DNA from: Syntrophales bacterium | GTDB taxonomy: Bacteria > Desulfobacterota > Syntrophia > Syntrophales > UBA2210 | Assembly (NCBI GenBank): GCA_963664485.1 | Contig: OY761459.1 | Coordinates: forward strand, 155,098 to 219,097 | DNA: 64,000 bases | Reading direction: 5' to 3' | Shown here: positions 1 through 64,000 of the stretch, in pieces | How the letters are laid out: each line of letters opens with the position of its first letter | Position numbering within the stretch: position 1 is the stretch's first letter | Program-made: the position numbers and the translations under genes | Notes under the pieces: model-generated | Databases searched by the model: none | Told to the model about the DNA's origin: nothing | Seen by the model: the letters and a program-made list of their open reading frames with translations, nothing else

Positions 1-757
1 CTACCAGGCCCGGTTTGAACCCGAGAAAGTTCCACTTGGTGCCGGCTGCCTCCAGAACATCATTGGTGTCGATATTCAGCCGGTCAAATATCATGGCAAG
101 TTCATTAACAAGGGCAATATTCAGATCCCGCTGGGTATTCTCGATGACCTTGGCCGCCTCGGCTACACGGATGGTGGCGGCCCGGTGAACACCGGCAACC
201 ACGACGGATTCGTAAACCGAAGCAACTATCTCCAGCGTCTCGGTGTCCCAACCGGAGACGATCTTCCTGATTTTGGAAAAGGTATGCTCACTGTCACCCG
301 GATTAATGCGCTCGGGACTGTAGCCGACAGCGAAATCGCTTCCACAGACCAGGCCGGAAACACGCTCCAGTATCGGCACACATTCCTCTTCCGTGACTCC
401 GGGATATACCGTCGATTCATAGACAACGATGTCACCTTTTTTTAAAATCTTCCCCACTGTTTCAGACGCACGGATAATGGAGGTCAAGTCGGGCCGCTTG
501 GCATCATCCACGGGGGTGGGCACGGCGACGATGTGAAAATCGGCCTGTCGCAGTTCTTCGGGCGCGCTCGTAAAAAGGATATCGGCACGGCCGAGTTCAT
601 CCGGCGTCACCTCGCCGGTACGGTCCCTTCCCTGCCGCAGTTCCGAGATACGTTCCGCATCGACGTCAAAGCCGATGGTCCTGCCTTTCAGCCCGAAGGC
701 CACAGCGACAGGGAGACCCACATAGCCGAGGCCTATTACTGAAACCGTTCTATGCAT
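1..757 (-). CDS. Nucleotide-sugar dehydrogenase (TviB/WbpO-type UDP-HexNAc dehydrogenase), 3' end outside window
   Basis: Not in ORF track. Manual translation from ATG 757: [22 protein letters not shown]...[52 protein letters not shown]; AAGGAG RBS upstream. Confidence 0.92.
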
Positions 758-816
758 TTGAATGCTCCTTTTCAATACAAGGGTGAAAAAATGTAAGAGT
801 AATACAGAATAATAAA

Positions 817-1084
817 GGGGTCAGACTTCTAAATGCTCTGGATTGCGGATTTCTCCGCAATGACTAATAAGGAACCTGGATTCCGGGTCAAGCCCGGAAT
901 GACGGATAAAAAAACCTGGTTACCGCCCCGATTTTCATCGGGGTGACAATTCCTGGATACCGGCTTTCGCCGGAATGACTGAAAAGGACACTGGATTGCG
1001 GTTTTCACCGCAATGACTAATAAAAAAAGAACTGGATACCGGCCTTCGCCGGTATGACAAAAGAGTGCCGGGGTGACGGCCGGT
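817..1084. repeat. Array of ~27-bp palindromic REP-like units (CTGGAT-hairpin-ATGAC), family A
   Basis: Units at 838, 876, 916, 953, 991, 1032, e.g. ctggataccggccttcgccggtatgac, all in the same orientation; preceded by ggggtcagact. Confidence 0.95.
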
Positions 1085-1087
1085 GTC

Positions 1088-1876
1088 TCATTTCCCTGAG
1101 AATACCTGTTGTTGCTGCCAGTAGTTGCGGAAGGTCAGCACTCTTTCTTTCTGTTCCGGAGAAAATAAAAAGGGTTCCACATCACGGGCCAGGGATTCCA
1201 TCTCCAGTTCTTCCACTCTTTTTGTAAATTGCTCGATGATTTCTTTTTTTTCAATGCCGAGATATTCGGCGATGTATTCGAAATCAGGCTGCGCGACTCC
1301 CATCAAAATTGATACATCAAACAGATCACGGCCTTTTTCGCGTTTTCTCTGCATAACAGTCATCATTTTCTGGGATAACAGTATTGAAAGAGGGGCGGTA
1401 AGAATCTGCCGGTAGATGGTAAATCTATTCAGCAGGTGTCTCTGTGGTTCATAAAGTCTTTTCTTGCTTTCGGTGTCTATCCTTATCAGTATCTTCTGAC
1501 CGGCATCAGGGCTTATTCCCGATTTATACAGGATCTCCGGAAATCTCAGGTAACAATGATATGCTCCCCGTTCAACGGTTCTGTATTCGACCAGGAATCC
1601 CTTGGTTTCCATATCTCTGCAGGTCTTTTGAAGCGCTTCTTCAAATTGCCCGAATGTCAGGCCGAAATTATCAAAGTCGAGATCTTCTGAAAAACGCGGA
1701 CTCTGCTGCAGCATCCGGATAGCCGTGCCGCCTATAAAGCTGAGAGACGAGGCCTCCTTAAGTTTAAACAGGGAGTCGAGAAGCTCGCATTGCAGATATT
1801 CGACCAGAATGCCCCGCGGGTTTATTTTTGCCACCTGTTCGGAAAAGTATCCTTTGATCTGCTCTAAGGTAAGCAT
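1088..1876 (-). CDS. AbiEii/AbiGii-type nucleotidyltransferase toxin (type IV TA)
   Basis: FIGGTAIR and RFSEDLDF motifs, KGRDLFD; overlaps antitoxin gene. Confidence 0.9.
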   Translation of the reverse strand: MLTLEQIKGYFSEQVAKINPRGILVEYLQCELLDSLFKLKEASSLSFIGGTAIRMLQQSPRFSEDLDFDNFGLTFGQFEEALQKTCRDMETKGFLVEYRTVERGAYHCYLRFPEILYKSGISPDAGQKILIRIDTESKKRLYEPQRHLLNRFTIYRQILTAPLSILLSQKMMTVMQRKREKGRDLFDVSILMGVAQPDFEYIAEYLGIEKKEIIEQFTKRVEELEMESLARDVEPFLFSPEQKERVLTFRNYWQQQQVFSGK

Positions 1877-2463
1877 CTGTCAGCCCATATTTTCAGTTTT
1901 TTTATTTTAAATACCTGCAGGTATCGCGAAAATTTTTCTCTGTCTAATGTCTCGCTGAGCCGGTCTTCATTGAATCTCAGGTTCTTAAAATCGGATTCGC
2001 TGTTGATTTTTGACAGATTGAGGTAGAGGTAATCCAGCACCGCCTTTTCCGGCTCGGCGATGAGATACCTGCCGGCATCTGTTTTTACTTCCCGGTATCC
2101 CCAGAACAGTTCACTTTTTACATGACGATAGATGAAATGCCCGAATTTATTATCAAAGGTACGGTTGATCTTCGCGGTTACGCTGGTATAGGAATATACC
2201 ATTTCCGGGATAAATCCGTAGGATGAAAGGGCGCTCTCCAGACTCAGATAGCTGGGCTGGTAAAGCGCCGAGGCGACTTCCTCGCCTTTGATTTTGTCGT
2301 AATCCTTGCTGAACGCATAGATTCCGTTTTTCAGTTTAAGCAGATATCCCCTCTTTACCCAGCGAGTCAGCTGGTAATCAAAAATTTTTCCTCCAGCCAA
2401 CATGACATCGGTTTTCGAAAAAACAGGGGTTTGTATCAGCAATATCAGGTCTTCGTATTTCAT
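1864..2463 (-). CDS. AbiEi-type antitoxin / transcriptional regulator
   Basis: N-terminal wHTH (LTRWVKRGYLLKLKNGIY), PSYLSLESALS.YGFIPE, AEPEKAVLDYLY. Confidence 0.88.
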   Translation of the reverse strand: MKYEDLILLIQTPVFSKTDVMLAGGKIFDYQLTRWVKRGYLLKLKNGIYAFSKDYDKIKGEEVASALYQPSYLSLESALSSYGFIPEMVYSYTSVTAKINRTFDNKFGHFIYRHVKSELFWGYREVKTDAGRYLIAEPEKAVLDYLYLNLSKINSESDFKNLRFNEDRLSETLDREKFSRYLQVFKIKKLKIWADRCLP

Positions 2464-2470
2464 ATTTTTA

Positions 2471-2499
2471 TCAATATTAATAAATTAATGAAATGTCAA
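2471..2499 (-). promoter_or_regulatory. Putative sigma70 promoter for abiE
   Basis: TTGACA-17 nt-TATTGA, ending 7 nt before the ATG. Confidence 0.5.
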
Positions 2500-2511
2500 G
2501 GCGTCCTTTCA

Positions 2512-2703
2512 GGGGTTAGACTCTTTAAATACTCTGGATTCCGGCTTTCGCCGGAATGACAATAACTGGATACCGGCTTTCGTAGGAATGACTGAAAAGG
2601 ACACTGGATTGCGGTTTTCACCGCAATGACTAATAAAAAAAGAACTGGATACCGGCCTTCGCCGGTATGACAAAAGAGTGCCGGGGTGACGGCCGGTATG
2701 ACG
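2512..2703. repeat. Family A REP-like array
   Basis: Units at 2534, 2566, 2604, 2645; 2566-2697 matches 953-1084 at 130/132 nt. Confidence 0.95.
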
Positions 2704-2724
2704 AAGAAGTAAGAAGACAGAGGG

Positions 2725-4020
2725 TCAGTTTCCTAAGGCCCATTTCCAGATGGGGATTGCTTTTATTTTATTGTCTATAATCGTTTCGTCATCCCACGTT
2801 ACTATGGTGCCTGTCGGAAATGAGAGTTCATCCATCGCGTTTTTCAATCCCCGTAGTTCTCTCTCGAGGGTTTTTTTGTCTGCCAGATCCCAACATACCT
2901 GGATCAGTTGCGTATCGCCTGAAATTTTATGCCTGGCGAAGAAATCTACCTCATAACCGTTTTTTGTATTGACATATTCCACGTCATAGCCCCAGCGGCG
3001 CAGATGCATAAACACCATGGTTTCGAGCAGTGGGCCGTAATTATGCGAATCGCGAAAAGTCATGGCGTTCAGAAGACCGGTATCGATCGTGTAGATTTTG
3101 ACCGGATTAATCAGCCTTGATTTTTCAGAGCGGCTGTGAATGGGAACTTTGTAAAATAGAAAAGCGTCTGCAAAATGATCGATATACTCGTACAGGCTGT
3201 TCTTGGTGCATTTGATCGACATGCTTTTCATGGTATTGTAAAACTTATTTACACTGAATTGACCGCCGGATGAATTCATGATGTGGCGCGCAAGATGTTT
3301 CAGAACAGTAACATTGCCGATTTTATGGCGTTCTATTATGTCTTTTAACAATACGGAGTCGATATAACCCTGTAATATTTCAATCCGAAGATCGCGATCG
3401 AGTTTCTGAATCTCCGGGAAGCCTCCGATTTCAAGATAGTCAACTGCGGCCTTACGTAACATGGAGACGGTGCCGGCGCCGAATGTTTTCGGTCTGTCTT
3501 GAAAAAGACCATGAAATCTTAAAAATTCTTCAAAGCTGAACGGGAATATCTCGATCGGAAGAGAACGTCCACGCAGTGTGGTGGCTATCTCGGAACTAAG
3601 CAGCTTTGATGATGAGCCGGTAATAAAAATCCGGAGATTTTCCGTGTCCAGCAGGCGCCGTATGAACATCTCCCATTGGTCTATTCGCTGTATCTCATCA
3701 AAGAAAAATTTACACCGGGTATCGCGATGTCCGGGATATTTTCCAAAATATACATCAAGAATTTCCTGAAAATTACGAACGGTAAAATCGAGCAGCCGAT
3801 CATCCTCGAAGTTAAGGTAAAGTATCTCCTCTTTTCTGGTTCCCGAGGCGATAAGCTCTCTTATTTTTTGATAACAGAACCATGTCTTGCCCGATCGCCT
3901 CATGCCTATGACAATATCCGCCTTGCCCTTTATCTCTGAAAATTCACCGGTCCGATTTACCGGCTCAGGCAATACCCGTTCATGGAAATCATCGATAAGC
4001 TGAGAAATTATGTTTTTCAT
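2725..4020 (-). CDS. AAA_14 ATPase with DUF4143 C-terminal domain
   Basis: Walker A GMRRSGKT, Walker B FFFDEIQ, ITGSSS, GGFPE, KIYTIDTGL, EVDF...IQVC. Confidence 0.9.
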   Translation of the reverse strand: MKNIISQLIDDFHERVLPEPVNRTGEFSEIKGKADIVIGMRRSGKTWFCYQKIRELIASGTRKEEILYLNFEDDRLLDFTVRNFQEILDVYFGKYPGHRDTRCKFFFDEIQRIDQWEMFIRRLLDTENLRIFITGSSSKLLSSEIATTLRGRSLPIEIFPFSFEEFLRFHGLFQDRPKTFGAGTVSMLRKAAVDYLEIGGFPEIQKLDRDLRIEILQGYIDSVLLKDIIERHKIGNVTVLKHLARHIMNSSGGQFSVNKFYNTMKSMSIKCTKNSLYEYIDHFADAFLFYKVPIHSRSEKSRLINPVKIYTIDTGLLNAMTFRDSHNYGPLLETMVFMHLRRWGYDVEYVNTKNGYEVDFFARHKISGDTQLIQVCWDLADKKTLERELRGLKNAMDELSFPTGTIVTWDDETIIDNKIKAIPIWKWALGN

Positions 4021-4027
4021 GGCGGAG

Positions 4028-4056
4028 ATAGTATCTCTTTTTTAGAGATAGTTCAA
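4028..4056 (-). promoter_or_regulatory. Putative sigma70 promoter with palindromic spacer
   Basis: TTGAAC-17 nt-TACTAT, 7 nt before the ATG; contains TATCTCT-AAAAA-AGAGATA. Confidence 0.55.
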
Positions 4057-4101
4057 GTTGTTTTTGTATCTTTTTTGGAGATAAAACAAATGTAAAGCTG
4101 T

Positions 4102-4352
4102 TCTTTCAAATACTCTGGATACCGGCTTTCGCCGGTATGACGAAAAAGGGAAATAGTCCAAGTTTTGATACTTCCTGGATTGCGGTTTTCACCGGGGTGA
4201 CGACCGGTATGACTAATAAGGAACCTGGATTCCGGGTCAAGCCCGGAATGACGGATAAAAAAACCTGGATACCGGCCTTCGCCGGTATGACGAAGGGACA
4301 CCAAATTGCATCGGGGTGACGGCCGGTATGACAAAAGAGTGCCGGTATGACG
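4102..4352. repeat. Family A REP-like array
   Basis: Several CTGGAT...ATGAC units; ~60 bp (4209-4267) match 860-918. Confidence 0.95.
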
Positions 4353-4395
4353 GTATAGTTGATGTTTTTATTTTTCTTGATTGGGAATAGTGAGT

Positions 4396-4662
4396 TCACT
4401 TGTAAACGTGCCGACGATGACCGATTGTAAGAACCAGGACAATTACGTTTTCGTCCCGGATGTCGCACAGGATTCTATAGTCTCCAATACGGTACCGCCA
4501 AAAGCCTGCGTGATTACCCTTCAACGGTTCTCCAAAATGCCGGGGGTTTTTGCAGCCCTCTATCCGGTCGTTGAGCCAGTTGAGAATACGCTCCTGAACC
4601 GGCTGATCCAGTTTTCGCAATTGCCGCTCGGCAACGTCGCCGATTTCAACTGTCCAGGCCAA
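4396..4662 (-). CDS. RelE/StbE family toxin
   Basis: WRYRIGDYRILCDI...IGHRRHVY; overlaps antitoxin gene. Confidence 0.9.
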   Translation of the reverse strand: MAWTVEIGDVAERQLRKLDQPVQERILNWLNDRIEGCKNPRHFGEPLKGNHAGFWRYRIGDYRILCDIRDENVIVLVLTIGHRRHVYK

Positions 4663-4858
4663 GTTCTTCTCTCAATTGTTTCAGCGGCTTGTGGCTACGT
4701 GTTTGTGACTGGGCTTGTTTGAGCAGATCCAAGTCCTCATTGTCCTCTAAGTATTGCAGGATCGCTTCCCGTACCACTGCACTGCGGTTACTGCCGCGGC
4801 TTCTGGCGAGCAGATCCAAATCCTTCTCTATTTCTTTGTCCAATCGGATCGCAAGCAT
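4646..4858 (-). CDS. RHH/CopG-type antitoxin (RelB-like)
   Basis: MLAIRLDKEIE.DLDLLA...RSAVVREAI..YLEDNED; start moved to ATG 4858 behind GGGAGG. Confidence 0.85.
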   Translation of the reverse strand: MLAIRLDKEIEKDLDLLARSRGSNRSAVVREAILQYLEDNEDLDLLKQAQSQTRSHKPLKQLREELGLDS

Positions 4859-4926
4859 GGCGTACCTCCCTTGTGTGTCATACAAAGTATAACACCGCTG
4901 GTAGAATGTCAATCTGAGAATTAAAA

Positions 4927-5035
4927 GGTGTCGGGCCTTTAAATATTCTGGATACCGGTTTTCACTGCAATGACTAATAAAAAAAGAACTGGATACCGGC
5001 TTTCGCCGGTATGACGGAGTCGGGACGGTATGACG
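4927..5035. repeat. Family A REP-like array
   Basis: ctggataccggttttcactgcaatgac and ctggataccggctttcgccggtatgac with the recurring taataaaaaaagaa linker. Confidence 0.9.
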
Positions 5036-5041
5036 CGAGTA

Positions 5042-6571
5042 TTAAAAGTCCCAGGTGATTTCGGTGCCCAGGAAATGGTTTCTCTGTTTCTGGTCTTTTA
5101 TGTTTTCATAATTGTCTATGGTTTCGTAGGCGTATCTGAACGTGAACCTGAGCAGTTCACTCATCTTAAAATCAGTTTTCAGGAAATACTGGTGTTTTTC
5201 CTGTGTGTCGGCAAGGCTCAGGCCGCTTCTCTCTCTGTCGAAACCGATTTCGTATGAAAACCAATCCGTGAGGCGGTGAGATAATCCCAGGAAGATATCA
5301 TCGGAATCGGAACCGGCGTGGTGTCCGAAAACATTTCCGTAATACTCCATCGGCCAGAAAGAATGAGTGTACCAGGAACCGGCGCCGCTCTCAGGAGAGA
5401 TATCGGCATACTCGGCCCGCACGGTAAGCCCGTCTATCGTGAAGAATTCGTGCAGCGCCATTCCCAGGATATACGCGCGCTTGTCAGGCGGATAGCCCGC
5501 GTCTTCCGCTCCCCATTCCGCGTAGAGTTTTATGGATTCGGCCACCGGCAGAAACCGGTCGACACGCGGTATCGTGACGGCAACATCCACGGCAAATTCC
5601 TTGTTGCTGTCCCGCCTGTCGCCGTCCCGGCATTCGTTGCTGAATATTATATCGACATAATCCGAAAAACCCAGGCTGTCGATACCCGGCCTGTCACCGC
5701 CGAAATGGGCGAGATACGACAATCCGAATTCCATCAGGGGATGAGGTTTCAAGTCGATCCTGGCGCCAAGCAGTTTCGAATCCGGAGGGTGACCGGATTG
5801 CGGATCACCGTCCAGTTCGGCCAGAAACAGATTATACCTGAATGGTCCCAGGCTGCTCAGGATCCAGGGGAGAAGCGTGCCCCTGGGATTCGACAGTTTG
5901 ATCATGTCGAAGGGCTTGGCGTTGTTCGAGAGAAGAAGTGAACCGTGATACCCCGGCCCCCACCAGAGCGAATCCCTGCCTGCTTCGATCTCGAAATTGC
6001 CGGCGTGAAACTTTACATATCCCTTCTGCAGCCTGACTATTGTATCGTCGTTTCCGTAGACATTATCCAGCCGCTGATTGTATAGAACGACGGGCTGGAC
6101 ATAGAACGAAAAGACATTCCACAGCTCGCCCCGCGACTCGAACCCGGCCATCGCGTTGTGACCGTCGTAATACGCAATCCCCTCGTTATTGAATACGGAG
6201 CAGGGTCCGTCCAGGTAATTATAGACGACGGAAAATGATTCCAACGGCTTTATAAAGGTACCGGGCCCGCTGCCCGGTTCCACGGCTTCGGCGATCTCGT
6301 CCTTATATTCCTTCGACAGGGTTTCTAGCAGGGCTTCGCAGGGGGAAGATTCTTCTGTGCCGACCCGGGTTATCGCCTCTGCAAGCAGCCTGCCCGCTTC
6401 AGCCCGGGTAAACGGTTTTGTCGACGACAGACTGCTCTCTATAACCCCCTTCGAGACGAGAACATCCAGGTCCTCGTAGAAAGAAGACCCGGGCGATATG
6501 TTGACGGAGGCGTTCGCGGCCGTCGCGAAGACGATTATCGCAAATATGACGAGATATTGGATTTTATTCAT
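5042..6571 (-). CDS. wzi: Capsule assembly Wzi family outer-membrane protein
   Basis: Signal peptide, KPFTRAEA, GRDSLWWGPGYHGSLLLSNNA.PF, C-terminal Phe. Confidence 0.88.
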   Translation of the reverse strand: MNKIQYLVIFAIIVFATAANASVNISPGSSFYEDLDVLVSKGVIESSLSSTKPFTRAEAGRLLAEAITRVGTEESSPCEALLETLSKEYKDEIAEAVEPGSGPGTFIKPLESFSVVYNYLDGPCSVFNNEGIAYYDGHNAMAGFESRGELWNVFSFYVQPVVLYNQRLDNVYGNDDTIVRLQKGYVKFHAGNFEIEAGRDSLWWGPGYHGSLLLSNNAKPFDMIKLSNPRGTLLPWILSSLGPFRYNLFLAELDGDPQSGHPPDSKLLGARIDLKPHPLMEFGLSYLAHFGGDRPGIDSLGFSDYVDIIFSNECRDGDRRDSNKEFAVDVAVTIPRVDRFLPVAESIKLYAEWGAEDAGYPPDKRAYILGMALHEFFTIDGLTVRAEYADISPESGAGSWYTHSFWPMEYYGNVFGHHAGSDSDDIFLGLSHRLTDWFSYEIGFDRERSGLSLADTQEKHQYFLKTDFKMSELLRFTFRYAYETIDNYENIKDQKQRNHFLGTEITWDF

Positions 6572-6611
6572 TACATGGAGGTTTTACAGCTTCATAAGAA
6601 GGCGTTATTTC

Positions 6612-6812
6612 GTCCCGAATCGGAGTCCGGGGCAGGCTTAAAGGGCACTGGATACCGGCCTTCGCCGGTATGACGAAGGAGCGTGATTGCAATGTTTAAT
6701 GTTGAATGTTGAATGTTTAATTAACAGATTGAAGACAGTAAGGGATCATCCAAGCCAATACGTCATGCCGGACCCGATAAGCCTGCCCCGTACCTGATAC
6801 GGGGGCATCCAG
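6612..6812. repeat. Mixed repeat cluster: family A units, heptamer tract, nested gcctgccccg...cgggg hairpin
   Basis: Unit at 6648-6674; ttgaatg/tttaatg tract at 6690-6723; reverse-oriented unit cgtcatgccgg...catccag at 6761-6812. Confidence 0.85.
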
Positions 6813-7103
6813 TCAAAGAATCGTATTGTACAAGTCTTTCCAATCGGGATTAATTTCTTCAATCAGTGCCAGTTTCCATTTTCGTTTCCATTCTTTCAGT
6901 CGCTTCTCTCGCTCAATAGCCGATTCCATACTTTCGTGTATTTCGTACCAGACCAGTTGGTGAACGCCGTAGCGTTTGGTAAAACCTTCCACGGTGTTGT
7001 TTTTGTGTTCCCATATTCTTTTAACGAGGTCTGAGGTTACTCCGATATAGAGGGTTCCGTTTCGTTTGCCTGCCAGGATATAGACTGCCGGTTGTTTGTC
7101 CAT
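6813..7103 (-). CDS. Small standalone GIY-YIG nuclease
   Basis: AVYIL...GTLYIGVTSDLVKRIWEH...LVWYE.H....AIEREKRLKEWKRKWK..LIE..NP.W.DL. Confidence 0.92.
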   Translation of the reverse strand: MDKQPAVYILAGKRNGTLYIGVTSDLVKRIWEHKNNTVEGFTKRYGVHQLVWYEIHESMESAIEREKRLKEWKRKWKLALIEEINPDWKDLYNTIL

Positions 7104-7112
7104 TGATTATTC

Positions 7113-7370
7113 CTGGATACCGGCTTACACCGGTATGACTGAAAAGGGCACTGGATACCGGTTTACACCGGTATGACAAAGAGGAGCCGGTATGACGAGA
7201 TAAGGGCACTGGTTTGCGGTTTTCACCGCAATGACGAATAAGTAACCTGGATTCCGGGTCAAGCCCGGAATGACGATAAAAAGAACTGGATACCGGCCTT
7301 CGCCGGTATGACTGAAAAAGGCACTGGATACCGGCTTTCGCCGGTATGACAAAAAGGAGCCGGCATGACG
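7113..7370. repeat. Family A REP-like array
   Basis: About six CTGGAT...ATGAC units starting 9 nt upstream of the GIY-YIG ATG. Confidence 0.95.
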
Positions 7371-7414
7371 AGGGAGCGCCGTTATGCCAGAGTCGGCAAG
7401 GGTTTCGACCCCTT

Positions 7415-9880
7415 TTAAAGGTTCAATTTATCGCGCAGGAAGCTCCATCCCCTGTTAATATGTTTTTTCGAACTTTTTACCTTTTTTCTCTTTTTTTCCT
7501 TGCCCTGTTCCTGGTCTCCATAACTGTAGTAGTACTGGTAGTAATACCGGTAGTAGTATCCGTTCGAGGAAACGTTGACCTTGTTGAGAGCCAGGCCGAG
7601 CATCTTGCCGTCGGGCATGGTCTCCAGCGCCTGTATCAGTGCTTCTTTTTCGGTCTTTTCGGCGCTTACTACGAAGATCATTCCGTCGAGGCCATGCGAC
7701 AGCACGACCGCGTCGCTTACCGACAGCACGGGAGGACCGTCGAAAAAGATATAGTCGTATCTGCCGGACAAGTTATCGATTATGGTTTGCATCTTCTGCG
7801 AACCCAGCATCTCGTTCGGGTTGTGCGGGATATCGCCGGAACAGATAATATCCAGACCCGGTATCGGGGTTTTTTTCGTAACGTCGCGCAACGATTCTTC
7901 GATATCGTCGGCCATTATCAAGTTGGAAAGTCCCGGCGACCGTTTCTGATCGAACAGCCTGTGCAGGCGCGGTCTTCGCATATCGGTGTCGACAAGCAGA
8001 ACCTTTTTATCCGCCTGGGTAACGGAGACGGCCAGGTTGGCGACGAATAATGTTTTGCCCTCTCCGGGCAGCGCGCTGGTTACGCCTATCAATCTCTTAG
8101 GTGTGTCGAAGGATGTAAAGAATACGTTCGTCCTGATCGTTCTGAAAGCCTCGGATATATTGGCCTTCGGCGTTACATGGGTTATGAGCTCTTTGTTTTT
8201 ACCCCCCGAATCTCCCTCATCAAACTTCATGATCGATCCCAGGAGGGGAACGGTGGTAATCTCCTTCAGGTCGTCCGGGTTCTTTATCGTATTGTCCAGG
8301 TATTCCAGGAAGAAGGCGATCCCGACTCCCATGAATACGCCGATAATCAGCGCGAGGAGTATGTTCCGTTTCGCCCTGGGTTTGACCATTCCAGCCGAGC
8401 CGGCCTTGTCGACAACCCATACGTTACCGATCTCGCTAGCTTTTATTATCTCGAATTCCTGCTTCTTCTGGAGCAGGGATGAATAGGCGCTCTGCTGTAC
8501 GCCTGTTTCCCTTGTCAGTTCCGCCAGCCGCTTTTCGGCATCGGGAAGGTCTTTTATACGCGCCTCGTAAAAGGAGATGTTGTCTTTTATGGATTTCTCG
8601 TTAACTTTCAGGGACGCGATCACGGATGAGAGCTCCGAGTCGATGGCTTTTTTCGCTTCCCTGATCTGTTCGGCGGTTTCGACGACCAGGGGATGTTTTT
8701 CCTTGTAGCTGATTTTCAGGGTGATCATGCGGGACTGGAGTTCGGATAACCGCTGGGCAAGGGTATTCAACCGCTGGTTCTCTATACTGGCGCCGAGAGC
8801 GACAACATTGGTATTCAAAGTATCGTCGGCACTCATGCTGACGATAAGTTCCGCCTGCTTCCGCAGGCTCTCGTTTTTTTTCAGCTCGACATCGGACGCG
8901 ATAAGCTGCTGCAGGGTTATGGTGGCATCGTCGCTCAGAGAAACAAATTTTTCCTTTTCCTTGAAAAGCATGAGCCTGTTTTCGGAAGATTTTAATCGTT
9001 TGTTGAGTATTTCTATCTGCTCGTCGATAAAGGAAATCGCCCGCTCGGCGTCTTCGGTGTTTTTAAGGACGGCGAGTTTCTTGTATTCCGAGACGATAGC
9101 GTTCACCTTGGCGATCGCGGCGGAGGGTTGAAGATCTGTGGCGGATATCTCGATAAGTTCGGTGTTTCTTATCGGGGAAACCTCCAGGCTGGCCCTCAGG
9201 CTTTCGCTCGCCGAAGACAGGGGCAGAACGCTGAATTCGATAGTTTTACCCTTTTTCGCGCGGTCGCCTTCGACCATGATGGCAAAGTCCGGCCCGAAGA
9301 AGGGTTTGTTAAGTTCCCCTTTTTCTTCGAAACCCGAGTTATTGTCCCTTTTGATCACGAATGAGGAGGGTCCGTCGAATCTGAGAACATAGCCGCGTTT
9401 TTTGTTGACATCTCCCACGCTAAGTGTCGTGAAGGAGACGGGTCTGGCGGCCGTTTCCTCCGCGAAATCTTTCGAAGAGAAAATCTTCGACAATTTTTCT
9501 CCTATCCGGCCGAGCAGGATTCCGATCATCCTGTGCTCGGGCTTTATACGGATCTGGTACAGGCTCGACTTTGCCGCCTTCTCGGAAACCGTCCGGCTCT
9601 TGAGTATCTCGACCTGTGTCTGGATCATCGCCTTGGGCAGGCTGCCGCCGCCGGTAAAGCTCTCTTCCAGGAGGGTCTCAAGATTCGTCGATCCCCCGCT
9701 CTTCTGGTATATCTGGATGGTCGATCTAGACTCGTAGACAGGCGCGGCGGCAAGGGTCGCTATGATAACACCCAGGAACACCACGAGAGCGATAATGCCG
9801 ATCAGCCATCTTCTCCGGAGTATAACGCTCAGGTAATCCCGGAGGCTGATTTCTTCATTCATATGCCTGTTATCGAACAT
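7415..9880 (-). CDS. wzc: Polysaccharide co-polymerase / BY tyrosine kinase
   Basis: Wzz-like N-terminus with two TMs, EAFRTIRTN, Walker A PGEGKT, VDTDMRRP, Tyr cluster YYYRYYYQYYYSY. Confidence 0.93.
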   Translation of the reverse strand: MFDNRHMNEEISLRDYLSVILRRRWLIGIIALVVFLGVIIATLAAAPVYESRSTIQIYQKSGGSTNLETLLEESFTGGGSLPKAMIQTQVEILKSRTVSEKAAKSSLYQIRIKPEHRMIGILLGRIGEKLSKIFSSKDFAEETAARPVSFTTLSVGDVNKKRGYVLRFDGPSSFVIKRDNNSGFEEKGELNKPFFGPDFAIMVEGDRAKKGKTIEFSVLPLSSASESLRASLEVSPIRNTELIEISATDLQPSAAIAKVNAIVSEYKKLAVLKNTEDAERAISFIDEQIEILNKRLKSSENRLMLFKEKEKFVSLSDDATITLQQLIASDVELKKNESLRKQAELIVSMSADDTLNTNVVALGASIENQRLNTLAQRLSELQSRMITLKISYKEKHPLVVETAEQIREAKKAIDSELSSVIASLKVNEKSIKDNISFYEARIKDLPDAEKRLAELTRETGVQQSAYSSLLQKKQEFEIIKASEIGNVWVVDKAGSAGMVKPRAKRNILLALIIGVFMGVGIAFFLEYLDNTIKNPDDLKEITTVPLLGSIMKFDEGDSGGKNKELITHVTPKANISEAFRTIRTNVFFTSFDTPKRLIGVTSALPGEGKTLFVANLAVSVTQADKKVLLVDTDMRRPRLHRLFDQKRSPGLSNLIMADDIEESLRDVTKKTPIPGLDIICSGDIPHNPNEMLGSQKMQTIIDNLSGRYDYIFFDGPPVLSVSDAVVLSHGLDGMIFVVSAEKTEKEALIQALETMPDGKMLGLALNKVNVSSNGYYYRYYYQYYYSYGDQEQGKEKKRKKVKSSKKHINRGWSFLRDKLNL

Positions 9881-9898
9881 GTCTTTATCACCCTGTGC

Positions 9899-11344
9899 TT
9901 AGAAATCTTTGATAATGGTCTGTATTACTCGCGTCGTTGTTATCGTGGGAAGTACCTGGTTCAGGAAAACATTCCAGTCCGCGATGGCCGTCCTGGCCAC
10001 ATAGACGGTATCGCCCCTTTCGAGATAGAATCTCTCCAGGCTTCCGCCCTTCATCATTTCGAGAACGTTTACGGAATACACTTTGGGATCGCGGGGGTTG
10101 CCCCTGACAACGACGACCTGGGAACGGTTGGCGGTCTCCTTGAATCCTCTGCACGCGCTTATTGCTTCCATCAGATCCAGAGGATCCGTAAAATACTGTA
10201 CCCCGGGTGTAGTAACCTCGCCGACGACAAATACCTTGTTTTCGTTATTGTTGGGAATATAGACAATGTCTCCGTCGTTCAGGAGTATGTTCTGGTTCAT
10301 ATCGCCGTAATCGAGAAGCCTCTTGAAGTTTATCGGGAGTATGTCGTTGTCCCTGGCCAGGTAGGCCATGTACAGGTTAGCGGTATCAGAGTTTATACCC
10401 CCCGCCCGTGAAAGCGCGTCGAGAATGCTGGAGCTTCTTTTCGTCTTGTATCTCCCCGGGCTTTTCACCTCTCCGAGCAGGACGATCTCTTTCAGGGGTT
10501 CAGATATTACCACGGTGTCCCCGGGGTGAAGGGTGACATTCTGACTGGTGTCGCCATCTTCTAGAAGGGCCTTCAGATCGACCGGGATCACCGTCTCGCC
10601 CCTGATGACGTAAGACTCGGCCAGATCGGCATCCGGTTCTATCGAGACGACGGACAGGATGGACAGCAGCGTCCTGTCGCCTCTCAGCGTGTAGGTCATT
10701 GTGGACGGGCCGACATAGGTTTCAGGTTTTGCTATGGCCCCGACGACGGATACCTGCAGGCTGTTCGGCACCTTGCAAGTTACGGTGATCTGGGGATCTT
10801 TTATGTACGCGTCGTATTTTTCGGCGATAATCGCCTTGAACTCCGGGATGTCCAGCCCGGCGGCGTAAACATCGCCTATCAGGGGAAGCGACACGTTTCC
10901 ATCGGATCTTACCGGCACATCCATCGATATATCTTCATTTTTCCATATGTAGATATTGAGGACGTCGTCGATGCCTATCTCGTATTTTACCCGTTCCCCG
11001 TTTTTCGGCAGGTCTTCCGGCATGACGATTTCTTTACCGGCAAACCTGGCTTTCAGGTAGTCTTCCTTCGTCAGCACATTTTTCTTAAGCTCGATCAATG
11101 TGCGTTCGCCCTCTTTCATCTGAGGCACGGGGACTGTTTTGGCGAAGGAGGGAAGCGGTGATTCGGGGGGATTGCCGGCGGCTGGAGAAGCTGCTTTGAA
11201 AACCCATTTATGAGTTTCCTTGTCCCAGGAAAGTTGCGAACTCTGTTCATTCCGGGGAGAAATTTCCCTGACGACCGGGTGAGCGCACGCGCAGATAAAA
11301 CCGGCAAATATACATACCATTATGATGCTGACATATTTTTTCAT
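9899..11344 (-). CDS. wza: Polysaccharide export lipoprotein with SLBB repeats (Wza-like)
   Basis: Lipoprotein-type signal after MKKYV, YEIGIDDVLNIYIW, DGNVSLPLIG, three V.GEV..PG-type repeats; start may be 11392. Confidence 0.88.
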   Translation of the reverse strand: MKKYVSIIMVCIFAGFICACAHPVVREISPRNEQSSQLSWDKETHKWVFKAASPAAGNPPESPLPSFAKTVPVPQMKEGERTLIELKKNVLTKEDYLKARFAGKEIVMPEDLPKNGERVKYEIGIDDVLNIYIWKNEDISMDVPVRSDGNVSLPLIGDVYAAGLDIPEFKAIIAEKYDAYIKDPQITVTCKVPNSLQVSVVGAIAKPETYVGPSTMTYTLRGDRTLLSILSVVSIEPDADLAESYVIRGETVIPVDLKALLEDGDTSQNVTLHPGDTVVISEPLKEIVLLGEVKSPGRYKTKRSSSILDALSRAGGINSDTANLYMAYLARDNDILPINFKRLLDYGDMNQNILLNDGDIVYIPNNNENKVFVVGEVTTPGVQYFTDPLDLMEAISACRGFKETANRSQVVVVRGNPRDPKVYSVNVLEMMKGGSLERFYLERGDTVYVARTAIADWNVFLNQVLPTITTTRVIQTIIKDF

Positions 11345-11460
11345 CTCGATTACCCTTATCGCGAAATCTTTGCGTAACGTTTTATTCGTCACGCCGGACC
11401 TGGCCCGGCATTCATAACGTATATGAGAATAATGGATTTACCCATTTAAAGGAACGTGTT

Positions 11461-11851
11461 GTCATTCCGTGCACGCGAAACACGATACGGAATCCGGTGT
11501 TATTTTTCTGGATTCCGGCGTCCGCCGGAATGACGATATGAGACAGCCAGATTCCGCCATCATTCTAGTCCGTCATACCGGCGAAAGCCGGTATCCAGTT
11601 CTTTTTTTATTCGCAACCCCGGTTTTCACCGGAATGACAGAGGAGCTTGACTCCAATGTTGAATGCTTAATTTTGAATTTTTAATTATTTCTACGGCAAG
11701 TAGAGAAGTTTGCATAACCTTATAAAATATGCCTCTTTTTGTCATTCCGTGCACACGAAGCACGATACGGGATCCAGTATTCCTAAAAACCTCTGGATTC
11801 CGGTTTGCAACGGAATGACGGCTTTGACATATATTGTTGCCGAAGTAATAA
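11461..11851. repeat. Composite repeat region (family A in both orientations, heptamer tract, TIR-bounded module 11685-11851)
   Basis: gtcattccgtgcacgcgaaacacgatacggaatcc variant; ttatttctacggcaag...gttgccgaagtaataa. Confidence 0.88.
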
Positions 11852-11886
11852 CCGCTCAGACAAGCTATATTCGGCAGTCTGCCTTG

Positions 11887-12699
11887 TCAAGAATTAATGG
11901 AGCGTTTCCTGAAAATTCCCGGCATAAAGGATCTTCGCTTCCGGACGGGTTCTTTTTTCCACGGTACGGGAAACCGCGTGTCGATATCTTCCCCGTTCAA
12001 TATCCTGCCGGGGATCTCCCGGACCATCTCCATCGCGGTCTTTTCGCCCACTATCTTTTTCAGGCGTTTCAATGCCTCCGAGAAGACAGGCCTTCTCCGC
12101 GTGCTCGAGTGGGCATCCGTCACCATCATGTGAATCAGATCATGTTCCAGAAGTGATACGGAAAATGCTTCTATCTCGCTGCCGAAACGCCCGTTAAGAC
12201 TGGACGTGGTCAGCTGGGCCAACGCTCCCAGTGTTACCATCCGATAGATTATTTCCGGATTCCTCATAAGAGCCATATTTCTTTCCGGATGGGAGATAAT
12301 CGGAACAATCCCGGCGAACACGAAGGAAGATATGATCTCTTCCATGTTACGGGGAAGCGCCTCGCCCGGAAGTTCCAGTATAACGTATTTCCCGGAATCG
12401 TTTACAGTCATCAGTTCCCCTCCCTTTATCCTCTCGATAAGGCCGGGGTCGAGGTGAATCTCGCAGCCGGGGAACAGGGCCAGTGGGATCCCATTCTCGT
12501 TTATCGCCGCCTGCAGTTCGTTCACATGCCTTAAGATCTTTTCACGGTCGTTACTGTATTTTCCCGTCGTGTTATGGGGGGTACAAACCACCTTCGATAT
12601 ACCGTCGCTCACGGCGATCCGGCACATTTCGAGGGACTCCTCGAGCTGTTTCGGCCCGTCGTCGATACCGGGAATAATGTGACAGTGCAGATCAATCAA
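11887..12699 (-). CDS. CpsB/CapC/YwqE PHP-family tyrosine phosphatase
   Basis: MIDLHCHIIPGIDDG, TPH, SHPERN, TDAH. Confidence 0.93.
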   Translation of the reverse strand: MIDLHCHIIPGIDDGPKQLEESLEMCRIAVSDGISKVVCTPHNTTGKYSNDREKILRHVNELQAAINENGIPLALFPGCEIHLDPGLIERIKGGELMTVNDSGKYVILELPGEALPRNMEEIISSFVFAGIVPIISHPERNMALMRNPEIIYRMVTLGALAQLTTSSLNGRFGSEIEAFSVSLLEHDLIHMMVTDAHSSTRRRPVFSEALKRLKKIVGEKTAMEMVREIPGRILNGEDIDTRFPVPWKKEPVRKRRSFMPGIFRKRSINS

Positions 12700-12702
12700 A
12701 GC

Positions 12703-12995
12703 GATGTTTAATGTTAAATGTTGAATGTTGAATGGTTAATTATTACCGCGGCAATTAAAGAGGTTAAAGGCAGAGTTCAAGGGGCCGAGGGTCCGAGGAA
12801 CTGCTGTCATAATTACTGCGGCAACAATATATGTCAAAGTTGTCATTCCGGTGCAAACCGGTGTCCAGCCCCTTTTTGTCATTCCGTGCACGCGAAGCAC
12901 GACACGGAATCCAGTGTTATTTTTCTGGATACCGGCCTTCGCCGGCATGACGGAGTCGTTCCGGTTTTCACCGGGGTGACGCGCCAGAATGACGA
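12703..12995. repeat. Composite ~220-bp repeat element (heptamer + octamer + family A)
   Basis: Near-identical to 19105-19340 and 19372-19570. Confidence 0.92.
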
Positions 12996-13644
12996 GAAGG
13001 GGTAATTTTTCTGACGAGAAGGGGTAAATCTCGATACAACGCGCCATCGCTTAAAGAGCACAACAGATAACCCTTTCCCGACGATCCGGGCGTTGAGCTT
13101 CGATTTGAAGCGCAGGGAGGGTTTGTTGGGTTGCATGGTAATGCTGTAAAGTTTCGTCCTGCCGGTTTTTGCCAGTTCCTCGTACAGTCGGTATCGCAGA
13201 TATGGCGCTATACCCGTACCCCGGTACTTTTTCGAGGTATGGGCATCGAACAGGTAAGCTTCGTCTTTCGCGAGTGGGAACGGATGTTCCGTGAAATGAC
13301 AATATTCAAGATTACACCAGGTAAAAGCGACAACATTTCTCCCATCCAGTACCCCGAGGCATTTGTTTCCCGCTTGAAGACGCTTTTGCATAACCGACTC
13401 GCGCACGTCCCGCTCCGGCATAGCCGCGATCTGCGCCATATCTTCCGGACCAAGGAAACGAATCTCAATCGGAGACGAGGTTTTCGGAGCGCGGGGAGGA
13501 TCGCCGAAGAGACCTTCCATAACCAGGTAATAGGAATAGACCGATATGCCGGTTCCCGCGGTACCCGGCCAGGATATCGAGGAACAACTGCTCCCACGGC
13601 TCGTCCCTGAATTTACATGCAACATATTTGAGATAATCCCGCAT
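12879..13644 (-). pseudogene. GNAT-family acetyltransferase, probably frameshifted, with C-terminus reading into repeats
   Basis: EAYLFDAHTSKKYRGTGIA acetyl-CoA motif; the plausible N-terminus MRDYLKYVACKF from ATG 13644 is in another frame. Confidence 0.6.
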
Positions 13645-13645
13645 A

Positions 13646-13829
13646 AAAACAATGCTTAATTTTCAATGTTTAATGTTTAATTGAAAAACTGAAAACCAAA
13701 AAACAATGCTTAATTTTCAATGTTTAATGTTTAATTGAAAAACTGAAAACCAAAAAACAATGCTTAATTTTGAATGTTTGATGTTTAATTGAAAAACTAA
13801 AAAACAAGAAACAATGCTTAATTTTGAAC
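13646..13829. repeat. AT-rich tandem repeat, 54-bp period, ~3.4 copies
   Basis: caatgcttaatttt recurs at 13650, 13704, 13758, 13812. Confidence 0.95.
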
Positions 13830-13871
13830 TGAACAGCGAGCGAATAAAAAAGGATAGTAAGCAGGGACTTT

Positions 13872-14801
13872 CTATCTTTTAAAGTAGGTTATTGTTTTCT
13901 TCAGTCCTTCTTCGAGATCGATCTCCGGTTCCCATCGGAGTCTTTCTTTTGCCAGGGTGATATCGGGGCGGCGGTGCATAGGATCGTCCTGCGGCAGCGT
14001 GCCGAAAACGATTTTCGATTGCGACCGTGTTAATTCTATGATTTTTTCGGCCAGCTCCAGCATGCTGAATTCGCCGGGGTTTCCCAGGTTCACAGGACCG
14101 GTGAAATCACCCGGCAGGTTCATCATCCGGATTATTCCCTCGACCATGTCGTCGACGTAGCAGAATGACCGTGTCTGGGTTCCGTCTCCGAAGACGGTAA
14201 TATCGCTGTTATTCAGGGCATGGACTATAAAATTGCTGACTACCCTTCCGTCGTCCGGGTGCATTCTCGGACCGTAGGTATTGAATATTCTTACTACCCT
14301 GATATCCACGTTGTTCTGCCGGTGGTAGTCGAAAAAGAGGGTTTCGGCGCAGCGTTTACCCTCGTCGTAGCAGGACCGTATCCCTATGGGGTTTACATTA
14401 CCGCGGTAGTCTTCGGTCTGCGGGTGAACGGTCGGATCTCCGTAAACTTCGCTGGTGGATGCCTGGAGAATCCTGGCTTTCACCCTTTTCGCGAGCCCCA
14501 GCATGTGGATGGCGCCCATGACATTGGTCTTGACGGTTTTTACCGGGTTGTACTGGTAATGGATCGGCGATGCGGGACATGCCAGGTTGTATATCTGGTC
14601 GACTTCGAGAAAAATAGGCTGCACCAGGTCGTGGCGTATCAGCTCGAAATTGGGTTTTCCGAGAAGATGATTCACGTTTTCCTTCCCGCCGGTGAAGAAG
14701 TTGTCGAGGCACAGGACATCGTGGCCCTCTTCGACCAGCCGGTCGCACAGGTGGGAACCGAGAAATCCGGCTCCGCCGGTAACTAGAATGCGATTTTTCA
14801 T
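13872..14801 (-). CDS. UDP-glucuronic acid decarboxylase (UDP-xylose synthase-like SDR)
   Basis: [44 protein letters not shown]. Confidence 0.93.
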
Positions 14802-14816
14802 GATTTTATTCCTTAA

Positions 14817-15011
14817 GGGTCCAAGGATTCAAGGGGTCGAAAGATAAAGGGGTCGAGGATTCAAGGATCCTAGGGGTCGAAAGGTAAAGGGTTCAAGGAT
14901 TCGAGGATTCAAGGGGGCGAAAGCATCAAAGGCCAAGGATCCGAGGGGGCGAAAGTTAAAGGGGCCAAGGATTCAAGGATCCTAGGGGTCAAGGGGTCAA
15001 GGGGTCAAGGG
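14817..15011. repeat. Degenerate octamer tandem array (family B, G-rich on + strand)
   Basis: ggattcaa/ggggtcga/gggttcaa units; overlaps the four-helix-bundle stop codon. Confidence 0.92.
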
Positions 15012-15368
15012 TTTATTTTCTAGAGATTTTATCAGTGCTTTCAGCATTCTTTCGTTTTCCGCTATGTCCTCTTTCAGTTTATCCAATGCATCTTTCTCGA
15101 TTAAGTTTAAATCCCCTGCCAGCAATATCTGCGTTTCCAGTTCGCAAACAGAACCGTAAGATATATAAAGCATCCTGATGTAATCCAGGGTTGTTTTTCT
15201 TCCGTATCCTTCCGCTATATTGGAAGGGATAGACACGGCGGATCTTCTTATCTGGGAAGTCAGGCCATAAAGTTCTTCCTTTGGAAATTTTGCCGTTATT
15301 CTATATACTTCCAGACATAGTTCGTACGACTTCCGCCATACCTTCAACTCTTTAAAGTTCTTCAGCAA
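14997..15368 (-). CDS. Four-helix-bundle protein (23S rRNA IVP / bAvd-like)
   Basis: F.ELKVW.KS..L...VY.IT..FP.EE.YGLTSQIRRSAVSIPSNIAEG.GR. Confidence 0.93.
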   Translation of the reverse strand: MLKNFKELKVWRKSYELCLEVYRITAKFPKEELYGLTSQIRRSAVSIPSNIAEGYGRKTTLDYIRMLYISYGSVCELETQILLAGDLNLIEKDALDKLKEDIAENERMLKALIKSLENKPLTP

Positions 15369-15375
15369 TCCGCTT

Positions 15376-15532
15376 GGCCCCTTGAACCCCTTATCTTTTG
15401 CCCCCTAGACCCCTCGAACCCTCGGCCCCTTGGACCCCTTATCTTTTGTTCCCTAGACCCCTCGAACCCTCGGCCCCTTGGACCCTTTATCTTTTGTTCC
15501 CTAGACCCCTTGAATCCTAGACCCCTCGAATC
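15376..15532. repeat. Family B octamer array (C-rich on + strand), 48-bp higher-order period
   Basis: ttgaaccc/tcgaaccc/ttggaccc units; ttatcttttg recurs every 48 bp; includes the last codons of fcl. Confidence 0.92.
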
Positions 15533-16577
15533 CTTTCATATACCATTCGTACGTCTTCCGTATCCCTTCTTCGAGCGCGGTAGCGGCCTTCCAGCCTTTG
15601 CTCCGAATCCGGGAGAGGTCGAGCAGTTTTCGCGGTGTCCCGTCGGGTTTGGTGTCGTCCCATTCCATCCGGCCTTCGTAGGCGGTGATCCTGGACACCA
15701 TGTTCGCGAGATCCAGTATCGTGAGATCTTCGCCCGTACCGATATTGACGAATTCGCCTATTTCGTTCGCGTCATAGTTCTCCATGAGAAGAACAGCGGC
15801 GGCGGCCATGTCGTCGGCATAGAGAAATTCTCTCCTCGGCGCCCCGGTTCCCCATAGGGTGAGGCTGTCGGGGTAGATGCCGAATCCTGAGAGGTGTTTC
15901 GTTATCTGGCCCGGGGTACGGGGCGAATCGACCGGCAGGCCGTTACCGAATCGCTCGAGGTCGTGCCGGATGGCATCGTAATCCCCCCTGAAAAGGAGTC
16001 CGGCCAGGTGAAACCTGCGTATCATCGCGGGCAGAACGTGGGAAGTTTCGAGATCAAAATTGTCGTTCGGGCCGTAGAGGTTTGTGGGCATGACGGAGAT
16101 GAAATTCGTCCCGTATTGTTCGTTGTAATACCTGCACAGTTTTATCGCCGCTATCTTCGCTACGGCATACGGTTCGTTGGTCGGTTCCAGGGCGGACGTC
16201 AGAAGATATTCTTCCTTGAGGGGTTGAGGGGCTTCCCGGGGATAGATGCACGACGAACCGAGATTCAGGAGTTTTTTGACTCCATACGCATGGGAAGCAT
16301 TGATGACATTCGCCGCGATCATTATGTTTTCATAGATGAACTGCGCCTTGTATGTACTGTTGGCAAGAATCCCGCCGACCTTCGCCGCGCAGAGAAACAC
16401 ATATTCGGGCCTTTCTCTCTCAAATAAGTCTTCGACATCCTGCTGCCGCGTCAGATCCAGCTCTTCGTGAGACCTGCAGATCAGGCGTTCACAACCCTTC
16501 GCCGCTAGACTTCTCATAACGGCGGAGCCTACCATGCCGCGGTGACCGGCAATATATATCTTAGAGGATAGCATCAT
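15501..16577 (-). CDS. fcl: GDP-L-fucose synthase
   Basis: AGHRGMVGS, AAKVGGI.AN, LGSSCIYP, YAVAK, PTNLYG, SHVLPA, WGTGAPRREF, PDGTPRK. Confidence 0.95.
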   Translation of the reverse strand: MMLSSKIYIAGHRGMVGSAVMRSLAAKGCERLICRSHEELDLTRQQDVEDLFERERPEYVFLCAAKVGGILANSTYKAQFIYENIMIAANVINASHAYGVKKLLNLGSSCIYPREAPQPLKEEYLLTSALEPTNEPYAVAKIAAIKLCRYYNEQYGTNFISVMPTNLYGPNDNFDLETSHVLPAMIRRFHLAGLLFRGDYDAIRHDLERFGNGLPVDSPRTPGQITKHLSGFGIYPDSLTLWGTGAPRREFLYADDMAAAAVLLMENYDANEIGEFVNIGTGEDLTILDLANMVSRITAYEGRMEWDDTKPDGTPRKLLDLSRIRSKGWKAATALEEGIRKTYEWYMKGFEGSRIQGV

Positions 16578-16584
16578 AGGAAAA

Positions 16585-16994
16585 GCAATTTTTAATGTTT
16601 AATTTTTAATGGTTAATTAAAAAACTGAAAAACAAAAAGATAATTGCAAAAAATTATCACAAAAACCTCAAGGGCAATTTTTAATGTTTAATTTTAAATG
16701 ATTAATTAAAAAACTAAAAAACAAAAAGATAATTGCAAAAAGTTATCACGAAAACCTCAAGGGCAATTTTTAATGTTTAATTTTTAATGGTTAATTAAAA
16801 AACTGAAAAACAAAAAGATAATTGCAAAAAATTATCACAAAAAAAGGGCAATTTTTGATGTTTAATGTTAAATGGTTAATTAAAAAACTAAAAACAAAAA
16901 GATAATTGCAAAAAATTATCACAAAAACCTCAAGGGCAATTTTTAATGTTTAATTTTTAATGGTTAATTAAAAAACTGAAAAACAAAAAGATAA
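16585..16994. repeat. AT-rich tandem repeat, 85-89-bp period, ~4.7 copies
   Basis: Units start at 16585, 16674, 16763, 16848, 16936; the full units carry a GATAATT-N6-AATTATC-type inverted repeat. Confidence 0.96.
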
Positions 16995-17039
16995 CTTAAA
17001 AAGATTAAAGGCAAAGCGCAAGATTTTTCTATTGGTTTG

Positions 17040-18044
17040 TTAATAGCCGGCGTCGCGCAGGATTTTTCCCTTTTCTGCCAGTTCAAGGTCGGTTTCTATC
17101 ATCATATCTATCAGTTTATCGAAGGTTACCTCGGGTTCCCATCCGAAGGCCTTCCGCGCTTTGCTCGCGTCGCCCAGCAGCACGTCGACTTCGGTCGGCC
17201 TGAAGTAGCGTTCGTCGATTTCCACGTACCGGCGGTAATCGAGGTTCAGTTTTTCGAAGACGCGTTCCACGAACTCACGGACGGAGTGAGTTTCGCCTGT
17301 GGCGATGACGAAATCGTCCGGCTTGTCGTGCTGCATCATCATCCACATCGCCTTCACGTAATCGCCGGCGTAGCCCCAGTCACGCCTTGCATCCAGGTTT
17401 CCGAGAAAGAGTTTATCCTGCAGTCCCAGCTTGATCCTGGTTGCCGCGGTGGTGATTTTTCGAGTGACGAAGGTCTTGCCGCGCCTCGGCGATTCATGGT
17501 TGAAGAGTATGCCGTTGCAGGCGAATATATTGTATGCATCGCGATAGTTCCTGACTACGTAGTATGAATAAACCTTCGCGGCGGCGTAGGGACTCCGGGG
17601 CTGGAACGGCGTAAGCTCGTTCTGCGGGGGCGGAGCCGCTCCGAACATTTCGCTGGACGAGGCCTGGTAGAATCGCGCCTTGATACCGGTTTTCCTGATC
17701 GCCTCGAGCAGTCTGATCGTACCCAGTCCTGTGATGTCGCCTGTATATTCGGGAGTGTCGAAGCTCACCCTCACATGACTCTGGGCGCCCAGGTGATATA
17801 TTTCATCCGGCTTGATGTCGTAAAGCAGGTTGGTCAGGTGGGCGGATACGGATAGATCGCCGAAATGGAGATACATCCGCGCGTCGGGATCGTGGGAATC
17901 CCGGTAGAGATGATCGATGCGGCCGGTGTTGAAGGTGCTGGCCCTCCTGATAAGGCCGTGCACCTCGTATCCCTTGTCCAGAAGGAATTCGGCAAGGTAT
18001 GAGCCGTCCTGTCCGGTAATCCCGGTAATAAGCGCTTTTTTCAT
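17040..18044 (-). CDS. gmd: GDP-mannose 4,6-dehydratase
   Basis: [50 protein letters not shown]. Confidence 0.97.
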
Positions 18045-19075
18045 GCAGCATACCTCTCAAGATACCATTCTACGAATTTTTTTATTCCCTCTTCTATCGT
18101 CGTCGAAGGTTTAAATCCCGTGTCTTCGGTAAGACCTTTCACGTCGGCGAAGGTCGCGGGGACGTCGCCAGGTTGAAGAGGAAGCATGTTCTTTTCCGCC
18201 TCGATGCCGAGGACGTCTTCCAGGGTTTCGATAAATCTCATCAACTCGACGGGATTGTTGTTTCCGATGTTGTATATCCGGTAAGGCGCGAAGCTTGTTC
18301 CGGGGTCCGGCCTCTCGCCGCTCCAGGCTGGATCCGGCGCCGGTATCCGGTCCATTATCCTGACGACACCCTCGATTATGTCATCGATATAGGTAAAATC
18401 TCTCCTCATCATGCCGTGATTATAGATATCTATCGGTCTTTTGTTGAGAATCGCGTCGGTGAAAAGGAAAAGGGCCATGTCGGGCCTTCCCCAGGGACCG
18501 TATACGGTGAAGAACCGCAGGCCGGTGCAGGGGATTTTGTAAAGGGACGCGTAGGAGTGCGCCATGAGTTCGTTAGCTTTCTTTGTGGCGGCGTACAGGC
18601 TTACCGGGTGATCTACGTTCTGATGGACCGAGAAGGGCATCGCGGTGTTCGCGCCGTAGACGGAACTGGACGAGGCAAATACGAGATGCGGCACGTTCGC
18701 GTGACGGCATCCTTCGAGAATGTTGATAAAGCCGGAAAGGTTGCTGTTCACGTACGCGTGGGGATTCTCGAGGCTGTAACGCACACCCGCCTGTGCGGCC
18801 AGGTGAACAACGCGGTCGAATACGTGACCGGCGAAGAGCTGTTCCATTCCCTCCCGGTCGGAAAGATCGAGGCGGATAAAGGTGAATTTTTCGCAGGGCC
18901 TGAGGATATCTAGGCGGTCCTCTTTCAACCTTACATCATAGTAGCTGTTGAGGTTGTCGATGCCGACGACATGGTGACCGTCGTTCAAGAGACGCCTGCA
19001 CAGGTGGAAACCGATGAAACCCGCGGCACCGGTAACGAGAATACAATTTTGGATTTTGGATTTTGAATTTTTAAT
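18041..19075 (-). CDS. UDP-glucuronate 4-epimerase-like NAD-dependent epimerase; start codon uncertain
   Basis: [38 protein letters not shown]; the frame extends upstream of the track start through [11 protein letters not shown] with no in-frame ATG/GTG/TTG (ATT at 19075). Confidence 0.88.
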
Positions 19076-19750
19076 GGAAACACCTTGAATGCAATTTGCA
19101 ATGTTTAATGTTTAATGGTTAATTATTATTGCGGCAATTAAAGAGATTAAAAAGGGTTCAGGGTTCAAGGGGCCGAGGGTCCAAGGAACTGCTGTCATAA
19201 TTACTGCGGCAACAATATATGTCAAAGTTGTCATTCCGGTGCAAACCGGAATCCAGCCCCTTTTTGTCATTCCGTGCACGCGAAGCACGACACGGAATCA
19301 AATGTTATTTTTCTGGATACCGGCCTTCGCCGGTATGACGATATGAGATTGACTGCAATTTCAAATTTTTAATGGTTGAATGTTTGATTATTACTGCGGC
19401 AATTAAAGAGGTTAAAGGCAGGGTTCAAGGGGCCGAGGGTCCAAGGAACTGCTGTCATAATTACTCCGGCAACAATATATGTCAAAGTTGTCATTCCGGT
19501 GCAAACCGGAATCCAGCCCCTTTTTGTCATTCCGTGCACGCGAAGCACGACACGGAATCCAGTGTTATCAGGCAAGTTCCCATATTCCCCCTGCTTGACA
19601 CGGGAGCATCCAATGTTATTTTTCTGGATACCGGATTTCTCCGGTATGACGAAAAAAAAGAACTGGATTGCGGCGTCCGCCGGAATAGCGGTACGAACTA
19701 ACTGAAAAGCGTTTCATTAAGCATTAAACATTCAAAATTAATAATTGCCA
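19047..19750. repeat. Composite repeat island with a tandem duplication of the ~220-bp element
   Basis: Copies at ~19105-19340 and ~19372-19570, heptamer tracts at both ends in opposite orientation, extra family A units at 19624-19686. Confidence 0.92.
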
Positions 19751-19808
19751 TTAGATACAGCTCCGCCTCCTGAATTACATCAGAAGTTGCGTCGGGGGCG
19801 GCAGGCGC

Positions 19809-20153
19809 CTAAAACCGGCCCTTCGTTTCTTTTTTCAGTTGTTCTATCTCTTCCTTCAGCTGGTCGTACTCCCGCATCTTTCTCTTGAGAAAACGGTAGG
19901 TTATTTTTGCTTTTTCCTCGAGACCATGCGGCGTAAGCACATAAAAGTAGGCGCTTTTTTTATTACTTTCATTGAAAAGGCTTGCCTTCACGAACCCTTT
20001 TTCTATAAGTGCTTTGACAATGTAGTTGACTTTGCCCAGGCTGATACCCAGCCTGGAAGACAGCTCTCGCTGAGTTATGCTGGGAGACGATTCCAACTCT
20101 TTCAAGAGTTGGAGAAGCTCTCCATCTTTAAGATCGCCTGCCTGGTTCTGCAT
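19809..20153 (-). CDS. MarR-family EPS-associated transcriptional regulator
   Basis: TQRELS..LGISLGKVNY..KALIEKG.VK...Y.Y.LTP.G.EEK; GGAGG RBS; heads the EPS operon. Confidence 0.92.
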   Translation of the reverse strand: MQNQAGDLKDGELLQLLKELESSPSITQRELSSRLGISLGKVNYIVKALIEKGFVKASLFNESNKKSAYFYVLTPHGLEEKAKITYRFLKRKMREYDQLKEEIEQLKKETKGRF

Positions 20154-20203
20154 ATGTAGCCTCCGTTCCGTATTACGAATAAGAGTTTACAACCTGCAAG
20201 CCA

Positions 20204-20255
20204 TGTTCAATTGTTGAACAGAGTGAATATTAGAGATACCGAAATTTAAAGTCAA
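20204..20255 (-). promoter_or_regulatory. Sigma70 promoter with downstream operator palindrome
   Basis: TTGACT-17 nt-TAATAT (20255-20227); TGTTCAA-N3-TTGAACA at 20204-20220. Confidence 0.65.
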
Positions 20256-20276
20256 GTTAAAAAACAGAAAATTTTT

Positions 20277-21869
20277 TCAGGCGTCGACGCGGTTATTATG
20301 TGTCCAGTACCACGCGATATTGCTTCCGACACGCCTTGACCTGATGTATCCGGCGCCGATAAAATCCTCTATGGTTGCGCGTACCAGTCCGGAATGAAAA
20401 CCGGTCGCATGTTCGATTGCACCGCACAGCATTGCGACCGCACTGCCGTTTGAAAGGTTACGCACGGGAAAACAGCCGCAGGTTTCGATCAGATCTTCCG
20501 ACAGGAGCCTGTAGACAAGCTGCATCCTGAAGTGCCCTTCGATCCTGAAGGTATCTTCCGGCACCCCTCTCCCCGCCCTGTAATCCAGTATCTTCTTTTC
20601 CCATTCGTCGTTTATTTCCATGTCGAATTCCCTGACGAATGCTTCAATATCTTCGGGCGCGAGTTTCGATGTCCTGACGATGGCACTGTTTGCGTCGTAC
20701 CTCTCCCAGTTATCGGTCAGTATTTCGAGATCGTATTCCTCGATGCTTTCACGCACGGTGGTCCCGGGAAACGGCGCAAGAAAATGGTATCCGTGGGGTA
20801 TGCCGAGGCTACGTGAAAATTCCCGCGTGTCCCTGAGCGTTTCGACAGTTTCTCCGGGAAGACCGACCATGAAGGATGCATGGGCCAGGATGCCCGTTTC
20901 CCCGCACAGCCTGACCGCGTTGCGTGCCTGCTCCAGCGTGATGCCTTTCCTGATACGCTTGAGCATCTCCGGATTTCCGGATTCGATGCCGAAACTGATA
21001 CTGTCGCATCCGGCTTCACGCATAATCTCGAGAATTTCGCGGTCGACGGTATTGACACGTGAGAAGGCACTCCATTTGAACTCGAACCCGCGTCTTATGA
21101 TCTCTCCGCATAATCCGCAGACCCGTGCCTTGTTCGATGTAAAAAGGTCGTCCGCTATATTTATCCTGGAAATTCCATAGGCGAGTATCCGCTCTATCTC
21201 GTCCATGACATGTTCCACCGTCCGGTAGCGGACTTTCTTTCCCACCATGCGTCTCCCCTGGCAGAATATGCACGAGTTCGGACATCCCCTGCTCGTTATT
21301 ATGCTGACTGGAAAACCGAGGGCATTATACCGTGACATGGGCAGGAGATGCCGTGCAGGCATGGGGATGGAATCGAGATCATCGATCAGTTCCCTCGGGC
21401 GCGTGACAACGATCCCGCCCTCCCCTCTGAAAGCGAGTCCCGCTATGTCGGGCCACGCGTTTCTGTCCGCCAGCCGGGGAACAAGTTCCATTATGGTTCT
21501 TTCCCCTTCTCCGATGACCAGCAGGTCTATTTCAGGACAGGTCGCGAGCGTATTTTCGGCATCGAACGAAACGTGGGGACCGCCCATAACGGTCACCACG
21601 GAGGGTCTGTGCTTTTTGGCGGTCCTCATTATACCTGCGGCGACCGGAAAATTCATGGTTACAGAGGTAGCGCCGATGACATCGGGCTCGAATGCGTCGA
21701 TCGCGTTTTTCAGCTTCTCCGGCGTGTAACGGGATACGATATAATCCATTATCTTTACGTTACACCTGGCCGCTTCAAACGCGGCTGCGACGTAAGAGAC
21801 GCCCAGCGGAGGAGCCGGGGCCTCCTCGAGAGGATATGGAGGAGCGATAATGGCAATATTCACGGCCAA
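20277..21869 (-). CDS. B12-binding radical SAM protein
   Basis: PPLGVSYVAA, MGGPH, TSRGCPNSCIFC (CxxxCxxC), ADDLF, GIESG. Confidence 0.92.
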   Translation of the reverse strand: MAVNIAIIAPPYPLEEAPAPPLGVSYVAAAFEAARCNVKIMDYIVSRYTPEKLKNAIDAFEPDVIGATSVTMNFPVAAGIMRTAKKHRPSVVTVMGGPHVSFDAENTLATCPEIDLLVIGEGERTIMELVPRLADRNAWPDIAGLAFRGEGGIVVTRPRELIDDLDSIPMPARHLLPMSRYNALGFPVSIITSRGCPNSCIFCQGRRMVGKKVRYRTVEHVMDEIERILAYGISRINIADDLFTSNKARVCGLCGEIIRRGFEFKWSAFSRVNTVDREILEIMREAGCDSISFGIESGNPEMLKRIRKGITLEQARNAVRLCGETGILAHASFMVGLPGETVETLRDTREFSRSLGIPHGYHFLAPFPGTTVRESIEEYDLEILTDNWERYDANSAIVRTSKLAPEDIEAFVREFDMEINDEWEKKILDYRAGRGVPEDTFRIEGHFRMQLVYRLLSEDLIETCGCFPVRNLSNGSAVAMLCGAIEHATGFHSGLVRATIEDFIGAGYIRSRRVGSNIAWYWTHNNRVDA

Positions 21870-21917
21870 ACCGGTATTCCGGGGAATCGCAGGATACGTC
21901 CCCTGTTTCTGCCGTTA

Positions 21918-22829
21918 TCAGGCGATTTGATATTCTCTCATAAGGTTCTCTATCTGTTCGTCCTTTTTATGCCAGAACCCGCTCACCCATGCCTGGAACC
22001 GTTTCCGAAAGTCAGGATCATCCTGATAATCTCCCGAGAGGAATTCCTCCGGGATTGTCAGCTTGTTCACTCTTATAATAATCCGGGAAACGCGGCCGCA
22101 GATAAAATCCCAGAATTTGCCGGATCCTGGCCCTTTGGGATACACGATCGTTACATCGAGTATATTGGTTATTCTGCCGGCCATCGCGCTGATGGCGAAG
22201 GCCAGTCCGCCCGCTTTCGGACGCAGAAGGTGACGGTAGGGGGATTTCTGGCGATCGTGTTTTTCCTGTGTAAACCGTGTTCCCTCTATGAAATTCATTA
22301 TGGAAACGGGAGAATTTTTGTACCGGGCACAAGCCTTCCGGGTCGTCTCCAGATCGGCACCGCGAAGCTCGGGATGTTTTTTAATAAATTCCTTTGAATG
22401 GCGCTTCATGAACGGGTAATCCAGCGCCCACCATGCGGTCCCTAACATGGGCACCCAGAAGAGTTCCTTCTTGAGAAAAAATTTAAGGAAGGGAATCCGG
22501 CCGACAAGTACCTTGAAGATAACAATGATATCCGTCCAGTGCTGATGATTGCTGTTGACAAAATACCACTCGCCTGGGTCGAGATTGTCGATTCCCTGAA
22601 TATCCCACGAAACCTTTTGCGTAAGCTTGAGAATCGATATAATCCCCCACATCCAGATTGTCGCTACTTTCATCAGCATACGCCCGCATACCCGTTGCCA
22701 GGCAGGCAGGCGTATGAGAAATTTCAACAACGAAAGGATATAGACAGGAACCATGGCCAAAGCCGTATTCAACGTCATAAGCACAATCGTTATAACACCC
22801 AGAAGATGTGACGGCAGAAAAGAGAGCAC
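21918..22829 (-). CDS. YihG-like lysophospholipid acyltransferase
   Basis: NHQHWTD (HxxxxD), FFLKKEL, FIEGTR, LLRPKAGG. Confidence 0.9.
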   Translation of the reverse strand: MLSFLPSHLLGVITIVLMTLNTALAMVPVYILSLLKFLIRLPAWQRVCGRMLMKVATIWMWGIISILKLTQKVSWDIQGIDNLDPGEWYFVNSNHQHWTDIIVIFKVLVGRIPFLKFFLKKELFWVPMLGTAWWALDYPFMKRHSKEFIKKHPELRGADLETTRKACARYKNSPVSIMNFIEGTRFTQEKHDRQKSPYRHLLRPKAGGLAFAISAMAGRITNILDVTIVYPKGPGSGKFWDFICGRVSRIIIRVNKLTIPEEFLSGDYQDDPDFRKRFQAWVSGFWHKKDEQIENLMREYQIA

Positions 22830-22840
22830 GGCAACACCTC

Positions 22841-23419
22841 CTAGAACTTTACTTCCTGGACCCCTTTCGCGGATTCGGGAACATCGAAGAACGTCGCCTT
22901 CGTGAAACCAAACATGCCGGCCATTATATTGGCAGGAAAGGTCCTTATCTTGATGTTATACGTCTTTACCGCTTCATTATAGCGTCTACGTTCAACCGCG
23001 ATCCTGTTTTCCGTACCAGCCAGTTCATCCTGAAGACTGAGGAAGTTCTGATTCGATTTGATATCGGGATACCGTTCGACGGTGACAAGCAGCCTGCTCA
23101 ATGCACCGGCCAACTGGTTGTTTGCCGCTATTTTATCGGGAACGCTATTTGCCCCGGCAACTTTGGACCTGGCCTCGGTAACACCGATAAAAACTTCCTT
23201 TTCCTGTGCGGCAAAGCCTTTCACCGTTTCCACGAGGTTAGGTATAAGGTCGTATCTCCGCTGCAACTGATTCTCCACCTGGGCCCACGACGCCTTTACC
23301 CCCTCGTCGAGGGTTACAAAGCTGTTGTAAACACCCTTGATACCGGAATAGATAATCAGTATGACCGACAATACGACAACTATTTTGATTATAAGCTTCT
23401 TTTTAGTAGCTTCCGTCAT
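22841..23419 (-). CDS. lemA: LemA family protein
   Basis: WAQVENQLQRRYDLIPNLV, ERYPD.K, ENRIAVERRRYN. Confidence 0.95.
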   Translation of the reverse strand: MTEATKKKLIIKIVVVLSVILIIYSGIKGVYNSFVTLDEGVKASWAQVENQLQRRYDLIPNLVETVKGFAAQEKEVFIGVTEARSKVAGANSVPDKIAANNQLAGALSRLLVTVERYPDIKSNQNFLSLQDELAGTENRIAVERRRYNEAVKTYNIKIRTFPANIMAGMFGFTKATFFDVPESAKGVQEVKF

Positions 23420-23503
23420 TTGTATGCTCCTTCCTGCTTTTTAAATGCTAGTACCCGGATATTTCCGGGCAAAGAACCTGCCTCTTGTAAATCCTCTTTC
23501 CGA

Positions 23504-24229
23504 TTATTCCAGCTTGTCGACAAATTCCCACAATTTTCTTGCCTCCGCCAGGTACGCCATAAAAAGCGCGTTTACCTCGGAAGAGGCATATTTTTTCTTT
23601 TCTTCCTTTATGTCAAGACATTTCATAAAAACACTTCCGTCAACCGGGATTTCACGGGCAAGCGCCTCCACGATCTCCCGCCTGGAAAGGGAAATATTCG
23701 AGCCCTTGAGATAGAGGATCCCGCCAAATATAGAAACAAAAGCGGTTATCGATTCCCGTATCAGTCCTTCTATCAGCCTGGCTTTCCCCTCTGTTTCCAG
23801 AAATCGTTCCCTCAGGAGCAGTAATTTGCCCTTGATCTCGCGTTCGCATTGCAGTCTCAGATGAGCGGGTTCGAAGATTATGTCTTTCAGCACATCTTCG
23901 CCGTGCACGAGGACATACTCCTTTTGCATATTGAGGAACTCGAGCGGATACGAATCCAGAGAAGAGTTAATGTAGGATTTCGTCATGAACAGCGGGGTTG
24001 CCACGTTCCTCTTCCGCCACCTGGAAACCGTTTCCATAGCCTTATCAAGGCGATCGATGGCCTCTTCCGAAAGTATTATCATAAAATTCAGGTCCGATTT
24101 TCCCGGTCTGTAGTCTCCTCCCGCCGCACTGCCGTAAAGGACAACCGACACGAGGGCATCGCCGTATATCTTTCGGTAATCCGCAACGATATCGGGGAAT
24201 ATTTCTTCCGGTTTGTCTATTTTTGCCAT
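23504..24229 (-). CDS. Nucleotidyltransferase-domain protein
   Basis: LYGSAA.GDY...SD.N motif, YPLEF, LRLQCERE; lies between TPM and lemA genes. Confidence 0.8.
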   Translation of the reverse strand: MAKIDKPEEIFPDIVADYRKIYGDALVSVVLYGSAAGGDYRPGKSDLNFMIILSEEAIDRLDKAMETVSRWRKRNVATPLFMTKSYINSSLDSYPLEFLNMQKEYVLVHGEDVLKDIIFEPAHLRLQCEREIKGKLLLLRERFLETEGKARLIEGLIRESITAFVSIFGGILYLKGSNISLSRREIVEALAREIPVDGSVFMKCLDIKEEKKKYASSEVNALFMAYLAEARKLWEFVDKLE

Positions 24230-24276
24230 TTTTCCGACTTCCTCCGTAATATTAAAAATCGGCCCGGTTCAGAGAA

Positions 24277-25089
24277 TCAGAATCCTCGCCCGGCACCGCC
24301 GCCGCCGCTCATGCCGCCGCCGAAACCGCCGAAACCGCCGCCGAAACCGCCGCCGAAACCACCGCCCCCTCTGCCGCCCATCATCAGCATAAGGATAATA
24401 AAGGGGAGCATCCTTCTTCCCTGCCTGGTACCGAGCAGGAGAGATAAAACAAGAAAAAGTATTATAAGGGAGAAGATATTAACGCCTTTCTGCTCTTTCG
24501 GCACCGGCTGTTGACGTGTCTGAGGCACGCCGGTCAGCGAAACCCCGGCATCTTTGGCTATTACCGACGACACGGCAGCCATCGCACCCGCCAATCCTTT
24601 GTCATAATCCCCCTTGCTGAGATAAGAAACCACGTACCGGTCGAGTATGTTTCCGACGAGACCGTCCGGCAGTATGCCTTCGACTCCGTATCCCGTTTCA
24701 ATCCTGATCCTTCTCTCTTTGACGGCAAGAAATATCAGGACCCCCTTGTCCTCGCCTTTTTTGCCTATGCCCCATGTTTCGTACAATCTGTTCGCGTAGT
24801 CGTCGGGACTGTTATCCCCGATCTCCTTCATGGTAACCACTACTACCGAAGTTCCCGTCTTTTCAAGAACCTCCCGTGCCAGGGATTCCATAGATTGCGA
24901 GTATCTTTGCGAGATAACCCCCGCGAAATCGTTGACTGCGCCTCCCATCGGCCGCGGGAAATCGCCTCCATACACACAGGTGGCGATCAGATATATCATC
25001 AAAGCCACAATGAATGAACCAACTGTTTTCTTATTGAATCTCCCCGCAACAAGTTGCGGGGAATCTCCGACTGCTAAGGAATTTTTCAT
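24277..25089 (-). CDS. TPM-domain protein (YgcG-like) with Gly-rich tail
   Basis: VNDFAGVI, WGIG..G.D.GVLI, IETGYG.EG.LPD, FGGFGGG.SGGGGAG; N-terminus supplied by an inserted element. Confidence 0.9.
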   Translation of the reverse strand: MKNSLAVGDSPQLVAGRFNKKTVGSFIVALMIYLIATCVYGGDFPRPMGGAVNDFAGVISQRYSQSMESLAREVLEKTGTSVVVVTMKEIGDNSPDDYANRLYETWGIGKKGEDKGVLIFLAVKERRIRIETGYGVEGILPDGLVGNILDRYVVSYLSKGDYDKGLAGAMAAVSSVIAKDAGVSLTGVPQTRQQPVPKEQKGVNIFSLIILFLVLSLLLGTRQGRRMLPFIILMLMMGGRGGGGFGGGFGGGFGGFGGGMSGGGGAGRGF

Positions 25090-25150
25090 TTTTTATTCGC
25101 TCGCTACCCCCGCCGCAAGCAGCGGGGAGTGCATTCGCTGTTCAGTTTAA
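25034..25150. mobile_element. ~117-bp non-autonomous element with two CCCCGC..GCGGGG hairpins
   Basis: Hairpins at 25041-25062 and ~25107-25127, ends TTGAA...TTTAA; internally deleted relative at 13824-13851. Confidence 0.65.
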
Positions 25151-25330
25151 ACCAGAATCGTCCTCCACGGGATCTCGAAAACACATACAAGAAGATTACG
25201 CACTTTTCAACCGCCTTTTCATCCCATCCGGCGGGTTATTACTGCCACGAACCCGGCATGCCGGGATAACCGGGCGTTTCAATTTCCGCATCTTGCCACA
25301 GTTGGATATAACAAAGCAACCCCTTTCACT

Positions 25331-25762
25331 TTATTACTCCGGCAACAATATGACAGCAGTTCCTTGGACCCTTGAACCCTTGGCCCCTTGAACCCTTGGA
25401 CCCTTGAACCCTTGGACCCTTGAACCCCCGGCCCCTTGAACCCTTGAACCCTGCCTTTAACCTCTTTAATTACCGTAAGTAATAATCAAAGATTCAACAT
25501 TAAACATTCAACATTGTACTCAAGTTCCTTCGTCATTCCGGTGAAAACCGGAATCCAGAAACTGTCTGGTAACACTGGATTCCGTGTCTTGCTTCGCGTG
25601 CACGGAATGACGACTTTGACATATATTGTTACCGGAGTAATTATGACAGCAGTTCCTTGAACCCTTGGCCCCTTGAACCCTTGAACCCTTAGAGCCCTTG
25701 AACCCTGCCTTTAGCCTCTCTAATTACCGTAAGTAATAATCAAAGATTCAACATTAAACATT
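25331..25762. repeat. Composite repeat island (TIR-bounded octamer modules, family A units, heptamers), inverted relative to the 12.7/19.1/34.4 kb copies
   Basis: ttattactccggcaac (25331)...ttaccgtaagtaataa (25485); second module ends ~25740. Confidence 0.92.
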
Positions 25763-25772
25763 GAGAATTGTC

Positions 25773-25801
25773 TTGACTTTTTCTCATGCCAAACCTATTT
25801 T
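25773..25801 (+). promoter_or_regulatory. Putative sigma70 promoter
   Basis: TTGACT-17 nt-TATTTT, 47 nt upstream of ATG 25849. Confidence 0.5.
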
Positions 25802-25848
25802 AATTACTCTTTTTCAGGACCGTATCTTACGGGAGCCGATCGCAGGGA

Positions 25849-26205
25849 ATGAAAATATATTTAAACAATCTACTGAAAACGCTGTTGATTGTGTTACTGT
25901 TTTTGTTCGTCGCGGGGAATCTTCCGCTTACTGCCCGAAACGCCGAGGCCGGATGAAGAGACCCGAGGGTGACCGTGCATGTCACCCCAGAGGGAAGTGG
26001 AACCGTCGGAGTAAACGGCGTCGAATATAAATCTCCGGTGAGAGTGCCGGACAACTCAACAGTATCGTTCAGGGCGAAAGCCGCTAAGGGATACAGATTC
26101 GTATGCTGGGACGAGGCATTGTCGGGGGCCAAGAACCCGACCACATATCACGTTACCTGCAATACAAAGGTCACCGCCGTCTTTGAGCCCGTTCCGCAAC
26201 AGTAA
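25849..26205 (+). CDS. Candidate secreted selenoprotein with InlB B-repeat-like (Flg_new_2-type) domain; UGA at codon 36
   Basis: MKIYLNNLLKTLLIVLLFLFVAGNLPLTARNAEAG-(TGA 25954)-RDPRVTVHVTPEGSGTV...A..GYRF..W...LSG..NP......N..VTAVF, all in one frame. Confidence 0.78.
25954..25987 (+). promoter_or_regulatory. SECIS-like hairpin
   Basis: TGA + 10 nt + GGGTGAC-cgtgcat-GTCACCC (perfect 7-bp stem, G in loop). Confidence 0.7.
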
Positions 26206-26428
26206 AAGCAGGGCAACACGGCCGAAAGCAGGCAGACGCTTCGCGACAATAATAGGAAAAAATTTCATTTCCCGGCTCGCCCGGCAAAAAGCCCCGGCTC
26301 TGAAATGTTGCTTCGTGAACCGGCCCGGGCATTAAACACAAGTTGTCAGTGCCGGTTTTTGCGCTTGACATGTCGTGCAAAGTGGTATAGGAACTGCGCT
26401 TCGAAATTTTACAAGGGAGGAACTATTT

Positions 26429-26692
26429 TTGGCAAACAACAAATCCGCGGAAAAAAGGGCCCGGCAGAGCGAAAAACGGAGAATGAGAAACACCTCTGCG
26501 AGGACACGTGTAAAAACGGGTGTTAAGGCTGTGCTTGCTTCTGTAGAGGAAAAAGATGCGGAAAAAGCACGCAAGGTCCTGATCGACACAACGAAAATAA
26601 TAGATAAGGCTTCGGCCAGAGGGATCTTTCATAAGAACACGGCATCCCGTAAAATATCGAGATTGACAAAGAAAGTAAACGCCCTCGGATAG
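26429..26692 (+). CDS. rpsT: 30S ribosomal protein S20
   Basis: MANNKSAEKRARQSEKRR.RN...KT..K...IDKA...GI.HKNTASRK.SRL; TTG start after GGAGG. Confidence 0.96.
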   Translation: MANNKSAEKRARQSEKRRMRNTSARTRVKTGVKAVLASVEEKDAEKARKVLIDTTKIIDKASARGIFHKNTASRKISRLTKKVNALG

Positions 26693-26702
26693 GCGTTCGG
26701 CA

Positions 26703-27218
26703 TCAGAATCCCGACATGATATTCCGGTAAGCCTTGTCTGCCATATCTACCGACAGTTTCATAATGGCATTTCTTTTGTTCTCAGCGGTTACCGCGGTAT
26801 CGACTTCGACTTTAAAGGCCTCTCTTCCGGAGAGGCCGTCGCTTATACAGATAACCTCGCCGTTATCGGCACGTTTAAATACCACATCCAGCGTCATGGA
26901 GACGCTATCTTCTTTCGTCACATCGGCAATGCTGTAGGCAAGATGAGCCGTGGTAATGCCGCTTATCTGTCCGGTCAGGAGCGCGTCCGCAAGGTTTCTG
27001 TCGGAAACGGGAGTGAATCTGCCTCCTTTCCTGAAACGATCGAAAAATGCATTTCTTACATAGTTTTCAACATTCGCTTCACTGGTCCTGTTAACGAAAT
27101 TGCCTATAAACACCTTCCGTATGCCGGCATCTATGTGTTCCCCTCCCGGAGAAACATGATACCCGCACCCCGGACAGGCCAGCAGCATCAGGATATATAT
27201 AATGAAAAAATTTTTCAT
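26703..27218 (-). CDS. lptE: LptE family LPS-assembly lipoprotein
   Basis: Lipobox ..GCGY, F.NRT.E; directly downstream of leuS. Confidence 0.8.
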   Translation of the reverse strand: MKNFFIIYILMLLACPGCGYHVSPGGEHIDAGIRKVFIGNFVNRTSEANVENYVRNAFFDRFRKGGRFTPVSDRNLADALLTGQISGITTAHLAYSIADVTKEDSVSMTLDVVFKRADNGEVICISDGLSGREAFKVEVDTAVTAENKRNAIMKLSVDMADKAYRNIMSGF

Positions 27219-27244
27219 GAGAAACCTTTTGTCCAAAGAGTTTC

Positions 27245-27377
27245 CCCCTTGGCCCCTCCCCTTGGACCCCTCGAATCCTCTTGAATCCTCGAACCCTCGA
27301 ATCTTTGGCCCCTCGACCCCTTGAATCCTCGAACCCTCGAATCTTTGGCCCCTCGAATCCTTGACCCCTCGACCCCT
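27245..27377. repeat. Orphan family B octamer array between leuS and lptE
   Basis: ttgaatcc/tcgaaccc/ttggcccc units; 40-bp-period duplication at 27281 and 27321. Confidence 0.92.
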
Positions 27378-27381
27378 TCTT

Positions 27382-29964
27382 CTACTTCACAACAATATTT
27401 ACCAGCTTTTTCGGAACATAAATCTCTTTGAGTATCTTTTTGCCTTCGGTAAGCTGTTTAATCTTACTATCATTCAAGGCAAGTTCCTTTATCTTGTCGT
27501 CGGATTCGCCCGCGGCAACCTGTATCCTGCTGCGCACTTTCCCGTTGATCTGAACTACGATGGTGATCTCTTCCTCCACCGCGACCGCCGCGTCGAAACC
27601 GGGCCATGCGGTTTCGGAAAGCCGTCCCTGTTTTCCGATCATTCCCCAGAGTTCTTCGGTTATATGCGGGACTATGGGCGACAGGAGGAGTATAACGGAT
27701 TCCACTGCCTCCCGTATTACGGAGAGTGCTGTCCGGTCATTCTTTTCCGGCCGTTCGATCTGATAGAGCGTATTGACAAGTTCCATAACCGCGCTGATCG
27801 CCGTGTTGAAATGGAACCGGTCTTCTATATCTGTCGTTACCTTTTTGATGGTCTGGTGTGTTTTTCTCCTCAGATTTTTGAGATCACCTTCGAGTGCTTC
27901 TCCGCCGTTGAAGGGCGCAACTTCTTTTATGTCGTCGATATAATCTTCGACGATACGCCACACCCTGCCGAGGAAGCGGAAGGATCCTTCGACTCCCTGG
28001 TCGCTCCATTCCAGGTCTTTTTCAGGCGGTGAGGCGAACAGACAGAAAATCCTGGCCGTGTCCGATCCGTACTCGTCGATTATATAGTTGGGATCGACGA
28101 CATTCTTCAAGGACTTCGACATTTTTTCGGTCTTTCCGATCTTTACCGCGAGGCCGCAATGAATACATTTCCCGCCTGTCACTTCCTCGGGGAACAGATA
28201 GCCGTGTTTCGGGCATCTCATGGTTTCTTTGCAGACCATTCCCTGCGTGAGCAGGTTCGAGAATGGTTCGTCGATATCGATCACGCCGAAATCTCTGAGC
28301 ATTTTCGTGTAGAATCTCGCGTAAAGCAGGTGCAGAATGGCATGCTCGATCCCTCCTATATACTGATCGACAGGCATCCAGTAATTCACCTTCTCTTTGT
28401 CGAGACCCGGCTTCACTGAGTGATCGGGACAGCAGAATCTGTCAAAGTACCACGATGATTCGACAAACGTATCCATCGTATCCGTTTCCCGTTTTGCTGG
28501 TCGACCGCACCTGGGACAGGTAACATTTACGAACGAGTCGATCAGATCGAGCGGGGACCCTCCCTCCCCTGTCAACTCAACATCTCTGGGAAGTATAATG
28601 GGAAGATCCGCTTCGGGAACCGGAACGGCGCCGCATTCTTCACAATTGACAATGGGGATCGGAGCTCCCCAGTAGCGCTGTCTGGATATGCCCCAGTCAC
28701 GCAGGCGATATTCTATGGTCTTTTTCCCCCGGCCGATGGATTCCAGATATGCCGCTATGTCATCCAGCGCCTGCATGTTTTTCATTCCGTCGAATTTACC
28801 GGAATTAACCAGAACCCCTTCATCCACATAGGCTTCGGTCATGGTATCGGCATCGAGCGGATCATCAGGATTCTGGATAACTACAATCTTTTCAAGGTTA
28901 TATTTCTCGGCGAATTCAAAGTCGCGCTGATCGTGTGTGGGAACAGCCATAACACAACCGGTACCGTAATCCGCCAGCACAAAATTAGCCGCATAGATCG
29001 GCATTTTCTTATCGGTAACCGGGTTAAGGCACCAGGCATCCAGAAAAACGCCTTCTTTTTCGTAATAATCGGACGTTCTCACTAATTTATCCTGTTTTTT
29101 TACACGCTCCACGAAATCCCTGACGTCCTGTTCTACGGGTTTTCCCTTTGCGAGTTCCATCACCAGGGGATGTTCCGCCGCGATCAGCATGAACGTGGCA
29201 CCGAATATCGTATCCTGCCTGGTAGTGAAAACCTTGATGACATCGTCGGAATCGGCCATGGGAAAAACGAGCTCACATCCGTGGCTCTTACCGATCCAGT
29301 TCTTCTGCATCGTGAGAACTCTTTCCGGCCAGCCGGGCAGCTTATCGCAATAATCCAGCAGTTCCTCCACGTAACCGGTAATGCGGAAAAACCACTGGTC
29401 AAAATACTTTTCAGTCACCTCGGTTCCACATCTCCAGCACAGACCCGCTTCGACCTGTTCGTTGGCCAGTACGGTCTTGCAGGTGGGACACCAGTTGACG
29501 GAACCTCCCTTTTTATAGGCAAGCCCCTTTTCGTACATCCAGAGAAAGAATAGTTGCTCCCACCGGTAATACTCCGGCTCACATGTGGATATTTCTCTGT
29601 CCCAGTCGTAACTGAACCCCATCCTCTTAAGCTGTTTCTTCATTGCTTCTATATTTTCATTGGTCCATTTCGCGGGGGGTATTCCGTGCTCGATAGCCGC
29701 ATTTTCCGCCGGCATGCCGAAAGAGTCCCATCCGATGGGGTGGAGTACGTTATATCCTTTCATCTTCTTATATCTCGCCACGACATCGCCTATGGTATAG
29801 TTCCGCACATGTCCCATATGAATCTTGCCCGAGGGATAGGGAAACATTTCGAGGAGGTAATATTTTTCCTTTCCGGTATCTTCGACAACCCGGAATATCT
29901 TTTCATCCTCCCAGCATTTCTGCCATTTTGCTTCTATTTCCCGCGGATTATACTTTATCTTCAT
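27382..29964 (-). CDS. leuS: Leucine--tRNA ligase
   Basis: MFPYPSG.IHMGH, FTTR.DT editing domain, SRQRYWG.PIP, GGIEHA, KMSKS. Confidence 0.98.
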
Positions 29965-30054
29965 GACAATCTCCCTTAATCGATATGGAAGAAACCTCTA
30001 ACACGTCTCAGGTCTTCTTTCAATCCCATTTTTCCAATTATAAAGGCCCTCTCC

Positions 30055-30083
30055 TTGACATATGAAAACGCGATAAATATATT
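30055..30083 (+). promoter_or_regulatory. Sigma70 promoter for gmhA(-grpE-dnaK)
   Basis: TTGACA-17 nt-TATATT. Confidence 0.65.
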
Positions 30084-30108
30084 ACGTCACATGAGTGACA
30101 TGACTGAA

Positions 30109-30708
30109 ATGGAAGATATCGAAGACATCATAATACGGACATTCAGGGAGAGCAGTCGCGTCAAAGAGGTTTTCGTCAATGAGAACCTTTCCAGGCTTGT
30201 TAAAGTCGTCGACGTCATAACGCGGGCCCTGAACGGCGGCAACAAGATACTGTTGTTCGGAAACGGGGGAAGTGCGGCGGATTCTCAACACATTGCGGCG
30301 GAGTTCATAAACAGGTTCCTGATAGAAAGACCACCCCTCCCCGCGATAGCGCTTACCACGGATACATCGGTTATTACGAGCATAGCCAACGATTATGATT
30401 TCTCGGAAATCTTCGCCAAGCAGATACGGGCCATCGGGCGGGAAGGAGATATAGCGTGGGGCATCAGCACCAGCGGCTCTTCTCCCAATATACTGAAGGC
30501 TTTCGAAACCGCTGGCAGACTGGGAATGATAACTGTCGCCCTTACCGGGAGGGACGGAGGGGAAATGGCAAGAATGGCGGATTACTGCCTGAACGTTTCC
30601 TCCAACAGTACACCCCGCATTCAGGAAGCTCACATTACGGCGGGACATGTAATCTGTGACATGGTTGATTACAGACTGTTTAAGAAACCGGAGGATAACT
30701 CCCTGTAA
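30109..30708 (+). CDS. gmhA: Phosphoheptose isomerase
   Basis: GNGGSAADSQHIAAE, ANDY, STSG.S.N, RIQEAH; start placed downstream of the promoter (30091 or 30100 also possible). Confidence 0.95.
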   Translation: MEDIEDIIIRTFRESSRVKEVFVNENLSRLVKVVDVITRALNGGNKILLFGNGGSAADSQHIAAEFINRFLIERPPLPAIALTTDTSVITSIANDYDFSEIFAKQIRAIGREGDIAWGISTSGSSPNILKAFETAGRLGMITVALTGRDGGEMARMADYCLNVSSNSTPRIQEAHITAGHVICDMVDYRLFKKPEDNSL

Positions 30709-30729
30709 ACGGAGGATAAGCGCATCATC

Positions 30730-31284
30730 ATGAGTGAAGAAGTAAAGGCCGAAGAGACAACACGCGAAGAAGCGGAAAAATCGGGTTTTTCCCGTATCAA
30801 ATATACCTCGAAGAAAGACCTTATCGCGAAGATAGAAAACGCGGAGAAAAGCGCCGCCGAAAATCAGGACAAGTACCTGCGCGCATGTGCCGAACTCGAA
30901 AATTACAAGAAGCGGGCGGCGCGGGACCGTGAGGATTTTATAAAATATGGGAATGAAACTCTTATTAAAGATATATTGCCGACAATCGACAGCATGGAAC
31001 GGGCGCTTAAACACGCGGGTGACTCGGAAGATCTGGATGCTTTCGTGGATGGGCTCAGCATGATCCGCGATAATTTCATTTCCGTGCTGGGCAGACACGG
31101 TGTCGAGGGAATAGATGCCATCGGTAAAGAGTTCGATCCCAATTTTCACGAGGCGATGATGCAGGTTGAAGGCAAAAAAGATGAAAACAACAAGGTTGTG
31201 GAAGAATTTGAAAAGGGATACCTGCTTAACGGCAGATTGCTGAGGCCGTCAAAGGTATCGATAGCAAAGTATATAGATAAATAG
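30730..31284 (+). CDS. grpE: Nucleotide exchange factor GrpE
   Basis: LR..AE.ENYKKR, FDPNFHEA, KGYLLNGRLLRP..V. Confidence 0.96.
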   Translation: MSEEVKAEETTREEAEKSGFSRIKYTSKKDLIAKIENAEKSAAENQDKYLRACAELENYKKRAARDREDFIKYGNETLIKDILPTIDSMERALKHAGDSEDLDAFVDGLSMIRDNFISVLGRHGVEGIDAIGKEFDPNFHEAMMQVEGKKDENNKVVEEFEKGYLLNGRLLRPSKVSIAKYIDK

Positions 31285-31308
31285 AATATATAACAGGAGG
31301 ACTGATTA

Positions 31309-33237
31309 ATGAGTAAAATTATAGGAATCGACCTTGGGACAACAAACTCTTGTGTCGCTGTAATGGAGGGAAACGATCCTAATGTCATAGCAAACCAGGA
31401 AGGCAGCAGGACGACGCCATCGGTCATCGCTTTTACGGACAGCGGTGAACGTCTGGTCGGGCAGGTTGCCAAACGACAGGCGGTAACCAATCCTGAAAAT
31501 ACCGTTTACGCGGTGAAGAGGCTGATAGGAAGGAAATTTTCGTCCAAGGAAGTTCAGTACGATATCACTATCAGCCCGTTTAAAATCACAGAGGCTTCGA
31601 ACGGCGATGCACAGGTAACTATAAAAGGTAAAAATTACAGTACGCCGGAGATATCTTCGATGGTGCTGGCAAAAATGAAACAGACTGCCGAGGATTATCT
31701 CGGAGAAAAGATAACCGACGCGGTCATCACGGTTCCGGCCTATTTCAACGATTCGCAGAGACAGGCGACAAAGGATGCCGGAAAGATAGCCGGTTTGAAC
31801 GTTCTCCGTATCATAAACGAACCGACGGCAGCCGCGCTCTCATACGGTCTCGACAAGAAGACCGATGAAAAGATCGCCGTGTTCGATCTGGGAGGAGGAA
31901 CATTCGATATCTCGATCCTCGAACTGGGCGGCGGCGTTTTTGAAGTCAAATCGACCAACGGCGATACACACCTGGGCGGTGAGGATTTCGATCAGAAATT
32001 GATAGACTATATAGCGAATGAGTTCAAGAAAGATCAGGGGATCGATCTCAGAAACGACAAGATGGCGCTTCAGCGCATCAAAGAGGCGGCTGAAAAGGCG
32101 AAAATGGAGCTTTCCACGTCCATGGAAACGGACGTGAACCTGCCCTTTGTTACAGCAGACGCATCCGGCCCCAAGCATCTTAATATGAAACTTAGCAGGG
32201 CCAAACTGGAAATGCTTGTTTCCGACCTTATAGAAAAACTCGCGCCTCCGTGCAGGACCGCATTGAAGGACGCGGGCCTGAGCACTTCGGACATAGACGA
32301 GGTTATTCTTGTAGGTGGTATGACGCGCATGCCCCTCGTACAGAGAACGGTCAAGGAGATATTCGGCAAAGAGCCCAGCAGGGGGGTAAATCCGGATGAG
32401 GTGGTTGCCGTGGGAGCGGCTATCCAGGGCGGTGTGTTGTCCGGTGATGTGAAAGACGTACTCCTTCTCGATGTAACGCCGCTGTCTCTCGGTATAGAAA
32501 CCCTGGGAGGCGTCATGACAAAGCTGATCGATAAGAATACCACTATCCCGACAAAAAAGAGCCAGACGTTTTCCACGGCCGCGGACAACCAGCCCGCGGT
32601 GAGCATACACGTCCTTCAGGGAGAAAGGTCGATGGCGGCTGATAACAGGACACTGGGAAGGTTCGAGCTTAGCGGTATTCCGCCGGCTCCGCGAGGACTT
32701 CCGCAGATCGACGTTACCTTCGACATCGACGCTAACGGTATCGTGCACGTTTCCGCCAAGGACCTCGGGACAGGCAAGGAACAGAGTATAAAGATTACCG
32801 CTTCCAGCGGACTTTCCGAAGCAGAGATAGACAAACTGGTTAAGGACGCCGAGTCGCACGAGGAAGAGGACAAGAAGAAGAAGGAATTGATCGAGCTGAG
32901 GAACCAGGCCGACTCCATGATATACAGCGTCGAAAAGAACCTGAAGGAGATGGGAGACCAGATAGACGCCGGCCAGAAGTCCGCCATAGAGGATTCCATC
33001 GTCAAGCTCAAGAAGGCAATGGAAGGTGATAACATCGATGCCATAAAGGCGGCTCAGGAAGAGATGACGCAGGCGTCTCATAAACTGGCTGAAGCCATGT
33101 ACGCAAAGGCAACCAGCAAAGGCGCCGAAGGGGCTGGAGCGGCCGGGGCAGGTGCTTCCGGAGCAGGCGCACAGGCCGAATCGTCTCAGTCCGACGATGA
33201 CGTGGTGGATGCCGATTTCGAGGAAGTCGACAAATAA
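31309..33237 (+). CDS. dnaK: Chaperone DnaK
   Basis: [45 protein letters not shown]. Confidence 0.99.
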
Positions 33238-33266
33238 GTTTCCGTATATCCTCCCAGTTATATATC

Positions 33267-33298
33267 ACTGCCCGGGGAATATTCCCCGGGCAGTTTTT
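33267..33298 (+). terminator. Intrinsic terminator after dnaK
   Basis: actgcccggggaat/attccccgggcagt palindrome followed by T run. Confidence 0.8.
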
Positions 33299-33570
33299 CT
33301 AGTATTCCGTCTTGACACGAAAAATCCTTTTTGCGATACTTTACCGACCTGAAAGATTCCGGCTCATGTTCAGCAATGCCAGTGGCTCTTTCTGACTTTC
33401 TTACCTAATCTCTTTCAGATATGCATGTTTCAGTCCGGGTGTTTCCGGACTAAAGTTCTCATGGAAAAAGTGTCTTTCACCGGCAAAAACATGTTCCTAC
33501 AAAACAGATAGCGGAAGTATAAAAGAGGATTTTTAATCTTATTCGACCCCGCATAGAAAGGAGAAAGCCC

Positions 33571-33945
33571 ATGAATCGTAACGCGTTATCCTTGAGGGCA
33601 TATATCTTCTGCCTCGTATTGTGCTTTTCCGCTGTTTTCCTGTGGCATTCCGAGGCCCGGGCGCACGGTCCCGAACAGGTTATACCGTCCTATTATACGG
33701 ACTCCGGCACTTTGAGCGTGGTGATTCATCATCCTGTATCGAATCCCCGAAAACACTATATCAAAAGCGTGTCAATCACAAAGAATGCGGCACCTGTTCT
33801 AACCCAAACGTACACGGACCAGCCTGAGTCTTCGCCATTTACTTACACGTATTCAATAACGGCAAAAGCGGGAGATATACTGAAGGTAAAGGCCGACTGC
33901 AGCTATTTCGGATCAAAGACGGGAGAACTTACCGTCGACAGATAA
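33571..33945 (+). CDS. Exported protein with desulfoferrodoxin/SOR-like His/Cys motifs
   Basis: Signal peptide ARA|HGP, HHPV, HYIK, A.CSYFG; AGGAG RBS. Confidence 0.6.
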   Translation: MNRNALSLRAYIFCLVLCFSAVFLWHSEARAHGPEQVIPSYYTDSGTLSVVIHHPVSNPRKHYIKSVSITKNAAPVLTQTYTDQPESSPFTYTYSITAKAGDILKVKADCSYFGSKTGELTVDR

Positions 33946-33985
33946 ACACCTTTCAGACCGACGATCGAAGGCGGGGGGGACGTCT

Positions 33986-34378
33986 ATGATCATCATCCAT
34001 GCAGCTTTAATGCTCACAGGTTTTTTCTCTGCGGCCGCGGGTATCGGCACGGCGATGTTCATGAGAGACAAACGATGGTGGCTTCGCGTTCACCGACGGC
34101 TCGGGTCGGCGGCGGTCATGTGCGTCCTTATCGGATTTGGGACGGCGCTGATAATGGTTTCCCTGAAGGCGAACCGGCATTTCGGCGTACCGCACGCCTG
34201 GCTGGGACTCGCCGTGATTCTGTCCGTCCTGTGCACATATGTTCTCGGAGTCACACAGCTGAAGAGAAAAACGGCAAGAATGAGATCCTTGCACCGGTGG
34301 TCGGGACGCATAACATTCGTATTGATTTTTTTCAATGTACTGTCCGGATTGACCCTGACCGGAATCCTGCCGGTATGA
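33986..34378 (+). CDS. 4-TM cytochrome b561-like membrane protein
   Basis: Four hydrophobic helices with His5, His36, His70, His103 (W.R.H, HAWLG, HRWSGR). Confidence 0.65.
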   Translation: MIIIHAALMLTGFFSAAAGIGTAMFMRDKRWWLRVHRRLGSAAVMCVLIGFGTALIMVSLKANRHFGVPHAWLGLAVILSVLCTYVLGVTQLKRKTARMRSLHRWSGRITFVLIFFNVLSGLTLTGILPV

Positions 34379-34384
34379 CGAAGG

Positions 34385-34713
34385 AACTTGAGTACAATGT
34401 TGAATGTTTAATGTTTAATTTTTGATTATTACTTACGGTAAGTAGAGAAGTTAAAGGCAGGGTTAGGGGCCAAGGGCTGTCAGGGTTCAAAGTCGTCATT
34501 CCGTGCACGCGAAGCACAAGGGGCCAAGGGGCCAAGGAACTGCTGTCATGTTACTGCGGCAATAAGAGAGGCTAAAGGCAGGGTTCAAGGGGCCCAAGGG
34601 GCCAAGGAACTGCTGTCATGTTACTGCGGCAATTAGAGATAAAGGCAGGGTTCAAGGGGCCAAGGGTTCAGAGGGGCCAAGGAACTGCTGTCATATCGTT
34701 GCCGGAGTAATAA
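34385..34713. repeat. Composite repeat island (heptamer, TIR-bounded octamer modules, family A fragment)
   Basis: ttattacttacggtaa (34426)...gttgccggagtaataa (34713); ggggccaaggaactgctgtcat occurs three times. Confidence 0.9.
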
Positions 34714-34731
34714 AGGAAAGGGGTTAACATA

Positions 34732-35343
34732 ATGGACGTTTTGATTGTTTACTATTCGATGTATGGACATATCAACCGTCTTGCGCAGGCAGTCGCCGAA
34801 GGCGTCAGAGAGGTCGACGGAGCAGAAGCGATTCTTCGCAGGGTCCCGGAAACGCTTACGGAGGAAGTGCTCGGAAAGATGGGGGCTCTCGAGGCGCAAA
34901 AAGCGTTCGCCGATGTTCCGGTATGCAGGATTGACGAACTCGGATCGGCCGATGCCGTCATCTTCGGAACCCCGACACGATTCGGTAACATGTGCGGTCA
35001 GATGCGCCAGTTTCTCGATAAAGCCGGAGGTCTCTGGTCGAAAGGCGCCCTCGTCGGGAAGGTTGGAAGCGTATTTACCAGTTCAGGGACTCAGCACGGA
35101 GGACAGGAATCGACGATCCTCGGTTTTCATGTCAACCTCCTGCACATGGGAATGCTCGTGGCGGGACTGCCCTACAGCTTTGAGGGTCAGTCACGAAACG
35201 ACGAGATAACCGGCTGTTCCCCATACGGAGCATCGACAATCGCCGGCAGCAGCGGAGAGCGTACCCCAACGGAAAACGAACTGGCGGGTGGGCGTTTTCA
35301 GGGAAGGTACGTCGCTACTATCGCCGCGAAACTGACACGGTGA
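34732..35343 (+). CDS. wrbA: NAD(P)H:quinone oxidoreductase WrbA
   Basis: YYSMYGHI, GTPTRFGNM, QHGGQE.T, SPYGASTIAG. Confidence 0.95.
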   Translation: MDVLIVYYSMYGHINRLAQAVAEGVREVDGAEAILRRVPETLTEEVLGKMGALEAQKAFADVPVCRIDELGSADAVIFGTPTRFGNMCGQMRQFLDKAGGLWSKGALVGKVGSVFTSSGTQHGGQESTILGFHVNLLHMGMLVAGLPYSFEGQSRNDEITGCSPYGASTIAGSSGERTPTENELAGGRFQGRYVATIAAKLTR

Positions 35344-35458
35344 TTCTCTGTCCGCAAAAGGGAATCCGCCGCGAAACAGATAATCAGTATTGTAAGCCGC
35401 AGCCGATTATTGTCTGTACAGTACCCGGAAACCGGGCGCGGAAAGTGAGGTGCATGAT

Positions 35459-35680
35459 ATGGCTGACATAAAGATAGATGTACGCGGGGAAACATGCCCG
35501 GTACCCCTGGTAGAAACCCGCAAGGCGCTGCGAAAGGCCTCTCCAGGGGATACCTTAGAAGTAACAGGTACACACCCTGCTTCCAAAAAAGAGATACCGA
35601 TGGCCCTGAAAGCGCTGGGGCTCAAAGATCCGGAAATAGAGGAAGAAGGAGATGTGTGGAAGATCAGAGTAAGTATCTGA
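35459..35680 (+). CDS. TusA/SirA-family sulfurtransferase
   Basis: IDVRGETCPVPLV (CPxP). Confidence 0.9.
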   Translation: MADIKIDVRGETCPVPLVETRKALRKASPGDTLEVTGTHPASKKEIPMALKALGLKDPEIEEEGDVWKIRVSI

Positions 35681-35698
35681 CGGAAAGGCGGTGCGCAC

Positions 35699-36118
35699 AT
35701 GACCGATAAAGCAACCATCGTGGTTCACGGCGGGGATATGGATAAACTGTACAGCGCGCTGATCATATCTGTCGGCGCATTATCGATGGGTATGGAGGCG
35801 TCTTTATATTTCACCTTCTGGGGCCTTGAACGCCTTATCAAGGGAAAACTGGAGGGGGGAACCTTATCCAGGATGCACATGCTGGGTATCGGGAAATGGA
35901 TGGTTAGACGCCGGATGAAAGCCGCCAACGTGGCATCGCTTGAAACGCTTCTCCGGGACTTCAAAGAACTGGGAGGAAAGATCATCGCCTGCGAAATGAC
36001 AATGCAGATCATGGGTATAAAACGGGAGGATCTTCGGCAGGATCTGATAGACGAGTACGGAGCCGTGGGTACTTACATAGAGGAGGCTCGAAACTCGAAA
36101 ATAACACTGTTCATATAA
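35699..36118 (+). CDS. DsrE/DsrF/DrsH-like (DrsE_2) protein
   Basis: LYFTFWGL, IIACEMTM.IMG, GAVGTY, TLFI. Confidence 0.88.
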   Translation: MTDKATIVVHGGDMDKLYSALIISVGALSMGMEASLYFTFWGLERLIKGKLEGGTLSRMHMLGIGKWMVRRRMKAANVASLETLLRDFKELGGKIIACEMTMQIMGIKREDLRQDLIDEYGAVGTYIEEARNSKITLFI

Positions 36119-36130
36119 GGAGAAACCGAT

Positions 36131-37312
36131 ATGATTGCGAAAACCGTTTATCTTGACAACGCTGCCGCCACCCGTATGGACGAGAGAGTGCTGGATGTTA
36201 TGACGCCCTATTTCTTCGAGACCTACCCGGTCGCGACCTCGGAGTTCGGCTACTCCCTGGGAATAGATGCACGTGAGGCCCTGGAAAAAGCCCGTAAAGA
36301 GATAGCACAGTACATCGGAGCCGGCAGCGAGGAGTTCATCTTCACTTCGGGAAGCACGGAATCCAGTAACCTGGCACTAAAGGGGGTGGCGCTGGCTCTA
36401 GGCGAAAAGAAAGGCCGGCATATTATCATCTCCGCCATCGAAGATTTCCCGGTACTCCACAGTGCCAAAGCGCTCGAAAAGTACGGGTTTCCGGTCACCT
36501 TTCTGGAGGTGGATCATGAAGGCCTCGTCGATCCCGGCAAACTGGAAAAAGCGATAACCGGCGAGACAATACTCGTTTCCATACAGCACGCAAACCAGGA
36601 GATCGGAACGGTCCAGGACATTGAAACGATAGGCGGCATATGTCATGACAAGGGGGTTCTTTTTCATACGGACGCCACGCACACTTTCACGCGGATGCCC
36701 CTGGATTTTCAAAAGATGAAGGTGGACCTGATTACCGTCTCCCCACACACGATCCATGGCCCCAAAGGGATAGGAGGACTTTACGTCCGCGAGGGAACGG
36801 CGATAAATAAATGGATGGACGGCGGATTCCAGGAGTTCAACCTCAGGGCCGGGCTGGAGAATATTCCGGGTGCCGTGGGTTTCGCCAGGGCGGTATCACT
36901 GGTGACGCCAGAGGAAAACGAACGGATCAGGCTGATGCGCGACCATCTTATCGACCGAGTTTCAGCCGAAGTTCCCGATACTATCCTCAACGGGCACCGC
37001 TCGCAAAGAATCCCGCAAAACGCAAACATCACCTTTCACTCCGTGGAGGGAGAATCCATCACCCTCCATCTGGATATGCGTGGTTTTGCCGTCAGTACAG
37101 GCTCCGCCTGTTTCAGCCGTTCGCTGGAGGCTAGCCACGTTATCATGGGTATAGGGGGGGATCACGAGCGGGCGCACGGGTCTATTCGTTTTACCTTCAG
37201 CCGTTACAATACAATGGAGGAAGTGGATGCGGTGACAGACGCGATCACCGAAGTAGTAAGTCAATTAAGGATAATCAGCCCACTGGGTAACAAGAAGGAG
37301 GTCCGGAAATGA
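36131..37312 (+). CDS. IscS/NifS-fold protein lacking the PLP Schiff-base lysine
   Basis: YLDNAA.T, FTSG.TES.N, NQEIGT.Q, SPHTIHGPKG (Lys to Thr), STGSAC retained. Confidence 0.9.
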   Translation: MIAKTVYLDNAAATRMDERVLDVMTPYFFETYPVATSEFGYSLGIDAREALEKARKEIAQYIGAGSEEFIFTSGSTESSNLALKGVALALGEKKGRHIIISAIEDFPVLHSAKALEKYGFPVTFLEVDHEGLVDPGKLEKAITGETILVSIQHANQEIGTVQDIETIGGICHDKGVLFHTDATHTFTRMPLDFQKMKVDLITVSPHTIHGPKGIGGLYVREGTAINKWMDGGFQEFNLRAGLENIPGAVGFARAVSLVTPEENERIRLMRDHLIDRVSAEVPDTILNGHRSQRIPQNANITFHSVEGESITLHLDMRGFAVSTGSACFSRSLEASHVIMGIGGDHERAHGSIRFTFSRYNTMEEVDAVTDAITEVVSQLRIISPLGNKKEVRK

Positions 37313-37944
37313 CATTTCCATACAGCGAAAAGGTGCTCGAACACTTTAAAAATCCGCGCAACGTAGGCAAAATCGAAAATCCTGACGGCAATGCCATGGA
37401 AGGTAGTCCGGCATGCGGAGATATGGTGGGGGTTCACATCAAGGTCGATCCCGACACAAAACGTATTACCGATATCAAGTTCGAATCCTACGGCTGCGCT
37501 TCCAATATAGCCACCGGATCCATCATCACTGAACTCGCAAAAGGGAAAACCATTGATGAGGCAAAGAAGATCAACTGGAAGGAGGCCTCGGATGCTTTGG
37601 GCGGTCTCCCGCCGATCAAGACCCACTGCTCCGTTCTGGCCGTAGAAGGATTGCGCTCGGCCATACAGAATTACGAAGAACGTCACGGTCTCGTCACTGA
37701 ACAGAAACCGACCACCGTGGAAACTATCCGCAAGCGCCTCAAAAAGGTGATGAATCCGCTATCCGGCCTTGATCTGGTTCGTACGGAGTTGATAAAGGAT
37801 ATAGCGATAGACAAGGGAGTTGTTCATATCAAGGTAGATCTCCCTTCCAATCACCAGTTCGCCAACAATATAAGGGAGGAAATCGGGGATAAGATAGAGC
37901 CCCTCTGGGATGTCGAAACTGTCGAAGTAGAATTTCTGAAATAG
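37309..37944 (+). CDS. IscU/NifU-like scaffold fused to a DUF59/FeS_assembly_P-like domain
   Basis: YSEKVLEHF.NPRN.G, ACGD, YGC, K.HCS; ~75-aa tail LKKVMNPLSGLDLV...V..VEV. Confidence 0.88.
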   Translation: MTFPYSEKVLEHFKNPRNVGKIENPDGNAMEGSPACGDMVGVHIKVDPDTKRITDIKFESYGCASNIATGSIITELAKGKTIDEAKKINWKEASDALGGLPPIKTHCSVLAVEGLRSAIQNYEERHGLVTEQKPTTVETIRKRLKKVMNPLSGLDLVRTELIKDIAIDKGVVHIKVDLPSNHQFANNIREEIGDKIEPLWDVETVEVEFLK

Positions 37945-38207
37945 ATTCCAGACGGAATAATCGATGTTTTCATGCAGCCCGTGAAGATATCTTTCCCGCC
38001 AATTAGTGGAGCGACGACGCACATACGGAAAAGGCGGGTACCGGCGGAGGAACGGTTCATGTACGTATCGAGGTTTATCCGGGCGCCGCAAAAGAAAGAC
38101 TAAACAGCTGGATTCGAGGACTTTCTTTCACTACACCCTGACCGGTTGGTTGAGGTAAGTGCGGTTATGGTTTCATGAGCATGCTGATCCTCTCGGACCG
38201 CCGTATA

Positions 38208-38549
38208 TCAGCCGATTGCACCAGGTCCCGTTTCCATGGAACTGATTCGGACGCAATCGTCCATGGGAACAATAAATATCTTGCCGTCACCGATACCACC
38301 TGTATGAGCACCTTTTATCAAGGCATGGACCGCCGGTTCTACAAAATCATCATTCACGGCAATCTCCAGCCGTGTTTTTTTCAACAGGTTGATATCCGGG
38401 GTAAGACCCCGGTATGATTCCGTATAGCCTTTCTGGCGACCGCACCCCAGGGAGTTGGTAACCGACATGCGAAAGATACCGGCATCGGAGAGTGATCGTT
38501 TTACGTCATCCAGTTTTTCCGGTTTTATATATGCTACAATCAATTTCAT
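38208..38549 (-). CDS. glnK: P-II nitrogen regulator
   Basis: MKLI.A.IKPEKL, G.GRQKG.TE.YRG, TG.IGDGKIF; follows an amtB remnant. Confidence 0.9.
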   Translation of the reverse strand: MKLIVAYIKPEKLDDVKRSLSDAGIFRMSVTNSLGCGRQKGYTESYRGLTPDINLLKKTRLEIAVNDDFVEPAVHALIKGAHTGGIGDGKIFIVPMDDCVRISSMETGPGAIG

Positions 38550-38567
38550 GACAGCTCGCTCCTTTCA

Positions 38568-38741
38568 TTACCGGTTACTGAAGATCTGGAATCCATGACA
38601 GGCTTCTGTTTCGTACTCATCTATATCGAGCCCTCGCAGTTCCTCCTCACGACTGACCCTAAGACCGAGAACCAATTTAATCAGATAAAACATAATAAAG
38701 CCCGTGGCCATGCACCATGCTAATACAGACAGAATACCGAT
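38568..38741 (-). pseudogene. amtB: Ammonium transporter C-terminal remnant
   Basis: IGILSVLAWCMATGFIMFYLIKLVLGLRVSREEELRGLDIDEYETEACHGFQIFSNR*. Confidence 0.8.
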
Positions 38742-38860
38742 GCGGATCTGTGTTTCACCTGCAGTCTACAAGAATGTGCGTAAGAAAAATGGAAACACCA
38801 GGAACGACATCCCGGCCATTGATGCCCCACAGTATCCTAAGAAATACACTGTTGCAAATT

Positions 38861-38877
38861 AGCAATTTCGGTGCCAA
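38861..38877 (-). promoter_or_regulatory. Sigma54 -24/-12 promoter
   Basis: TTGGCAC-CGAAA-TTGCT upstream of amtB'-glnK. Confidence 0.75.
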
Positions 38878-39038
38878 TGCAAAACCGTTCGACGGCTTTA
38901 GAATATAAACAAATGATAACAATAAGTTAAACAGAATTTAAGCGACGGGATCAATCCGGATCAGAATCGCATGGATTCGACATTGAGGAAACTTCAGGAA
39001 AAATAATCCTACAGAAATGTATGTTTTCGCTTTCCGTT

Positions 39039-39316
39039 CCGGTCAGAAGTCCGCTATAGAGGATTCCATCGCCGAGCTCAAAAAGGCCATGGAAGGCGAT
39101 AACGCCGATGCCATAAAGGCGGCCCAGGAAGACATGACGCAGGAGGCGTCGCATAAACTGGCTGAAGCAATGTACGCAAAGGCAACAAGCAAAGGAGCCG
39201 GAGAAGCGGGAGCGGCCGGTGCGGGAGCTTCCGAAGCAGGCGCACAGACTGAATCGGTCCAGGCCGATAACGATGTGGTGGATGCCGATTTCAAGGAAGT
39301 AAACAAAGATTCGTAA
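39039..39316 (+). pseudogene. Duplicate of dnaK 3' end
   Basis: Colinear with 32969-33237 ([10 protein letters not shown]...VVDADF.EV), with substitutions and a one-codon insertion. Confidence 0.93.
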
Positions 39317-39320
39317 TCTC

Positions 39321-39362
39321 GTAAGCTTCCCTGTCACGTGTACACGTGACAGGGAAGCTTAC
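39321..39362. terminator. 42-bp perfect palindrome after the dnaK fragment
   Basis: gtaagcttccctgtcacgtgt/acacgtgacagggaagcttac. Confidence 0.55.
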
Positions 39363-39596
39363 TCAGACATTTGCTCGAAAAGACTCACTAAAGGACCGAC
39401 ACCATACATCTTTACAAAAATAATGAGGTTCTTTTATGGGGGCGATATAAATATCAGGATGTTGATTTAGATAATCATAAAGAGATGTAGTGCCCGACTT
39501 GGCTGTACCGACAATACAAAATGGGGATTTTTATTGTTAGGTTTTGAGAACTTCTCATGTTCGAAAATTTTACTCCTAACCTGATGATTTTTGTTT

Positions 39597-40475
39597 CTAA
39601 TCTTTCCAGTGACTTAACTCTAGCTTGCTGAGTTTTTCTACTTTATAATGATCATCTTGGAAATACCTATTAAAATACCTCTGCCTTTCTCCCTGAGAAA
39701 GAATTAATTTATTATCTGTCGTGTATAAATTGAGAATCTTTTCTCTTAGATTCATTCTAATATTTTTCGGAATGATTATTTTTAGTATCTTTTTGTTTTT
39801 GTTTCTAGATTGTAAATATCTTGTAAACAAATTTGATTGATATGAAAAAGCTTTATTGCTGTGTATATTAGAATTCAATTGCATGACCTCCACCCCCAAA
39901 AAATTTTGAATTCTGATTAATGTTTCAGGTAAGTTTTCGACAATATCCGTGTCAAAATCGAGAAATAGGAACTGCTCCTCAGGAAAGAATCTGAAGTACC
40001 TTTCTATTTGAACCGAGTAATACCCCCTACTGAAATAACTATAATGCCCAAACTCAAAATCTCCTCTTTGGATTCTTATCTTTTCTTGAGCAATCGCTTC
40101 CTCAAATGTCAAATTTTCGTATAATCGTCCCTTTGTCATATTATAGTGTGAAACAGCTCTATCAATGGGTTGTCTTAATACAAAAATAAATTTGGTATCT
40201 GATCCCAAATCATTAAAAATCCGTTTTGGAACTTTGGGATAAAAACAATAACTAGCCGTAAATGAACCCGCAATTAATTCATCCTTGTATTCTGAAAAAA
40301 ATTCTTTATAAAACCACTCCAATCTATTCAAATATAGATTGTCGACATCAAAATAATGGGTTTCTTTTCTAAATGGGAGATAAATATCGGGATGCTCTTT
40401 TAAAATATCATGCAGGGTTGTCGTGCCTGCTTTTTGAGTGCCAATACAGAAGAATTTAATATTTGGTTTTTTCAT
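39597..40475 (-). CDS. Sulfotransferase
   Basis: IGTQKAGTTTL (PAPS loop), KETHYF, LRQPIDRAVSHY. Confidence 0.9.
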   Translation of the reverse strand: MKKPNIKFFCIGTQKAGTTTLHDILKEHPDIYLPFRKETHYFDVDNLYLNRLEWFYKEFFSEYKDELIAGSFTASYCFYPKVPKRIFNDLGSDTKFIFVLRQPIDRAVSHYNMTKGRLYENLTFEEAIAQEKIRIQRGDFEFGHYSYFSRGYYSVQIERYFRFFPEEQFLFLDFDTDIVENLPETLIRIQNFLGVEVMQLNSNIHSNKAFSYQSNLFTRYLQSRNKNKKILKIIIPKNIRMNLREKILNLYTTDNKLILSQGERQRYFNRYFQDDHYKVEKLSKLELSHWKD

Positions 40476-40930
40476 CTCCATCCAAGAAAGGAACATTCGC
40501 CTAATGCGTATTTCGTTTCATAAATTATTAAAACTCAATATAATACCACCAATGGATAATTCAATAAATCTCTGGTCAGAATTTGAAAACTTGCACAATT
40601 TTAATCTTTTATAATTTGTTCAAACTTGGTGGTTTTCGAAAAAATTACAGATTTTTTTACGTTTTATACGCTTCAATTGTTTTTTACATCCCCTTAACTT
40701 TTTTATGTCTTCATAAAGGAGTGGTTCGGTATTAGATGTCTTATACCACCATCATGATTTTCATTTTTCTTTTTGCCAATACTGTGCTTTCGTGACAGGG
40801 AAGATTACAGGTAGACCTCCATAGAAGAGGGATTTGAAAAAATCATTGCAAAAGACGTAGCATGATTATATAGGCCAAAAAGAGACCGAGTGTCCGGGGA
40901 GGTAATAAGTCTTACACATAAGCTTTTCTT

Positions 40931-42202
40931 TTAAGTCGGCTTTTGAAATTTTAACCCTTCCTCCGCATCGATAGACCACAGAATAGTCACCATGGCAAAT
41001 ATTATCCAGAGAACGACTTCGGTCATATGCCCGCAATGTGTTTCGAAGAGACCAGTCACAAAAAACATCACCATCAGTGAAGAAACGCATAGCCCCCACC
41101 CCCTGATACAATCATCTCTCCCATACCGTATAACGTTCCAGCACATCCGGCAGGACACAAAAAGGACGTATAAAAATAACACAAGCCCCACAATACCGAG
41201 TCGTACAGTCAGGCCCAGCAACAGGTTGTGTGGGTCATTGGGGAAATAGGATTTTTTGATCGTCTCCGGTATTCTTTCATTGTATATCTTCAAGTCCAGA
41301 ATTTCGCCGTATGGACGCGCGTCAAACCCTGTCCCGATTATCGGATAATTCTTAATGATTTCAATTGAGATACAATTCATCTGCATACGGTTGCTGGATT
41401 CATTAAGAGAAATGTCCTCAAAACGTTTTCCGACAGGCATTGTCATGAAAATCAGTAGAATAACCATAATGCCTGCTGTCAATGCCTTTTTATTTCGTAT
41501 AAACAAAACGAGAACCGCGGGAACCATAGCCACAAACGCCGAACGGGTCTGAGTCAAAATTGTCGTTGCTAATAATGGAAAGCAAACACCGAGAGAAACC
41601 ATTTTGTGATAAACGTTTTTACCGGTAAGGGAAAAATGCAGAGAAAGGATAACCGCACACAGAAGAACAACAACTATACTATTGGTAGGGGCCTGGATTA
41701 CATCCCACATAAAGCGCTTTGTCAGAACATTATCCACGATACAATAATAATAAACAAATCCTCCGATGGAAAAGATCGCGGCAGAAATGACAATAATCCA
41801 TGAAAGCAGGACAAGACGCTGTCTTGAATTGAAAAAATTTATCAGCATATAATAGAAAACGATATATTTAAGCAGGTGTGAATACAAATCACCGGCACTG
41901 TTCGCCCTGTCGATCGCGAAAAAGATACTGAGAAACGACCACAGTACAAAGAGTCCGAAAGGAAGCAGTAACGGAGTCTTGAGCAGCAGTCGAACCCTGC
42001 CGCGGACAACCAGAATGAGTACCGCAAAAACCGACAGATAAAAACATATTTCTTTTATTGCCGTGGTATGCGGAAAGGGGTTCAGAAAAATGAACACCCC
42101 TATCAAGAAGGGAACACTCAAACCCAACAGGTCAAACACATCCGACCCGGCAACAGATTCTTTCAGCAAAGATTTTATGTAACGACTAATATTCATAACC
42201 AT
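40931..42202 (-). CDS. O-antigen ligase / Wzy_C family membrane protein
   Basis: Multiple TMs, TQTRSA, PIIGTG, PHN..L......G.VG. Confidence 0.85.
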   Translation of the reverse strand: MVMNISRYIKSLLKESVAGSDVFDLLGLSVPFLIGVFIFLNPFPHTTAIKEICFYLSVFAVLILVVRGRVRLLLKTPLLLPFGLFVLWSFLSIFFAIDRANSAGDLYSHLLKYIVFYYMLINFFNSRQRLVLLSWIIVISAAIFSIGGFVYYYCIVDNVLTKRFMWDVIQAPTNSIVVVLLCAVILSLHFSLTGKNVYHKMVSLGVCFPLLATTILTQTRSAFVAMVPAVLVLFIRNKKALTAGIMVILLIFMTMPVGKRFEDISLNESSNRMQMNCISIEIIKNYPIIGTGFDARPYGEILDLKIYNERIPETIKKSYFPNDPHNLLLGLTVRLGIVGLVLFLYVLFVSCRMCWNVIRYGRDDCIRGWGLCVSSLMVMFFVTGLFETHCGHMTEVVLWIIFAMVTILWSIDAEEGLKFQKPT

Positions 42203-42287
42203 CTAAAATAGCTGTGTTTAACCCCGAGCGGATAAAAGGCGACGCATCTCCAGGATCAGGAATATTCCCGCCGGTTACACTTTTCCC

Positions 42288-43703
42288 TTAATGAGCATTT
42301 TTTCGTGCTTTTTTTCCAAACACCGTCAAAAAGATTATCTTTATATCCAACCAGAGAGACCAGTCTCGGAGGTACTGAATGTCGTCCTTGACCCGGTTTT
42401 CCATCTTGTCAATGGTCTCGGTTTCCCCTCGCCATCCATGCACCTGGGCGAGCCCGGTAATCCCCGGTTTCGAGCGGTGACGAAGCATGTATCCCGGAAT
42501 CAGCTTCCGGTAATATTCATTGTGAGCAACCGCATGAGGCCTGGGGCCCACAATAGACATTCGACCCTGCAGGACATTAATAAATTGAGGCAGCTCATCC
42601 AGTGACGTCCTCCGGAGGAAAGTCCCGAACCTGGTAACCCGGGGATCATTCTTGCGCGCCTGTTCAATAACATCGCCATCCTCACATACAGACATGGTAC
42701 GAAACTTCCACACCAGGATCTCTCCCTTCACTCCATATCGTTTCTGCTTGAAAATGACCGGTCCGGGAGAAGAAAGTTTTATCCCGATGGCAATAACGAG
42801 CATTGGAACAGCAATGATAAGAAGAATCAGGCTTCCCAGGAGGAGATCCTCGGTCCGTTTCAGCCATCCATTAAGGCCGTTATGAGGACTTTCATAGATG
42901 CTGACTGCGGAAATACCCCCCAGATTAACCCAGCGGGCATTGAGGAGGTCGAGGAAATAGAGATCGGGTACGACATATACAAATGCGGAAGAATCAGACA
43001 ATTTTTCTACAAGTTCACGAATCCGTTCGTCAGACTTTTTAGGCAGAGCAATATATATCATATCAACCTTTCCAGACAGAGCCCATGTTACCAGTTCATC
43101 CAGATTTCCCCTGTTCGTGAAAGATTTTTCATCCTGCTTTATGAGAGTATCCTTCTCCTTGAAATCATCAAAGAAACCGACCAGCCGCATACCCATATAC
43201 GGAGAAGATACGATGACCTCACCGAGTCTAATGCCCAAAGGCCCGGCACCGGCGATAGCCACTGTCCGACTGTTTCTCCCTCTCTTTCTCAGCCTGTTCA
43301 TTGTTGAACGGATCAAAAACCGCCAGAGAGAGAGCACCACCGGCACGAAAAACATCCAATGCAGAATCACAAGCCGGGAATAATCAGCCGATGTCTTAGT
43401 AGCAAAAGCAATCATAATATCTACAAAGACAACACCGATCCATACCAGCCATAGATTCTTAATCTCCTCGCCAAGGACGTTACCCCCCCGCCAGGACGTA
43501 TACAGCTTTCTTATATCGGAAAAGATATAAAAGAGTATGCAGGATATTGCCCCCGCTAATCCATAGATACTGGTAAATGATATTCCCCGGAGCAATACGA
43601 ATACCCATAAGAGGCTGAATATCCAGATAAAGTCGAAAAGACGGAAAATAACGGCGAGGCGGGAATGATAGGGTCGAATAAAACCTTGAGTTTTAGGGGT
43701 CAT
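42288..43703 (-). CDS. wcaJ: Undecaprenyl-phosphate glucose phosphotransferase
   Basis: KFRTM, DPRVT, RRTSLDELPQF.NVLQG.MSIVGPRPHA, KPGITGLAQV. Confidence 0.93.
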   Translation of the reverse strand: MTPKTQGFIRPYHSRLAVIFRLFDFIWIFSLLWVFVLLRGISFTSIYGLAGAISCILFYIFSDIRKLYTSWRGGNVLGEEIKNLWLVWIGVVFVDIMIAFATKTSADYSRLVILHWMFFVPVVLSLWRFLIRSTMNRLRKRGRNSRTVAIAGAGPLGIRLGEVIVSSPYMGMRLVGFFDDFKEKDTLIKQDEKSFTNRGNLDELVTWALSGKVDMIYIALPKKSDERIRELVEKLSDSSAFVYVVPDLYFLDLLNARWVNLGGISAVSIYESPHNGLNGWLKRTEDLLLGSLILLIIAVPMLVIAIGIKLSSPGPVIFKQKRYGVKGEILVWKFRTMSVCEDGDVIEQARKNDPRVTRFGTFLRRTSLDELPQFINVLQGRMSIVGPRPHAVAHNEYYRKLIPGYMLRHRSKPGITGLAQVHGWRGETETIDKMENRVKDDIQYLRDWSLWLDIKIIFLTVFGKKARKNAH

Positions 43704-44046
43704 AATGTTTTCCTGAATGGAGCAAAAAACCGGACATTATTAAATCCAAGTTTAAGGCCTTTTGATACATCCTGATAGTCTTTTCTGTTATCGTATCCCG
43801 GTTATATTTAGTTTTTGTCTCACCGCAGATATGCTGTTGATCTTTTTTTGTCAATTACTGATCGAGAACTATCTCCATCATGTCTCTCAAATCAGTGATG
43901 CCGGCGCATCGTAAACATCGTTCTCTCGACAAATTGAGTCTGCGGCGATCCGGAATGTCCTGAACCGGGACAGGTAAACCGTAACTCGAAGCCCCCAGCA
44001 ATACGGTGGGAAGATCCTCTCTTGTTTCAAAAAATAAGGGATACTC

Positions 44047-45150
44047 TCAGAACAATGCATTCATTACAATCTTTTCGTACGTCGGGTACACTTTATCCCA
44101 GGTAAAGTTATTTCTGAACTGACTGATACTCTCTTTTCTCATTGCGGCAATCAAATCGTCATCTCTGAGAAGTAACTCTATCTGCCGGGCGCATTCTGTT
44201 TCCGAAGAAAAATAATGTGCCCCCGCCCCTGCAACCCACCGATTGAACTTGTTTCCGTGCGAAAGAATGGCGGAACCGGCCGCCAGGGCTTCGATAAGAG
44301 ACGGATTGGTGCCCCCCACGGTATGACCGTGTATAGAGAACCTCGCAAAATATCTCAGGGACTGAACCACATCTTTATTATATACCGCACCGGCAAACCT
44401 TATCTCTTCTCCGGCCGCATCGGCCAGCTGTTTCTGATAGGCATTAGACGCCGGGTCGTATTCTCCAAGAATAAAGAGCGGCATATTTCGTGGTTTAATT
44501 GAATAGGCCCTTACAATTTCGAGAATTGAATTCTCCGGTTCCAGCCTTGCAACAAGGAGCACATAGTTGTTTTTTTCAAGACCGAAGGGGGCAAGGTATC
44601 TTTCATCTGCGCAATCTACCGTGTCGCTACTGTATGGTATCACGGTTATTTTATCCGCAGAGACAAACCGGAGGAGCCTGTTCTTTATTTCGGGGTGATC
44701 CGCAATAAGGTGATTGCCCAGCCATGCACCCAGTTTCTCATTTACATAAAGCCAGGTTCTCGCAGGAAGATTCCACTTTTTACGGCGCCACTCAAGACCA
44801 TCCATATTGATAAAATTCTTAATCCTCTTCAGGCGATATATCGTGCAAAAAACAGCGGTATTGTATCCTAACGTCAGGACAGGTATTCTTCTTTTTGCAG
44901 CATGTACGGTCGCTTTCCAATCAAAAAGTACCGTTCCCTTGGCACCGCTCAGGTTGACCGGGATATGCACCCTGTGAACACCATGCCACTCATCTTCACT
45001 GATACTGCCTTCACCTTTCTTCTGACAGTAAACAGTGACATTCCACCCCCTTTTCACCAGGTAAAGAGCAAAATGTTCGGCAAAAGTTTCAAAACCGCCA
45101 TGCTGAGCGGGGATACCGCGGATACCTAAAATCGCAATAGAGTTATTCAT
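44047..45150 (-). CDS. Glycosyltransferase (DUF1972/RgpA-like, GT-B)
   Basis: G.RGIPA.HGGFETF, NMDGLEW.R.KW, ARLEPEN, HGH.VGGTNPSLIEA. Confidence 0.9.
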   Translation of the reverse strand: MNNSIAILGIRGIPAQHGGFETFAEHFALYLVKRGWNVTVYCQKKGEGSISEDEWHGVHRVHIPVNLSGAKGTVLFDWKATVHAAKRRIPVLTLGYNTAVFCTIYRLKRIKNFINMDGLEWRRKKWNLPARTWLYVNEKLGAWLGNHLIADHPEIKNRLLRFVSADKITVIPYSSDTVDCADERYLAPFGLEKNNYVLLVARLEPENSILEIVRAYSIKPRNMPLFILGEYDPASNAYQKQLADAAGEEIRFAGAVYNKDVVQSLRYFARFSIHGHTVGGTNPSLIEALAAGSAILSHGNKFNRWVAGAGAHYFSSETECARQIELLLRDDDLIAAMRKESISQFRNNFTWDKVYPTYEKIVMNALF

Positions 45151-45321
45151 TTTCAAAGCTCCAGGACAATGATATTCTTTTTTCACATTGTTAATATTGT
45201 TAATAAGGAAAACCTCTTGGGGGGGCAATCAGAACATTCCAAACAGCCCGTCCGGGACAGGTTTCAAGTCAGACATATCTCGAAAATCGCAATGTCCATA
45301 TCTTCTTGTCATCCCTGTTAA

Positions 45322-46455
45322 TCACCGATTAATAATGTCAAGATATGTCCTTGCAATATCATTCCAGTTGTAGTCTCTTTTTATTGTTTCAATAGCATTC
45401 CTGGAAATTGTATACCGAAAATTATTGTCATTGAAACAGCGATTTATCTGTTCCGACAACTTCAGACTGTCTTTAATCTGAAAGAGCAAGCCGTTTCTCT
45501 CATCTGAAATAATCTCTCTGTTTGCAGGCAGATCGGATGCGATAACCGGCAAACCATAACTCATCGCCATCAGAAGTACTCCGCTTTGGTAAATGGTCCG
45601 GTACGGTAAAACATTTACATCGGCGGCAACAAAATACTTGTCACGTTCATCATCTTCGATGAATTGTATCTTTTTGACGATTCTGTCTTCCAGATGATGT
45701 TTTTTGATAATATCATCATAATATGAAAAATCATCTTTCCATGGCTTCCCCGCGATAATAAGATGGATTTCTTTGTCAACATACGGCATGGCTTTAAGTA
45801 CAATATCCAGACCTTTAACCCTCTTTATCTGCCCGAAGAAGAGGATATATCTGACATTTTCCTGAAGGCCGAGTTGACATCTTGCTTCTTTTTTATCTGT
45901 TTTCCGTTTGATATGATCAAGGTATCCACCATGCCTGATTATATGGACTTTCTTTGTTTCTTTTACCTTTGACTGATTTATCAATGTTGTATAGGAGAAT
46001 TGATTGTGTACAATGATATGATCACACAACGTGTTATAAATAAGGCGTTGAATAGCAACACTGTCATCATCGGCAAAGCTGGAAACATCGTGTGAAATTA
46101 CAGCCGTTTTGAGACCAAAGAGTTTTGCAATAAGAGAGAGAACCAGTATCTCAACATTGGCCGAGAAATAATGAAGGATTACTAAATCGATTTTTTCTTT
46201 CCTTGCCAGCCTGGCTGCCCTGAATGTTCCAAAGAGTAAGCGCAGCCCCCTTACCAGAAAACCGGCATCCGAGTGACCCTCATATACCGTACTGTAATGA
46301 ATGTTTCCCGAATCCGATCCGGGAAAGTTGCTGAAAACATACCCTTCATGCCCGGCATTCAGAAAGCCTTTCAGGAGCGAAGTGTCGTAATAATCCATTC
46401 CGGCTTTTTCCCCAACATGGTCAAAAATCGCAACACGTTTTCGTGCATCACTCAT
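45322..46455 (-). CDS. GT4 glycosyltransferase
   Basis: FFGQIKRVKGLD, LPY....QSGVLLMAMSYGLPVIAS. Confidence 0.92.
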   Translation of the reverse strand: MSDARKRVAIFDHVGEKAGMDYYDTSLLKGFLNAGHEGYVFSNFPGSDSGNIHYSTVYEGHSDAGFLVRGLRLLFGTFRAARLARKEKIDLVILHYFSANVEILVLSLIAKLFGLKTAVISHDVSSFADDDSVAIQRLIYNTLCDHIIVHNQFSYTTLINQSKVKETKKVHIIRHGGYLDHIKRKTDKKEARCQLGLQENVRYILFFGQIKRVKGLDIVLKAMPYVDKEIHLIIAGKPWKDDFSYYDDIIKKHHLEDRIVKKIQFIEDDERDKYFVAADVNVLPYRTIYQSGVLLMAMSYGLPVIASDLPANREIISDERNGLLFQIKDSLKLSEQINRCFNDNNFRYTISRNAIETIKRDYNWNDIARTYLDIINR

Positions 46456-46752
46456 GAAGTTTTCCCTCTTCTTTTTCCGGATCCCTTCCTATAGCAGTAT
46501 TACAAATCTTTTTGGATACGCACTTCAGGCTTTTATATCTTCTGTTTATGTATTTCAAATAGCCCGTTTTTGGGTTTATCATCGAATTCTGTCTTATGTT
46601 TTTCTTTAAAGAACCCGCATTTTACGAAAAATGTACGCGCGATCATTTTAATCGTCACATCACGCGGGTTCGATGAGAGAGATACCGAAACGATTCATAA
46701 AACCGGGCGCTGAAAAGGGGACCAAATTTGTGGCTGGAAAGCTATGAGAGCA

Positions 46753-47712
46753 CTATAACCACTCAGGCAAACGGACATATCCATAATCAGTGAGCAATTC
46801 TTTAAGATTTGATAAATCCTGACGGAAGCAGTGTATAGCTGCCGGATTGACTGCAGGTCCCGGTGCATTAGAGACTTCGGCATTCATCATATGATAGAAT
46901 GATCGCAGTTTGTCTTTTAATCGAGGGGACCGTCGTAACACAACTTCAAATCGTCTGTTAACCCCCGCAGCCCATTGATGCAATAATCGATATCTTACCG
47001 TAATAGCTTTGTTATTTATCAAGAATTGATAATCTTTATACATATCCGGTGAAATGTTAAGCCATTCACATATATCTATCAGGGTTCTTTGAGGATCATA
47101 TTTTAAATCGTCAAAAAAGAGTATCTTGATGTTTTCACTGTCAACGCAATTGAACCAACCGAGAAGATAGTTATAATACAATCCGTATTTAATGCCGCTC
47201 AGATAATATTCACGACTCTGGTCCTCCCGGAACTCATTATAATAAGAATAGGACTGCGCAACATACTCGTCAAAACTCATATCTTTTATAAATTGTTTCT
47301 GCTCAGGTGACACTCTTTCACCATACGCAAAAATATATGAGTTCTTTAAATAATGATAAAATGAAATCAATCGCTCTGCCGGTTCACGTAAAATAAAAAT
47401 AATCTTAAACTCCCCGAGAAGATCTTTCATGGCATCGGCGATTTTTGAGCCTCCGTACATATAACCGGGACTCGCCTCCATTACATACCGGAAATCGTAC
47501 CCTTTCAAATGCTTGAAATAAAACAAATACTCATCGAGCGGAGAGAGTGATTCACCGAATTGTATCGGAATAAAATATCCAAGCTCTTTCTTGCTCGAGG
47601 CTCCAATATCTTCGTGGCCGGCAAGGTATGAAAACAGGGATGTTGTTCCCGCCTTATAAACGCCGCCGATAAAAAGATTGGGGAACACCGAGTTAGTGTA
47701 TGAGGCCATCAA
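46753..47712 (-). CDS. Sulfotransferase
   Basis: PNLFIGGVYKAGTTSL, KE.GYF, EASPGY, LREPAERLIS. Confidence 0.9.
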   Translation of the reverse strand: MMASYTNSVFPNLFIGGVYKAGTTSLFSYLAGHEDIGASSKKELGYFIPIQFGESLSPLDEYLFYFKHLKGYDFRYVMEASPGYMYGGSKIADAMKDLLGEFKIIFILREPAERLISFYHYLKNSYIFAYGERVSPEQKQFIKDMSFDEYVAQSYSYYNEFREDQSREYYLSGIKYGLYYNYLLGWFNCVDSENIKILFFDDLKYDPQRTLIDICEWLNISPDMYKDYQFLINNKAITVRYRLLHQWAAGVNRRFEVVLRRSPRLKDKLRSFYHMMNAEVSNAPGPAVNPAAIHCFRQDLSNLKELLTDYGYVRLPEWL

Positions 47713-48643
47713 CCATTCCCCTGATATGACTTCTCAATAATGTAATCTTATTTCCTTTAATCCATCTCAAAGATCGGGAAATAAAAATATAGGTAACCAC
47801 GATGCAGAATTTGAAACGATTAAAATGTAACTTCATAAAAAGTACAATATTTTTTGACATCATGTAGACACTGAAAGCTGAGAATTGTACACCGCTTGCG
47901 TTACCCACTTTATGCCAGATATAACTCTCTTCGCACACCTTAAGCGCAAAACCCTGCTTCAATACCCGGTAACAATACTCGAGATCCTCAACATACATAA
48001 AAAACTCTTCATTGATGAAACCTACCCTTTCAAATACTCTCTTTGGCACAAGCCACATACAGCCGGTAATAAATGTGTTCTCTTCCGGCGCTTTCTGGCC
48101 GGTATCTTCTTTATTAAAGCATATGTGCTCTATCCTTGAGGTCAGGGAATTAAATTTTCCTCCATTAAACCAGAAGACATCCGGCCTGTCATAAAAGTAA
48201 ATCTTTCCCGAAGCGATACCGATGGTATCATCGGCTTCACACATCTTCACCATCGGCTTCAAAAACCCCGGATCAACAACGGTGTCATTATTAAGAACAA
48301 GCACATACTCCGCACCATGTTTCAGCGCATATCGCATGCCGATATTATTACCATACCCGTAACCGCCGTTATATTCCGTCTGAAGCAAGGTAAATTCGGT
48401 TTGTGACAATTGACTCTGCATCGCTTCATTCGGGGAACGATAAAAATTAAATACAAGCGATTGCGACTGCAGGTAGTGATGTATTCTTTTCACGGAGTCA
48501 TCCGTCGAAGCGTTATCGACGATAACGATATTATAATTGTTATAGTAAATTTCCCGCAGGCTTTGCAGGCACGCTATCGTATCTTCGGCGCCATTATAGT
48601 TCAAAAGAATGATAGAAACTTTAGATGATAAATCAGTCGACAT
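47693..48643 (-). CDS. GT2 glycosyltransferase
   Basis: IILLNYN, VDNASTD, LNND, FFMYVED. Confidence 0.92.
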   Translation of the reverse strand: MSTDLSSKVSIILLNYNGAEDTIACLQSLREIYYNNYNIVIVDNASTDDSVKRIHHYLQSQSLVFNFYRSPNEAMQSQLSQTEFTLLQTEYNGGYGYGNNIGMRYALKHGAEYVLVLNNDTVVDPGFLKPMVKMCEADDTIGIASGKIYFYDRPDVFWFNGGKFNSLTSRIEHICFNKEDTGQKAPEENTFITGCMWLVPKRVFERVGFINEEFFMYVEDLEYCYRVLKQGFALKVCEESYIWHKVGNASGVQFSAFSVYMMSKNIVLFMKLHFNRFKFCIVVTYIFISRSLRWIKGNKITLLRSHIRGMVDGLIH

Positions 48644-49934
48644 CTGTTTTTTCTTCCAACTCGTTATAAGCCATCAAAATAAAAAGAGAGAGAACGTAGA
48701 CCATTGGACCAAAATAAAAACTCCCCTGGATCGAACGGATAATTGCAAAAACCAGTATGTATTTTAAAGCTTTTATAAAAACATTCCCTTTTTCGGGAAC
48801 GCGTCTCAATATTTTAATGGAAATGATAACAGGGATAATGAGCACAAAAACAAGCCCCGGGATTCCATACAAAAACAATCCACCGAGCACTCCAATATCG
48901 CAAGGATAAAAATGACCGAACAGGGAACGGTACCCATCATTCCATCGGTTACTGATTCTGCCGACACCAAGCCAGGCGCTTAACGGGTGGGTATCAAAAT
49001 AACTCAGAACCTTTTTACTTTGGAAAATCCTGCTGTTGGCTGACGGATCTTCTGACAGCTCCCCGGAAAGAACTTTAAACGATTGCAGAAAAAGATGGCT
49101 CGTGCGGTCCAGATAGCCAGGCTTTAGCGCGTGAATAACAATGAGCGCAATGAGAAGAAAAAGAGAAAATTTTATTAATATAATCGGAATCCTGCTTAAC
49201 GAATAGTTAAAGAATATGTAAAGTAAAAAGGTAAACGCCAGCGCTATAGTGCAGGTCCGGCTCTGGTGGACAAAGAGCACATACGATAAAAAAAATAGAA
49301 ATATGACAATGTATTTATGATTTATATACAGAGTATATTTTACGAAATAATAGAGAGCGCCAAAAATAATAAAATACATTTGAAATCTAAAACGTAACCC
49401 GCGATTAGCATCCATGTAAACGAATTTAGACTGAAAATCGAGTTGGCCGGGGTTATAGAACAATACTAAGAGAGAAAAAATCACCAGCGAAGCCCATGCC
49501 ATGAAGACAAATGTAGACTCAACGGTATCAAGGTGTATCTTTCGTGTAACAACTACATAATAGAACCATACCCCTACTCCTATAAGCAGCCATGAGCGCT
49601 CAGATAAAAACCCGTAGATAAAAGGTTGTCCAAACTCAGTGCTTCCCCGGAACATGCTGTAAAGAGGGATAATGGATATGAGTATCAAAAAATAGAGAAC
49701 AATTTCGTTGATAGAATCTCCTCTACGTACTGTAAGAACAACGTAACTAACGAGAAAAATAGCTATTACGACAAGGAAGACAGCTTGAAATTGGAAGAAA
49801 ATACGTTCAAACGGAGTAGACTGGAAAAATTCCAGCGTGAATATCAAAACAGTTGCTATGAGCAGAATTTGACCAATTTTTGCTGTATTAATATATTTGA
49901 GCAGTGTATCTTTGTTTCCAGTGAGCTTAATCAT
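48633..49934 (-). CDS. Polytopic membrane protein, probable Wzy polymerase
   Basis: About 10 TMs, HQSRT, LGVG; position in the EPS operon. Confidence 0.65.
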   Translation of the reverse strand: MIKLTGNKDTLLKYINTAKIGQILLIATVLIFTLEFFQSTPFERIFFQFQAVFLVVIAIFLVSYVVLTVRRGDSINEIVLYFLILISIIPLYSMFRGSTEFGQPFIYGFLSERSWLLIGVGVWFYYVVVTRKIHLDTVESTFVFMAWASLVIFSLLVLFYNPGQLDFQSKFVYMDANRGLRFRFQMYFIIFGALYYFVKYTLYINHKYIVIFLFFLSYVLFVHQSRTCTIALAFTFLLYIFFNYSLSRIPIILIKFSLFLLIALIVIHALKPGYLDRTSHLFLQSFKVLSGELSEDPSANSRIFQSKKVLSYFDTHPLSAWLGVGRISNRWNDGYRSLFGHFYPCDIGVLGGLFLYGIPGLVFVLIIPVIISIKILRRVPEKGNVFIKALKYILVFAIIRSIQGSFYFGPMVYVLSLFILMAYNELEEKTDVD

Positions 49935-50908
49935 ACTGACACGTTCCCGTTAATTGCTTCTTTGTCCATAATAGTTTTGTCATTTCTAGTATAAAACGGT
50001 TTTATATCCTCACCGATAATATCCAGTATGATGTTCTGTTTTTCCTTTGGAACTTTGCTTTTCCATACATCGACCAACGCCTTGCTGTTTCTCACAAAAT
50101 CATGTTCTTTCCCATTTAAGCTCTCTGCATATAAACCATGGGATGTTGTATCGACATAGCTCCTCATGCGTGAGGTAAAACACACTCCCAACCATTTACA
50201 TATATGATCTATTTCAGCTTCTGGTTTCATGCACAGGTCTTCGTGGCGAACGAGCAGAAGATTGTTGTCTTTTTTGCTGATAGATGTCACCAGCCTGCTC
50301 ATTATTTTCCAGAGTAGGGCAGTAGAGGTAAGATTATCACCCTTGGCTTTCTCCCATAAATGCTCAGAAATTCCAAACCCATAATCATTTAACAGTTTTT
50401 TTTGCCTTGTGAGATTGCTAATGTCAAAAGACCAGTTTTGCTTGCTCACACTATGATAATGAGCACAAGGATGGCGAATCATGCATACAATTTTCATGTT
50501 GTAAATTATGGAAAGATAGTCAATCATAAAAGTGCAGAAAGGATCTTTCCATATCACATGATCAGGTGTCATTCGTAGAAATTGAAGAAGTTTCAACCTA
50601 TTCCATTGTAAATGCCTTTCCCCTCCAAAAAGCTTATACCCGGTTTTTCGCCAGCCGGATTTGGTTGATACGGGTTTGGAAAAACTGCCTTGAAACAGTA
50701 ATGCCTTTTGAAGAATCTCTTCGGCATACGAAGATGCATCTTCCGCCCTCCAATAGGTATAACGAGGAGGCGCATATTCCAAGCCCCAAACATCGTTGAA
50801 TGGTTCGTAGATCACAGAGGTTGAATGTGACAATGATAAAATACGACCGATATAGGTGGTACCGCTTCGATGGAGGCCGCAAATAACACCTGTATTTGTT
50901 TTTTTCAT
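49931..50908 (-). CDS. Sulfotransferase
   Basis: GLHRSGTT, YEPF, KDP, IRHP....S, VRHEDL. Confidence 0.85.
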   Translation of the reverse strand: MKKTNTGVICGLHRSGTTYIGRILSLSHSTSVIYEPFNDVWGLEYAPPRYTYWRAEDASSYAEEILQKALLFQGSFSKPVSTKSGWRKTGYKLFGGERHLQWNRLKLLQFLRMTPDHVIWKDPFCTFMIDYLSIIYNMKIVCMIRHPCAHYHSVSKQNWSFDISNLTRQKKLLNDYGFGISEHLWEKAKGDNLTSTALLWKIMSRLVTSISKKDNNLLLVRHEDLCMKPEAEIDHICKWLGVCFTSRMRSYVDTTSHGLYAESLNGKEHDFVRNSKALVDVWKSKVPKEKQNIILDIIGEDIKPFYTRNDKTIMDKEAINGNVSV

Positions 50909-51405
50909 TGGAATGACTTATGAAATTTTAACCGGTAACGCAGATCCTTCGTCCGGGCACCTATTTTCTCAGCCGGGACACCACCAACAATCGTATAGGG
51001 AGCAACATCTTTGGTAACCACGGCGCCCGCGGCAACAACAGCACCCTTTCCGACGGTTACATCAGGCATAATAACAACCCTGCTGATCCAGGCGTAATCC
51101 TCGATAATAACCGGCCCACCTTTAAGACCATAGAAAGGATCCTGGGTATCATGTTCCATGGTCCAAATCCACACACCCATGGAGAGAGAAACATTATCAC
51201 CTATCCTGATCCCATTCCTTGCATCCAGCATGGCGTCGTTTCCTATGATCGAATTGTTTCCCACAAAAAGCCTCCCTGGCTTGAAAAATCTGGTCCTCCA
51301 ATGGAACGATGTATTTTTGCCAATACGTACTCCGCATATACGATATAGTGTTTTTCTGAAAATATGACAGGGAACATACCCCACCATGGTGAGAAGAAAT
51401 AACAT
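50905..51405 (-). CDS. Hexapeptide-repeat O-acetyltransferase
   Basis: IGDNVSL, PV.IEDYAW, VGKGAVVAAGAVVTKDV.PY.IVGGVPA; a short N-terminal extension from ATG 51449 may be lost to a 1-nt frameshift. Confidence 0.9.
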   Translation of the reverse strand: MLFLLTMVGYVPCHIFRKTLYRICGVRIGKNTSFHWRTRFFKPGRLFVGNNSIIGNDAMLDARNGIRIGDNVSLSMGVWIWTMEHDTQDPFYGLKGGPVIIEDYAWISRVVIMPDVTVGKGAVVAAGAVVTKDVAPYTIVGGVPAEKIGARTKDLRYRLKFHKSFQ

Positions 51406-51513
51406 AAAATCTTCGCCGAAATGGAATAGTCTTTAATCAATATCTTCATTTCTCTCTTTCAGCCCACTGTGTTAAGGGTTTGAGGTTAAATACGATTTAA
51501 AATCTTTCTTATT

Positions 51514-52791
51514 TCACGCATTGGATTTAGCCTGTTTGTGTTTTCTGTTATTTTTGACATGTATGTATTTTGGTGAATTATAATAGTTCCTATTTAACCA
51601 GGACCTCAAAGTCACTTTCAGTCCGCTCCCCTTGTAACGGATAATTGAAAAAATATCCGGGATACGTTTAAGAAAAAACATTTGATAGAGAGGGATGCAG
51701 GACCCTGCGGCGCGCTCTGAATTCTGAACAACGTTTTGTTGCTGATTATATATATCGTTTATGCTGAGTTTCCTGGTAACCTTAAAAAAATCTGAGTCTA
51801 TTGCCTCCCTCACAATTTGACGTCCTTTGTCACTCCTGATGATTATTGAGCTGTTTCCTATGTTCTCTGTCTCCAGATTATCCGGAGTCCAGGGATCTGA
51901 GACGGATATGTCGGCATATTGTGCCCAATGATCTGTACAATTATGACATCGTAACGGATGGTCCCTTGCAACCAGATAAAACAATTCATCTCCAATAACT
52001 TCTTTGTTTTTATACGTTAATAAAGGCCTCCGGAGTACGATCTCATCGTTATCCCCATACGCCGTAAAACTTCCCGGCCAGCCGTTTCCCCTGTAATAAA
52101 TCTTTTTTATCTCCTTTTCATCGGCACCATATCGTTTAAGAAACGACCTCGTACTCGATCGAGAAGCCATTCCGGCACAGATAAACCCCAGACTTAAAAC
52201 AATTCTTTCTTCAAGTTCTTTGTACTGACTCTGCAAATTACGTAATCCCTCGATATTACAGGGAGTCCCTATGAATACATATCTTCCGGAACGTTCCAAT
52301 ACCTCCTTCAAGGCGCCACATGCGGAGACCGGCGTATACCTGGAGCCTCTACAGCCAAGTAACGTTTCTCTGTCCAGCGCTATAAATGTATCGCTGATCA
52401 GAGCATCTTTACTGTTACTGCATGAGACCAGGCCGCCATCACAAAGGCCCTTTGACATCATATACAGAATCAGGCCCGTAACGAACCCTCCTGATGCGGA
52501 ATTAAAGCGAATCTCTTCATCAGTGCAATGAATTTCCAAATGTTCATTCGATTCACACATACCACCATAAATATTATTCGGTATTGTTGTATCTTTTAAT
52601 AAATATACACTGGGGCAACTTTCTACACACAATCCACATTCAGTACATCGTTCTTGATCTATCGAGGGATAATTAAACCTGATTCCGTATCTCAATTCAA
52701 TACACGATGTCGGGCACGCAACATAACAGGCACCACAACCGATACACATCTTCTTATCAACAACAGTTTTGATGGTCTTTATTCTTTTCAT
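51514..52791 (-). CDS. FrhB/FdhB (F420 hydrogenase beta)-like protein with 2x[4Fe-4S] ferredoxin
   Basis: CIGCGAC...CP, CTECGLC...CP, SASGG, GSRY, GTPC, YRG.GWPG, ADISV.D.W. Confidence 0.88.
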   Translation of the reverse strand: MKRIKTIKTVVDKKMCIGCGACYVACPTSCIELRYGIRFNYPSIDQERCTECGLCVESCPSVYLLKDTTIPNNIYGGMCESNEHLEIHCTDEEIRFNSASGGFVTGLILYMMSKGLCDGGLVSCSNSKDALISDTFIALDRETLLGCRGSRYTPVSACGALKEVLERSGRYVFIGTPCNIEGLRNLQSQYKELEERIVLSLGFICAGMASRSSTRSFLKRYGADEKEIKKIYYRGNGWPGSFTAYGDNDEIVLRRPLLTYKNKEVIGDELFYLVARDHPLRCHNCTDHWAQYADISVSDPWTPDNLETENIGNSSIIIRSDKGRQIVREAIDSDFFKVTRKLSINDIYNQQQNVVQNSERAAGSCIPLYQMFFLKRIPDIFSIIRYKGSGLKVTLRSWLNRNYYNSPKYIHVKNNRKHKQAKSNA

Positions 52792-52907
52792 CAGATATCA
52801 GCTTTTTATAGTATAGAAACCGGAGATAACGGAAAATGTCTGTTTATCCCGCTTAATTGTTTCACCTCTTGTTTCCCGATACAAAATTTATCGTAAACAT
52901 AACGGTG

Positions 52908-54203
52908 TTAAAGACACGATTCAACAATTTGATCCATCTGTAATTCAGCACGAAGCTTGACATCCGGCAAAGCCGATTCGAGAGACTCTCTGATTTCTTC
53001 GTGCCGCTGAAAAGAAACGAAAAGGCCATCGATCACATCTCCTGTTGACAGGCGGCGGGGATCAATAACCTGATCGCCCTGGCCACAGGTTTCAAATACT
53101 CCCCGGGTCTTGATGCTGTAGGCGATCCCCGCCGTAGGGACTTCCGTCGACAATCCCGCAATTGCTGCATGCATACGAGTACCGCAAAACCAATCACACC
53201 GGGAAATTATCCACTTTGTTTCCGACTGGTCATAATACGGCGGCAAAGCTGACAGTCGGCTCCCTGCGACACCTGCCAGTTTTTGGATAATATCATTGTT
53301 GGCGTCCGGATCGGACTCACGTTTACCCTTCTTCGTCAGCACATGTGGTATTAATAGAATATTAACATCCGTCTTTGTTAATATCTGCCGTAAGAATTCA
53401 ACAACTACGTTTCGATAATCCGCCCGGAACCCGTACCGATGAATTGCAGCATCCGGATCGTTATAAATAAGACCACTGATATTAAAACCGATAGTTTTTC
53501 GACGTCTATCAATATCCAGCCACTTTACCACCGTATCAGGAAGCACTCTTCGGGGTCTGGCTGCCGGGAGGGCAAATGCCACGTCTATGCCTGAATGATG
53601 TCGTGCCGGATCATAGGAACTGCCGAGCAATTCTCGCAATCCGGCAAAACTGTTTTCATCACGCGCCCATGCGGCAGTCGCATTACAAACGATTCGTTCG
53701 GCAATATTACGACAACGAGGACTATTAAACGGACCATAGGTCTGCGGTAAAAGAATTAGAGGACGATTCTGTTCGAGTGCTATCAGTTTAGTAAGCGTAA
53801 TCCAATTAAAACGATGAGGGCCATACATATCTGTAAAACTGTCACCGCCGCTGATGTCGAGCACACATCGGGCATCGGCAATGGCTTTCACTCCGGGATT
53901 CCACAATCCACCCAACCAGGAACTCACGCGCATATTCCAGAGATTGTCTTGTCGGTAATATCGACGCGAATGATTAGCGCACATTAAGGTATACTTAAAA
54001 GAGAGCCCTTCGGTGCTATATGTTTTAGTATGCACGCCTCTTTTTACATCAAACACTGTTAACTGTGTCCGGGGGATGCGTTTCATTATGCCGATCATTG
54101 TGGAAAATGACAAAGCTGAAACACCCAGGTTTTCTGAGGTTGGCATAGCACCGAATATACAAAAAGCTGGTGCATTATTTCCATCGATCTTCCGATTTAT
54201 CAT
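52908..54203 (-). CDS. Polysaccharide pyruvyl transferase family (WcaK-like)
   Basis: N.G..AL, GGDSF.D.YG, PQT.GPF, ARD..S, D.AF, RMH..IA. Confidence 0.88.
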   Translation of the reverse strand: MINRKIDGNNAPAFCIFGAMPTSENLGVSALSFSTMIGIMKRIPRTQLTVFDVKRGVHTKTYSTEGLSFKYTLMCANHSRRYYRQDNLWNMRVSSWLGGLWNPGVKAIADARCVLDISGGDSFTDMYGPHRFNWITLTKLIALEQNRPLILLPQTYGPFNSPRCRNIAERIVCNATAAWARDENSFAGLRELLGSSYDPARHHSGIDVAFALPAARPRRVLPDTVVKWLDIDRRRKTIGFNISGLIYNDPDAAIHRYGFRADYRNVVVEFLRQILTKTDVNILLIPHVLTKKGKRESDPDANNDIIQKLAGVAGSRLSALPPYYDQSETKWIISRCDWFCGTRMHAAIAGLSTEVPTAGIAYSIKTRGVFETCGQGDQVIDPRRLSTGDVIDGLFVSFQRHEEIRESLESALPDVKLRAELQMDQIVESCL

Positions 54204-54442
54204 GTTAAAAGCTTATAATTTGTCACGTTTCGGTACCGGAATGCAGGGATAATCAGTGATCAGATTGAATAAATCATAATAGCGCATCAGGTCCGTATAG
54301 TACCTTGAACACAGGTGCAAGTATGGGATCGACTGCCTTTCCTTTTTCGGAAACTCTGTTTTTCGACTGTTCATTCGACAGGAATACGATAGTACACAAG
54401 CTGCGCCATTCCTGTTTACATGTTGTATCTCATACGGCACTG

Positions 54443-55255
54443 TCACATATGGGTGCCGCAATCTGTGCGTCTGGAAAAAAACCTGAGCAGAGAACGAACA
54501 GGCTCAAAACAAAATTGATTTTCACGTTTAGAAAAATAATCCCAAATTTGAGGGTAATTCCTGTAGAGTGTTTCGTGCCGATGAAAAACCTGCAGAGATG
54601 TCTTATTAATTCTCCTTTTACATTTATTCATTCTTCCGGTACGACTTGCTTCTTGATCATTATAGGTGCGATAGAATACCAGGGGCTTGTTAATCTTAAA
54701 TACTTCTCTGCCTAATTCGATAATTGACAACCAGAAATCGTAATCTTCCAGTCCGTAAACCAACTCTTCGGAATATCCCGGTGTTATATTCCAATCATCT
54801 TTTCTGAAACAGGAATTCGCTACGATACAATTTGCATAGAGCATATTTTCGATGGAATACTCCTTCACCTCAAATCGACCGGATCGAGCACCGAAACGTT
54901 CGACATCGCTATATACAATCCCCGCATTCGGATGAGAATCGAATACCGGGACGCACTGTTCCAGAAAATGCTGAGCTATCTTATCATCGGCATCAAGGTT
55001 CAGTATTATCTCACCCTGGGCATGGTTTATTGCGAGATTACGGGCATGCGCAGGTCCATAGTGCTTCGTATGAAAAACCCTGACCTTTTCATGATGAATA
55101 CAATCCAGGATCTCCCGTGAATCATCGGTGGAACCGTCATTAACTATGACTACTTCGAAGTCTTGAAAGGTTTGACTTAAAACTGAATCGAGCATGTCGA
55201 AAATATATTTGCCATGATTGTAACATGGAGAAATAATGGATGCCTTGACGGTCAT
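54443..55255 (-). CDS. GT2 glycosyltransferase
   Basis: SII.PCYN, VNDGSTD, ARN, LDADD, EDYDFW. Confidence 0.92.
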   Translation of the reverse strand: MTVKASIISPCYNHGKYIFDMLDSVLSQTFQDFEVVIVNDGSTDDSREILDCIHHEKVRVFHTKHYGPAHARNLAINHAQGEIILNLDADDKIAQHFLEQCVPVFDSHPNAGIVYSDVERFGARSGRFEVKEYSIENMLYANCIVANSCFRKDDWNITPGYSEELVYGLEDYDFWLSIIELGREVFKINKPLVFYRTYNDQEASRTGRMNKCKRRINKTSLQVFHRHETLYRNYPQIWDYFSKRENQFCFEPVRSLLRFFSRRTDCGTHM

Positions 55256-55986
55256 CTTCTTCCCCTGAAAATTCCCAATCTGTTAGTATTAACGGATTGA
55301 ATAGCATATGCCTCTGCAAAAAGAACTTCCTTTGGTAAGGTGTAGGTCCTGTACGTATTCAATGCCATAATCTTTTTTCGATAATCCTGAACCTTCAGCT
55401 GGCTTTTGAAACAATCCATAGCAGATAGCAGAATCTCCGCAATATCCGTAATATCATGTAGATAGTTCGGCGATAAAGGAGCACTTATTTCGTAAGAAAT
55501 CAAATATCTGACCGTTTTTGTTGTGACATTTTTTAAGGCCTCCTGAACGGCTTTGTTCAGTATACGGTGATCCGGGTGGATTTCCGAATCTGCGGGATAA
55601 TAAATGTTGGAAGGATTACTGCTTTCTATTATCGATTGTATCGAATTAACTAATTTTTTATCTAAAACTAAGGAACGATCATGAAAATCCAGAAATTCAG
55701 GTTCCTCGCAACCAATAATTTTTGCCGCGGCAATAGATTCCCTTTTCCGGATTTCCGGATAACCGGGATTCTTCTGTTCGTCGGTTACCGGATAGCCACT
55801 ATCGGTCACAATAACCGTTTTCACTACATCGTTCTGCTGTACACACCTGATCATCGCACCACCACAACCGAAAATTTCATCGTCTGCGTGGGGTGCAAGA
55901 ATCAGCGTTCTGCCGGAGGGAACACTTCTTTTTGCCTTATAAGGGATATGTTCCTGTTCCGGTCGTATTTTCCTGATGTTACTCAT
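55252..55986 (-). CDS. PIG-L/LmbE family deacetylase
   Basis: APHADDE..GCGG, HPDH, F.SQ. Confidence 0.9.
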   Translation of the reverse strand: MSNIRKIRPEQEHIPYKAKRSVPSGRTLILAPHADDEIFGCGGAMIRCVQQNDVVKTVIVTDSGYPVTDEQKNPGYPEIRKRESIAAAKIIGCEEPEFLDFHDRSLVLDKKLVNSIQSIIESSNPSNIYYPADSEIHPDHRILNKAVQEALKNVTTKTVRYLISYEISAPLSPNYLHDITDIAEILLSAMDCFKSQLKVQDYRKKIMALNTYRTYTLPKEVLFAEAYAIQSVNTNRLGIFRGRR

Positions 55987-56997
55987 TCAGAACAAGTCTC
56001 CGTCCGCCATTGTATAAAAGAATGCATCGAAATGTGTCAAGTCGATCGTGCCGTTATACTCCCTATAGGCGGGAACAATCCCGATCGGTTCTTTAGTTTT
56101 TTTGAATCCGGATTCAATAAGCCCACGGGTTATAAAGTGATTGTCTGGAATCCAGATTCTTACCCTTTTGATTTTCTCTTGTATTAACATGTTAATTCCT
56201 GCCCTGATTAAACGATCAAGTTCGTCCTTGTCCCCGGCGGAGAATATGTCCACAATAGTTGCGGTCTTGTTACCCGGCAGGAAAATAAGATACCCGGTCA
56301 ACTCATTCTTTGTGTTGAATAACCCCAAGGTGCGATAGCTGTGTACGGGATGGTGGAAAAAACGCCAGCTCAGGAATCGTGAATTTCTGATAACCGAATA
56401 CGGATACTCTCGCTTATTCTTTTGCCAGAGTTTGTCGAACTGTTCGTCGATCTCATGTAAAACCCGTATGTTTTCCGACGCTGTAAAACGGCTTCTCTTG
56501 AAAAGATTGATTTTCAGTTCAAAATAGAAGTGCTCATGAGGCATTGCCGTATAGCTTAGAAGTGAATTCCCCAGGCTGTAATGTTTTATTCCGGGAAATC
56601 CATAATGAATTGTGCTCAGCCGGGCGTTTCCAAAGACATTGAAAAAATGTTCCACGGTGAGAGTGAAAAGTTTTTTGCCATCGGACAGGATATGCCGATA
56701 GTCCGGATGCGACATGCTGTCTACGCACTGAGTCATGATTATCTCCTGCATGTTCCATTGAGCGGGAAATGGAATGCCGCCATGGAAAACAACGGGCGTA
56801 TTCGATTGATCGACGCACACCATCACCTCACGACCGAAGGGATTGCCGTGAAATTTCCAACGCCAGATTCTTCTATCTAAAGTTTTTCCAAATGCCGATT
56901 CCCAGAGTCGTACGACTCCTTCTTCGTCTTCATCCCGATACGGCCGCAGCAGGAATGTACCAAATTCGGTACGTATCTCTTTTTCTAATCCTGCCAT
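55987..56997 (-). CDS. GNAT family N-acetyltransferase
   Basis: W.WKF..NP, D.M.HPDYR, YGFP, R...L.WRF..HP. Confidence 0.75.
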   Translation of the reverse strand: MAGLEKEIRTEFGTFLLRPYRDEDEEGVVRLWESAFGKTLDRRIWRWKFHGNPFGREVMVCVDQSNTPVVFHGGIPFPAQWNMQEIIMTQCVDSMSHPDYRHILSDGKKLFTLTVEHFFNVFGNARLSTIHYGFPGIKHYSLGNSLLSYTAMPHEHFYFELKINLFKRSRFTASENIRVLHEIDEQFDKLWQKNKREYPYSVIRNSRFLSWRFFHHPVHSYRTLGLFNTKNELTGYLIFLPGNKTATIVDIFSAGDKDELDRLIRAGINMLIQEKIKRVRIWIPDNHFITRGLIESGFKKTKEPIGIVPAYREYNGTIDLTHFDAFFYTMADGDLF

Positions 56998-58178
56998 CGA
57001 TTCTCCTGATCCGCATTACAACAAAGGTAAATATCTTCCAGTTTCTTTGCAATCTCCTCTGCGCCGGGCCACTTTTCTGAAATTATTTTTGTTTGTTCCC
57101 TGAGTTTCGTTCTTTGTTTATCCGATGCAAGTAATTGTTGAATCCGGTCTGCGATCATATATTTATCATCATCTACCAATATGACCGCGTCCTGCAATAA
57201 TTCCGGCACAGCCCCGACATTCGTGCAGATCGATGGTATACCGGCCAAAACAGCTTCACAGTTGGCCAATCCGAAAGATTCCGTCGAAGAAACACTGATA
57301 TACATATCCGCAGCGGATAAATACGTGCCGATAGTGTCTGTTACTCTGATTTCAAAATTATTATGTACCCCCCTCTCTTTTGCAAGGGCCAGTAATTTAT
57401 CCTTTTCCGAACCCTCTCCCAATACAATTATTCGAGGTCGTTTTTCGGCCGGGATCAAAGAAACCGCCTCTACAAGTAAGGAGAACCGTTTCATCGGATC
57501 GAGCCGCCCGACAGCAAGAAGAAGGACATCATCTTCCGATAAGCCCAGTCTGCTTCTGGCACTTTTTCTACTTTCCAGAACTACATTTACCGCATGCGGA
57601 ACGACATGGCATTTTTCAGGGACGCTGTCGATATTCATTTCTTTCGCCATCTGATACATTCCGCTTGCAGTGGGAGAAATAATCCACTGCGCATATGTCT
57701 TCGCTTTCATTTCCATTTTCTGCAAGGGTAAAAGATCATCCTTCTGCAGATGTATCCCGACATAGTTTTTTACGAACCTTCCAAAAGAATGTATCGTATA
57801 TCCCCAGTATTTTGTCGAATTATAGATTTTAGAAAAGAAGTGATAATAATAGCCGATCAAAGGATCGTGGCAATGAACATGAGAGATTCTTTCTCTGGCG
57901 GCATATTTGGCGGCTCTTCTCACAATGGAAAGACCTTCTCGTATCAGTGTAGAGGTTAAATCCTCTTTTCTGCTGAAACATCTGAGGAAAAGTGTGCAAT
58001 ATATATATTCTGGAAGATTCTCAATTACACCGGATTTTACTTGTTCGGATCGTTTACGGTCAAAAATTTCTACCCGGTGACCACGGTTTTCCATACTCCG
58101 GATTACGGGCAACAGACTTTTCCTGATACCATACCTGGCATCACTGTTTCCTTCCCGTGTTATGTGCAGAATTCTCAT
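56985..58178 (-). CDS. GT4 glycosyltransferase
   Basis: VGRLDP.K, ESFGLA..EA...G.P.I.T.VG. Confidence 0.9.
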   Translation of the reverse strand: MRILHITREGNSDARYGIRKSLLPVIRSMENRGHRVEIFDRKRSEQVKSGVIENLPEYIYCTLFLRCFSRKEDLTSTLIREGLSIVRRAAKYAARERISHVHCHDPLIGYYYHFFSKIYNSTKYWGYTIHSFGRFVKNYVGIHLQKDDLLPLQKMEMKAKTYAQWIISPTASGMYQMAKEMNIDSVPEKCHVVPHAVNVVLESRKSARSRLGLSEDDVLLLAVGRLDPMKRFSLLVEAVSLIPAEKRPRIIVLGEGSEKDKLLALAKERGVHNNFEIRVTDTIGTYLSAADMYISVSSTESFGLANCEAVLAGIPSICTNVGAVPELLQDAVILVDDDKYMIADRIQQLLASDKQRTKLREQTKIISEKWPGAEEIAKKLEDIYLCCNADQENRWQD

Positions 58179-58927
58179 AATAAAAGATCGCTTATCCGCC
58201 AGAGGCCTAAGCTTTTATCCTTATACTGTGCCTGTTCACAGTTTTCTCGAATTATCAAAACGGGTCGTGGAAATGTAAATGGTTGTTTTTCCAGGTTGAT
58301 CGGCCTCCAGTAATCAATACCGAGTTGTGAATTAATTTTACATTCTGTAAAGGTTGTAGCCAAAAGATATTTTGAACCGCTTCTTCGGATATTTTTCAGG
58401 GCGGCTTTTGCGTCGTTAAATGTCAAATGCACCAGACAGTCACGGCATAAAATCAAATCAACTTCCGGCAAATCATCTTTAATAATATCAAGAACCCGGA
58501 ATCCGTGGTTTTCATCTGAAAATAACTGATTATTGATTTCAATAATCCTGTCGACAATATCAGCACCTGTATATGTACAATTTTGCAGATCAACATGTTG
58601 CATCCAGTTATAATCACCACAGGGGATATCAAGCAGGGAATGCATATTATAGTCTTTTATCAGATGCGGCAGGGTGTTTCTTATTTCTTTTGTCGATTCA
58701 ATTGATGATCCGGGACCGGAAACCGATTGCGGATCTCCCCAGAGATTTTTTTCATATACCAGGGTAAACAGTTCTTTCGGGGAAAGAGATATTATAATTT
58801 TTCGATACAATTTCTGCAGAAACCATTCCTTTTTGTGAAAACTGTGTTTCTTGAGCAGTATATCGAGCAAGGCATCTCTATCGTATCTGTTTAATGTCTT
58901 CGCAATAAACTTATCAAATGCGTTCAT
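58175..58927 (-). CDS. Class I SAM-dependent methyltransferase
   Basis: S.SGPGS, LLDIPCGD.NW, Y.GADIV, DLI.CRD..VHL. Confidence 0.88.
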   Translation of the reverse strand: MNAFDKFIAKTLNRYDRDALLDILLKKHSFHKKEWFLQKLYRKIIISLSPKELFTLVYEKNLWGDPQSVSGPGSSIESTKEIRNTLPHLIKDYNMHSLLDIPCGDYNWMQHVDLQNCTYTGADIVDRIIEINNQLFSDENHGFRVLDIIKDDLPEVDLILCRDCLVHLTFNDAKAALKNIRRSGSKYLLATTFTECKINSQLGIDYWRPINLEKQPFTFPRPVLIIRENCEQAQYKDKSLGLWRISDLLL

Positions 58928-60069
58928 TCTACCGTGGCCTTCAATCTTCTTTTCAGACGAACCGCAATTTCACGGGGCAACTGGGAAAAATGTTGAATCC
59001 GCCATTTACACCGGATAAACCTGGCGAAGATCATCCACCTGCTTTTCCAGCCGGAGCTGTTAAGGGTACGACGATACGCCAGGAAAAGATCTACCGGAAG
59101 ATCTCCCAGGAGCTCTATACGGCGACCGAGAAACCGGATTTCCGGTATTTCCCATATTCCGTGTTCCAGACGGGCAAATAAATGCTTAACGTCAGGGGGA
59201 ATACAATCAGTTATCCCGACAGTTGTCAGATATTGGAATGCCTTCTTGAAACGCAGACTAAAATGGTCGCGTTGAACCGCACTGAGAATTCTGTCCCAAT
59301 CGATTCTCTCTCCATCGCGCTCAAGAATAATAACGACATCAGCAATCCAGCGTAAGGGGTGAACAACATTCCATTTCATTCCATGGGCACAAACATGGTA
59401 AAGTAAATCGGTAGCATCGGGAACCCTTGCCTTCCCGGCACCGACTTCAACCTCTATCCCCCTCTGAATATATCGACTGTTCTCTTCCTTCACATAATTG
59501 CTTTCCGGAAGCAGGTTCCAGTGCAAATCAACTTCAATACCGGACTGACTTGTAAAATGACACCCCTTCTCAACCTCCAGCCACAATGGTGAAGGCCTGA
59601 CCGGCAACCGTTTGTCCGCTGTCATGCCGTTTTGCTCCAACAGATTAAAGGCAACAGGCAGATCTTTTTCAGTTACCATTATGTCTATATCGGACATGGG
59701 ACGCAGACCGGGATCTGCATAATAATTCAGAATCAGGGGAATTCCTTTCAACAGCAGCGGCAGATCTGCTCCCGTCTGGTTATATTGCTTCAGGAATTCG
59801 CCGATCTGATGCAGGTAAAGACGGTTCTTATACCAGAAATATCGGTATACACTACGATACCTTTTCAGCATTCCCGCTTCGATATCGGCTGATTGAAGAT
59901 TCTTATACAATAACGGCAGGAGGCGGAACGAACCGAAGTCCAGATTCTCTATGTCCGCTTCCGCCTTCCAGAGCTTCCAGAAGACAAACGCCCGGTCCGG
60001 CGGCGACAAACATGCTTTGAGCAGAAGTTCCTGGATCGGATCCGGCAGAAAGTACGAATGTTTTTTCAT
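58924..60069 (-). CDS. Nucleotidyltransferase family protein (NTP_transf_5-like)
   Basis: LLKG..L...YY....RPMSDIDIMV, VDLHW, RW..D. Confidence 0.85.
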   Translation of the reverse strand: MKKHSYFLPDPIQELLLKACLSPPDRAFVFWKLWKAEADIENLDFGSFRLLPLLYKNLQSADIEAGMLKRYRSVYRYFWYKNRLYLHQIGEFLKQYNQTGADLPLLLKGIPLILNYYADPGLRPMSDIDIMVTEKDLPVAFNLLEQNGMTADKRLPVRPSPLWLEVEKGCHFTSQSGIEVDLHWNLLPESNYVKEENSRYIQRGIEVEVGAGKARVPDATDLLYHVCAHGMKWNVVHPLRWIADVVIILERDGERIDWDRILSAVQRDHFSLRFKKAFQYLTTVGITDCIPPDVKHLFARLEHGIWEIPEIRFLGRRIELLGDLPVDLFLAYRRTLNSSGWKSRWMIFARFIRCKWRIQHFSQLPREIAVRLKRRLKATVE

Positions 60070-61652
60070 GCTCGTGCCTGGCTGTCATTAATAGTGAAGA
60101 CCTGATCGCAGCAGGCTAATAGATTGGGATCATGAGAAGCAATGCAAATGCTTCCGGAGAAGACTCCGGATTGCAGTATTTCCAATATCCGTGACACGGC
60201 CTGATGATCAAGGTGATTGGTCGGTTCATCCAGGAGGAGTAACGAGGGACTGCGAAGCAAGGCCCGGCTGATTGCCAGGCTCTGGCGTTGTCCTCCGGAA
60301 AGTTGTACCCCGTCTTCTCCCATCCTGGAGTCCATCTGTTTCGGTAAGGTCCGGACCCATTGCCAGGCTGAAGTCCATTCCAGTACCTTCCTTACCCTTT
60401 CGGAATCTACGGAAGACAAGCCATAGCATACATTTTCCATGATAGTAGCGTCAAAAAAGACCGGATTCTGGGGAACTATCGCCATCCGGCTCCTGAGATT
60501 TTCCATATCCAACCTCTCATAGTCAATACCATCGGCCATGAGTTTTCCCGAAAGCGGATGGTACAGCCCCAGGATCAAGTTAAGTAACGTGGTCTTTCCG
60601 GTTCCGTTGGACCCGGAAAGACCGGTAATGGCACCGGCGCTGATGGTCAGGGAAATATCCTTTAAAAGCAATTCGTTGCCTGGAAACGAGAATGAAACAC
60701 GCTGAAAAGTAATCTCTCCCTGAAAATCAATCGATTCTTTTCCACGATAATAATCGTCTTCGTGAAAATCATCCAATATCCGAAGACGCCTCAAAGATTC
60801 CCGTCCGTTAATACACTGAGGAACAGCCGTAAAAAAAGAGCTTAGCTGGCTTTTCAGAATCATTACAGCAATATAAAAAGATACCAGTTCACCGATCGCC
60901 AAATGGCCGCTCTGAACCGCGAACCCGCCTCCCAGTAAAATGACAACCGTGGCGATGATGATAATAAAATCCTGTCCCTGGGAATACGCGGTGCTTAGAA
61001 GAGCCATCTCCTGGCTGCTGAATTGCACCCTGCGTGTGTGCTCGCAGTGTTGTTCATATTCCTGAACACGTGCACTCTGGTGAGCGGTTAATTCAAACAT
61101 GTTAAGGAGAAAATTTATTCCCCGGCTGAAGGTCTCACAACTATCATGGAACTCTTTCACTCTTCGTCCCAGGTGAATTTTTAAATAGCGATTCAACAAA
61201 TAGAACAGGGGAATAATCGTAAACAACAAAAGGGTCAACCGTATATCCAGGAAAAAGAGCAGGGAGATTAATGCTATTGAAGCCAGGGCCGCGGGAATAA
61301 GGTTGGTCGCCAGGGCATTCAGCATTATATCAACCCCTTCGGTGTCATGAATTATCCTGCTGTAGACAAGGCCACGGTTCATCTTCTTGTACTGTTCAAG
61401 TGAACCGTAAAGCAGGCGCTTAATCAGATCATTGCGGAGACGACTAATCACCTCTTTCGTGGCATGCAGTGTAAGCCTCCTTGACAGCAGGACCAGGATG
61501 GTGGCCGACAGATGAAGCACTATTATCGCAAGGCCTGCCATAATCAGGGCTCTCCAATCCTGCCTCGGCAATACTGAATCGATAGTAATTTTAAAGACAT
61601 AGGGTATCAACAGCAGGATAACGATGTTGATAAGCGCCAAGATGGTTCCCAT
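60066..61652 (-). CDS. ABC transporter, fused permease/ATP-binding
   Basis: TM domain, GSNGTGKT, LSGGQRQ, LLLDEPT; reading frame stays open ~20 codons further upstream. Confidence 0.92.
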   Translation of the reverse strand: MGTILALINIVILLLIPYVFKITIDSVLPRQDWRALIMAGLAIIVLHLSATILVLLSRRLTLHATKEVISRLRNDLIKRLLYGSLEQYKKMNRGLVYSRIIHDTEGVDIMLNALATNLIPAALASIALISLLFFLDIRLTLLLFTIIPLFYLLNRYLKIHLGRRVKEFHDSCETFSRGINFLLNMFELTAHQSARVQEYEQHCEHTRRVQFSSQEMALLSTAYSQGQDFIIIIATVVILLGGGFAVQSGHLAIGELVSFYIAVMILKSQLSSFFTAVPQCINGRESLRRLRILDDFHEDDYYRGKESIDFQGEITFQRVSFSFPGNELLLKDISLTISAGAITGLSGSNGTGKTTLLNLILGLYHPLSGKLMADGIDYERLDMENLRSRMAIVPQNPVFFDATIMENVCYGLSSVDSERVRKVLEWTSAWQWVRTLPKQMDSRMGEDGVQLSGGQRQSLAISRALLRSPSLLLLDEPTNHLDHQAVSRILEILQSGVFSGSICIASHDPNLLACCDQVFTINDSQARA

Positions 61653-61749
61653 GAACAGCTTTACTATTTGTTCGTTCCAGTAGCGGTAGATCAGTAACCG
61701 TCTGATTTTTATTCCTCCTGTTTGATATTGAGAGTGTATTTACCGACGA

Positions 61750-62439
61750 TTATTTCCGGCGATCAAGCGATGCCTTAATAATGCCCAGGTAATCTTTTCG
61801 ATCCCGGGCGGCCTTACGGCCCAGATTGGAATCATGAATCCGGCGCCAGGCCAGGACACGATCAATCCCTTTTTTTTCAATATTCTTCTCTCGTGCCCTT
61901 GACCACCAGTCAATGAGTTCCCCGGTACGCCATCGAGAATCAAACAATCCGACCTTTTCAAACACCTCCCGGCGTATCAGGATCGTGCTGTTGACTAACC
62001 CGGACAACACCCCGGATTTTAACCGGGTCTGCTTTTTAACAAGGGGGGAAATGTCCGGACTGAAAAACTCACTAAACCCGGTGTAAAAAACCCCTGCAGA
62101 CGGGTGAGAGTAACTGAGATCAACCTGGAGTTCAAGCTTTTCCGGTTCCCAGAGATCGTCACAGTCGAGAAACGCAATCAGTTCACCGGCACTTTTCTCA
62201 AGGCCCAGATTACGGGCAGCGGCAGGACCGGAATTGACCTGTTGCGCGACATGAATATTTCCCCCGCTCAGTGAGCACATAAGTTCCCAGGAACCATCCG
62301 TAGAACCGTCGTCAACCAGAATAATCTCGTCGGGAGAAAGGGTCTGTCGCTGAACACTCGCGAGTGCTTCCTCAAGGTAGCAACAACCGTTAAAAACGGG
62401 GATAATTACTGAAAGCCGGGATGTCTTACTCTTTTCCAT
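61750..62439 (-). CDS. GT2 glycosyltransferase
   Basis: SVIIPVFN, VDDGSTD, AARN, FLDCDD.W. Confidence 0.92.
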   Translation of the reverse strand: MEKSKTSRLSVIIPVFNGCCYLEEALASVQRQTLSPDEIILVDDGSTDGSWELMCSLSGGNIHVAQQVNSGPAAARNLGLEKSAGELIAFLDCDDLWEPEKLELQVDLSYSHPSAGVFYTGFSEFFSPDISPLVKKQTRLKSGVLSGLVNSTILIRREVFEKVGLFDSRWRTGELIDWWSRAREKNIEKKGIDRVLAWRRIHDSNLGRKAARDRKDYLGIIKASLDRRK

Positions 62440-63118
62440 TGTTACTACCCCCGGCCTTTATTTTTTGTCGTAATATGGAAAACATCTCTCTTTTGCCGGT
62501 ATTGTTGTCACTAGAGCAATTATCTTCATGAATGTTTCTCTGTAGTAATACCTGATTGACAATACGCATTTGAACCCCGGCTTTTTTGGCGCGGATAAAC
62601 CACTCCATATCACTGGCGTTTACAAGGTCTTCGGTAAAAATACCGATTTCGGCAAAAATCCGGCGGCGGACTACCAGGGTGCTGGGCAGTAACCCTACGG
62701 GATCTTCCGTCAGCAGCTCCGGGTTTAACCAGTACGGCCTTTGCATGGTTTCGACAAGATGATTGTGCATCAGGGTTAACACGTATCCGGGCTCAGGATC
62801 ATTAAGAAGAACCTGCATCTGAAGTTGTAATTTTTCCGGATACCAACGGTCGTCCTGGTCAATAAACGCGAGAAATGTTCCCTTTGCCTGACTGATGCCG
62901 AAATTGCGGGAAGCTGCGACCCCGGCGTTTTGTCTGCGGAATAATCGAATCCGGGGATCAGAGGGAACCAGGTCATCACTCCCGTCACTGGAACCATCGT
63001 CAATGACCAGCAACTCAAAAGGATTATAACTCTGACTCAAAACACTATTGATGGAAGATTCGATAAAATTTCTGCCGTTATAAAGCGGCAGAATAATGCT
63101 GACTAACGGATTGTTCAT
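62426..63118 (-). CDS. GT2 glycosyltransferase
   Basis: VSIILPLYN, IDDGSSD, SRN, FIDQDD.W; start set at MNNPLV. Confidence 0.92.
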   Translation of the reverse strand: MNNPLVSIILPLYNGRNFIESSINSVLSQSYNPFELLVIDDGSSDGSDDLVPSDPRIRLFRRQNAGVAASRNFGISQAKGTFLAFIDQDDRWYPEKLQLQMQVLLNDPEPGYVLTLMHNHLVETMQRPYWLNPELLTEDPVGLLPSTLVVRRRIFAEIGIFTEDLVNASDMEWFIRAKKAGVQMRIVNQVLLQRNIHEDNCSSDNNTGKREMFSILRQKIKAGGSNNGKE

Positions 63119-64000
63119 GATTTTCTCCAGGCAATCAATTCTTCCAGTACGTGAATAACAGCGCTCGAAGAAAATTTTTCCTCTATCAGGGCCCGGCCAT
63201 GAGACCGGAAGCTCTGCCATTGTGATTTGCGATTGTACGTATCAAAAACCTGTGAAATAAATTCTTCCTCGAGCTCGGCGACGGCCAGATGACGGCCGTT
63301 AATTACACCCAGTCCTTCAGCCGCAACCGGGGTGGCGACTACGGGAAGACCGCATGCCATACTCTCTAAAACTTTCCCTTTGACTCCGGCACCGAAACGC
63401 AGCGGAGCAACGGATAATCTGGATCGATGAAACAGGGGGAGCAGATCGGGAACATGACCGAGAAATGTAATTTCCCGGTGCGGGTTATTCCGCAGGATAT
63501 CCACGGGGGGATCGGCACCGGCAATCCTTAGGATTAATCCGGGAATTGCCTCTTGCAGGCGAGGAAAAATTTTCATTAATACGGAAAGGGCATCCAGGTT
63601 CGGTCCATGACTGAACGACCCGATAAAGAGCAACCCCTGACGCTGCTCGAAAGAAAGCCCGCCGACTGTCGATACCTCATGGATATTGGAGAGCACCTTG
63701 ATCTTTTCACTGGGAAACATTGTACTCAGTTTCCGATGTTCCAATGTGCTGGTAACCAGGGTAACATCACTTTTTTCGACAGCCTGCAGCTCCCTTTTAC
63801 GGGTGGCTATCGCCATTTTAATCAGTTGGCGATTTCTTGTGATCAGGGCCTCCCTGTAGAGCCTGAGATAGTGAAGATCTACTGTATCGAAAACAACCAG
63901 GGCTCCGGAGCAATATCGTCGTACCCGGGTCAAGTAACGATGCGCTACAAACTCGTCACTCAAGATGACCAGGGTAAACTTTTGTCCCCGTGTCCGGAGA
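63115..64000 (-). CDS. GT-B (GT4-like) glycosyltransferase, 5' end outside window
   Basis: FDTVDLHYLR, FIGSF.H.PN.DA, APLRFGAGVKGKV.E.M..G.PVVAT. Confidence 0.88.
   Translation of the reverse strand, partial: LRTRGQKFTLVILSDEFVAHRYLTRVRRYCSGALVVFDTVDLHYLRLYREALITRNRQLIKMAIATRKRELQAVEKSDVTLVTSTLEHRKLSTMFPSEKIKVLSNIHEVSTVGGLSFEQRQGLLFIGSFSHGPNLDALSVLMKIFPRLQEAIPGLILRIAGADPPVDILRNNPHREITFLGHVPDLLPLFHRSRLSVAPLRFGAGVKGKVLESMACGLPVVATPVAAEGLGVINGRHLAVAELEEEFISQVFDTYNRKSQWQSFRSHGRALIEEKFSSSAVIHVLEELIAWRKS

Follow-up and report, generated by a model that had tools for sequence, protein, structure and literature searches.

In this study, we find that a 96-aa open reading frame and the hairpin repeats around it, located in a 64,000-nt stretch of DNA from a Syntrophales bacterium (hereafter the window), are a normal example of the Ssn nuclease/repeat system, which has already been published (Chenal et al., 2025, Nat Commun 16:2388; PMC11893778). 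The reading frame very probably encodes a single-domain GIY-YIG nuclease of the Ssn family, with the hairpins as its Ssn-related motif (SRM) repeats; the predicted enzyme would cut single-stranded DNA (ssDNA) as its homologs do, and the gene and its flanking repeats would form an insertion sequence (IS)-like module. A gene of this genome that was formerly 'hypothetical' receives a functional name in this way, and the Ssn/SRM identification accounts for the arrays of repeats between the genes of the capsule/EPS locus. In Neisseria, the Ssn/repeat system restricts incoming single-stranded DNA. A sequence-only reading of the window had proposed a small nuclease clamped between repeats that it nicks and spreads. 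From the raw sequence, it rediscovered a real system of a tiny nuclease and a genome-wide hairpin repeat.

Gene and repeat units in the window

The ssnA-type gene sits inside a capsule/EPS locus (Table 1). Its start codon lies at 7101-7103 and its stop codon at 6813-6815, and the protein matches PF01541 at residues 6-77 (E 1.9e-17), without any other Pfam domain. Hairpin units of the form CGTCAT-stem-loop-stem-ATCCAG are present on both sides of the reading frame. The sequence-only reading had described exactly this, a GIY-YIG gene between hairpin repeats, and reading frame, domain and all features were found at the coordinates it gave. This includes the upstream array, which was said to start 9 nt from the ATG and does so, with CTGGAT from 7113, and the SD-like motif AGGA (7111-7114 on the coding strand), which overlaps the tail of the start-side unit as described.

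Table 1. Coordinates of genes and repeat units in the window.
Feature	Position	Strand	Remarks
UDP-glucose dehydrogenase gene, capsule/EPS locus	2-775		
Four more unit arrays, common orientation	828-1079, 2524-2705, 4105-4353, 4938-5036	minus	one per capsule/EPS intergenic gap
AbiEii toxin gene, then 199-aa ORF without Pfam match	1088-2463		
AAA_14/DUF4143 ATPase gene	2725-4020		
wzi-like capsule assembly gene, downstream neighbor	5042..6571	minus	PF14052, E 7e-70
Canonical unit between gene and wzi	about 6648..6675	minus	SRM pattern match; fold z -4.1
Degenerate composite unit, abuts stop codon (0 nt)	6761..6812	+	tag CGTCATGCC and tail GGCATCCAG kept
ssnA-type gene	6813..7103	minus	96 aa, predicted single-domain GIY-YIG nuclease; ORF and PF01541
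9-nt leader, start codon to first upstream unit	7104..7112	minus	sequence
Start-side SRM/NTS-like hairpin unit	about 7113..7140	minus	AGTCAT-ACCGGTGT-AAGC.. ..ATCCAG on coding strand; fold z -4.5
Upstream array, six co-oriented units	7113..7372	minus	also holds two tag-side half copies
Array units	7113-7139, 7151-7177, 7209-7235, 7247-7274, 7286-7312, 7324-7350	minus	
Tag-side half copies in upstream array	about 7187-7196, about 7360-7369	minus	
wzc-like chain-length determinant/tyrosine kinase gene, upstream neighbor	7415..9880	minus	GNVR, Wzz, AAA_31 domains
wza-like exporter gene	9899-11392		
cpsB/capC	11887-12699		

A strict repeat pattern (CTGGATNCCGG-N5-12-CCGGNATGAC) has 23 matches in the window and none in 100 dinucleotide-preserving shuffles. 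With a looser detector, 136 units in 61 clusters were found in the 2.59-Mb genome, where a shuffle gives 4. In the window, 31 units were counted, the last of them at 25.6 kb; the 'dozens' of units up to 34.5 kb of the sequence-only reading were therefore somewhat generous. The canonical units combine an 8-bp stem with a 4-nt loop, and the unit at 6648-6675, which reads CGTC-ATACCGGC-GAAG-GCCGGTAT-CCAG, fits the definition of the CGTC-1 family of repeats. The published SRM pattern matches the start-side unit and four more sites beside the gene, and in the whole genome it has 86 matches vs 11 and 16 in two shuffles. All 18 units detected within 0.8-7.4 kb read CTGGAT..ATGAC on the + strand, an orientation that had already been noticed from the sequence, and every intergenic gap in this interval holds units. 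Relative to the replication strand, units are oriented 79 vs 57 (p 0.07, with units that are clustered).

Hairpins in intergenic gaps, which between 0.8 and 7.4 kb all run in the same sense as the genes beside them and in one case have a tail that overlaps an SD-like motif, might function in the RNA, to terminate or stabilise transcripts or to affect translation, in which case their proximity to a nuclease gene would be irrelevant. However, no U-tract follows the unit stems in the window sequence, no Rfam family matches the window, and the same hairpins flank homologs of the gene in unrelated neighborhoods. Moreover, the meningococcal enzyme is reported to bind the DNA hairpin, but not RNA of the same sequence (Chenal et al., 2025). 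An action at the RNA level is thus a very improbable explanation of the arrangement.

The stop-side flank differs from the canonical units. It had been described as a reversed unit that touches the stop codon, and its position, tag and tail are indeed those of a unit (6761-6812, 0 nt from the stop), but it is not a clean copy: a different hairpin (CCCCGTA..TACGGGG) is nested inside it, its folding does not exceed that of shuffles (z -0.4), and it is missed by the published SRM pattern. Taken as an inverted repeat, the window's two flanks score 20, and the best shuffle scores 19. In homologous loci, either a plain or a similarly nested unit is found at the stop-side position (e.g., L006, L012 and L102).

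Relation to Ssn nucleases and other known systems

In a tblastn comparison, the window protein (residues 4-96) is 65.6% identical to a 94-aa ORF of N. gonorrhoeae (E 8e-25), which has 7 exact copies of the NTS consensus within 1.5 kb. The link to the assayed N. meningitidis enzyme was made through this gonococcal ORF. Residues Y8, Y19 and E66 of the window protein align with its Y6, Y17 and E64, and the exchanges Y6A, Y17A and E64A are reported to abolish cutting by SsnA (Chenal et al., 2025). As in the known Ssn systems, a single-domain GIY-YIG protein (~95 aa; family range ~94-100 aa) with the same catalytic residues is encoded by a gene flanked by SRM units, and the homology lies well within the E < 1e-10 that Chenal et al. 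(2025) apply relative to Neisseria SsnA. In CDD, the Ssn family corresponds to cd10448, for which these authors required a score above 100.

For the 94-aa meningococcal SsnA, it was described that the motif is bound as ssDNA only and on one strand only, that the cut falls within the variable flank, a few nucleotides upstream of the hairpin, and that RNA of the same sequence is not bound (PMC11893778). According to the same source, four purified homologs (SsnA and three others) cut ssDNA next to their own repeat, and duplex DNA is left uncut by the characterised homologs. The proposal that the window's nuclease nicks its repeats is thus supported by homology, with the correction that enzymes like this one would be expected to act on ssDNA only, on one strand and upstream of the hairpin. 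When the palindrome was changed and the hairpin kept, activity of the meningococcal enzyme was lost (PMC11893778), and therefore the CCGG stems found here would need a co-adapted specificity. Knockout of ssnA raised transformation with motif-bearing DNA about 5-fold (PMC11893778). Chenal et al. (2025) found at least one flanking motif for 71% of ssnA homologs and motifs on both sides for 42%, and 137 of the 169 genomes with >200 motifs had an ssnA homolog. Their supplementary tables list Desulfo-named genomes, and their 29 reference genomes include one Desulfobulbaceae; the phylum is therefore not new for Ssn.

By their sequence pattern, the window hairpins fall into one repeat class with the Neisseria NTS/dRS3 elements and the 'CGTC-1' REPs. 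The Neisseria NTS is defined as CGTCATTCCCGCGMAVGCGGGAATCYRG (PMC11893778). The window units fit the SRM pattern and the common NTS frame CGTCAT..stem..ATCYRG, and in both cases units cluster around genes for surface structures. Unlike in Neisseria, the stems are ACCGG or TCCGG rather than TCCCGC, the units form co-oriented tandem arrays in every gap of the EPS locus, the stop-side unit is degenerate, and the activity of the enzyme is predicted from sequence. Di Nocera et al. (2013; PMC3733652) placed dRS3 in the CGTC-1 family, which has a CGTC tag, an 8-bp stem starting with AT, a 4-nt loop and a CCA tail, and the window units share all of these. According to that paper, no enzyme is dedicated to the CGTC REPs, and the term 'GIY' is absent from its text; the associated nuclease was supplied later by Chenal et al. 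(2025). A literature word search that joined GIY-YIG with REPs returned nothing relevant ('REPIN' matched as an author's name).

The only solved chain that matched the window protein by sequence was the Slx1-like/UPF0213 protein 1ZG2 (YhbQ type; E 0.0019, a weak similarity), which shares the minimal GIY-YIG domain of ~100 aa. In contrast to the ssnA-type gene, the second small GIY-YIG gene of the genome, a YhbQ-like paralog at 1780625, is without repeat flanks, and therefore the link with repeats is specific to the ssnA-type subfamily. A REPtron is a RAYT gene, encoding a HUH tyrosine transposase of the IS200/IS605 type, flanked by GTAG-tagged REPs. The window resembles it in having a single-copy gene between inverted copies of a hairpin repeat that is common in the rest of the genome, a repeat tagged on one side, and doublets in the manner of REPINs. 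However, its enzyme is an unrelated hydrolytic GIY-YIG protein, without a HUH motif or the fold of a catalytic-tyrosine transposase, and its tag is CGTC rather than GTAG. Inverted flanks are present, but the HUH/Y1 transposase that defines a REPtron is not (the only Pfam match is GIY-YIG), and membership was rejected. Chenal et al. (2025) themselves likened the NTS-ssnA-NTS layout to an insertion sequence and to RAYT/REP, with domestication as a hypothesis.

Linkage of gene and repeats in other genomes

The protein family has a great many members and is highly conserved in sequence: at least 7981 of the 8000 scored candidates have E <= 1e-10, with 79-99% identity for the best 120. A scan with one genome per species gave 253 relatives, and the best 80 loci (72-89% identical), with 81 gene copies, were studied. 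By record titles, these 80 loci belong to Thermodesulfobacteriota, Nitrospirota, Methylomirabilota, Chloroflexota and Pseudomonadota (including Gallionellaceae). The frame is 96 codons long in 72 of the 81 copies, and 8 of the 81 have one in-frame stop. Y8, Y19, G21, R29, H33, E66 and N85 each recur, as the commonest residue of their position, in at least 97% of 94 homologs.

Among the 81 copies from the best 80 of the 253 relatives' loci, a unit begins within 8 nt past the stop in 54, an inverted unit lies within 45 nt upstream in 53, and units are present on both sides of the gene in 43. For 33 copies, the distance between the end of the upstream unit and the ATG is 9-14 nt if ATCC is taken as that end and 7-12 nt if the full ATCCAG is. 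On one side or both, 75 of the 81 copies have a unit no farther than 60 nt away, vs a background of 0.15 units per kb (93 units in 611 kb) away from the gene in the same loci. Compared as inverted repeats, 68 of the 75 flank pairs beat all 20 of their own shuffles, and 53 score at least 40. The expectation that homologs are flanked by repeats beyond what is seen at other genes of such loci was thus borne out, and since the flanking is far above background, the linkage is specific. The gene and its inverted flanking units make up an IS-like module that is conserved across phyla, with a patchy distribution.

From the window alone, it could not have been excluded that the gene merely lies in a stretch with repeats in every intergenic gap: units occur in all gaps of 0.8-7.4 kb, and the window's own flanks are barely an inverted repeat. 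Such a chance co-location was rejected on the flanking of the 81 copies; in addition, many loci of ~10 kb contain no units except the two beside the gene. We consider the probability of coincidence to be negligible.

On the protein tree, flank orientation requires 5 changes (shuffled mean 9.65) and stem type 13 (shuffled mean 19.7), and in both cases 0 of 200 shuffles were as low. Physical linkage would give this clustering of orientation and stem type anyway. The tree has 96 columns, with 47 of 71 inner branches unresolved and 8 of 82 rows excluded for one in-frame stop, and it is too poorly resolved to show transfer between phyla.

At the level of the phylum, a sample of 301 genomes was compared, with E <= 1e-20 as the threshold for a homolog. 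A homolog is present in 67 of these genomes, patchily even within genera, and the general unit pattern occurs in 150, whereas a reversed control pattern is almost never found. At least 10 units were detected in 33 of the 37 genomes with a homolog at least 60% identical (median 49), vs 35 of the 234 genomes without a homolog (median 0); related genomes are non-independent, and p-values for this covariation overstate the effect. Units are thus far more numerous in genomes with the gene. Nine of the 234 gene-less genomes have at least 50 units despite the lack of the gene. For three gene-less, unit-rich genomes (G286, G169 and G233), the small GIY-YIG copies that were compared adjoin the 3' ends of tRNA genes and not SRM units; in G229 there was no comparable small GIY-YIG match, and in G223 only a match of UvrC length.

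Genomes without the CCGG pattern have homologs flanked by variant hairpins with an unchanged tag. The orphan units of G034, G160, G192 and G012 have the same stems as the flanks of the gene in the respective genome; in G178, no orphan-stem match was obtained using that variant pattern. The sole homolog of G312 (62% identity) has flanks with CCCGC stems, and the units counted in this genome are of the CCGG type. The flanking in 81 copies, the matching orphan stems and the genome counts, together with the published system (PMC11893778), support the earlier proposal that nuclease and repeats are a cognate pair.

Of 14 genomes of the genus, 3 have the gene and 10 have units. In G311, a gene 91% identical to that of the window is also located between wzi and a wzc-like gene, whose proteins are ~72% identical to those of the window. 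In G312, ~100 nt separate the wzi and wzc-like genes, and this gap holds no nuclease gene and no units. In one Logan contig (run X3), the gene lies in the corresponding position and the arrays differ, which is weak evidence because contigs break at the arrays.

A patchy distribution of this kind (67 of the 301 phylum genomes sampled, 3 of the 14 genomes of the genus) would also be expected of a selfish, homing-type gene that inserts into the centers of repeat doublets, with the repeats as landing sites and not as products. The gene with its ribosome-binding site exactly replaces the short spacer of a doublet, and a unit begins 0 nt past the stop. Copies 72-89% identical occur in five phyla (among the best 80 of 253 relatives' loci), and the single in-frame stops of 8 of the 81 copies would fit as well. 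GIY-YIG homing endonucleases such as I-TevI and the Seg proteins share the catalytic domain and this selfish-looking distribution, but the window protein is without their DNA-binding module. It consists of a single domain of 96 aa, reaches 24.6 bits with the group I intron endonuclease model TIGR01453 (cut-off 56.05), and was rejected as a member of this class. Further, genomes have 1-3 copies of the gene despite up to hundreds of potential sites, and two members of the genus, with neighboring proteins ~72% identical, share the placement of the gene between wzi and wzc, which also speaks against homing. Finally, the characterised relatives cut ssDNA only, with no cleavage of duplex DNA described for them (PMC11893778). 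Homing is therefore improbable as the origin of the arrangement.

Predicted mode of action and multiplication of the repeats

By analogy with the characterised homologs, the window protein would bind the CGTCAT..ATCCAG strand only when the DNA is single-stranded, would cut a few nucleotides 5' of the hairpin and would leave duplex DNA and RNA alone. Since all 18 units of the capsule/EPS locus are co-oriented, one strand of the locus, when it enters the cell or is exposed in it as a single strand, would receive a cut in each gap between the genes. In Neisseria, cutting at such loci lowers the recombination of incoming DNA (PMC11893778). We speculate that this nuclease may play the same role at the EPS locus here. 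Homologs of ComEC and DprA are encoded in the genome and are weak evidence for DNA uptake; such genes are also present in 10 of 14 control genomes.

The sequence-only reading had further suggested that the nuclease spreads its repeats. In a REPtron-like fashion, the enzyme might, besides cutting ssDNA, multiply and disperse the units, with orphans and doublets as non-autonomous derivatives. This would add to the identification as an Ssn system and is compatible with it. The gene between inverted units has the layout of an insertion sequence, and gene-less doublets have the geometry of the gene's flanks, with a spacer of 10-45 nt in the gene's place. Orphan stems equal flank stems within each of four genomes (see above), gene-bearing genomes tend toward more units within genera, and arrays vary between near-identical strains, as seen in contigs. 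Mobilisation by the nuclease is also hypothesised by Chenal et al. (2025), and no follow-up on SsnA mobility was found in the literature after that publication. However, the unit-rich genomes without the gene and the arrangement of doublets described below do not fit easily, and no target duplication was seen around gene-bearing copies. Moreover, GIY-YIG enzymes are hydrolytic, and to our knowledge strand-transfer chemistry is known for none of them. A contribution of the nuclease to the spread of the units is thus a tentative and rather unlikely possibility.

In G312, G306 and G199, most orphans are doublets, which consist of an inverted unit, a spacer of 15 or 24 nt and a forward unit. These doublets lie inside palindromic, MITE-like elements of ~150 nt with terminal inverted repeats of their own. 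Direct flanking repeats of at least 7 nt were found for 13 of 19 such elements vs 32 of 342 cross-pairings, and the target duplications in the three genomes are 7-14 bp long. A staggered-cut transposase fits this signature better than a hydrolytic ssDNA nuclease, and the MITE-like carriers suggest that a mobiliser other than the Ssn nuclease is involved. They provide a concrete lead on how the repeats multiply in related genomes. In the main text of PMC11893778, the terms 'MITE', 'target site' and 'duplication' have 0 occurrences each. In the window's genome, a 20-nt outer motif has 31 copies, 24 of them no more than 250 nt away from a unit; the lone convergent pair of this motif encloses 1.6 kb, with no ORF of at least 80 aa and no transposase.

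A bolder version of the mobile-element idea is that ssnA and its two inverted units move as an autonomous element, and that the ssDNA nuclease of this element also makes SRM units and doublets multiply. We regard this as rather unlikely. If true, it would mean that a GIY-YIG enzyme powers a process akin to transposition, and it would answer the question, raised in 2013, of what mobilises CGTC-tagged REPs. Nesting is seen at several levels: the gene lies in the center of a doublet, doublets lie in the center of longer palindromic elements with flanking duplications of 7-14 bp, and units lie in the loops of other units. If the gene with its units were autonomous, this nesting might reflect insertion at hairpin tips.

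Hairpins and half-unit duplications beside the ssnA-type gene

A second hairpin repeat (CCCCGTA-N5-TACGGGG), nested in the window at the stop of the ssnA-type gene (Table), was also found within the downstream flanking unit of the gene at locus L006. In G311, a genome of the same genus, it recurs as tandem copies adjoining the gene copy (L102, about 3530-3590). The units themselves are also partly duplicated. Tandem duplications of the tag-side (CGTCAT) half and its flank have a period of ~20 nt and at most three copies, and they are also present in the flanks of L001, L014 and L016. They always lie on the side on which the characterised Ssn enzymes cut (Chenal et al., 2025), and may represent a footprint of repair or slippage.

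In a Gallionellaceae/Nitrosomonadales clade (L049, L058, L060, L065, L069, L078), the flanking units are flipped, so that their tags and not their tails (ATCCAG) face the gene, and the same arrangement was observed in N. gonorrhoeae (L146). Three of these flipped-unit loci possess an inverted repeat of at least 120 nt per side.

Features in the window, by position
Feature	Window positions	Remark
AbiEii toxin gene and adjoining 199-aa ORF (without Pfam match); AAA_14/DUF4143 ATPase gene	1088-4020	
AT-rich repeat AATGTTGAATG..	6698-6722, 11655-11679	each adjoins a unit cluster
CCCCGTA-N5-TACGGGG hairpin, then CAGGC	6785-6806	within unit at stop of ssnA-type gene
Tandem duplications, tag-side half of unit plus ~10 nt flank	7167-7198, 7340-7371	
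20-nt motif GGCAACAATATATGTCAAAG	11822-11841, 12820-12839, 19208-19227, 19468-19487, 25614-25633	26 others elsewhere in genome

Elements around gene-less doublets and a 20-nt motif near unit clusters

Palindromic elements of ~150 nt with a gene-less doublet (an inverted and a forward unit around a short spacer) at their centre were observed in G312, of the window's genus, and G306 (L107-L118), and in G199 (L127-L143). The elements carry terminal inverted repeats of their own (..CGTAAAAA.. / ..TTTTTACG..), and in G199 at least three arm families occur side by side. Direct repeats of 7-14 nt flank 13 of 19 elements in these three genomes, compared with 32 of 342 cross-pairings. The elements look like MITEs with target-site duplications.

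In the window's genome, a 20-nt motif (at most three mismatches) occurs 31 times, with no occurrence in the shuffle. It lies within 250 nt of a unit in 24 of the 31 copies, on one side of the unit clusters, and may mark where a unit-bearing composite element ends. The 1.6 kb between one convergent pair of motifs (L147, G000 1486187-1487835) contains no ORF of at least 80 aa.

Other genes in the vicinity of repeats and tRNA ends

A distinct subfamily of small GIY-YIG proteins (34-39% identity) was found in G286 (L120), G233 (L122) and G169 (L123), genomes that harbor many units without an ssnA-type gene. Each gene has a tRNA 3' end on one side and, on the other, a duplicate of the same 3' end. 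In the window, the AbiEii toxin gene, the 199-aa ORF and the ATPase gene lie between repeat arrays within the capsule/EPS locus.

What the first reader, a model, noticed from the sequence alone, without database searches (positions are those of the whole stretch)
14817..15532. Four-helix-bundle gene enclosed by inverted octamer arrays, with orphan arrays elsewhere
Seen: ~190 bp of G-rich 8-mers (ggattcaa/ggggtcga) on one side and ~155 bp of the complementary C-rich 8-mers on the other. They overlap this gene's stop and the last codons of fcl. The same 8-mers occur without the gene at 25.4, 27.3 and 34.5 kb. Established: this family includes the 23S rRNA intervening-sequence protein, whose ORF lies in an RNase III-excised stem-loop, and the RNA-binding Avd of DGRs. 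Inference: in the EPS mRNA the two arrays could pair into a long duplex that loops out the ORF like an IVS. That would be a second small-gene-plus-repeat system, perhaps affecting mRNA processing or its own spread.
Basis: partly seen in the sequence, partly recalled or inferred. Interest (0 to 1): 0.7.

Follow-up and report, generated by a model that had tools for sequence, protein, structure and literature searches.

The report
Hairpin-closed four-helix-bundle gene cassette in operon
A small conserved gene of unknown function sits inside a sugar-synthesis operon, wrapped by two mirror-image runs of 8-base repeats that can zip into a long stem, and the same gene-in-a-hairpin package recurs around its relatives in many phyla and decays into the gene-less repeat runs seen elsewhere in this genome.

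Summary
Window 14815-15536 (- strand) is one 722-nt unit. It holds a 123-codon PF05635/TIGR02436 four-helix-bundle gene between a G-rich and a C-rich array of tandem 8-mers, wedged between an fcl-like gene and the next epimerase/dehydratase gene.

- **Fold:** the arms form 134 inter-arm pairs (z = -8.5). This is the only tandem-array inverted pair in the 2.59-Mb genome.
- **Recurrence:** up- and downstream flanks are mutually complementary at 20 of 24 homologues in relatives and 61 of 73 across more than ten phyla. Repeat units differ from locus to locus.
- **Polarity and orientation:** the G-rich arm comes first in 85 of 90 loci. Both neighbours are co-oriented with the gene in 71 of 88.
- **Gain and loss:** within the genus, the same junction is pristine, or carries a decayed cassette, gene-less hairpins, or a GxxExxY-nuclease cassette.
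- **Orphan arrays:** the array at 27.3 kb lies where a congener keeps a truncated cassette.
- **Selection:** the ORF has dN/dS of about 0.05.

Not shown: RNA processing. There is no G·U-over-A·C bias (156 vs 153).

This scan has noted the architecture before on other DNA. Five literature searches found no paper linking these genes to the arrays. It is best read as an IVS-like, operon-riding, gain-and-loss cassette.

The parts
15373..15536 (-). 5' arm of the cassette: G-rich (in the transcript) array of tandem 8-mers with a 48-nt higher-order period. It overlaps the last 11 codons and the stop of the upstream fcl-like gene.
   Evidence: outermost and innermost predicted pairs at 15535/14823 and 15373/15009
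14997..15368 (-). Four-helix-bundle protein gene (123 aa; TTG start taken from the ORF list). It carries the RxxxSxxxNxxE motif at R42/S46/N50/E53.
   Evidence: PF05635 E=1.2e-39; TIGR02436 E=1.7e-39; PDB 2gsc XCC0516 E=1e-23; dN/dS 0.05 against the two G010 copies; invariant columns in alignment A2
14815..15011 (-). 3' arm of the cassette: C-rich (in the transcript) array of tandem 8-mers with a 40-nt higher-order period. It overlaps the last 4 codons and stop of the cassette gene and ends 13 nt before the start of the downstream gene.
15501..16577 (-). Its C-terminus is extended into the 5' arm.
   Evidence: NF047922 E=1.8e-133, 444.7 bits, below the curated cut-off of 500; Epimerase Pfam; C-terminus compared with relatives
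13872..14801 (-).
   Evidence: adjacent to fcl in 13 relatives' loci
27245..27378 (-). Orphan array of the same 8-mer family, G-rich in the sense of both neighbours. It fills the leuS | 177-aa-gene junction and is read as the surviving 5' arm of a lost cassette.
   Evidence: In congener G005 the same junction holds 5' arm + C-terminal 24 codons of the four-helix-bundle gene (tblastn E=5e-10) + 3' arm. G011, G012 and G002 hold gene-less arm remnants there.
25362..25706 (-). Two orphan arrays (25362-25452 and 25655-25706), each the core of a dispersed element with conserved ends (GACAGCAGTTCCTTG ... CCCTGCCTTTA). Both are G-rich on the - strand.
   Evidence: 7 + 6 copies of the left end in the genome
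34517..34682 (+). Orphan arrays of the same dispersed element, in the opposite orientation (G-rich on +), upstream of a + strand gene.
19152..19182 (.). Short (31 nt) orphan array, C-rich in the sense of its neighbours. It is one of only three such cases, all short.

Best explanation
Window 14815-15536 is one self-contained hairpin cassette. It is a four-helix-bundle (PF05635/TIGR02436) gene enclosed by two mutually complementary arrays of tandem 8-mers. It sits in the junction between two genes of a nucleotide-sugar operon and lies in the same direction as both.

SHOWN:
- The architecture, and that it is unique in this genome.
- The same arm-gene-arm layout surrounds most homologues in relatives and in more than ten phyla, with repeat units that differ between loci but match between the two arms of each locus.
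- The G-rich arm comes first.
- The gene is co-oriented with its neighbours.
- The unit is gained and lost as a block at this junction.
- The ORF is under purifying selection.
- The cassette decays to gene-less hairpins and solo arrays.

INFERRED:
- The cassette has no promoter of its own and is read through with the operon.
- Once the 3' arm is transcribed, the arms zip into an interrupted stem of about 134 bp. The stem loops out the ORF, buries its ribosome-binding region, and offers RNase III (rnc is present) a substrate, as in the ORF-bearing intervening sequences of 23S rRNA. The insert would then be cut out of, or insulated within, the host transcript.
- The G-first polarity keeps the C-rich arm from lying naked as a Rho loading site, so the downstream host gene is still expressed.
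- Spread happens at the DNA level by an unknown route. There is no target-site duplication and no transposase.
- The two arms stay alike through selection for pairing and/or hairpin-templated correction.
- The orphan G-rich arrays are what remains after the gene and the C-rich arm are lost.
For: Fold:
- z = -8.5. There are 134 inter-arm pairs in 18 helices, longest 21 bp, with the 11 nt before the start codon paired.

Family-wide association of gene and arms:
- 20 of 24 genes in relatives exceed the 95th percentile of mismatched up/down flank pairs.
- 61 of 73 loci from Desulfobacterota, Nitrospirae, Bacteroidota, Planctomycetota, Patescibacteria, Clostridia, Chloroflexi, Acidobacteriota, Gammaproteobacteria and others, plus one Methanophagales MAG, exceed the same bar. 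40 of 73 exceed the 99th percentile.

Concerted change of both arms at one orthologous Flavobacterium site:
- Units vary between species (CAAAGG/CAGAGG, CTAAGG/CTGAGG, GAGTAGCT), and the complementary variant appears in the 3' arm.
- The cognate pair beats all but at most 1 of 16 non-cognate pairs in 5 of 9 loci.

Polarity and orientation:
- The 5' arm has G>C in 85 of 90 loci, C>G in 1, and ties in 4.
- Of 88 loci with both neighbours called, 71 are ++ and 4 are --.

Block mobility:
- The own copy and two copies in G010 share 85-86% ORF identity and the same arm units in three different contexts. Similarity stops at the outer edges of the arms.

The same fcl|uxs junction across 13 relatives' loci:
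- 5-nt pristine junction (G007).
- 51-92 nt spacers without a cassette in eight loci (G012 and a second G010 locus 51 nt, G001 59, G029 69, G002 82, G004 90, G008 91, G003 92).
- An internally deleted cassette (G005).
- A gene-less hairpin with other units (G006, z = -4.0).
- Composite repeats (G011).
- A GxxExxY gene between inverted CACGAAA arrays (G010).

Other support:
- A roughly 95%-identical metagenome contig carries the same cassette at the same junction with different array lengths.
- dN/dS = 0.05 at dS 0.77-0.89.
- rnc and rho genes are present.
- Of 12 orphan arrays lying between co-directional genes, 9 are G-rich in sense, including all those of 33 nt or more. The 3 that are C-rich in sense are 31-32 nt.
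- RNase III excision of ORF-bearing 23S IVSs is taken from passages of PMC4990558.
Against: - No RNA-end data exist. The only RNA-library evidence is one 381-nt contig (98% identical, covering 15079-15454), which does not prove transcription.
- Mismatches between arms show no wobble bias (G·U 156, A·C 153, transversion-type 362, against 2822 matches in 90 loci). Nothing therefore marks the sense RNA rather than DNA as the selected level, and about 19% of aligned arm positions are mismatched.
- The DNA-level fold is equally good on both strands (-123 and -119 kcal/mol).
- No enzyme for mobility is encoded. This genome has no GxxExxY gene and no PF00078 reverse transcriptase.
- 4 of 24 and 12 of 73 homologues lack detectable complementary flanks, among them the second copy in this genome.
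- The Rho idea predicts nothing about arm lengths that I could confirm: 5' arm longer in 48 loci, 3' arm longer in 41, p = 0.75.
- The neighbour-strand and orphan-orientation calls rest on crude ORF finding, not on gene prediction.
Confidence: 0.6

Rival explanations
1. A DNA-level hairpin element. The arms matter as single-stranded DNA hairpins or cruciforms for excision, insertion or copying, in the logic of REP/RAYT or IS200/IS605, and the RNA stem is a by-product. The four-helix-bundle protein or a host enzyme acts on the DNA structure.
For: No G·U-over-A·C bias. DNA folds are equally stable on both strands. Gain and loss happen as a block without a target-site duplication. A nuclease-fold cargo (GxxExxY) sits in an equivalent cassette at the same junction in G010. 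Array lengths differ between strains about 95% identical.
Against: No transposase or nuclease is in this cassette, and no GxxExxY gene is in this genome. The strong co-orientation with host genes (71 ++ vs 4 --) is not expected of a symmetric DNA hairpin element unless expression by read-through matters. The homologous rRNA IVSs are processed as RNA (PMC4990558 passages). This rival is not exclusive of the best explanation.
Confidence: 0.25
2. A host regulatory device. The stem is an mRNA processing or attenuation site that this operon uses to set the ratio of fcl to the downstream enzyme, and the small gene is a passenger.
For: It lies exactly between two cistrons, the stem hides the region before the cassette gene's start, and G-rich arrays of the same family fill other intercistronic spacers.
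Against: None of the 13 relatives' loci holds an intact four-helix-bundle cassette at this junction, and nine of them (eight of 12 genomes) have only a 5-92-nt spacer without a cassette or arm pair there. The same cassette sits in unrelated contexts. The gene itself is under strong purifying selection.
Confidence: 0.07
3. G-quadruplex / i-motif simple-sequence repeats, as described for GGGAATC repeats in Xanthomonas. The G-runs, not the duplex, are the functional feature.
For: The 5' arm has GGGG runs every 8 nt. Folding it alone with G-quadruplexes allowed gives -53.6 against -45.6 kcal/mol. PMC4692102 passages report G4 formation in vitro and 70-75 convergent inverted pairs of such repeats.
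Against: Most homologous cassettes have units without G-runs, such as TTAGACG, AGTCGTA, GTTGTCG and TTAAGTA, yet they keep arm complementarity.
Confidence: 0.04
4. Chance juxtaposition. This genome is rich in intergenic short tandem repeats, and the gene merely lies between two of them.
For: There are sixteen orphan arrays of the same family and many other 7-8-mer arrays in the genome.
Against: This is the only tandem-array inverted pair closer than 2.5 kb in the genome. The association recurs in 20 of 24 and 61 of 73 homologues with different units. Arms and gene move together.
Confidence: 0.02

Closest known systems
ORF-bearing intervening sequences (IVS) of 23S rRNA (Coxiella burnetii helix 45; Leptospira, Brucella and Xanthomonas as named in PMC4990558)
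   Same: The same protein family (S23p / PF05635) is encoded in the loop of a stem formed by terminal inverted repeats. In Coxiella the 28-bp stem is cut by RNase III and the excised RNA is short-lived (passages of PMC4990558). Here the ORF also lies in the loop of a long stem and rnc is present.
   Different: The host here is a protein-coding operon, not rRNA; no Rfam family, and so no rRNA, matches in the window. The arms are 164-197-nt arrays of tandem 8-mers, not a short unique inverted repeat. Excision is not shown. The ORF here is under purifying selection, whereas the Coxiella ORF is described as decaying.
G-rich heptamer simple-sequence repeats of Xanthomonas (GGGAATC) and Nostoc (GGGGA(C/T)T; STRR-type), PMC4692102
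   Same: Tandem 7-8-nt G-rich units in intergenic spacers close to ORF ends, mostly between co-oriented genes. In Xanthomonas there are 70-75 pairs in convergent (inverted) orientation that could form stem-loops (passages).
   Different: In the passages I read, that paper does not connect the repeats with any gene between them (XCC0516: 0 occurrences) and interprets them as G-quadruplex formers. Here the pair encloses a conserved gene, and the units vary freely between loci.
Avd accessory protein of diversity-generating retroelements
   Same: Distant sequence similarity and the same four-helix-bundle fold family (PF22296 E=5e-5; NF033474 E=3.9e-6).
   Different: Both scores are far below the curated cut-offs. 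No reverse transcriptase (PF00078) was found anywhere in this 97.9%-complete single-contig genome. No template/variable repeat pair is present.
REP/REPIN elements with RAYT, and MITEs
   Same: Dispersed intergenic hairpin-forming repeats whose full form carries a gene and whose gene-less forms are more numerous. Here there are decayed and gene-less hairpins and solo arrays.
   Different: No tyrosine transposase or any transposase is present. The arms are tandem arrays with lineage-specific units rather than one conserved palindrome. No target-site duplication is visible at three insertion sites.
GxxExxY (TIGR04256, PD-(D/E)XK-fold) gene cassettes
   Same: In congener G010 the very same fcl|uxs junction holds a GxxExxY gene between inverted tandem arrays (44-nt arms, 95% complementary), purine-rich arm first.
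   Different: The cargo protein and the repeat units (CACGAAA) differ. I found no published description of either cassette. This genome has no GxxExxY gene.

Membership tests
PF05635 / TIGR02436 four-helix-bundle protein (23S rRNA IVS protein family) | Profile score above the curated cut-off | tested here: met
   PF05635: 135.3 bits against a cut-off of 33.8. TIGR02436: 134.4 bits against 24. NF008911: 150.5 bits against 137.
PF05635 / TIGR02436 four-helix-bundle protein (23S rRNA IVS protein family) | Conserved motif GxxRxxxSxxxNxxE (as given in PMC3936711) | tested here: met
   R42, S46, N50 and E53 are present and invariant in 16 aligned relatives. The first position is Q39 here, not G. The motif wording comes from the passage.
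PF05635 / TIGR02436 four-helix-bundle protein (23S rRNA IVS protein family) | Homology to a solved four-helix-bundle structure | tested here: met
   2gsc (XCC0516) E=1e-23; 2rld E=1.8e-4. The pentameric ring is taken from PMC4990558 (citing Lin et al. 2006) and was not tested.
ORF-bearing 23S rRNA intervening sequence | Inserted in a 23S rRNA gene (helix 25 or 45) | tested here: not met
   The flanks are protein-coding genes. No Rfam match in the whole window.
ORF-bearing 23S rRNA intervening sequence | Terminal inverted repeats that form a stem enclosing the ORF | tested here: met
ORF-bearing 23S rRNA intervening sequence | Excision from the precursor RNA by RNase III | not testable with these tools
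   All four runs that were laid are stored as contigs, not raw reads. An rnc gene is present.
DGR accessory protein Avd | Equivalog score and an adjacent reverse transcriptase with template/variable repeats | tested here: not met
   NF033474: 27.1 bits against a cut-off of 80. No PF00078 match in the genome.
REP/RAYT, MITE or IS-type transposable element | A transposase (in cis or in the genome family) and target-site duplication | tested here: not met
   The only ORF is the four-helix-bundle gene. No direct repeat was seen by eye at the outer arm edges of three copies. No dedicated transposase search was run.
G-rich heptamer SSR / STRR-type intergenic repeats | Tandem 7-nt G-rich units in intergenic spacers, sometimes in convergent pairs | tested here: inconclusive
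   Tandem, G-rich, intergenic and convergent features are met. The unit is 8 nt, and the family has no formal definition.

The most novel reading that the evidence does not exclude
Four-helix-bundle and GxxExxY genes may be alternative cargoes of one pan-bacterial class of operon-riding, hairpin-closed mini-cassettes, with the 23S rRNA IVSs as a special case. On this reading they survive inside essential operons for two reasons: the transcript stem lets the host cut them out or insulate them, and the G-rich-first polarity hides the C-rich arm from Rho. Their decay products, gene-less hairpins and then solo G-rich arrays, would be the source of the long-unexplained intergenic 7-8-mer tandem repeats (STRR-type, GGGAATC-type) of many bacteria. 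The cargo protein would recognise its own lineage-specific repeat unit.
Probability: 0.3. Interest if true: 0.85.

Novelty: new variant of a known kind. Interest (0 to 1): 0.68.

Why it matters
PF05635/TIGR02436 proteins are among the commonest uncharacterised small proteins of bacteria. Their only described context is the 23S rRNA intervening sequence and, distantly, DGR Avd.

If most of them live in self-closing hairpin cassettes inside ordinary operons, three things follow:
- The family gets its first candidate nucleic-acid partner, its own arms.
- The rRNA IVS stops being an oddity and becomes one landing site of a general element.
- Intergenic 7-8-mer tandem repeats get a concrete origin that can be tested.

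This window adds a natural series within one genus. The same junction is found empty, filled with either of two cargo types, decayed, or reduced to a hairpin. A solo array here also matches a truncated cassette in a congener.

The G-first polarity (85 of 90 loci) and the co-orientation with host genes (71 of 88) are simple, falsifiable regularities. They point to transcription-level constraints such as RNase III and Rho.

Tried and rejected
- **RNAduplex on 250-nt flanks.** Cognate -121.7 vs non-cognate -97.3 kcal/mol on average, but dominated by length and GC. Dropped in favour of strict local alignment.
- **Wobble test for a sense-RNA signature.** Null: 156 vs 153. With about 19% mismatches its power is low, so it neither supports RNA-level selection nor excludes it.
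- **Arm-length asymmetry as a test of the Rho idea.** Null: 48 vs 41, p = 0.75. The inner-edge distances from that script are unreliable, because chance 7-mer matches contaminate them, and are not used.
- **Protein identity against arm similarity.** Confounded by orthologous flanking genes in the Flavobacterium group. Arm similarity is at background below 60% protein identity. At 68-73% identity in different contexts the arm scores were mostly above the background 90th percentile: own1, L006 and L007 vs L021 gave 11-22, while own2 vs L015 and L003 vs L004 were above background only for the 3' arm. That is too few pairs for a claim.
- **Promoter and terminator scan of 13600-17100.** 8 promoter-like sites against 4.5 +/- 2.0 expected, none on the - strand inside the 5' arm. 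Terminator-like sites were at chance level. No conclusion drawn.
- **Rfam on the window.** No match.
- **PF13366 and PF00078 in this genome.** None found, so neither a GxxExxY nuclease nor a reverse transcriptase can be invoked in this genome.
- **Read laying.** The many short joints in run X5 that link G-rich to C-rich arrays across 496-621 nt have sides under 35 nt at 85% likeness. They probably come from other organisms' hairpins and are not counted. Uncovered parts in X3 and X12 mean nothing.
- **The search for related loci with the 16-sequence alignment A2.** Repeated with the 6-sequence alignment A3.
- **Not run.** No structure prediction, complex prediction or large protein-database search, because family membership was already clear.
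Full report
**What is there.** On the - strand the window carries gmd (17040-18044; TIGR01472, 527 bits). Next comes a GDP-L-fucose-synthase-like gene (15501-16577; NF047922 E = 1.8e-133, below its cut-off), and then an SDR epimerase/dehydratase (13872-14801). Between the last two lie 702 nt that hold a 123-codon ORF (14997-15368). The ORF matches PF05635 (E = 1.2e-39), TIGR02436 (E = 1.7e-39) and the solved protein XCC0516 (2gsc, E = 1e-23).

The ORF is bracketed by tandem 8-mer arrays at 15373-15536 and 14815-15011. In the transcript the first array is G-rich and the second C-rich. The first array supplies the last 11 codons and the stop of the fcl-like gene. The second supplies the last 4 codons and the stop of the small gene, and it ends 13 nt before the next start codon.

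**Is it more than chance?**
- The repeat finder pairs the arrays over 123 nt at 72% complementarity.
- The 731-nt sense RNA folds at -288.1 kcal/mol against -223.3 +/- 7.6 for 20 shuffles, z = -8.5.
- The minimum-energy structure has 134 inter-arm pairs in 18 helices, the longest being 21, 16, 15 and 12 bp. The 11 nt before the start codon are paired.
- A whole-genome search for clustered inverted 10-mers less than 2.5 kb apart found 12 clusters. The others are unit palindromes or IS-like terminal repeats, and this is the only pair of tandem arrays.

**Relatives.** PF05635 has 2 matches in this genome and matches in 24 of 41 related genomes, this one included. I fetched 20 stretches holding 22 of those genes and read their flanks. 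Nearly all have a tandem 7-9-mer array upstream and its complement downstream. The unit differs from locus to locus: GGGGTCA, GGCACAG, AACAGTA, GTTTAAA, CGTAAGT, TTAAGTA, GGTGAGA and more.

- With a strict local alignment of the upstream flank against the reverse complement of the downstream flank, cognate pairs score a median of 18.8, against 8.5 for the 552 mismatched pairs.
- 20 of 24 genes exceed the mismatched 95th percentile. The failures are the second copy in this genome, L002b, L011a and L016.
- A pattern scan of one genome per species returned 80 loci from more than ten phyla and one Methanophagales MAG. Of these, 73 had full flanks.
- Among those 73, the cognate median is 17.0 against 9.0. 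61 of 73 exceed the 95th percentile and 40 of 73 the 99th.

**Do the arms change together?** Nine of those loci are one orthologous insertion in Flavobacterium, with the same upstream stop and the same downstream start. Their units differ (CAAAGG/CAGAGG, CTAAGG/CTGAGG or GAGTAGCT types), and each 3' arm carries the matching complement. In 5 of 9 loci the cognate pair beats all but at most 1 of 16 non-cognate pairs within the group. That fits either compensatory selection or a copying mechanism between the arms.

**RNA or DNA?** I compared mismatches that would be G·U in the sense RNA with those that would be A·C.
- Over 90 loci with an alignable arm pair there were 2822 matches, 156 G·U, 153 A·C and 362 transversion-type mismatches.
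- So there is no sense-RNA signature, and about 19% of arm positions are unpaired in any case.
- DNA folds of the two strands are equally stable.

Two other regularities do point to transcription.
- The 5' arm has G>C in 85 of 90 loci, C>G in 1, and ties in 4. This polarity reads the same on both strands of an inverted repeat, so it is a property of the element, not of the ORF's direction.
- The ORF is co-oriented with its neighbours. Of 88 loci where both neighbours could be called with a crude longest-open-frame rule, 71 are ++, 9 +-, 4 -+ and 4 --.
- No promoter-like site lies on the - strand in the 5' arm, but the scan as a whole is near chance.

My reading, which is inference: the cassette depends on read-through from the host operon. 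A C-rich arm transcribed first would stay single-stranded for about 400 nt and invite Rho. A G-rich arm does not, and it captures the C-rich arm as soon as that emerges. Both rho and rnc are present. A predicted corollary, 5' arm at least as long as the 3' arm, was not found (48 vs 41).

**Gain, loss and decay.**
- *Copies in different contexts.* Congener G010 holds two copies of the cassette in unrelated contexts. They share 85-86% ORF identity with this one, and the same arm units with different array lengths. Similarity ends at the outer edges of the arms, with no target-site duplication seen by eye.
- *Selection on the ORF.* dN/dS is 0.05 at dS 0.77-0.89, so the protein is maintained.
- *The fcl|uxs junction.* It is conserved in 13 loci from 12 related genomes, 11 of them congeners. 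The spacer is 5 nt in G007 (TAATTATG). It is 51-92 nt without a cassette in eight loci: G012 and a second G010 locus (51), G001 (59), G029 (69), G002 (82), G004 (90), G008 (91) and G003 (92).
- *Decayed and alternative forms at that junction.* G005 has 135 nt that align to a G010 cassette as 5' arm + ORF scraps + 3' arm + a small terminal hairpin. G006 has a gene-less hairpin with different units (z = -4.0). G011 has 296 nt of composite repeats. G010 has an 850-nt insert that is a GxxExxY gene (TIGR04256, E = 7e-45) between inverted CACGAAA arrays (44-nt arms, 95% complementary).
- *A near-identical strain.* A metagenome contig about 95% identical to this window carries the four-helix-bundle cassette at the same junction. 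In its 3' arm, 91 nt are replaced by 59, and its 5' arm is about 50 nt shorter. The arrays therefore change length faster than the ORF changes sequence.

**The orphan arrays.** A pattern scan finds 16 arrays of this 8-mer family outside the cassette.
- Of the 12 that lie between co-directional ORFs, 9 are G-rich in the sense strand, including every array of 33 nt or more. The 3 that are C-rich in sense are 31-32 nt. These strand calls use ORFs of at least 120 aa, not gene predictions.
- The array at 27245-27378 fills the leuS | 177-aa-gene junction. At that junction in the genus, G010, G007, G008, G003 and G001 have short plain spacers. G011, G012 and G002 have a G-rich arm followed by a degenerate C-rich tract. 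G005 has 5' arm + the last 24 codons of a four-helix-bundle gene (tblastn E = 5e-10) + 3' arm. So this orphan is best read as the relic of a cassette.
- The arrays at 25.36, 25.66, 34.5 and 19.2 kb are different. They are the cores of a small dispersed element with conserved ends, with 13 copies of one end in the genome. I did not establish their relation to the cassette.

**Literature.** Five full-text searches found no paper that links PF05635 or GxxExxY genes to flanking inverted tandem arrays. What I read, as passages only:
- PMC4990558: the Coxiella IVS has a 28-bp stem, is cut by RNase III, and carries the S23p ORF. Ralph & McClelland 1993 and Lin et al. 2006 are known to me only as cited there.
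- PMC3936711: 18 23S_rRNA_IVP genes lie inside cas loci, for example between cmr3 and cmr2.
- PMC10910872: one figure legend.
- PMC10053308: PF05635 resembles Avd.
- PMC4692102: GGGAATC repeats in Xanthomonas, 70-75 convergent pairs, G4 formation in vitro, and no mention of XCC0516.
- PMC4679880: TAACTGA repeats in Beggiatoaceae.
- PMC3424549: one table row, PF13366 function unknown.
- bioRxiv 10.1101/2021.01.26.428298: two passages.

I opened no supplements.

**Earlier notes of this scan.** Two look-ups returned 58 and 51 AI notes describing the same arm-gene-arm layout for four-helix-bundle and GxxExxY genes in other genomes. I made these look-ups after my own survey of relatives and re-tested the claims on my own loci. 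The notes are not independent evidence.

**Verdict.** The IVS-like reading is supported for architecture, recurrence and gain-and-loss, and is unproven for RNA processing. The thing is a new variant of a known kind: an ORF-bearing IVS outside rRNA, with arms built of tandem repeats. It is apparently undescribed in print, and this window adds a clear decay series and the polarity and orientation rules.

Noticed in passing
G000:153905-154210 (- strand; about 0.9 kb before the window start): This is the second PF05635 gene of the genome (113 bits). Its 3' flank is a TTTAAGA/CTTAAAT-type tandem array. Its 5' flank has only an AATGTTT-type stretch and then 38-nt palindromic repeats. The up/down complementarity is at background (score 8.5), so it may be a cassette that has lost one arm.
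   Followed up: partly
window 16585-16994 and 13645-13851: The gmd-fcl spacer is a 4.7-fold tandem repeat of an 89-nt AT-rich unit. The spacer after the epimerase gene is a 54-nt unit repeated 3.4 times. The 89-nt unit has a 40-nt, 87.5% match to the 3'-arm zone of the GxxExxY cassette at the fcl|uxs junction of congener G010. Neighbouring junctions of this operon may therefore also hold cassette debris.
   Followed up: partly
window 25340-25760 and 34390-34700: A composite element lies in opposite orientation at two places 9 kb apart. It consists of an AATGTTT array, a TACTTACGGTAAGTA palindrome, TAAAGGCAGGG, an octamer array and CAAGGAACTGCTGTC. It is duplicated in tandem at 25.4/25.7 kb and repeated about 2.2 times at 34.5 kb. 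I did not examine what lies between the two places.
   Followed up: no
window 953-1058, 7265-7358; G000:154270-154550: Arrays of a 38-nt unit contain the palindrome CCGGnTTTCGCCGG followed by AATGAC (REP-like). Related copies occur at 12.9, 25.5 and 34.3 kb.
   Followed up: no
L014:1-1244 (G034 C84): Upstream of this four-helix-bundle gene, the 5' arm (CGTACGT/CATAAGT units) plus the first ~50 nt of the ORF are repeated about three times in tandem. This is a partial duplication of the cassette head.
   Followed up: no
L030 (Methanophagales MAG) and L046, L073, L076, L077, L084, L087, L090 (Patescibacteria): Homologues at 45-52% identity occur in an archaeal MAG and in several candidate-phyla-radiation MAGs. 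L030 was too close to a contig end to be scored. Of the Patescibacteria loci, L046, L073, L077, L084, L087 and L090 exceeded the mismatched 95th percentile, and L076 did not.
   Followed up: partly
L007 and L105, just after the 3' arm; loose ends of runs X3 and X12: Some copies of this cassette lineage carry an extra small hairpin, CTCTTCTCC-AACTAAATT-GGAGAAGAA, just outside the 3' arm. The copy in this window lacks it.
   Followed up: no
G000:1607091-1608484: A pair of 116-nt inverted repeats lies 1162 nt apart. It was the strongest non-array inverted pair in the genome scan and is probably an insertion sequence or similar.
   Followed up: no

Follow-up and report, generated by a model that had tools for sequence, protein, structure and literature searches.

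The stretch of Syntrophales DNA analysed here (the window, 64,000 nt of contig OY761459.1) carries at positions 25849-26205 what we read, from comparison of sequences, as a single gene for a small exported selenoprotein, in which the UGA at codon 36 would be translated as selenocysteine (Sec, U). We put the probability that this is a real selenoprotein gene at about 0.9, and that of the complete reading, with one gene, an exported product and Sec at codon 36, at 0.88. The same layout, in which a leader is followed by a TGA, a hairpin and a B-repeat domain, was seen in at least 47 loci belonging to at least three orders and two phyla. The carriers comprise members of the window's own order, records titled Desulfobacteraceae, Desulfococcaceae and Deltaproteobacteria, and Dehalococcoidales. 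From the patterns described below we infer the insertion of Sec, the export of the protein, the site of its cleavage, and a contact between Sec and a cysteine together with the purpose of that contact.

Layout of the gene

Translated from the ATG at 25849 with TGA taken as U, the frame yields 118 residues, MKIYLNN...NAEAG-U36-RDPRVTVHVTP...PQQ, and has the following features.

25849..25953, + strand: signal-peptide-like leader, codons 1-35, MKIYLNNLLKTLLIVLLFLFVAGNLPLTARNAEAG, with AEA just before Gly35
25954..25956, + strand: in-frame TGA, directly 3′ of the Gly35 codon, proposed to be read as selenocysteine residue 36
25967..25987, + strand: SECIS-like hairpin; 7-bp stem formed by 25967-73 with 25981-87, apical loop 25974-80
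25969..26193, + strand: InlB-type B-repeat domain, Pfam PF18998, residues 41-115
26104..26106, + strand: Cys86 (RFVCW), a second Cys; in the alignment none of the other 26 modules has a Cys at this place
26158..26160, + strand: Cys104 (VTCN), proposed partner of Sec36; Cys stands here in 16 of 27 Sec modules
26203..26205, + strand: TAA stop of the 118-codon gene, as translated, with 82 codons between TGA and TAA

The standard list of open reading frames contains a 78-aa distal frame (25969..26205, starting at GTG 25969) as the sole product of the locus, just as the initial annotation had described. That annotation had also proposed a longer frame, leading from the ATG through a Gly codon and the TGA to a total of 118 aa, and a perfect hairpin, GGGTGAC-cgtgcat-GTCACCC, beginning at the 11th nucleotide past the UGA. 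The translation reproduces the former in every element, and the latter lies at 25967-87. What had been called an InlB B-repeat-like domain scores above the gathering threshold of PF18998 (Flg_new_2, 'Divergent InlB B-repeat'; residues 41-115, E 1.5e-9, 38.1 bits against a cut-off of 23.6). The motif STGACCGTGNNNGTCAS occurs a single time in the entire 2.59-Mb genome, at this locus, and contigs from three other studies show no difference at 25954-56, the TGA being retained in all of them.

Conservation of the TGA

With the read-through protein as query, 12 matches came up in 61 genomes (G000 and 60 relatives). Ten of these, each in a different genome, contain exactly one in-frame TGA, always at the junction of leader and domain; of the remaining two, one is an internal repeat and the other a weak match that has a TAA. 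In the 339 genomes of the window's own order, a profile built from the ten N-termini picked up 16 matches that extend over the leader; they lie in 14 genomes and contain a single TGA apiece. The same search gave one leader-covering match without a TGA, which is an ordinary lipoprotein (L035; LLSC followed by a Gly linker), and about 85 further matches that are internal repeats without stops. Sampling of the phylum (401 genomes) added one carrier, from another family, while a sample of 151 Dehalococcoidales genomes contributed 18 leader-covering TGA loci, 17 of them new. The initial annotation had proposed that homologues be inspected for TGA or Cys at the aligned position; TGA stands there in the loci counted above and Cys in four more genes.

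Searches at the DNA level point in the same direction. A pattern consisting of CTGA, 12-15 nt and the core hairpin, scanned over one genome per species, matched at least 81 times in at least 80 loci. Among the matches listed, 39 have a gap of 12 or 15 nt, which is in frame, and 42 a gap of 13 or 14 nt; a leader, the TGA and a B-repeat in frame were found in 16 of the former and in none of the latter. Ten of these 16 are new loci, situated in records titled Desulfobacteraceae, Desulfococcaceae and Deltaproteobacteria and in Dehalococcoidales metagenome-assembled genomes. A protein pattern that presupposes neither TGA nor hairpin led to one metagenomic relative, and this relative possesses both.

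The hairpin as a proposed SECIS element

The hairpin is composed of GGGUGAC (25967-73), the loop CGUGCAU (25974-80) and GUCACCC (25981-87), and its loop begins 17 nt past the UGA. In the proposed mechanism, SelB with Sec-tRNA(Sec) would bind this structure, which starts 11 nt downstream of the UGA, and codon 36 would be decoded as Sec. The SECIS element would at the same time be encoded within the codons of the first β-strand (V-T-V-H-V-T).

The bSECIS rules, as given in PMC13188914, specify a loop of 3-9 nt with a G in its first two positions, a stem of 4-16 bp, a distance of 16-37 nt from the UGA and a folding energy of at most -7.5 kcal/mol. We applied them with a purpose-written script, not with bSECISearch. 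The window hairpin conforms to them (7-bp stem, 17 nt spacing, -10.3 kcal/mol when folded alone), in keeping with the SECIS-like spacing and the G in the apical loop that had been remarked upon in the initial annotation. So do 32 of the 37 Sec loci obtained from protein-level searches, but none of the four Cys forms. Among the controls about 3% conform, namely 15 of 472 ordinary TGA stops and 61 of 2000 positions drawn at random from the genome. The other five Sec loci fail on energy, also when the limit is set at -6.0 kcal/mol; in the three failing cases that were inspected, the stem of the same hairpin is limited to 5 bp (-4.1 to -4.6 kcal/mol). By energy alone the window hairpin is unremarkable, since the 71-nt stretch around it folds no better than its shuffles (z -0.46, with 60 of 200 shuffles folding equally well).

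Eighteen loci came from searches that took no account of the hairpin. Throughout them, its codons T42, V43 and V45 have invariant third positions (entropy 0 in 18/18 loci), compared with 1.09-1.97 bits for seven other, equally conserved four-fold codons outside it. Each of 16 Sec modules forms all five core pairs, and none of 19 first strands of ordinary B-repeats does, their maximum being three pairs; one of these 19 belongs to a second repeat, in a protein that has a Sec module as its first. Across the 18 loci, 89.7% of pair cells are paired, as against 24-54% when one arm is slid. One stem pair is switched from C-G to G-C in five loci, and U.G appears in one locus at each of two pairs.

The covariation that the initial annotation had suggested looking for is visible as compensatory stem changes. 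In L198, L201 and L204, CUG has become CUA and GUC has become GUU, both synonymously, which turns a G-C pair into an A-U pair, and a strain variant of the window locus (A>G at 25984) retains its pair as U.G. Within the window's order, three of the seven stem pairs never vary, and the number of doubly changed pairs (two) is reached by 192 of 500 shuffles. The hairpin also overlaps the peptide motif L/V-T-V-x-V-S/T-P, so that part of its conservation is due to the protein. Taken as a whole, the nucleotide patterns indicate that the hairpin is under selection at the RNA level.

In a sub-family whose U and domain are separated by a Gly/Ser linker, the UGA is followed at an equal distance by a quite dissimilar hairpin, GGUCGUC-AGGUCC-GACGACC, and the Cys form of this sub-family is without it. 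Rfam yielded no match within 25000-26700.

Domain architecture and the proposed cysteine partner of Sec

The mature protein of the window would consist of a single InlB-type B-repeat. Such a bare single-repeat protein is encoded in the window and in one genome of the same genus, and in other relatives the repeat capped by Sec appears to head larger surface proteins. Some of these possess PKD domains together with a 'choice-of-anchor U' domain and the C-terminal motif GGGGCFIST (also given as GGGCFIST), and DUF5719-like repeats occur downstream of the Sec module. Six proteins have a rhodanese domain after the module, and two of these carry the active-site motif CRSGxR; members from Dehalococcoidales have additional B-repeats and a C-terminal membrane helix. 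In the 21 members scanned with Pfam, the only adhesin-repeat matches are to Flg_new_2 and Flg_new; the others are to PKD/Ig-type families, Rhodanese, DUF5719 and CARDB.

An AlphaFold2 model of 25945-26202 (mean pLDDT 86) is all-β with six strands, and places Sec four residues ahead of strand 1 and Cys104 two residues ahead of the last strand. Among representative chains, its fold matches are adhesin, MucBP, CnaB and B-repeat domains with Z of 4.8-6.3; as all of these are below 8, they may reflect only a common arrangement. A search of PDB sequences with the family alignment gave no match at E<=0.01.

A Cys is present in all 27 Sec modules examined. It lies in VTC before the last strand in 16 of them, in the middle of the domain in eight, next to U in two (UC, UEC) and elsewhere in one, and ordinary repeats have Asn or Asp at the position equivalent to Cys104. 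Exactly one Cys occurs in 22 of 25 distinct Sec domains, as opposed to 0, 2 or 4 in 46 of 48 ordinary repeats, and one of the two 'ordinary' repeats with a single Cys turned out to be an overlooked Sec module. This odd number in Sec modules, set against the even number in ordinary repeats, points to a Sec-Cys pair. The motif Sec-Gly-Cys occurs in two Dehalococcoidales members (L203 and L209), and in the Cys forms described below the partner adjoins (CC, CPC), the domain itself being without Cys.

The window protein, having both C86 and C104, is an exception to the one-Cys rule and weighs against the idea of pairing. The version of that idea put forward in the initial annotation had left out the second Cys, C86.

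The selenol most likely acts together with the Cys of its module. For the window protein, the initial annotation had proposed that Sec36 could pair with Cys104, on the argument that the first and last strands of a B-repeat are neighbours; indirect support for such a pair comes from the Cys present in every Sec module and from the odd and even Cys numbers. The pair could form a selenenylsulfide bridge tying the N-terminus to the domain, or it could provide a two-ligand selenolate/thiolate site. A distinct possibility, which we regard as unlikely but deserving of serious consideration, is that the two residues are not a structural bridge at all, and instead make up a reactive site at the tip of the surface protein, directed at a soft metal or sulfane sulfur or working as a redox-active selenenylsulfide. 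The adjacent forms UC, UEC, UGC, CC and CPC speak for such a site, as does the rhodanese domain that succeeds the module in six proteins, and UGC, CU and CxU are among the motifs that mark redox or metal-binding selenoproteins in the table of PMC13188914 and in Haft and Gwadz. The adjacent CC, CPC, UC and UGC would be no less compatible with a redox or metal site than with a structural bridge. No observation contradicts this reading directly, although the diversity of the downstream domains (PKD, DUF5719-like, more B-repeats) favours a general structural or anchoring role over a single chemistry.

Export and the residue after the leader

In the window, the leader has two K/R ahead of a hydrophobic core with a 12-aa Kyte-Doolittle mean of 3.24, a crude measure of our own. 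By the same crude measure, which is not SignalP, 26 of 27 leaders have 2-5 K/R, a core of 1.87-3.51 and a c-region of small residues; the exception, L079, is one of which only 12 aa of the leader were extracted. Motifs of the AxA type place U at +1 or +2 of the predicted mature chain. The 35-residue leader of the window protein would direct it through the Sec translocon, and signal peptidase I probably cleaves after AEA or AEAG, which would make Sec residue 2 or residue 1, respectively, of the mature protein.

It might also be supposed that Sec replaces the Cys of a lipobox and is itself the lipid-attachment residue of a selenium-anchored lipoprotein. As in bacterial lipoproteins, a leader with small residues at its end (G, A or S at -1) is immediately followed by a chalcogen residue, and true B-repeat lipoproteins do exist, with a Cys shortly ahead of the first strand, as exemplified by L035 (LLSC), L215 (LVGC-GPTTY-TLTVNVSP) and P0276. 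The family nevertheless departs from the lipoprotein consensus, [LVI][ASTVI][GAS]C after a short hydrophobic core, at position -3, where the window protein has E (AEAG-U) and many other members have E, K, Q or G (AKAG and VQAA, for instance). Moreover, a polar c-region of 5-12 residues, typical of signal peptidase I sites, separates the core from U, and the C-terminus of many members already provides a membrane helix or some other motif. We therefore consider lipid attachment through Sec improbable, and export with cleavage by signal peptidase I remains our preferred reading.

Cysteine forms and their relation to SelA

Nine leader-covering matches without a stop were found in the Dehalococcoidales sample, and four of them are true Cys forms (L213, two genes of L197, and L200), with the junctions ...LFTAKPVEAG-C-P-C..., ...VASAG-CPC..., ...AGAG-CC... 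and ...VGAG-CC.... L214 and L215 have a single Cys right after the leader, in L215 within a lipobox-like context (LVGC), and the other three have neither Cys nor Sec at that place. Clear orthology links the leaders of the Cys forms with Sec-form leaders such as LFTAKPVEAG-U-GGGG. Between L210 (Sec) and L213 (Cys), identity is 47% across 234 residues (E 2e-62), and U35 of the former falls on C35 of the latter.

The hairpin is absent from all four Cys forms. The three genomes that carry Cys forms yielded no SelA, but six of the seven tested Dehalococcoidales genomes with TGA forms did; it was not seen in the seventh, G818, a genome that may be incomplete. These genomes amount to a natural experiment, in which Sec and the hairpin occur where SelA is found, and CC or CPC without the hairpin where it is not. 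In the window's order, 310 of 339 genomes have SelA, as do all 14 carriers; given this background, the latter figure represents a necessary condition and not a discriminating test.

Cys forms were seen in Dehalococcoidales only, and none was found among the 339 genomes of the window's own order. A metagenome scan for Cys at the U position ([KEG][AG][GAN]CG[GN]P[PA]LT) gave 38 matched stretches, none of them a relative. A search of protein representatives likewise yielded no Cys forms among the best 150 of 48,330 matches (E<=0.001), which are proteins of 646-7,018 residues with 7-55 matched stretches, and a search for longer homologous proteins had a similar outcome.

The Cys forms also bear on the question of whether the locus comprises two cistrons, a leader peptide ending at the TGA and a domain starting at the GTG of the hairpin, the latter serving regulation or coupling and not Sec insertion. 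Translational coupling via hairpins is known, and all type-1 loci have an in-frame GTG within the hairpin. Yet leader and domain always share one frame, the signal-peptidase motif of the leader abuts the TGA, and in the Cys forms leader and domain are a single open frame with Cys at that very codon. Furthermore, the Sec or Cys state tracks the presence of SelA, and in the Gly/Ser-linker sub-family the hairpin lies far upstream of the first strand and offers no such start. Two cistrons are accordingly a very improbable arrangement, and we return to the reading of one gene with a recoded UGA.

Machinery for UGA recoding

The window's genome, a single contig estimated as 97.9% complete, has a tRNA-Sec (75.4 bits, anticodon TCA) as well as SelA, SelB and SelD. 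All four components that the initial annotation had named (selA, selB, selC and selD) are hence encoded, with no other tRNA that reads UGA: of the 48 tRNAs detected by ARAGORN in the complete contig, tRNA-Sec alone has the anticodon TCA, and that of tRNA-Cys is GCA. TGA terminates 257 of 734 long open frames and is therefore an ordinary stop codon elsewhere in the genome. Two genes for FdhA and the gene for SelD contain one in-frame TGA each, followed by hairpins with the loops GGC, GGUCU and CGGGU. With its UGA, a loop within 16-37 nt, Cys homologues and this machinery, the window gene resembles the bacterial SelB/SECIS selenoproteins, of which FdhA and SelD are local examples, and the recoding mechanism is the ordinary bacterial one.

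UGA-reading variants of tRNA-Cys are reported in deltaproteobacteria, and four homologues have Cys at the aligned place, which invites the suggestion that a near-cognate or special tRNA decodes the UGA as Cys, Trp or Gly in place of Sec. The distribution of anticodons just described, the normal use of TGA as a stop, and a hairpin that fits the SECIS rules and resembles those of the FdhA and SelD genes all stand against this suggestion, to which we give little credence. Finally, there is next to no chance that the TGA is a nonsense mutation or an assembly error, with the gene dead or only the 78-aa distal frame from GTG 25969 being made: public gene calls do stop or start at the TGA, but the same codon is TGA throughout the loci of at least three orders and unchanged in the contigs of three other studies, the frame is open on both sides of it, and translation of the distal frame by itself would give a protein with no signal peptide, in spite of the PKD domains, C-terminal anchors and other extracellular-type domains found in its relatives.

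Comparison with known selenoproteins and surface proteins

Read as an exported selenoprotein, the window gene differs from the kinds of selenoproteins best known so far. According to PMC13188914, most characterised prokaryotic selenoproteins have redox functions, with Sec in a thioredoxin-like motif or fold. Unlike in these, Sec would here be the first or second residue of a predicted exported, adhesin-like repeat with no known catalytic fold. The DUF1573 family (PF07610), represented in this comparison by its row in Table 1 of that review, has the motif UGC, which it shares with L203 and L209; none of the 21 family members scanned matches PF07610.

Likeness to InlB B-repeat/Flg_new_2 proteins is evident from the PF18998 match; the model is all-β, and 2y5p (InlB B-repeat) is one of its fold matches, at a Z below the level of trust (Z 4.8, rmsd 3.0, 63 residues). 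Ordinary InlB-type repeats differ in being internal, in lacking a UGA, in having 0, 2 or 4 Cys, and in encoding their first strand without a hairpin. As a working analogy, the Sec-Cys pair may be likened to the cross-links of CnaB domains and pilins, as a possible covalent tie of the N-terminal segment to the end of a small β-domain. CnaB and pilin domains figure among the fold matches of the model (8bdw, Z 5.6; 5u6f, Z 6.0), and 5u6f has disulfide, isopeptide and ester links. In Gram-positive pilins and adhesins the cross-links are amides or esters, whereas the bond envisaged here would be Se-S.

The initial annotation had not recognised the protein as belonging to a classic selenoprotein family, and this agrees with Table 1 of the 2026 review PMC13188914, whose 119 families and subfamilies do not include this one. 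NCBIfam has no model for it, passages of the BSepDB article (PMC13326102) gave no hit for repeats, PF18998 or signal peptides, and a search of the literature for selenocysteine in B-repeat, Flg_new, choice-of-anchor or surface proteins returned nothing relevant. The family thus appears to be undescribed as far as these sources extend, with Haft and Tolstoy 2025 represented by the table rows of PMC13188914 and BSepDB by passages of its article.

Taken further, the data would accommodate a more general view, to which we assign an even chance. The signal peptide, Sec, B-repeat and one partner Cys may constitute a portable N-terminal module, a 'selenocysteine cap', that heads varied surface proteins in strict anaerobes of at least three orders and two phyla. 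Its N-terminal selenol would act as a reduction-resistant Se-S lock or as a reactive handle for metals, sulfur or cross-linking, and its SECIS element would have been reinvented at least twice, once within the first β-strand and once within the Gly/Ser linker. One family would accordingly employ two different SECIS designs for the same codon. If true, the cap would represent a structural, extracellular use of selenium rather than a catalytic one, and to have Sec invariably at the mature N-terminus of adhesin-like surface proteins would be an unusual way of employing this element.

The public gene calls P0002, P0281, P0289, P0291, P0293 and P0295 all start just past the TGA, and the two that are named, P0281 and P0293, are both labelled 'hypothetical protein'. 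Because such calls are cut at the UGA, the signal peptides are lost, which leaves the surface proteomes of Syntrophales-like, Desulfobacterales and Dehalococcoidales genomes wrongly annotated. In these Sec-rich groups the size of the selenoproteome would, on our reading, be underestimated.

Genomic neighbourhood

Among the neighbours of 26 loci, no gene is common to the family beyond close relatives, and the largest groups comprise three to four loci. The neighbour groups that were inspected are antisense shadow frames, with the exception of an Rrf2-type regulator upstream in L016 and L017. In the window, the putative neighbours, as read from their translations, are S20, LeuRS, a LemA-like protein and a TPM-like protein.

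Selenoproteins of the same genome

Two FdhA genes and SelD, ordinary selenoproteins of the genome to which the window belongs, served as same-genome positive controls, and each of the three carries a single in-frame TGA followed by a hairpin.

Control genes on contig C1 (two FdhA genes and SelD)
1285046-1288111
720116-720850
1589716-1590636

Copies, neighbours and strain variation of the Sec-capped genes

Several genomes encode two or three genes in which a leader and Sec precede an InlB-type B-repeat, and these Sec-capped genes often adjoin one another.

Genomes and loci with more than one Sec-capped gene
Locus L106: two genes, 2.9 kb apart
Locus L137: a pair of genes separated by 2.2 kb; the genome, G730, has a third at another site
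Genome G019: three genes
Genome G829: three genes

On contig C18 of G829 (12298-14601), about 850 nt lie between selA and one of the three Sec modules of that genome. At loci L016 and L017, from two genomes of different genera, the Sec genes are preceded at a distance of approximately 550-650 nt by a predicted Rrf2-type regulator on the same strand.

Within the window gene, a strain variant from run X4 carries two substitutions in the SECIS-like hairpin: C>A at 25978 in the loop, which replaces His with Asn, and A>G at 25984 in the 3′ arm, which replaces Thr with Ala and retains the pairing as U·G. The public protein call P0002 appears to be a truncated ORF call of such a variant.

Domains and motifs beyond the Sec module

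In five family members (L017, L127, L106, L137 and L066), a rhodanese domain directly follows the Sec-capped repeat, and the same arrangement was judged by eye to be present in L125. The active-site motif CRSGxR is retained in L017 and L127, and the active-site Cys has been lost in the remaining rhodanese-bearing members.

At the C-terminus of many family members, a stretch of Gly leads into CF[IT][SR][ST], after which come 3-6 further residues and the stop codon (L013, L015, L018, L020, L051, L052, L127 and L137), and those with this ending have no membrane helix. The same type of ending occurs in two other secreted proteins encoded on contig C1 of the window's genome, both of which have ordinary leaders without Sec.

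Further C1 proteins with this type of ending
near 510514 (+): 403 codons, C-terminus ...GGGGSGCFISTVSIFK
near 1630896 (-): 390 codons, C-terminus ...GGGGGGCFISTVSIFK

The ending may be a short C-terminal motif for sorting or attachment that has gone unrecognised.

Intergenic sequence upstream of the gene

Immediately 5′ of the Sec gene, window positions 25341-25771 hold two copies of a unit of about 250 nt. Each copy contains runs of the 8-nt tandem repeat CCCTTGRA, and the two share an 86-nt tail with 91% identity. Contigs from run X1 are heaped in depth at 25700-25762, and two other metagenomes show a 70-letter replacement at 25764/25766. The pair of units looks like a multi-copy intergenic element.

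Follow-up and report, generated by a model that had tools for sequence, protein, structure and literature searches.

A four-gene cassette from a Syntrophales bacterium, in which an IscS homolog has lost its catalytic lysine, bears on how strict anaerobes obtain sulfur for their Fe-S clusters, be it in the absence of cysteine desulfurases or next to them. The cassette lies in a stretch of 64,000 nucleotides of contig OY761459.1, referred to here as the window, and its four open reading frames were all called on one strand:

35459-35680, plus strand: tusA, 73 aa, PF01206 (Pfam, 6.3e-21)
35699-36118, plus strand: gene for a DsrE2B-like sulfur carrier, 139 aa, PF13686 (DrsE_2; Pfam, 5.7e-33)
36131-37312, plus strand: Lys-less iscS (class-I IscS/NifS fold; cassette iscS below), 393 aa, Aminotran_5 (PF00266; Pfam, 1.4e-69)
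37309-37944, plus strand: iscU::DUF59, NifU_N (1.9e-43, residues 5-126) followed by FeS_assembly_P/DUF59 (PF01883, 9.7e-14, residues 138-207)

The gene content agreed with an earlier examination of the DNA letters (the sequence-only reading), which had placed a CPxP-type TusA and a DsrE-like carrier upstream of an IscS homolog, itself overlapping an IscU with all cluster ligands fused to a DUF59-like domain without the usual Cys. The Pfam domains, the Cys of both carriers and a residue check of IscU::DUF59 bore this out. The tusA frame extends upstream to a GTG at 35450, and GTGAGGTG, a Shine-Dalgarno-like run, precedes the in-frame ATG at 35459, which is the start given by the sequence-only reading. 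The intergenic gaps are 18 nt between tusA and the DsrE-like gene and 12 nt between the latter and cassette iscS. The genes cassette iscS and iscU::DUF59 overlap by 4 nt (ATGA), which is consistent with translational coupling. A promoter and terminator scan of positions 35200-38300 gave no signal above shuffle expectation, and none on the plus strand.

The motifs that had been listed for the IscS homolog (SPHTIHGPKG, ED.PV, DATH, RAGLEN and GSAC) were all found. Compared with the canonical IscS of the same genome, SPHTIHGPKG at residues 204-213 stands in place of SAHKIYGPKG, and Thr207 occupies the position of the PLP Schiff-base Lys (E. coli K206; residue numbers were matched to E. coli IscS by alignment). 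Likewise, IEDFPV, DATH and RAGLEN replace VEHHAV, DAVQ and RAGTEN; the loop GSAC with Cys327 was kept, together with D181, H206 and R353. E. coli H104, N155, Q183 and T243 are further PLP contacts. The first three were D105, Q156 and H184 in 100% of the cassette IscS family, and the T243 position was L242 in the present protein and L, I, V or M across the family. C327, D181 and R353 (E. coli C328, D180 and R354) were kept in 100% of the family, and the loop motif STGSACFS was present in 110 of 120 database hits. Because the Schiff-base Lys and most of the PLP contacts are lost, the cassette IscS probably cannot itself make persulfide from cysteine. It has a class-V aminotransferase fold (Foldseek TM-scores 0.86-0.92 to NFS1, AfIscS and EcIscS, in addition to the PF00266 match) and scored below the NCBIfam equivalog cut-offs for NifS (432.5 vs 530.75 bits) and IscS (379.8 vs 548 bits).

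Such losses could mark an iscS paralog that is decaying and nearing deletion, and the missing catalytic Lys and PLP ligands are what this reading would predict. However, the 393-codon frame is intact, and the same state was found in every one of the 199 homologs. The Schiff-base position carried T in 77, S in one and A in one of 79 genome loci, and T in 118, P in one and I in one of 120 database hits; Lys was seen in 0 of 199 family members, the 131 canonical rows used for comparison (130 of 150 representatives plus the IscS of the same genome) being Lys-bearing by selection. Substitutions found alike in 199 of 199 homologs exclude chance as their cause. The family is 65-85% identical across Bacteria and Archaea, far more conserved than canonical IscS. 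Against six Syntrophales orthologs, dN/dS was 0.06-0.10 for cassette iscS (dS 0.9-1.7, near saturation) and 0.04-0.12 for the other three genes (dS likewise near saturation). Together with the 4-nt overlap with iscU::DUF59, these conservation data refute decay, which we consider extremely improbable. The repurposing of IscS proposed by the sequence-only reading gains from the same data and from the invariant replacement residues; close orthologs that retained the Lys, which that reading had named as evidence against it, were not present among the 199. Apparent internal stops in some orthologs turned out to be natural stop codons overrun by tblastn alignments.

Among 80 loci, taken from 53 bacterial and 26 archaeal records, 67 had tusA, dsrE, cassette iscS and iscU::DUF59 in colinear order. 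At least three of the 13 exceptions were cut contigs, and in two Methanobacterium loci tusA, dsrE and cassette iscS were present and iscU::DUF59 was missing within 4 kb. Clustering of the flanking ORFs revealed no further family in more than 10 of 81 loci, thus no fifth conserved gene. In the taxonomic family containing Methanolobus, 32 of 61 sampled genomes had a member at 65-71% identity. The cassette is a real, strongly conserved and mobile variant of the Fe-S machinery, not a decaying gene; many anaerobic bacteria and archaea have it in nearly unaltered form, and it moves between Bacteria and Archaea.

Phylogenetic analysis was informative about when the Lys was lost. IscS relatives at 50-56% identity had the same partners, and some of them carried Lys and some Leu. 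The IscS proteins partnered with IscU::DUF59 formed a clade of 32 rows (SH-aLRT 95), 12 with Lys and 20 without. The label Lys or non-Lys required eight changes on the tree in this clade, at least seven of them forced by starred branches, and the loop Cys was never lost. Therefore, PLP chemistry was repeatedly dispensable in the IscU::DUF59 context. Since the Lys-bearing relatives share the partners, the tusA/dsrE/iscU::DUF59 neighbourhood predates the loss of Lys. The sequence-only reading had proposed to check whether Lys loss goes with this neighbourhood; the colinearity in 67 of 80 loci stands, but what the neighbourhood tracks is the IscU::DUF59 clade, and several separate losses of Lys fall within that clade. 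The clade thus contains naturally occurring intermediates, whose active sites range from Lys-bearing to completely remodelled. In the order of the present strain, 10 of 10 next-best IscS hits (47-52% identity) displayed a fully canonical signature, with a plain IscU wherever a partner was seen, so there were no intermediates among the sampled genomes of this order.

The best solved match to the cassette IscS was the IscS of Archaeoglobus fulgidus (4eb5, 4eb7, 4hvk and 4r5f; E 7.4e-98), and that to the IscU domain was A. fulgidus IscU (E 6.5e-40). The two IscS proteins share the fold, the loss of the Schiff-base Lys, the retained loop Cys and an adjacent IscU. According to Deere 2020 (PMC7585200), A. 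fulgidus IscS is without desulfurase activity, and one of its Cys serves as a ligand of the IscU-bound cluster. In the A. fulgidus protein, however, the Lys is replaced by Asp, and His104 and Asn155 are retained, while the cassette IscS has Thr, Asp and Gln at the respective positions. The crystallised A. fulgidus IscU chain, of 153 residues, covers only the IscU part of IscU::DUF59 (query 5-144). In each of the two trees, A. fulgidus-type representatives (P0143 with Asp, and others) grouped apart from the clade partnered with IscU::DUF59, and the cassette IscS family is a Lys-less lineage distinct from the A. fulgidus clade. The likeness to A. fulgidus IscS noted from the sequence therefore holds at the level of the best solved match but not of clade membership. 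Loss of the IscS Lys is thus no oddity of A. fulgidus; it has arisen repeatedly, and under selection, in one partner context. A bioRxiv preprint (10.1101/2024.03.20.586028) reports that an E. coli ISC/SUF mutant was not rescued by A. fulgidus iscS2U2, not even when Na2S was supplied.

Deere 2020 (PMC7585200) was the only publication found to mention the cassette IscS family. Its Table 1 lists the loop STGSACFS for Methanosarcina acetivorans IscS1, which the paper describes as devoid of the essential Lys and the PLP-binding residues. The same paper gives 24.2 kDa and the motif LPPIK for IscU1; IscU::DUF59 has a mass of 23.4 kDa and the same motif. By the printed motifs and partner size, IscS1/IscU1 (MA0808/MA0807) match the present family. 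Deere 2020 further describes clustering of IscS1/IscU1 with four more genes of unknown function, and inclusion bodies when IscS1 was produced in E. coli; in the available part of that paper IscS1/IscU1 are uncharacterised, the neighbours unnamed and bacterial members not described.

Both putative sulfur carriers have a single Cys. In TusA this is Cys13 of a CPVP motif, and the Cys and both Pro were invariant in 43 of 43 aligned homologs. In the DsrE-like protein it is Cys98 of ACEMTM, and ACxMTM was found in 71 of 72 homologs. The nearest structure to the DsrE-like protein was 2qs7 (8.7e-18), with the active Cys aligned, which was named DsrE2B by Tanabe 2024 (PMC11094781). The protein has the PF13686 domain and the Cys, and it scored 60.2 bits vs the NCBIfam DsrE2 equivalog cut-off of 210. 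TusA and DsrE-type proteins accept sulfur from polysulfide and hand it onward (Tanabe 2024, PMC11094781). A CPxP TusA and a PF13686 DsrE-type protein with an aligned Cys also occur in the rhd-tusA-dsrE2 relays of sulfur oxidisers. However, the TusA/DsrE2/DsrE3 relays are linked to dissimilatory sulfur oxidation, while that of the cassette is linked to IscS/IscU. No rhodanese, Dsr or sHdr genes were found near the cassette among the window ORFs or the neighbours across loci.

In E. coli the TusA partner is IscS (3lvj, 3lvl; Shi 2010), with which the cassette IscS shares the fold, the TusA salt-bridge residues and the IscU-docking helix. In the cassette family, the position of E. coli IscS E49 is E (99%), that of D52 is D/E and that of R55 is R (100%). 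On the partner side, R27 and R31 of E. coli TusA match R21 and R25 of the present TusA; of 43 sequences, all have R at the first position, and 39 have R and four have K at the second. Judged from these aligned residues, the salt-bridge interface is retained on both sides. The E. coli W45-F58 stack is changed on both partners, to I (96%) and A/S. A complex prediction for the cassette IscS dimer with TusA gave a median ipSAE of 0.56 vs 0.02 for the best control; one of the three runs scored 0.16, the runs shared at least 71% of their contacts, and the pLDDT of the partner was at least 83. Of 80 solved complexes, 58 reached the mark applied to such predictions, as did two of 110 mismatched pairs, and passes at 0.60 or below comprised only seven of the 80 solved complexes but both of the passing mismatches. 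The prediction thus lends weak support to docking, and its pass may reflect likeness only, because the E. coli IscS-TusA complex (3lvj) is already solved. E. coli IscS is active in PLP chemistry and gives sulfur to TusA, whereas the cassette IscS would be unable to generate sulfur, and the flow would therefore be reversed relative to E. coli or fed from elsewhere.

The IscU domain (residues 1-126) of IscU::DUF59 keeps C36, D38, C63, K104, H106 and C107, all invariant in 43 sequences, and its three ligand Cys are the only Cys of the protein. E. coli IscU K103, the counterpart of K104, is needed for binding IscS (Shi 2010). In the cassette IscS family, the IscU-contact helix EGESITLH and E346 were 91-100% conserved, with seven of nine positions at 100%. 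The DUF59 domain (about residues 138-207; 51.9 bits vs a cut-off of 23.5) has no Cys, and the linker plus DUF59 lacked Cys in 69 of 72 homologs. In alignments with TTHB138 and TM0487, two DUF59 proteins of solved structure, a nearly invariant His182 stood opposite their Cys, though the pairwise E-values were weak (0.29 and 0.53). This differs from the SufT/DUF59 proteins, in which the Cys is conserved and hyper-reactive and was present in every SufT homolog analysed by Mashruwala 2016. A U-type scaffold N-terminal to DUF59 (the 'S5' architecture) was described in five proteins (Mashruwala 2016). The AF2 model of IscU::DUF59 had a pLDDT of 90.6 and a pTM of 0.83.

These data also bear on whether the cassette builds clusters de novo at all. 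It might instead be a sulfur route for thiolation (of tRNA, molybdenum cofactor or thiamine, with a SufU-like IscU) or a cluster store or carrier, since in other systems TusA and DsrE-type proteins take part in thiolation and in dissimilatory relays (Shi 2010; Tanabe 2024, PMC11094781), DUF59 proteins act as accessory factors in maturation (Mashruwala 2016), and a canonical IscS-IscU pair and a SufB-like scaffold are encoded elsewhere in the genome. However, the scaffold residues of IscU are all kept, and the domain fits the IscU/NifU models (154.7 and 127.7 bits) far above SufU (66.2). Moreover, no thiolation enzyme was a conserved neighbour in the flanking-ORF clusters of 81 loci. We regard this reading as very unlikely.

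The reading that we prefer is that of a non-catalytic IscS platform, which would relay persulfide from TusA/DsrE via Cys327 to IscU; it is drawn from sequence comparison, and we hold it to be about evenly balanced between right and wrong. TusA (Cys13) and the DsrE2B-like protein (Cys98) would carry sulfane sulfur, and TusA would dock on the cassette IscS as in E. coli, with the opposite direction of sulfur transfer. We infer that the persulfide of TusA would pass to Cys327 and from there to the IscU cysteines. Cys327 may also be the fourth ligand of a nascent [2Fe-2S] cluster, as in the A. fulgidus (IscS-IscU)2 complex; this role rests on analogy, because the cassette family lies outside the A. 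fulgidus clade. The fused DUF59 domain, with His for the usual Cys, would probably help to pass the cluster to client proteins. The primary sulfur source would not be encoded by the cassette; it could be a housekeeping Lys-bearing IscS, or else the habitat could provide sulfide or sulfane sulfur.

As to the sulfur source, the data do not establish the possible desulfurase independence put forward by the sequence-only reading. A Lys-bearing IscS that could load TusA was also encoded in 11 of 11 cassette genomes examined (that of the present strain, five complete genomes and five archaeal MAGs), and a plain IscU lay within the fetched locus of that IscS in nine of the 11. The cassette therefore need not be desulfurase-independent and could be a side branch. 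A rival reading makes the cassette an extra branch of the usual cysteine-dependent pathway, in which the housekeeping IscS would make the persulfide and load the cassette TusA, which then serves a specialised IscU::DUF59. Its relay mechanism is that of the preferred reading, from which it differs only in the sulfur source. In favour of this branch, the Lys-bearing relatives that share these partners show that a desulfurase of the ancestral module itself fed TusA and IscU. In Methanobacteriaceae, a second IscS-type hit was present in 20 of 21 genomes with a cassette-type hit vs 44 of 60 without (Fisher p 0.058; the genomes are related and not independent, and second hits were scored whatever their Lys state). 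However, co-occurrence is weak evidence because canonical IscS is common in these groups anyway, as in the 44 of 60 genomes above and among the next-best hits in the strain's own order (10 of 10 canonical), and no sign of canonical IscS binding the cassette TusA was seen in the sequences. We consider the extra branch possible, though somewhat doubtful.

A further alternative concerns the pocket itself, which might have been rebuilt for another ligand or a metal, such as Fe(II) held by D105, D181, H184 and H206, giving the cassette IscS a new activity such as iron donation or the handling of persulfide or sulfide. The replacements are invariant (D105, Q156 and H184 at 100%, T207 at 98%), D181 and R353 (100%) and H206 and T76 (95-96%) are retained, and the family is more conserved across two domains than canonical IscS. 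Y41, D105, F106, H184, T207 and G343 are peculiar to the family and absent from the Leu-type Lys-less relatives. However, these sister lineages with Leu for Lys keep the same partners without the replacements, and the strong conservation may reflect recent transfer and contacts with several partners. In addition, the AF2 monomer (pLDDT 79) was of low confidence exactly at the pocket-lining segments 34-42, 230-242 and 326-347. A rebuilt pocket, suggested by residue patterns, therefore seems unlikely. As a separate observation, R353, D181, T76, S204 and H206 were kept at 83-100%, which speaks against the preferred reading in so far as these residues are not obviously needed in an empty pocket.

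Distinctly unlikely, in our estimate, is a self-contained, cysteine-free and horizontally moving Fe-S line, in which TusA/DsrE2B would capture sulfane sulfur or sulfide of the habitat, the rebuilt IscS pocket (invariant D105, D181, H184, H206 and T207) would bind, for example, iron, and the complex of cassette IscS and IscU::DUF59 would assemble and deliver clusters with no desulfurase involved. If true, it would be a distinct type of Fe-S biogenesis beside ISC, SUF, NIF, MIS and SMS; MIS was called the least studied system by a 2026 review. The cassette is a defined test object of four small proteins with one active cysteine each, and it occurs in cultivable, genetically tractable methanogens, among them Methanolobus and, by the motifs in Deere 2020, probably Methanosarcina.

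In the present genome, the cassette lies between two copies of a direct repeat of about 270 nt, detected by alignment:

32966..33237, plus strand: 3' end of dnaK, first copy of the repeat
39036..39310, plus strand: second, diverged copy of the dnaK 3' end, within the ORF 39017-39316

This pair flanks about 5.8 kb with orf124, a cytochrome b561-like gene, wrbA, the cassette and a P-II gene, all of which are missing after dnaK in two genomes of the same genus. The genes upstream of the cassette (orf124, the cytochrome b561-like gene and wrbA) were common only to a few Syntrophales loci.

The cassette comprises four genes on the + strand of the window:

35459-35680, + strand: tusA, its frame also open from a GTG at 35450
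35699-36118, + strand: DsrE-like gene (Pfam DrsE_2, 5.7e-33)
36131-37312, + strand: iscS*, 393 aa (Pfam Aminotran_5, 1.4e-69), encoding an IscS homolog with Thr207 in place of the PLP Schiff-base Lys
37309-37944, + strand: iscU::DUF59, 211 aa (Pfam NifU_N, 1.9e-43; FeS_assembly_P/DUF59, 9.7e-14), encoding an IscU scaffold fused to a DUF59 domain

The tusA product matched Pfam TusA (6.3e-21), and its in-frame ATG at 35459, the start adopted in the sequence-only reading, is preceded by a GTGAGGTG run. The intergenic spacers are 18 nt and then 12 nt, and iscS* and iscU::DUF59 are joined by an ATGA overlap. Every motif that the sequence-only reading had quoted was found in the window proteins. IscS* scored under all NCBIfam equivalog cut-offs (e.g. 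NifS, 432.5 vs 530.75 bits). Cysteines are few: TusA has only Cys13, the DsrE-like protein only Cys98, IscS* Cys171 and the loop Cys327, and IscU::DUF59 only its three cluster ligands.

The claim that IscS* had been repurposed, and was not a case of lineage-specific decay, was tested on close orthologs. The homologs were the nearest 120 database proteins (75-96% identical to IscS*) and the best 80 of 442 relatives from a one-genome-per-species scan (65-85% identity). Lys occupied the Schiff-base position in 0/199 aligned members of the IscS* family (IscS* and its close homologs); the residue was T in 77, S in one and A in one of 79 genome loci, and T in 118, P in one and I in one of the 120 database matches. 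The dN/dS of iscS* against six Syntrophales orthologs was 0.06-0.10, and that of the other three cassette genes 0.04-0.12, with dS near saturation in both cases. The absence of Lys and the low dN/dS rule out a decaying gene, and they support the repurposing claim.

The active-site positions were compared with those of 131 Lys-bearing relatives. E. coli N35, H104, M151, N155, Q183 and K206 are replaced in the family by V, D, Q, Q, H and T, each at 98-100%, and T243 by L, I, V or M, while D180, H205, R354, T76 and C328 are retained. Since R353, D181, H206 and T76 of IscS* are kept and the replacement residues D105, Q156, H184 and T207 are invariant, a pocket rebuilt as a ligand site would account for these residues no less well than an empty pocket. 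The AF2 model of IscS* (pLDDT 79) adopts the IscS fold (TM-scores against NFS1, AfIscS and EcIscS, 0.86-0.92), and its low confidence is restricted to three segments lining the active site in the dimer.

The Lys was missing in 20 of the 150 nearest representatives. Two trees were calculated, one with FastTree (153 rows) and one with IQ-TREE (quick, 70 rows); both separated the family from the A. fulgidus-type Lys-less proteins, and the family formed a tight clade (SH-aLRT 99-100). Intermediates came from a scan of metagenomes for which the nearest outgroup, the representative P0124, served as seed. These relatives, at 50-56% identity, have the gene order iscS, iscU::DUF59, tusA, dsrE; some bear the Lys (e.g. 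loci L125, L131, L118, L115 and L116), and others have Leu at this position (L122-124, L130, L113 and L114).

Active-site signatures at positions 35, 104, 151, 155, 180, 183, 205, 206 and 243 (E. coli numbering) and scaffold partners
Canonical IscS: N-H-M-N-D-Q-H-K-T; plain IscU
Intermediates (typical): V-H-Q-Q-D-(Q/L/Y)-H-(K/L)-T; IscU::DUF59 where the contig extends that far
IscS* family: V-D-Q-Q-D-H-H-T-L; IscU::DUF59

In the 70-row tree, the clade partnered with IscU::DUF59 contained 32 rows (SH-aLRT 95), 12 with Lys and 20 without. The Lys/non-Lys label requires eight changes across the whole tree, at least seven of them being forced by well-supported branches. V34, the F39 insertion, Q152, F328, R330, H345 and N360 were present in every examined row of the partnered clade, and Q156, H209 and H313 in most. 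Y41, D105, F106, H184, T207 and G343 were peculiar to the IscS* family, and a hydrophobic residue at 242 was found outside the family only in two Leu-type relatives. The occurrence of Lys-bearing and Leu-type relatives with the same partners, together with the repeated label changes, indicates that the partnership with IscU::DUF59, TusA and DsrE preceded the loss of the Lys. PLP chemistry appears to have become dispensable several times after this partnership arose, and the loop Cys was never lost in the partnered clade.

Another Lys-less IscS lineage was found on metagenome contigs (L154-L160; AADQFYGPKG), in which Lys is replaced by Gln, H205 by Asp and R354 by Val. Plain IscU adjoins it, and of the five loci that extend far enough, three have a weak TusA-like ORF (24-31% identity) downstream. 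This lineage suggests more than one association between Lys-less IscS and TusA-type carriers.

Lys-less IscS is already known from A. fulgidus, whose IscS-IscU pair was the best solved relative of both IscS* and its IscU domain. That pair is inactive, and the IscS Cys ligates a [2Fe-2S] cluster on IscU (Marinoni 2012, Yamanaka 2013 and Pagnier 2015, as cited in Deere 2020, PMC7585200). E. coli IscS contacts IscU through helix 309-316 and E347 (Shi 2010); the equivalents in the family are 91-100% conserved (7/9 positions at 100%), and IscU K104 is invariant in the family IscU::DUF59. The E. coli TusA-IscS contacts include the salt bridges R27-E49 and R31-D52 and a stack of IscS W45 on TusA F58 (Shi 2010). 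At the TusA-binding positions, the IscS* family has E49 (99%), D/E52 and R55 (100%), and its TusA has Arg at the first salt-bridge position in 43/43 and, at the second, Arg in 39/43 and Lys in 4/43. The aromatic stack is replaced, with Ile (96%) on IscS* and Ala/Ser on TusA.

The predicted complex of the IscS* dimer with TusA reached a median ipSAE of 0.56 (best control 0.02), which supports this contact weakly: the mark applied was reached by 58/80 solved complexes and 2/110 mismatched pairs, and just 7 of the 80 solved complexes reached it at an ipSAE of 0.60 or below, as did both passing mismatches. Contact agreement between runs was at least 71% and partner pLDDT at least 83. One of the three runs scored 0.16. 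The pass may reflect mere likeness to the solved E. coli IscS-TusA complex.

The closest structure to the DsrE-like protein was 2qs7 (8.7e-18), termed DsrE2B by Tanabe 2024 (PMC11094781), according to whom TusA and DsrE3 proteins accept polysulfide sulfur and hand it onward. The usual Cys of DUF59 was absent in 69/72 homologs, with His in its place. Because of the likeness to A. fulgidus, the conserved IscU and TusA contacts and the polysulfide precedent for TusA and DsrE3 proteins, the cassette is probably a sulfur relay ending on IscU. Sulfur would pass from DsrE to TusA, to Cys327 of IscS* and to IscU, with IscS* as a non-catalytic platform and DUF59 as a putative delivery aid. A point against this reading comes from a preprint (bioRxiv 10.1101/2024.03.20.586028), in which an E. 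coli ISC/SUF mutant, even when given sulfide, was reportedly not restored by A. fulgidus iscS2U2.

A Lys-bearing IscS was co-present in all 11 cassette genomes examined for class-V enzymes, with plain IscU within its fetched locus in nine. Therefore, a housekeeping desulfurase may supply the sulfur of the cassette, and the earlier suggestion of a desulfurase-independent system is not established. In Methanobacteriaceae, a second IscS-type match, counted irrespective of Lys state, was found in 20/21 cassette-type genomes vs 44/60 others (Fisher p 0.058, the genomes being related), which is in line with such a supply. The genome of the window also encodes a SufB-like scaffold. At locus L001 (C1:738766-742869) of this genome, a third class-V enzyme (ORF 1489-2661) keeps the Lys (GHKSLFGPQG), and the overlapping ORF 2658-3239 encodes 193 aa starting with a TusA-type CPxP (RGLACPQPV), YedF-like as judged by eye. 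Besides the cassette, the genome would thereby have another, separate combination of a sulfur carrier and a desulfurase-type enzyme.

Searched by tblastn with the four window proteins, the four genes were colinear in 67/80 loci; at least three of the other 13 loci are cut contigs. TusA CPxP and DsrE ACxMTM were each present in 71/72 homologs. The 80 records (53 bacterial, 26 archaeal) included Chloroflexota (29), Methanobacteriota (16) and Thermodesulfobacteriota (8), besides Thermoplasmatota, Nitrospirota, Actinomycetota, Atribacterota, Heimdallarchaeota, Bathyarchaeota and Hadarchaeota. No fifth gene was common to more than 10/81 cassette flanks. The family formed essentially a single cluster (67% identity, 574 bits) when a library clustered at 50% identity was searched, and the next matches fell to 442 bits, with identities no higher than 51%. 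Two Methanobacterium MAGs (L068 and L087) carry a variant with tusA, dsrE and iscS* and no iscU::DUF59 within 4 kb downstream.

Occurrence was patchy. In the order of the window's organism, 8/151 sampled genomes had a family member (7/12 of its own taxonomic family, 1/139 of the remainder), and the ten next-best IscS matches checked there were all fully canonical. Members were found in 32/61 sampled genomes of the Methanolobus family and 21/81 of Methanobacteriaceae. The cassette lies within about 5.8 kb flanked by a duplicated dnaK 3' end:

32966-33237: first copy of the dnaK 3' end, about 270 nt
39036-39310: second, diverged copy (ORF 39017-39316), about 5.8 kb downstream

The repeat alignment has 414 columns in all, with a mean column identity of 85%. 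Between the copies lie orf124, a cytochrome b561-like gene, wrbA, the cassette and a P-II gene. None of these follows dnaK in two same-genus genomes, one of which has the cassette on another contig. The segment resembles an insertion next to the 3' end of dnaK; an integrase gene was not observed. The patchy distribution and this segment, missing after dnaK in the two relatives, point to horizontal spread; the cassette is a real, selected and mobile module. The orf124-cytochrome b561-like pair (33571-34378) also stands upstream of the cassette in a few loci from Syntrophales (L011, L012, L031); the orf124 product matched no Pfam family and begins with a stretch resembling a signal peptide, and the second product is a 130-aa membrane protein.

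M. acetivorans IscS1 was remarked in passing to lack the Lys and PLP residues, and IscU1 (24.2 kDa) and IscS1 cluster with four genes of unknown function (Deere 2020, PMC7585200); the motifs printed there agree with the IscS* family. IscS1 produced by itself was insoluble, and the same paper proposes co-expression as a remedy. Five fusions of U-type scaffolds with DUF59 were counted by Mashruwala 2016. In the literature covered, mostly outside subscription journals and as main texts without supplements, neither the tusA-dsrE-iscS*-iscU::DUF59 cassette itself nor its bacterial members, its near-identity across two domains or the graded series of active-site loss were found described; a description may exist elsewhere.

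The window also contains two polysaccharide or capsule clusters (5042-18988 and 39597-63963). The downstream one has a G+C of 0.38-0.46, the window's higher stretches being about 0.53, and carries two Wzy-like genes, glycosyltransferases, a pyruvyl transferase, an FrhB/FdhB-like ferredoxin protein and three sulfotransferase genes:

39597-40496: sulfotransferase gene
46753-47712: sulfotransferase gene
49931-50908: sulfotransferase gene

A further gene probably forms a type IV toxin-antitoxin pair with a 199-aa ORF without assignment that overlaps it upstream:

1088-1876, - strand: AbiEii-type nucleotidyltransferase toxin gene (PF08843, 2.7e-18)
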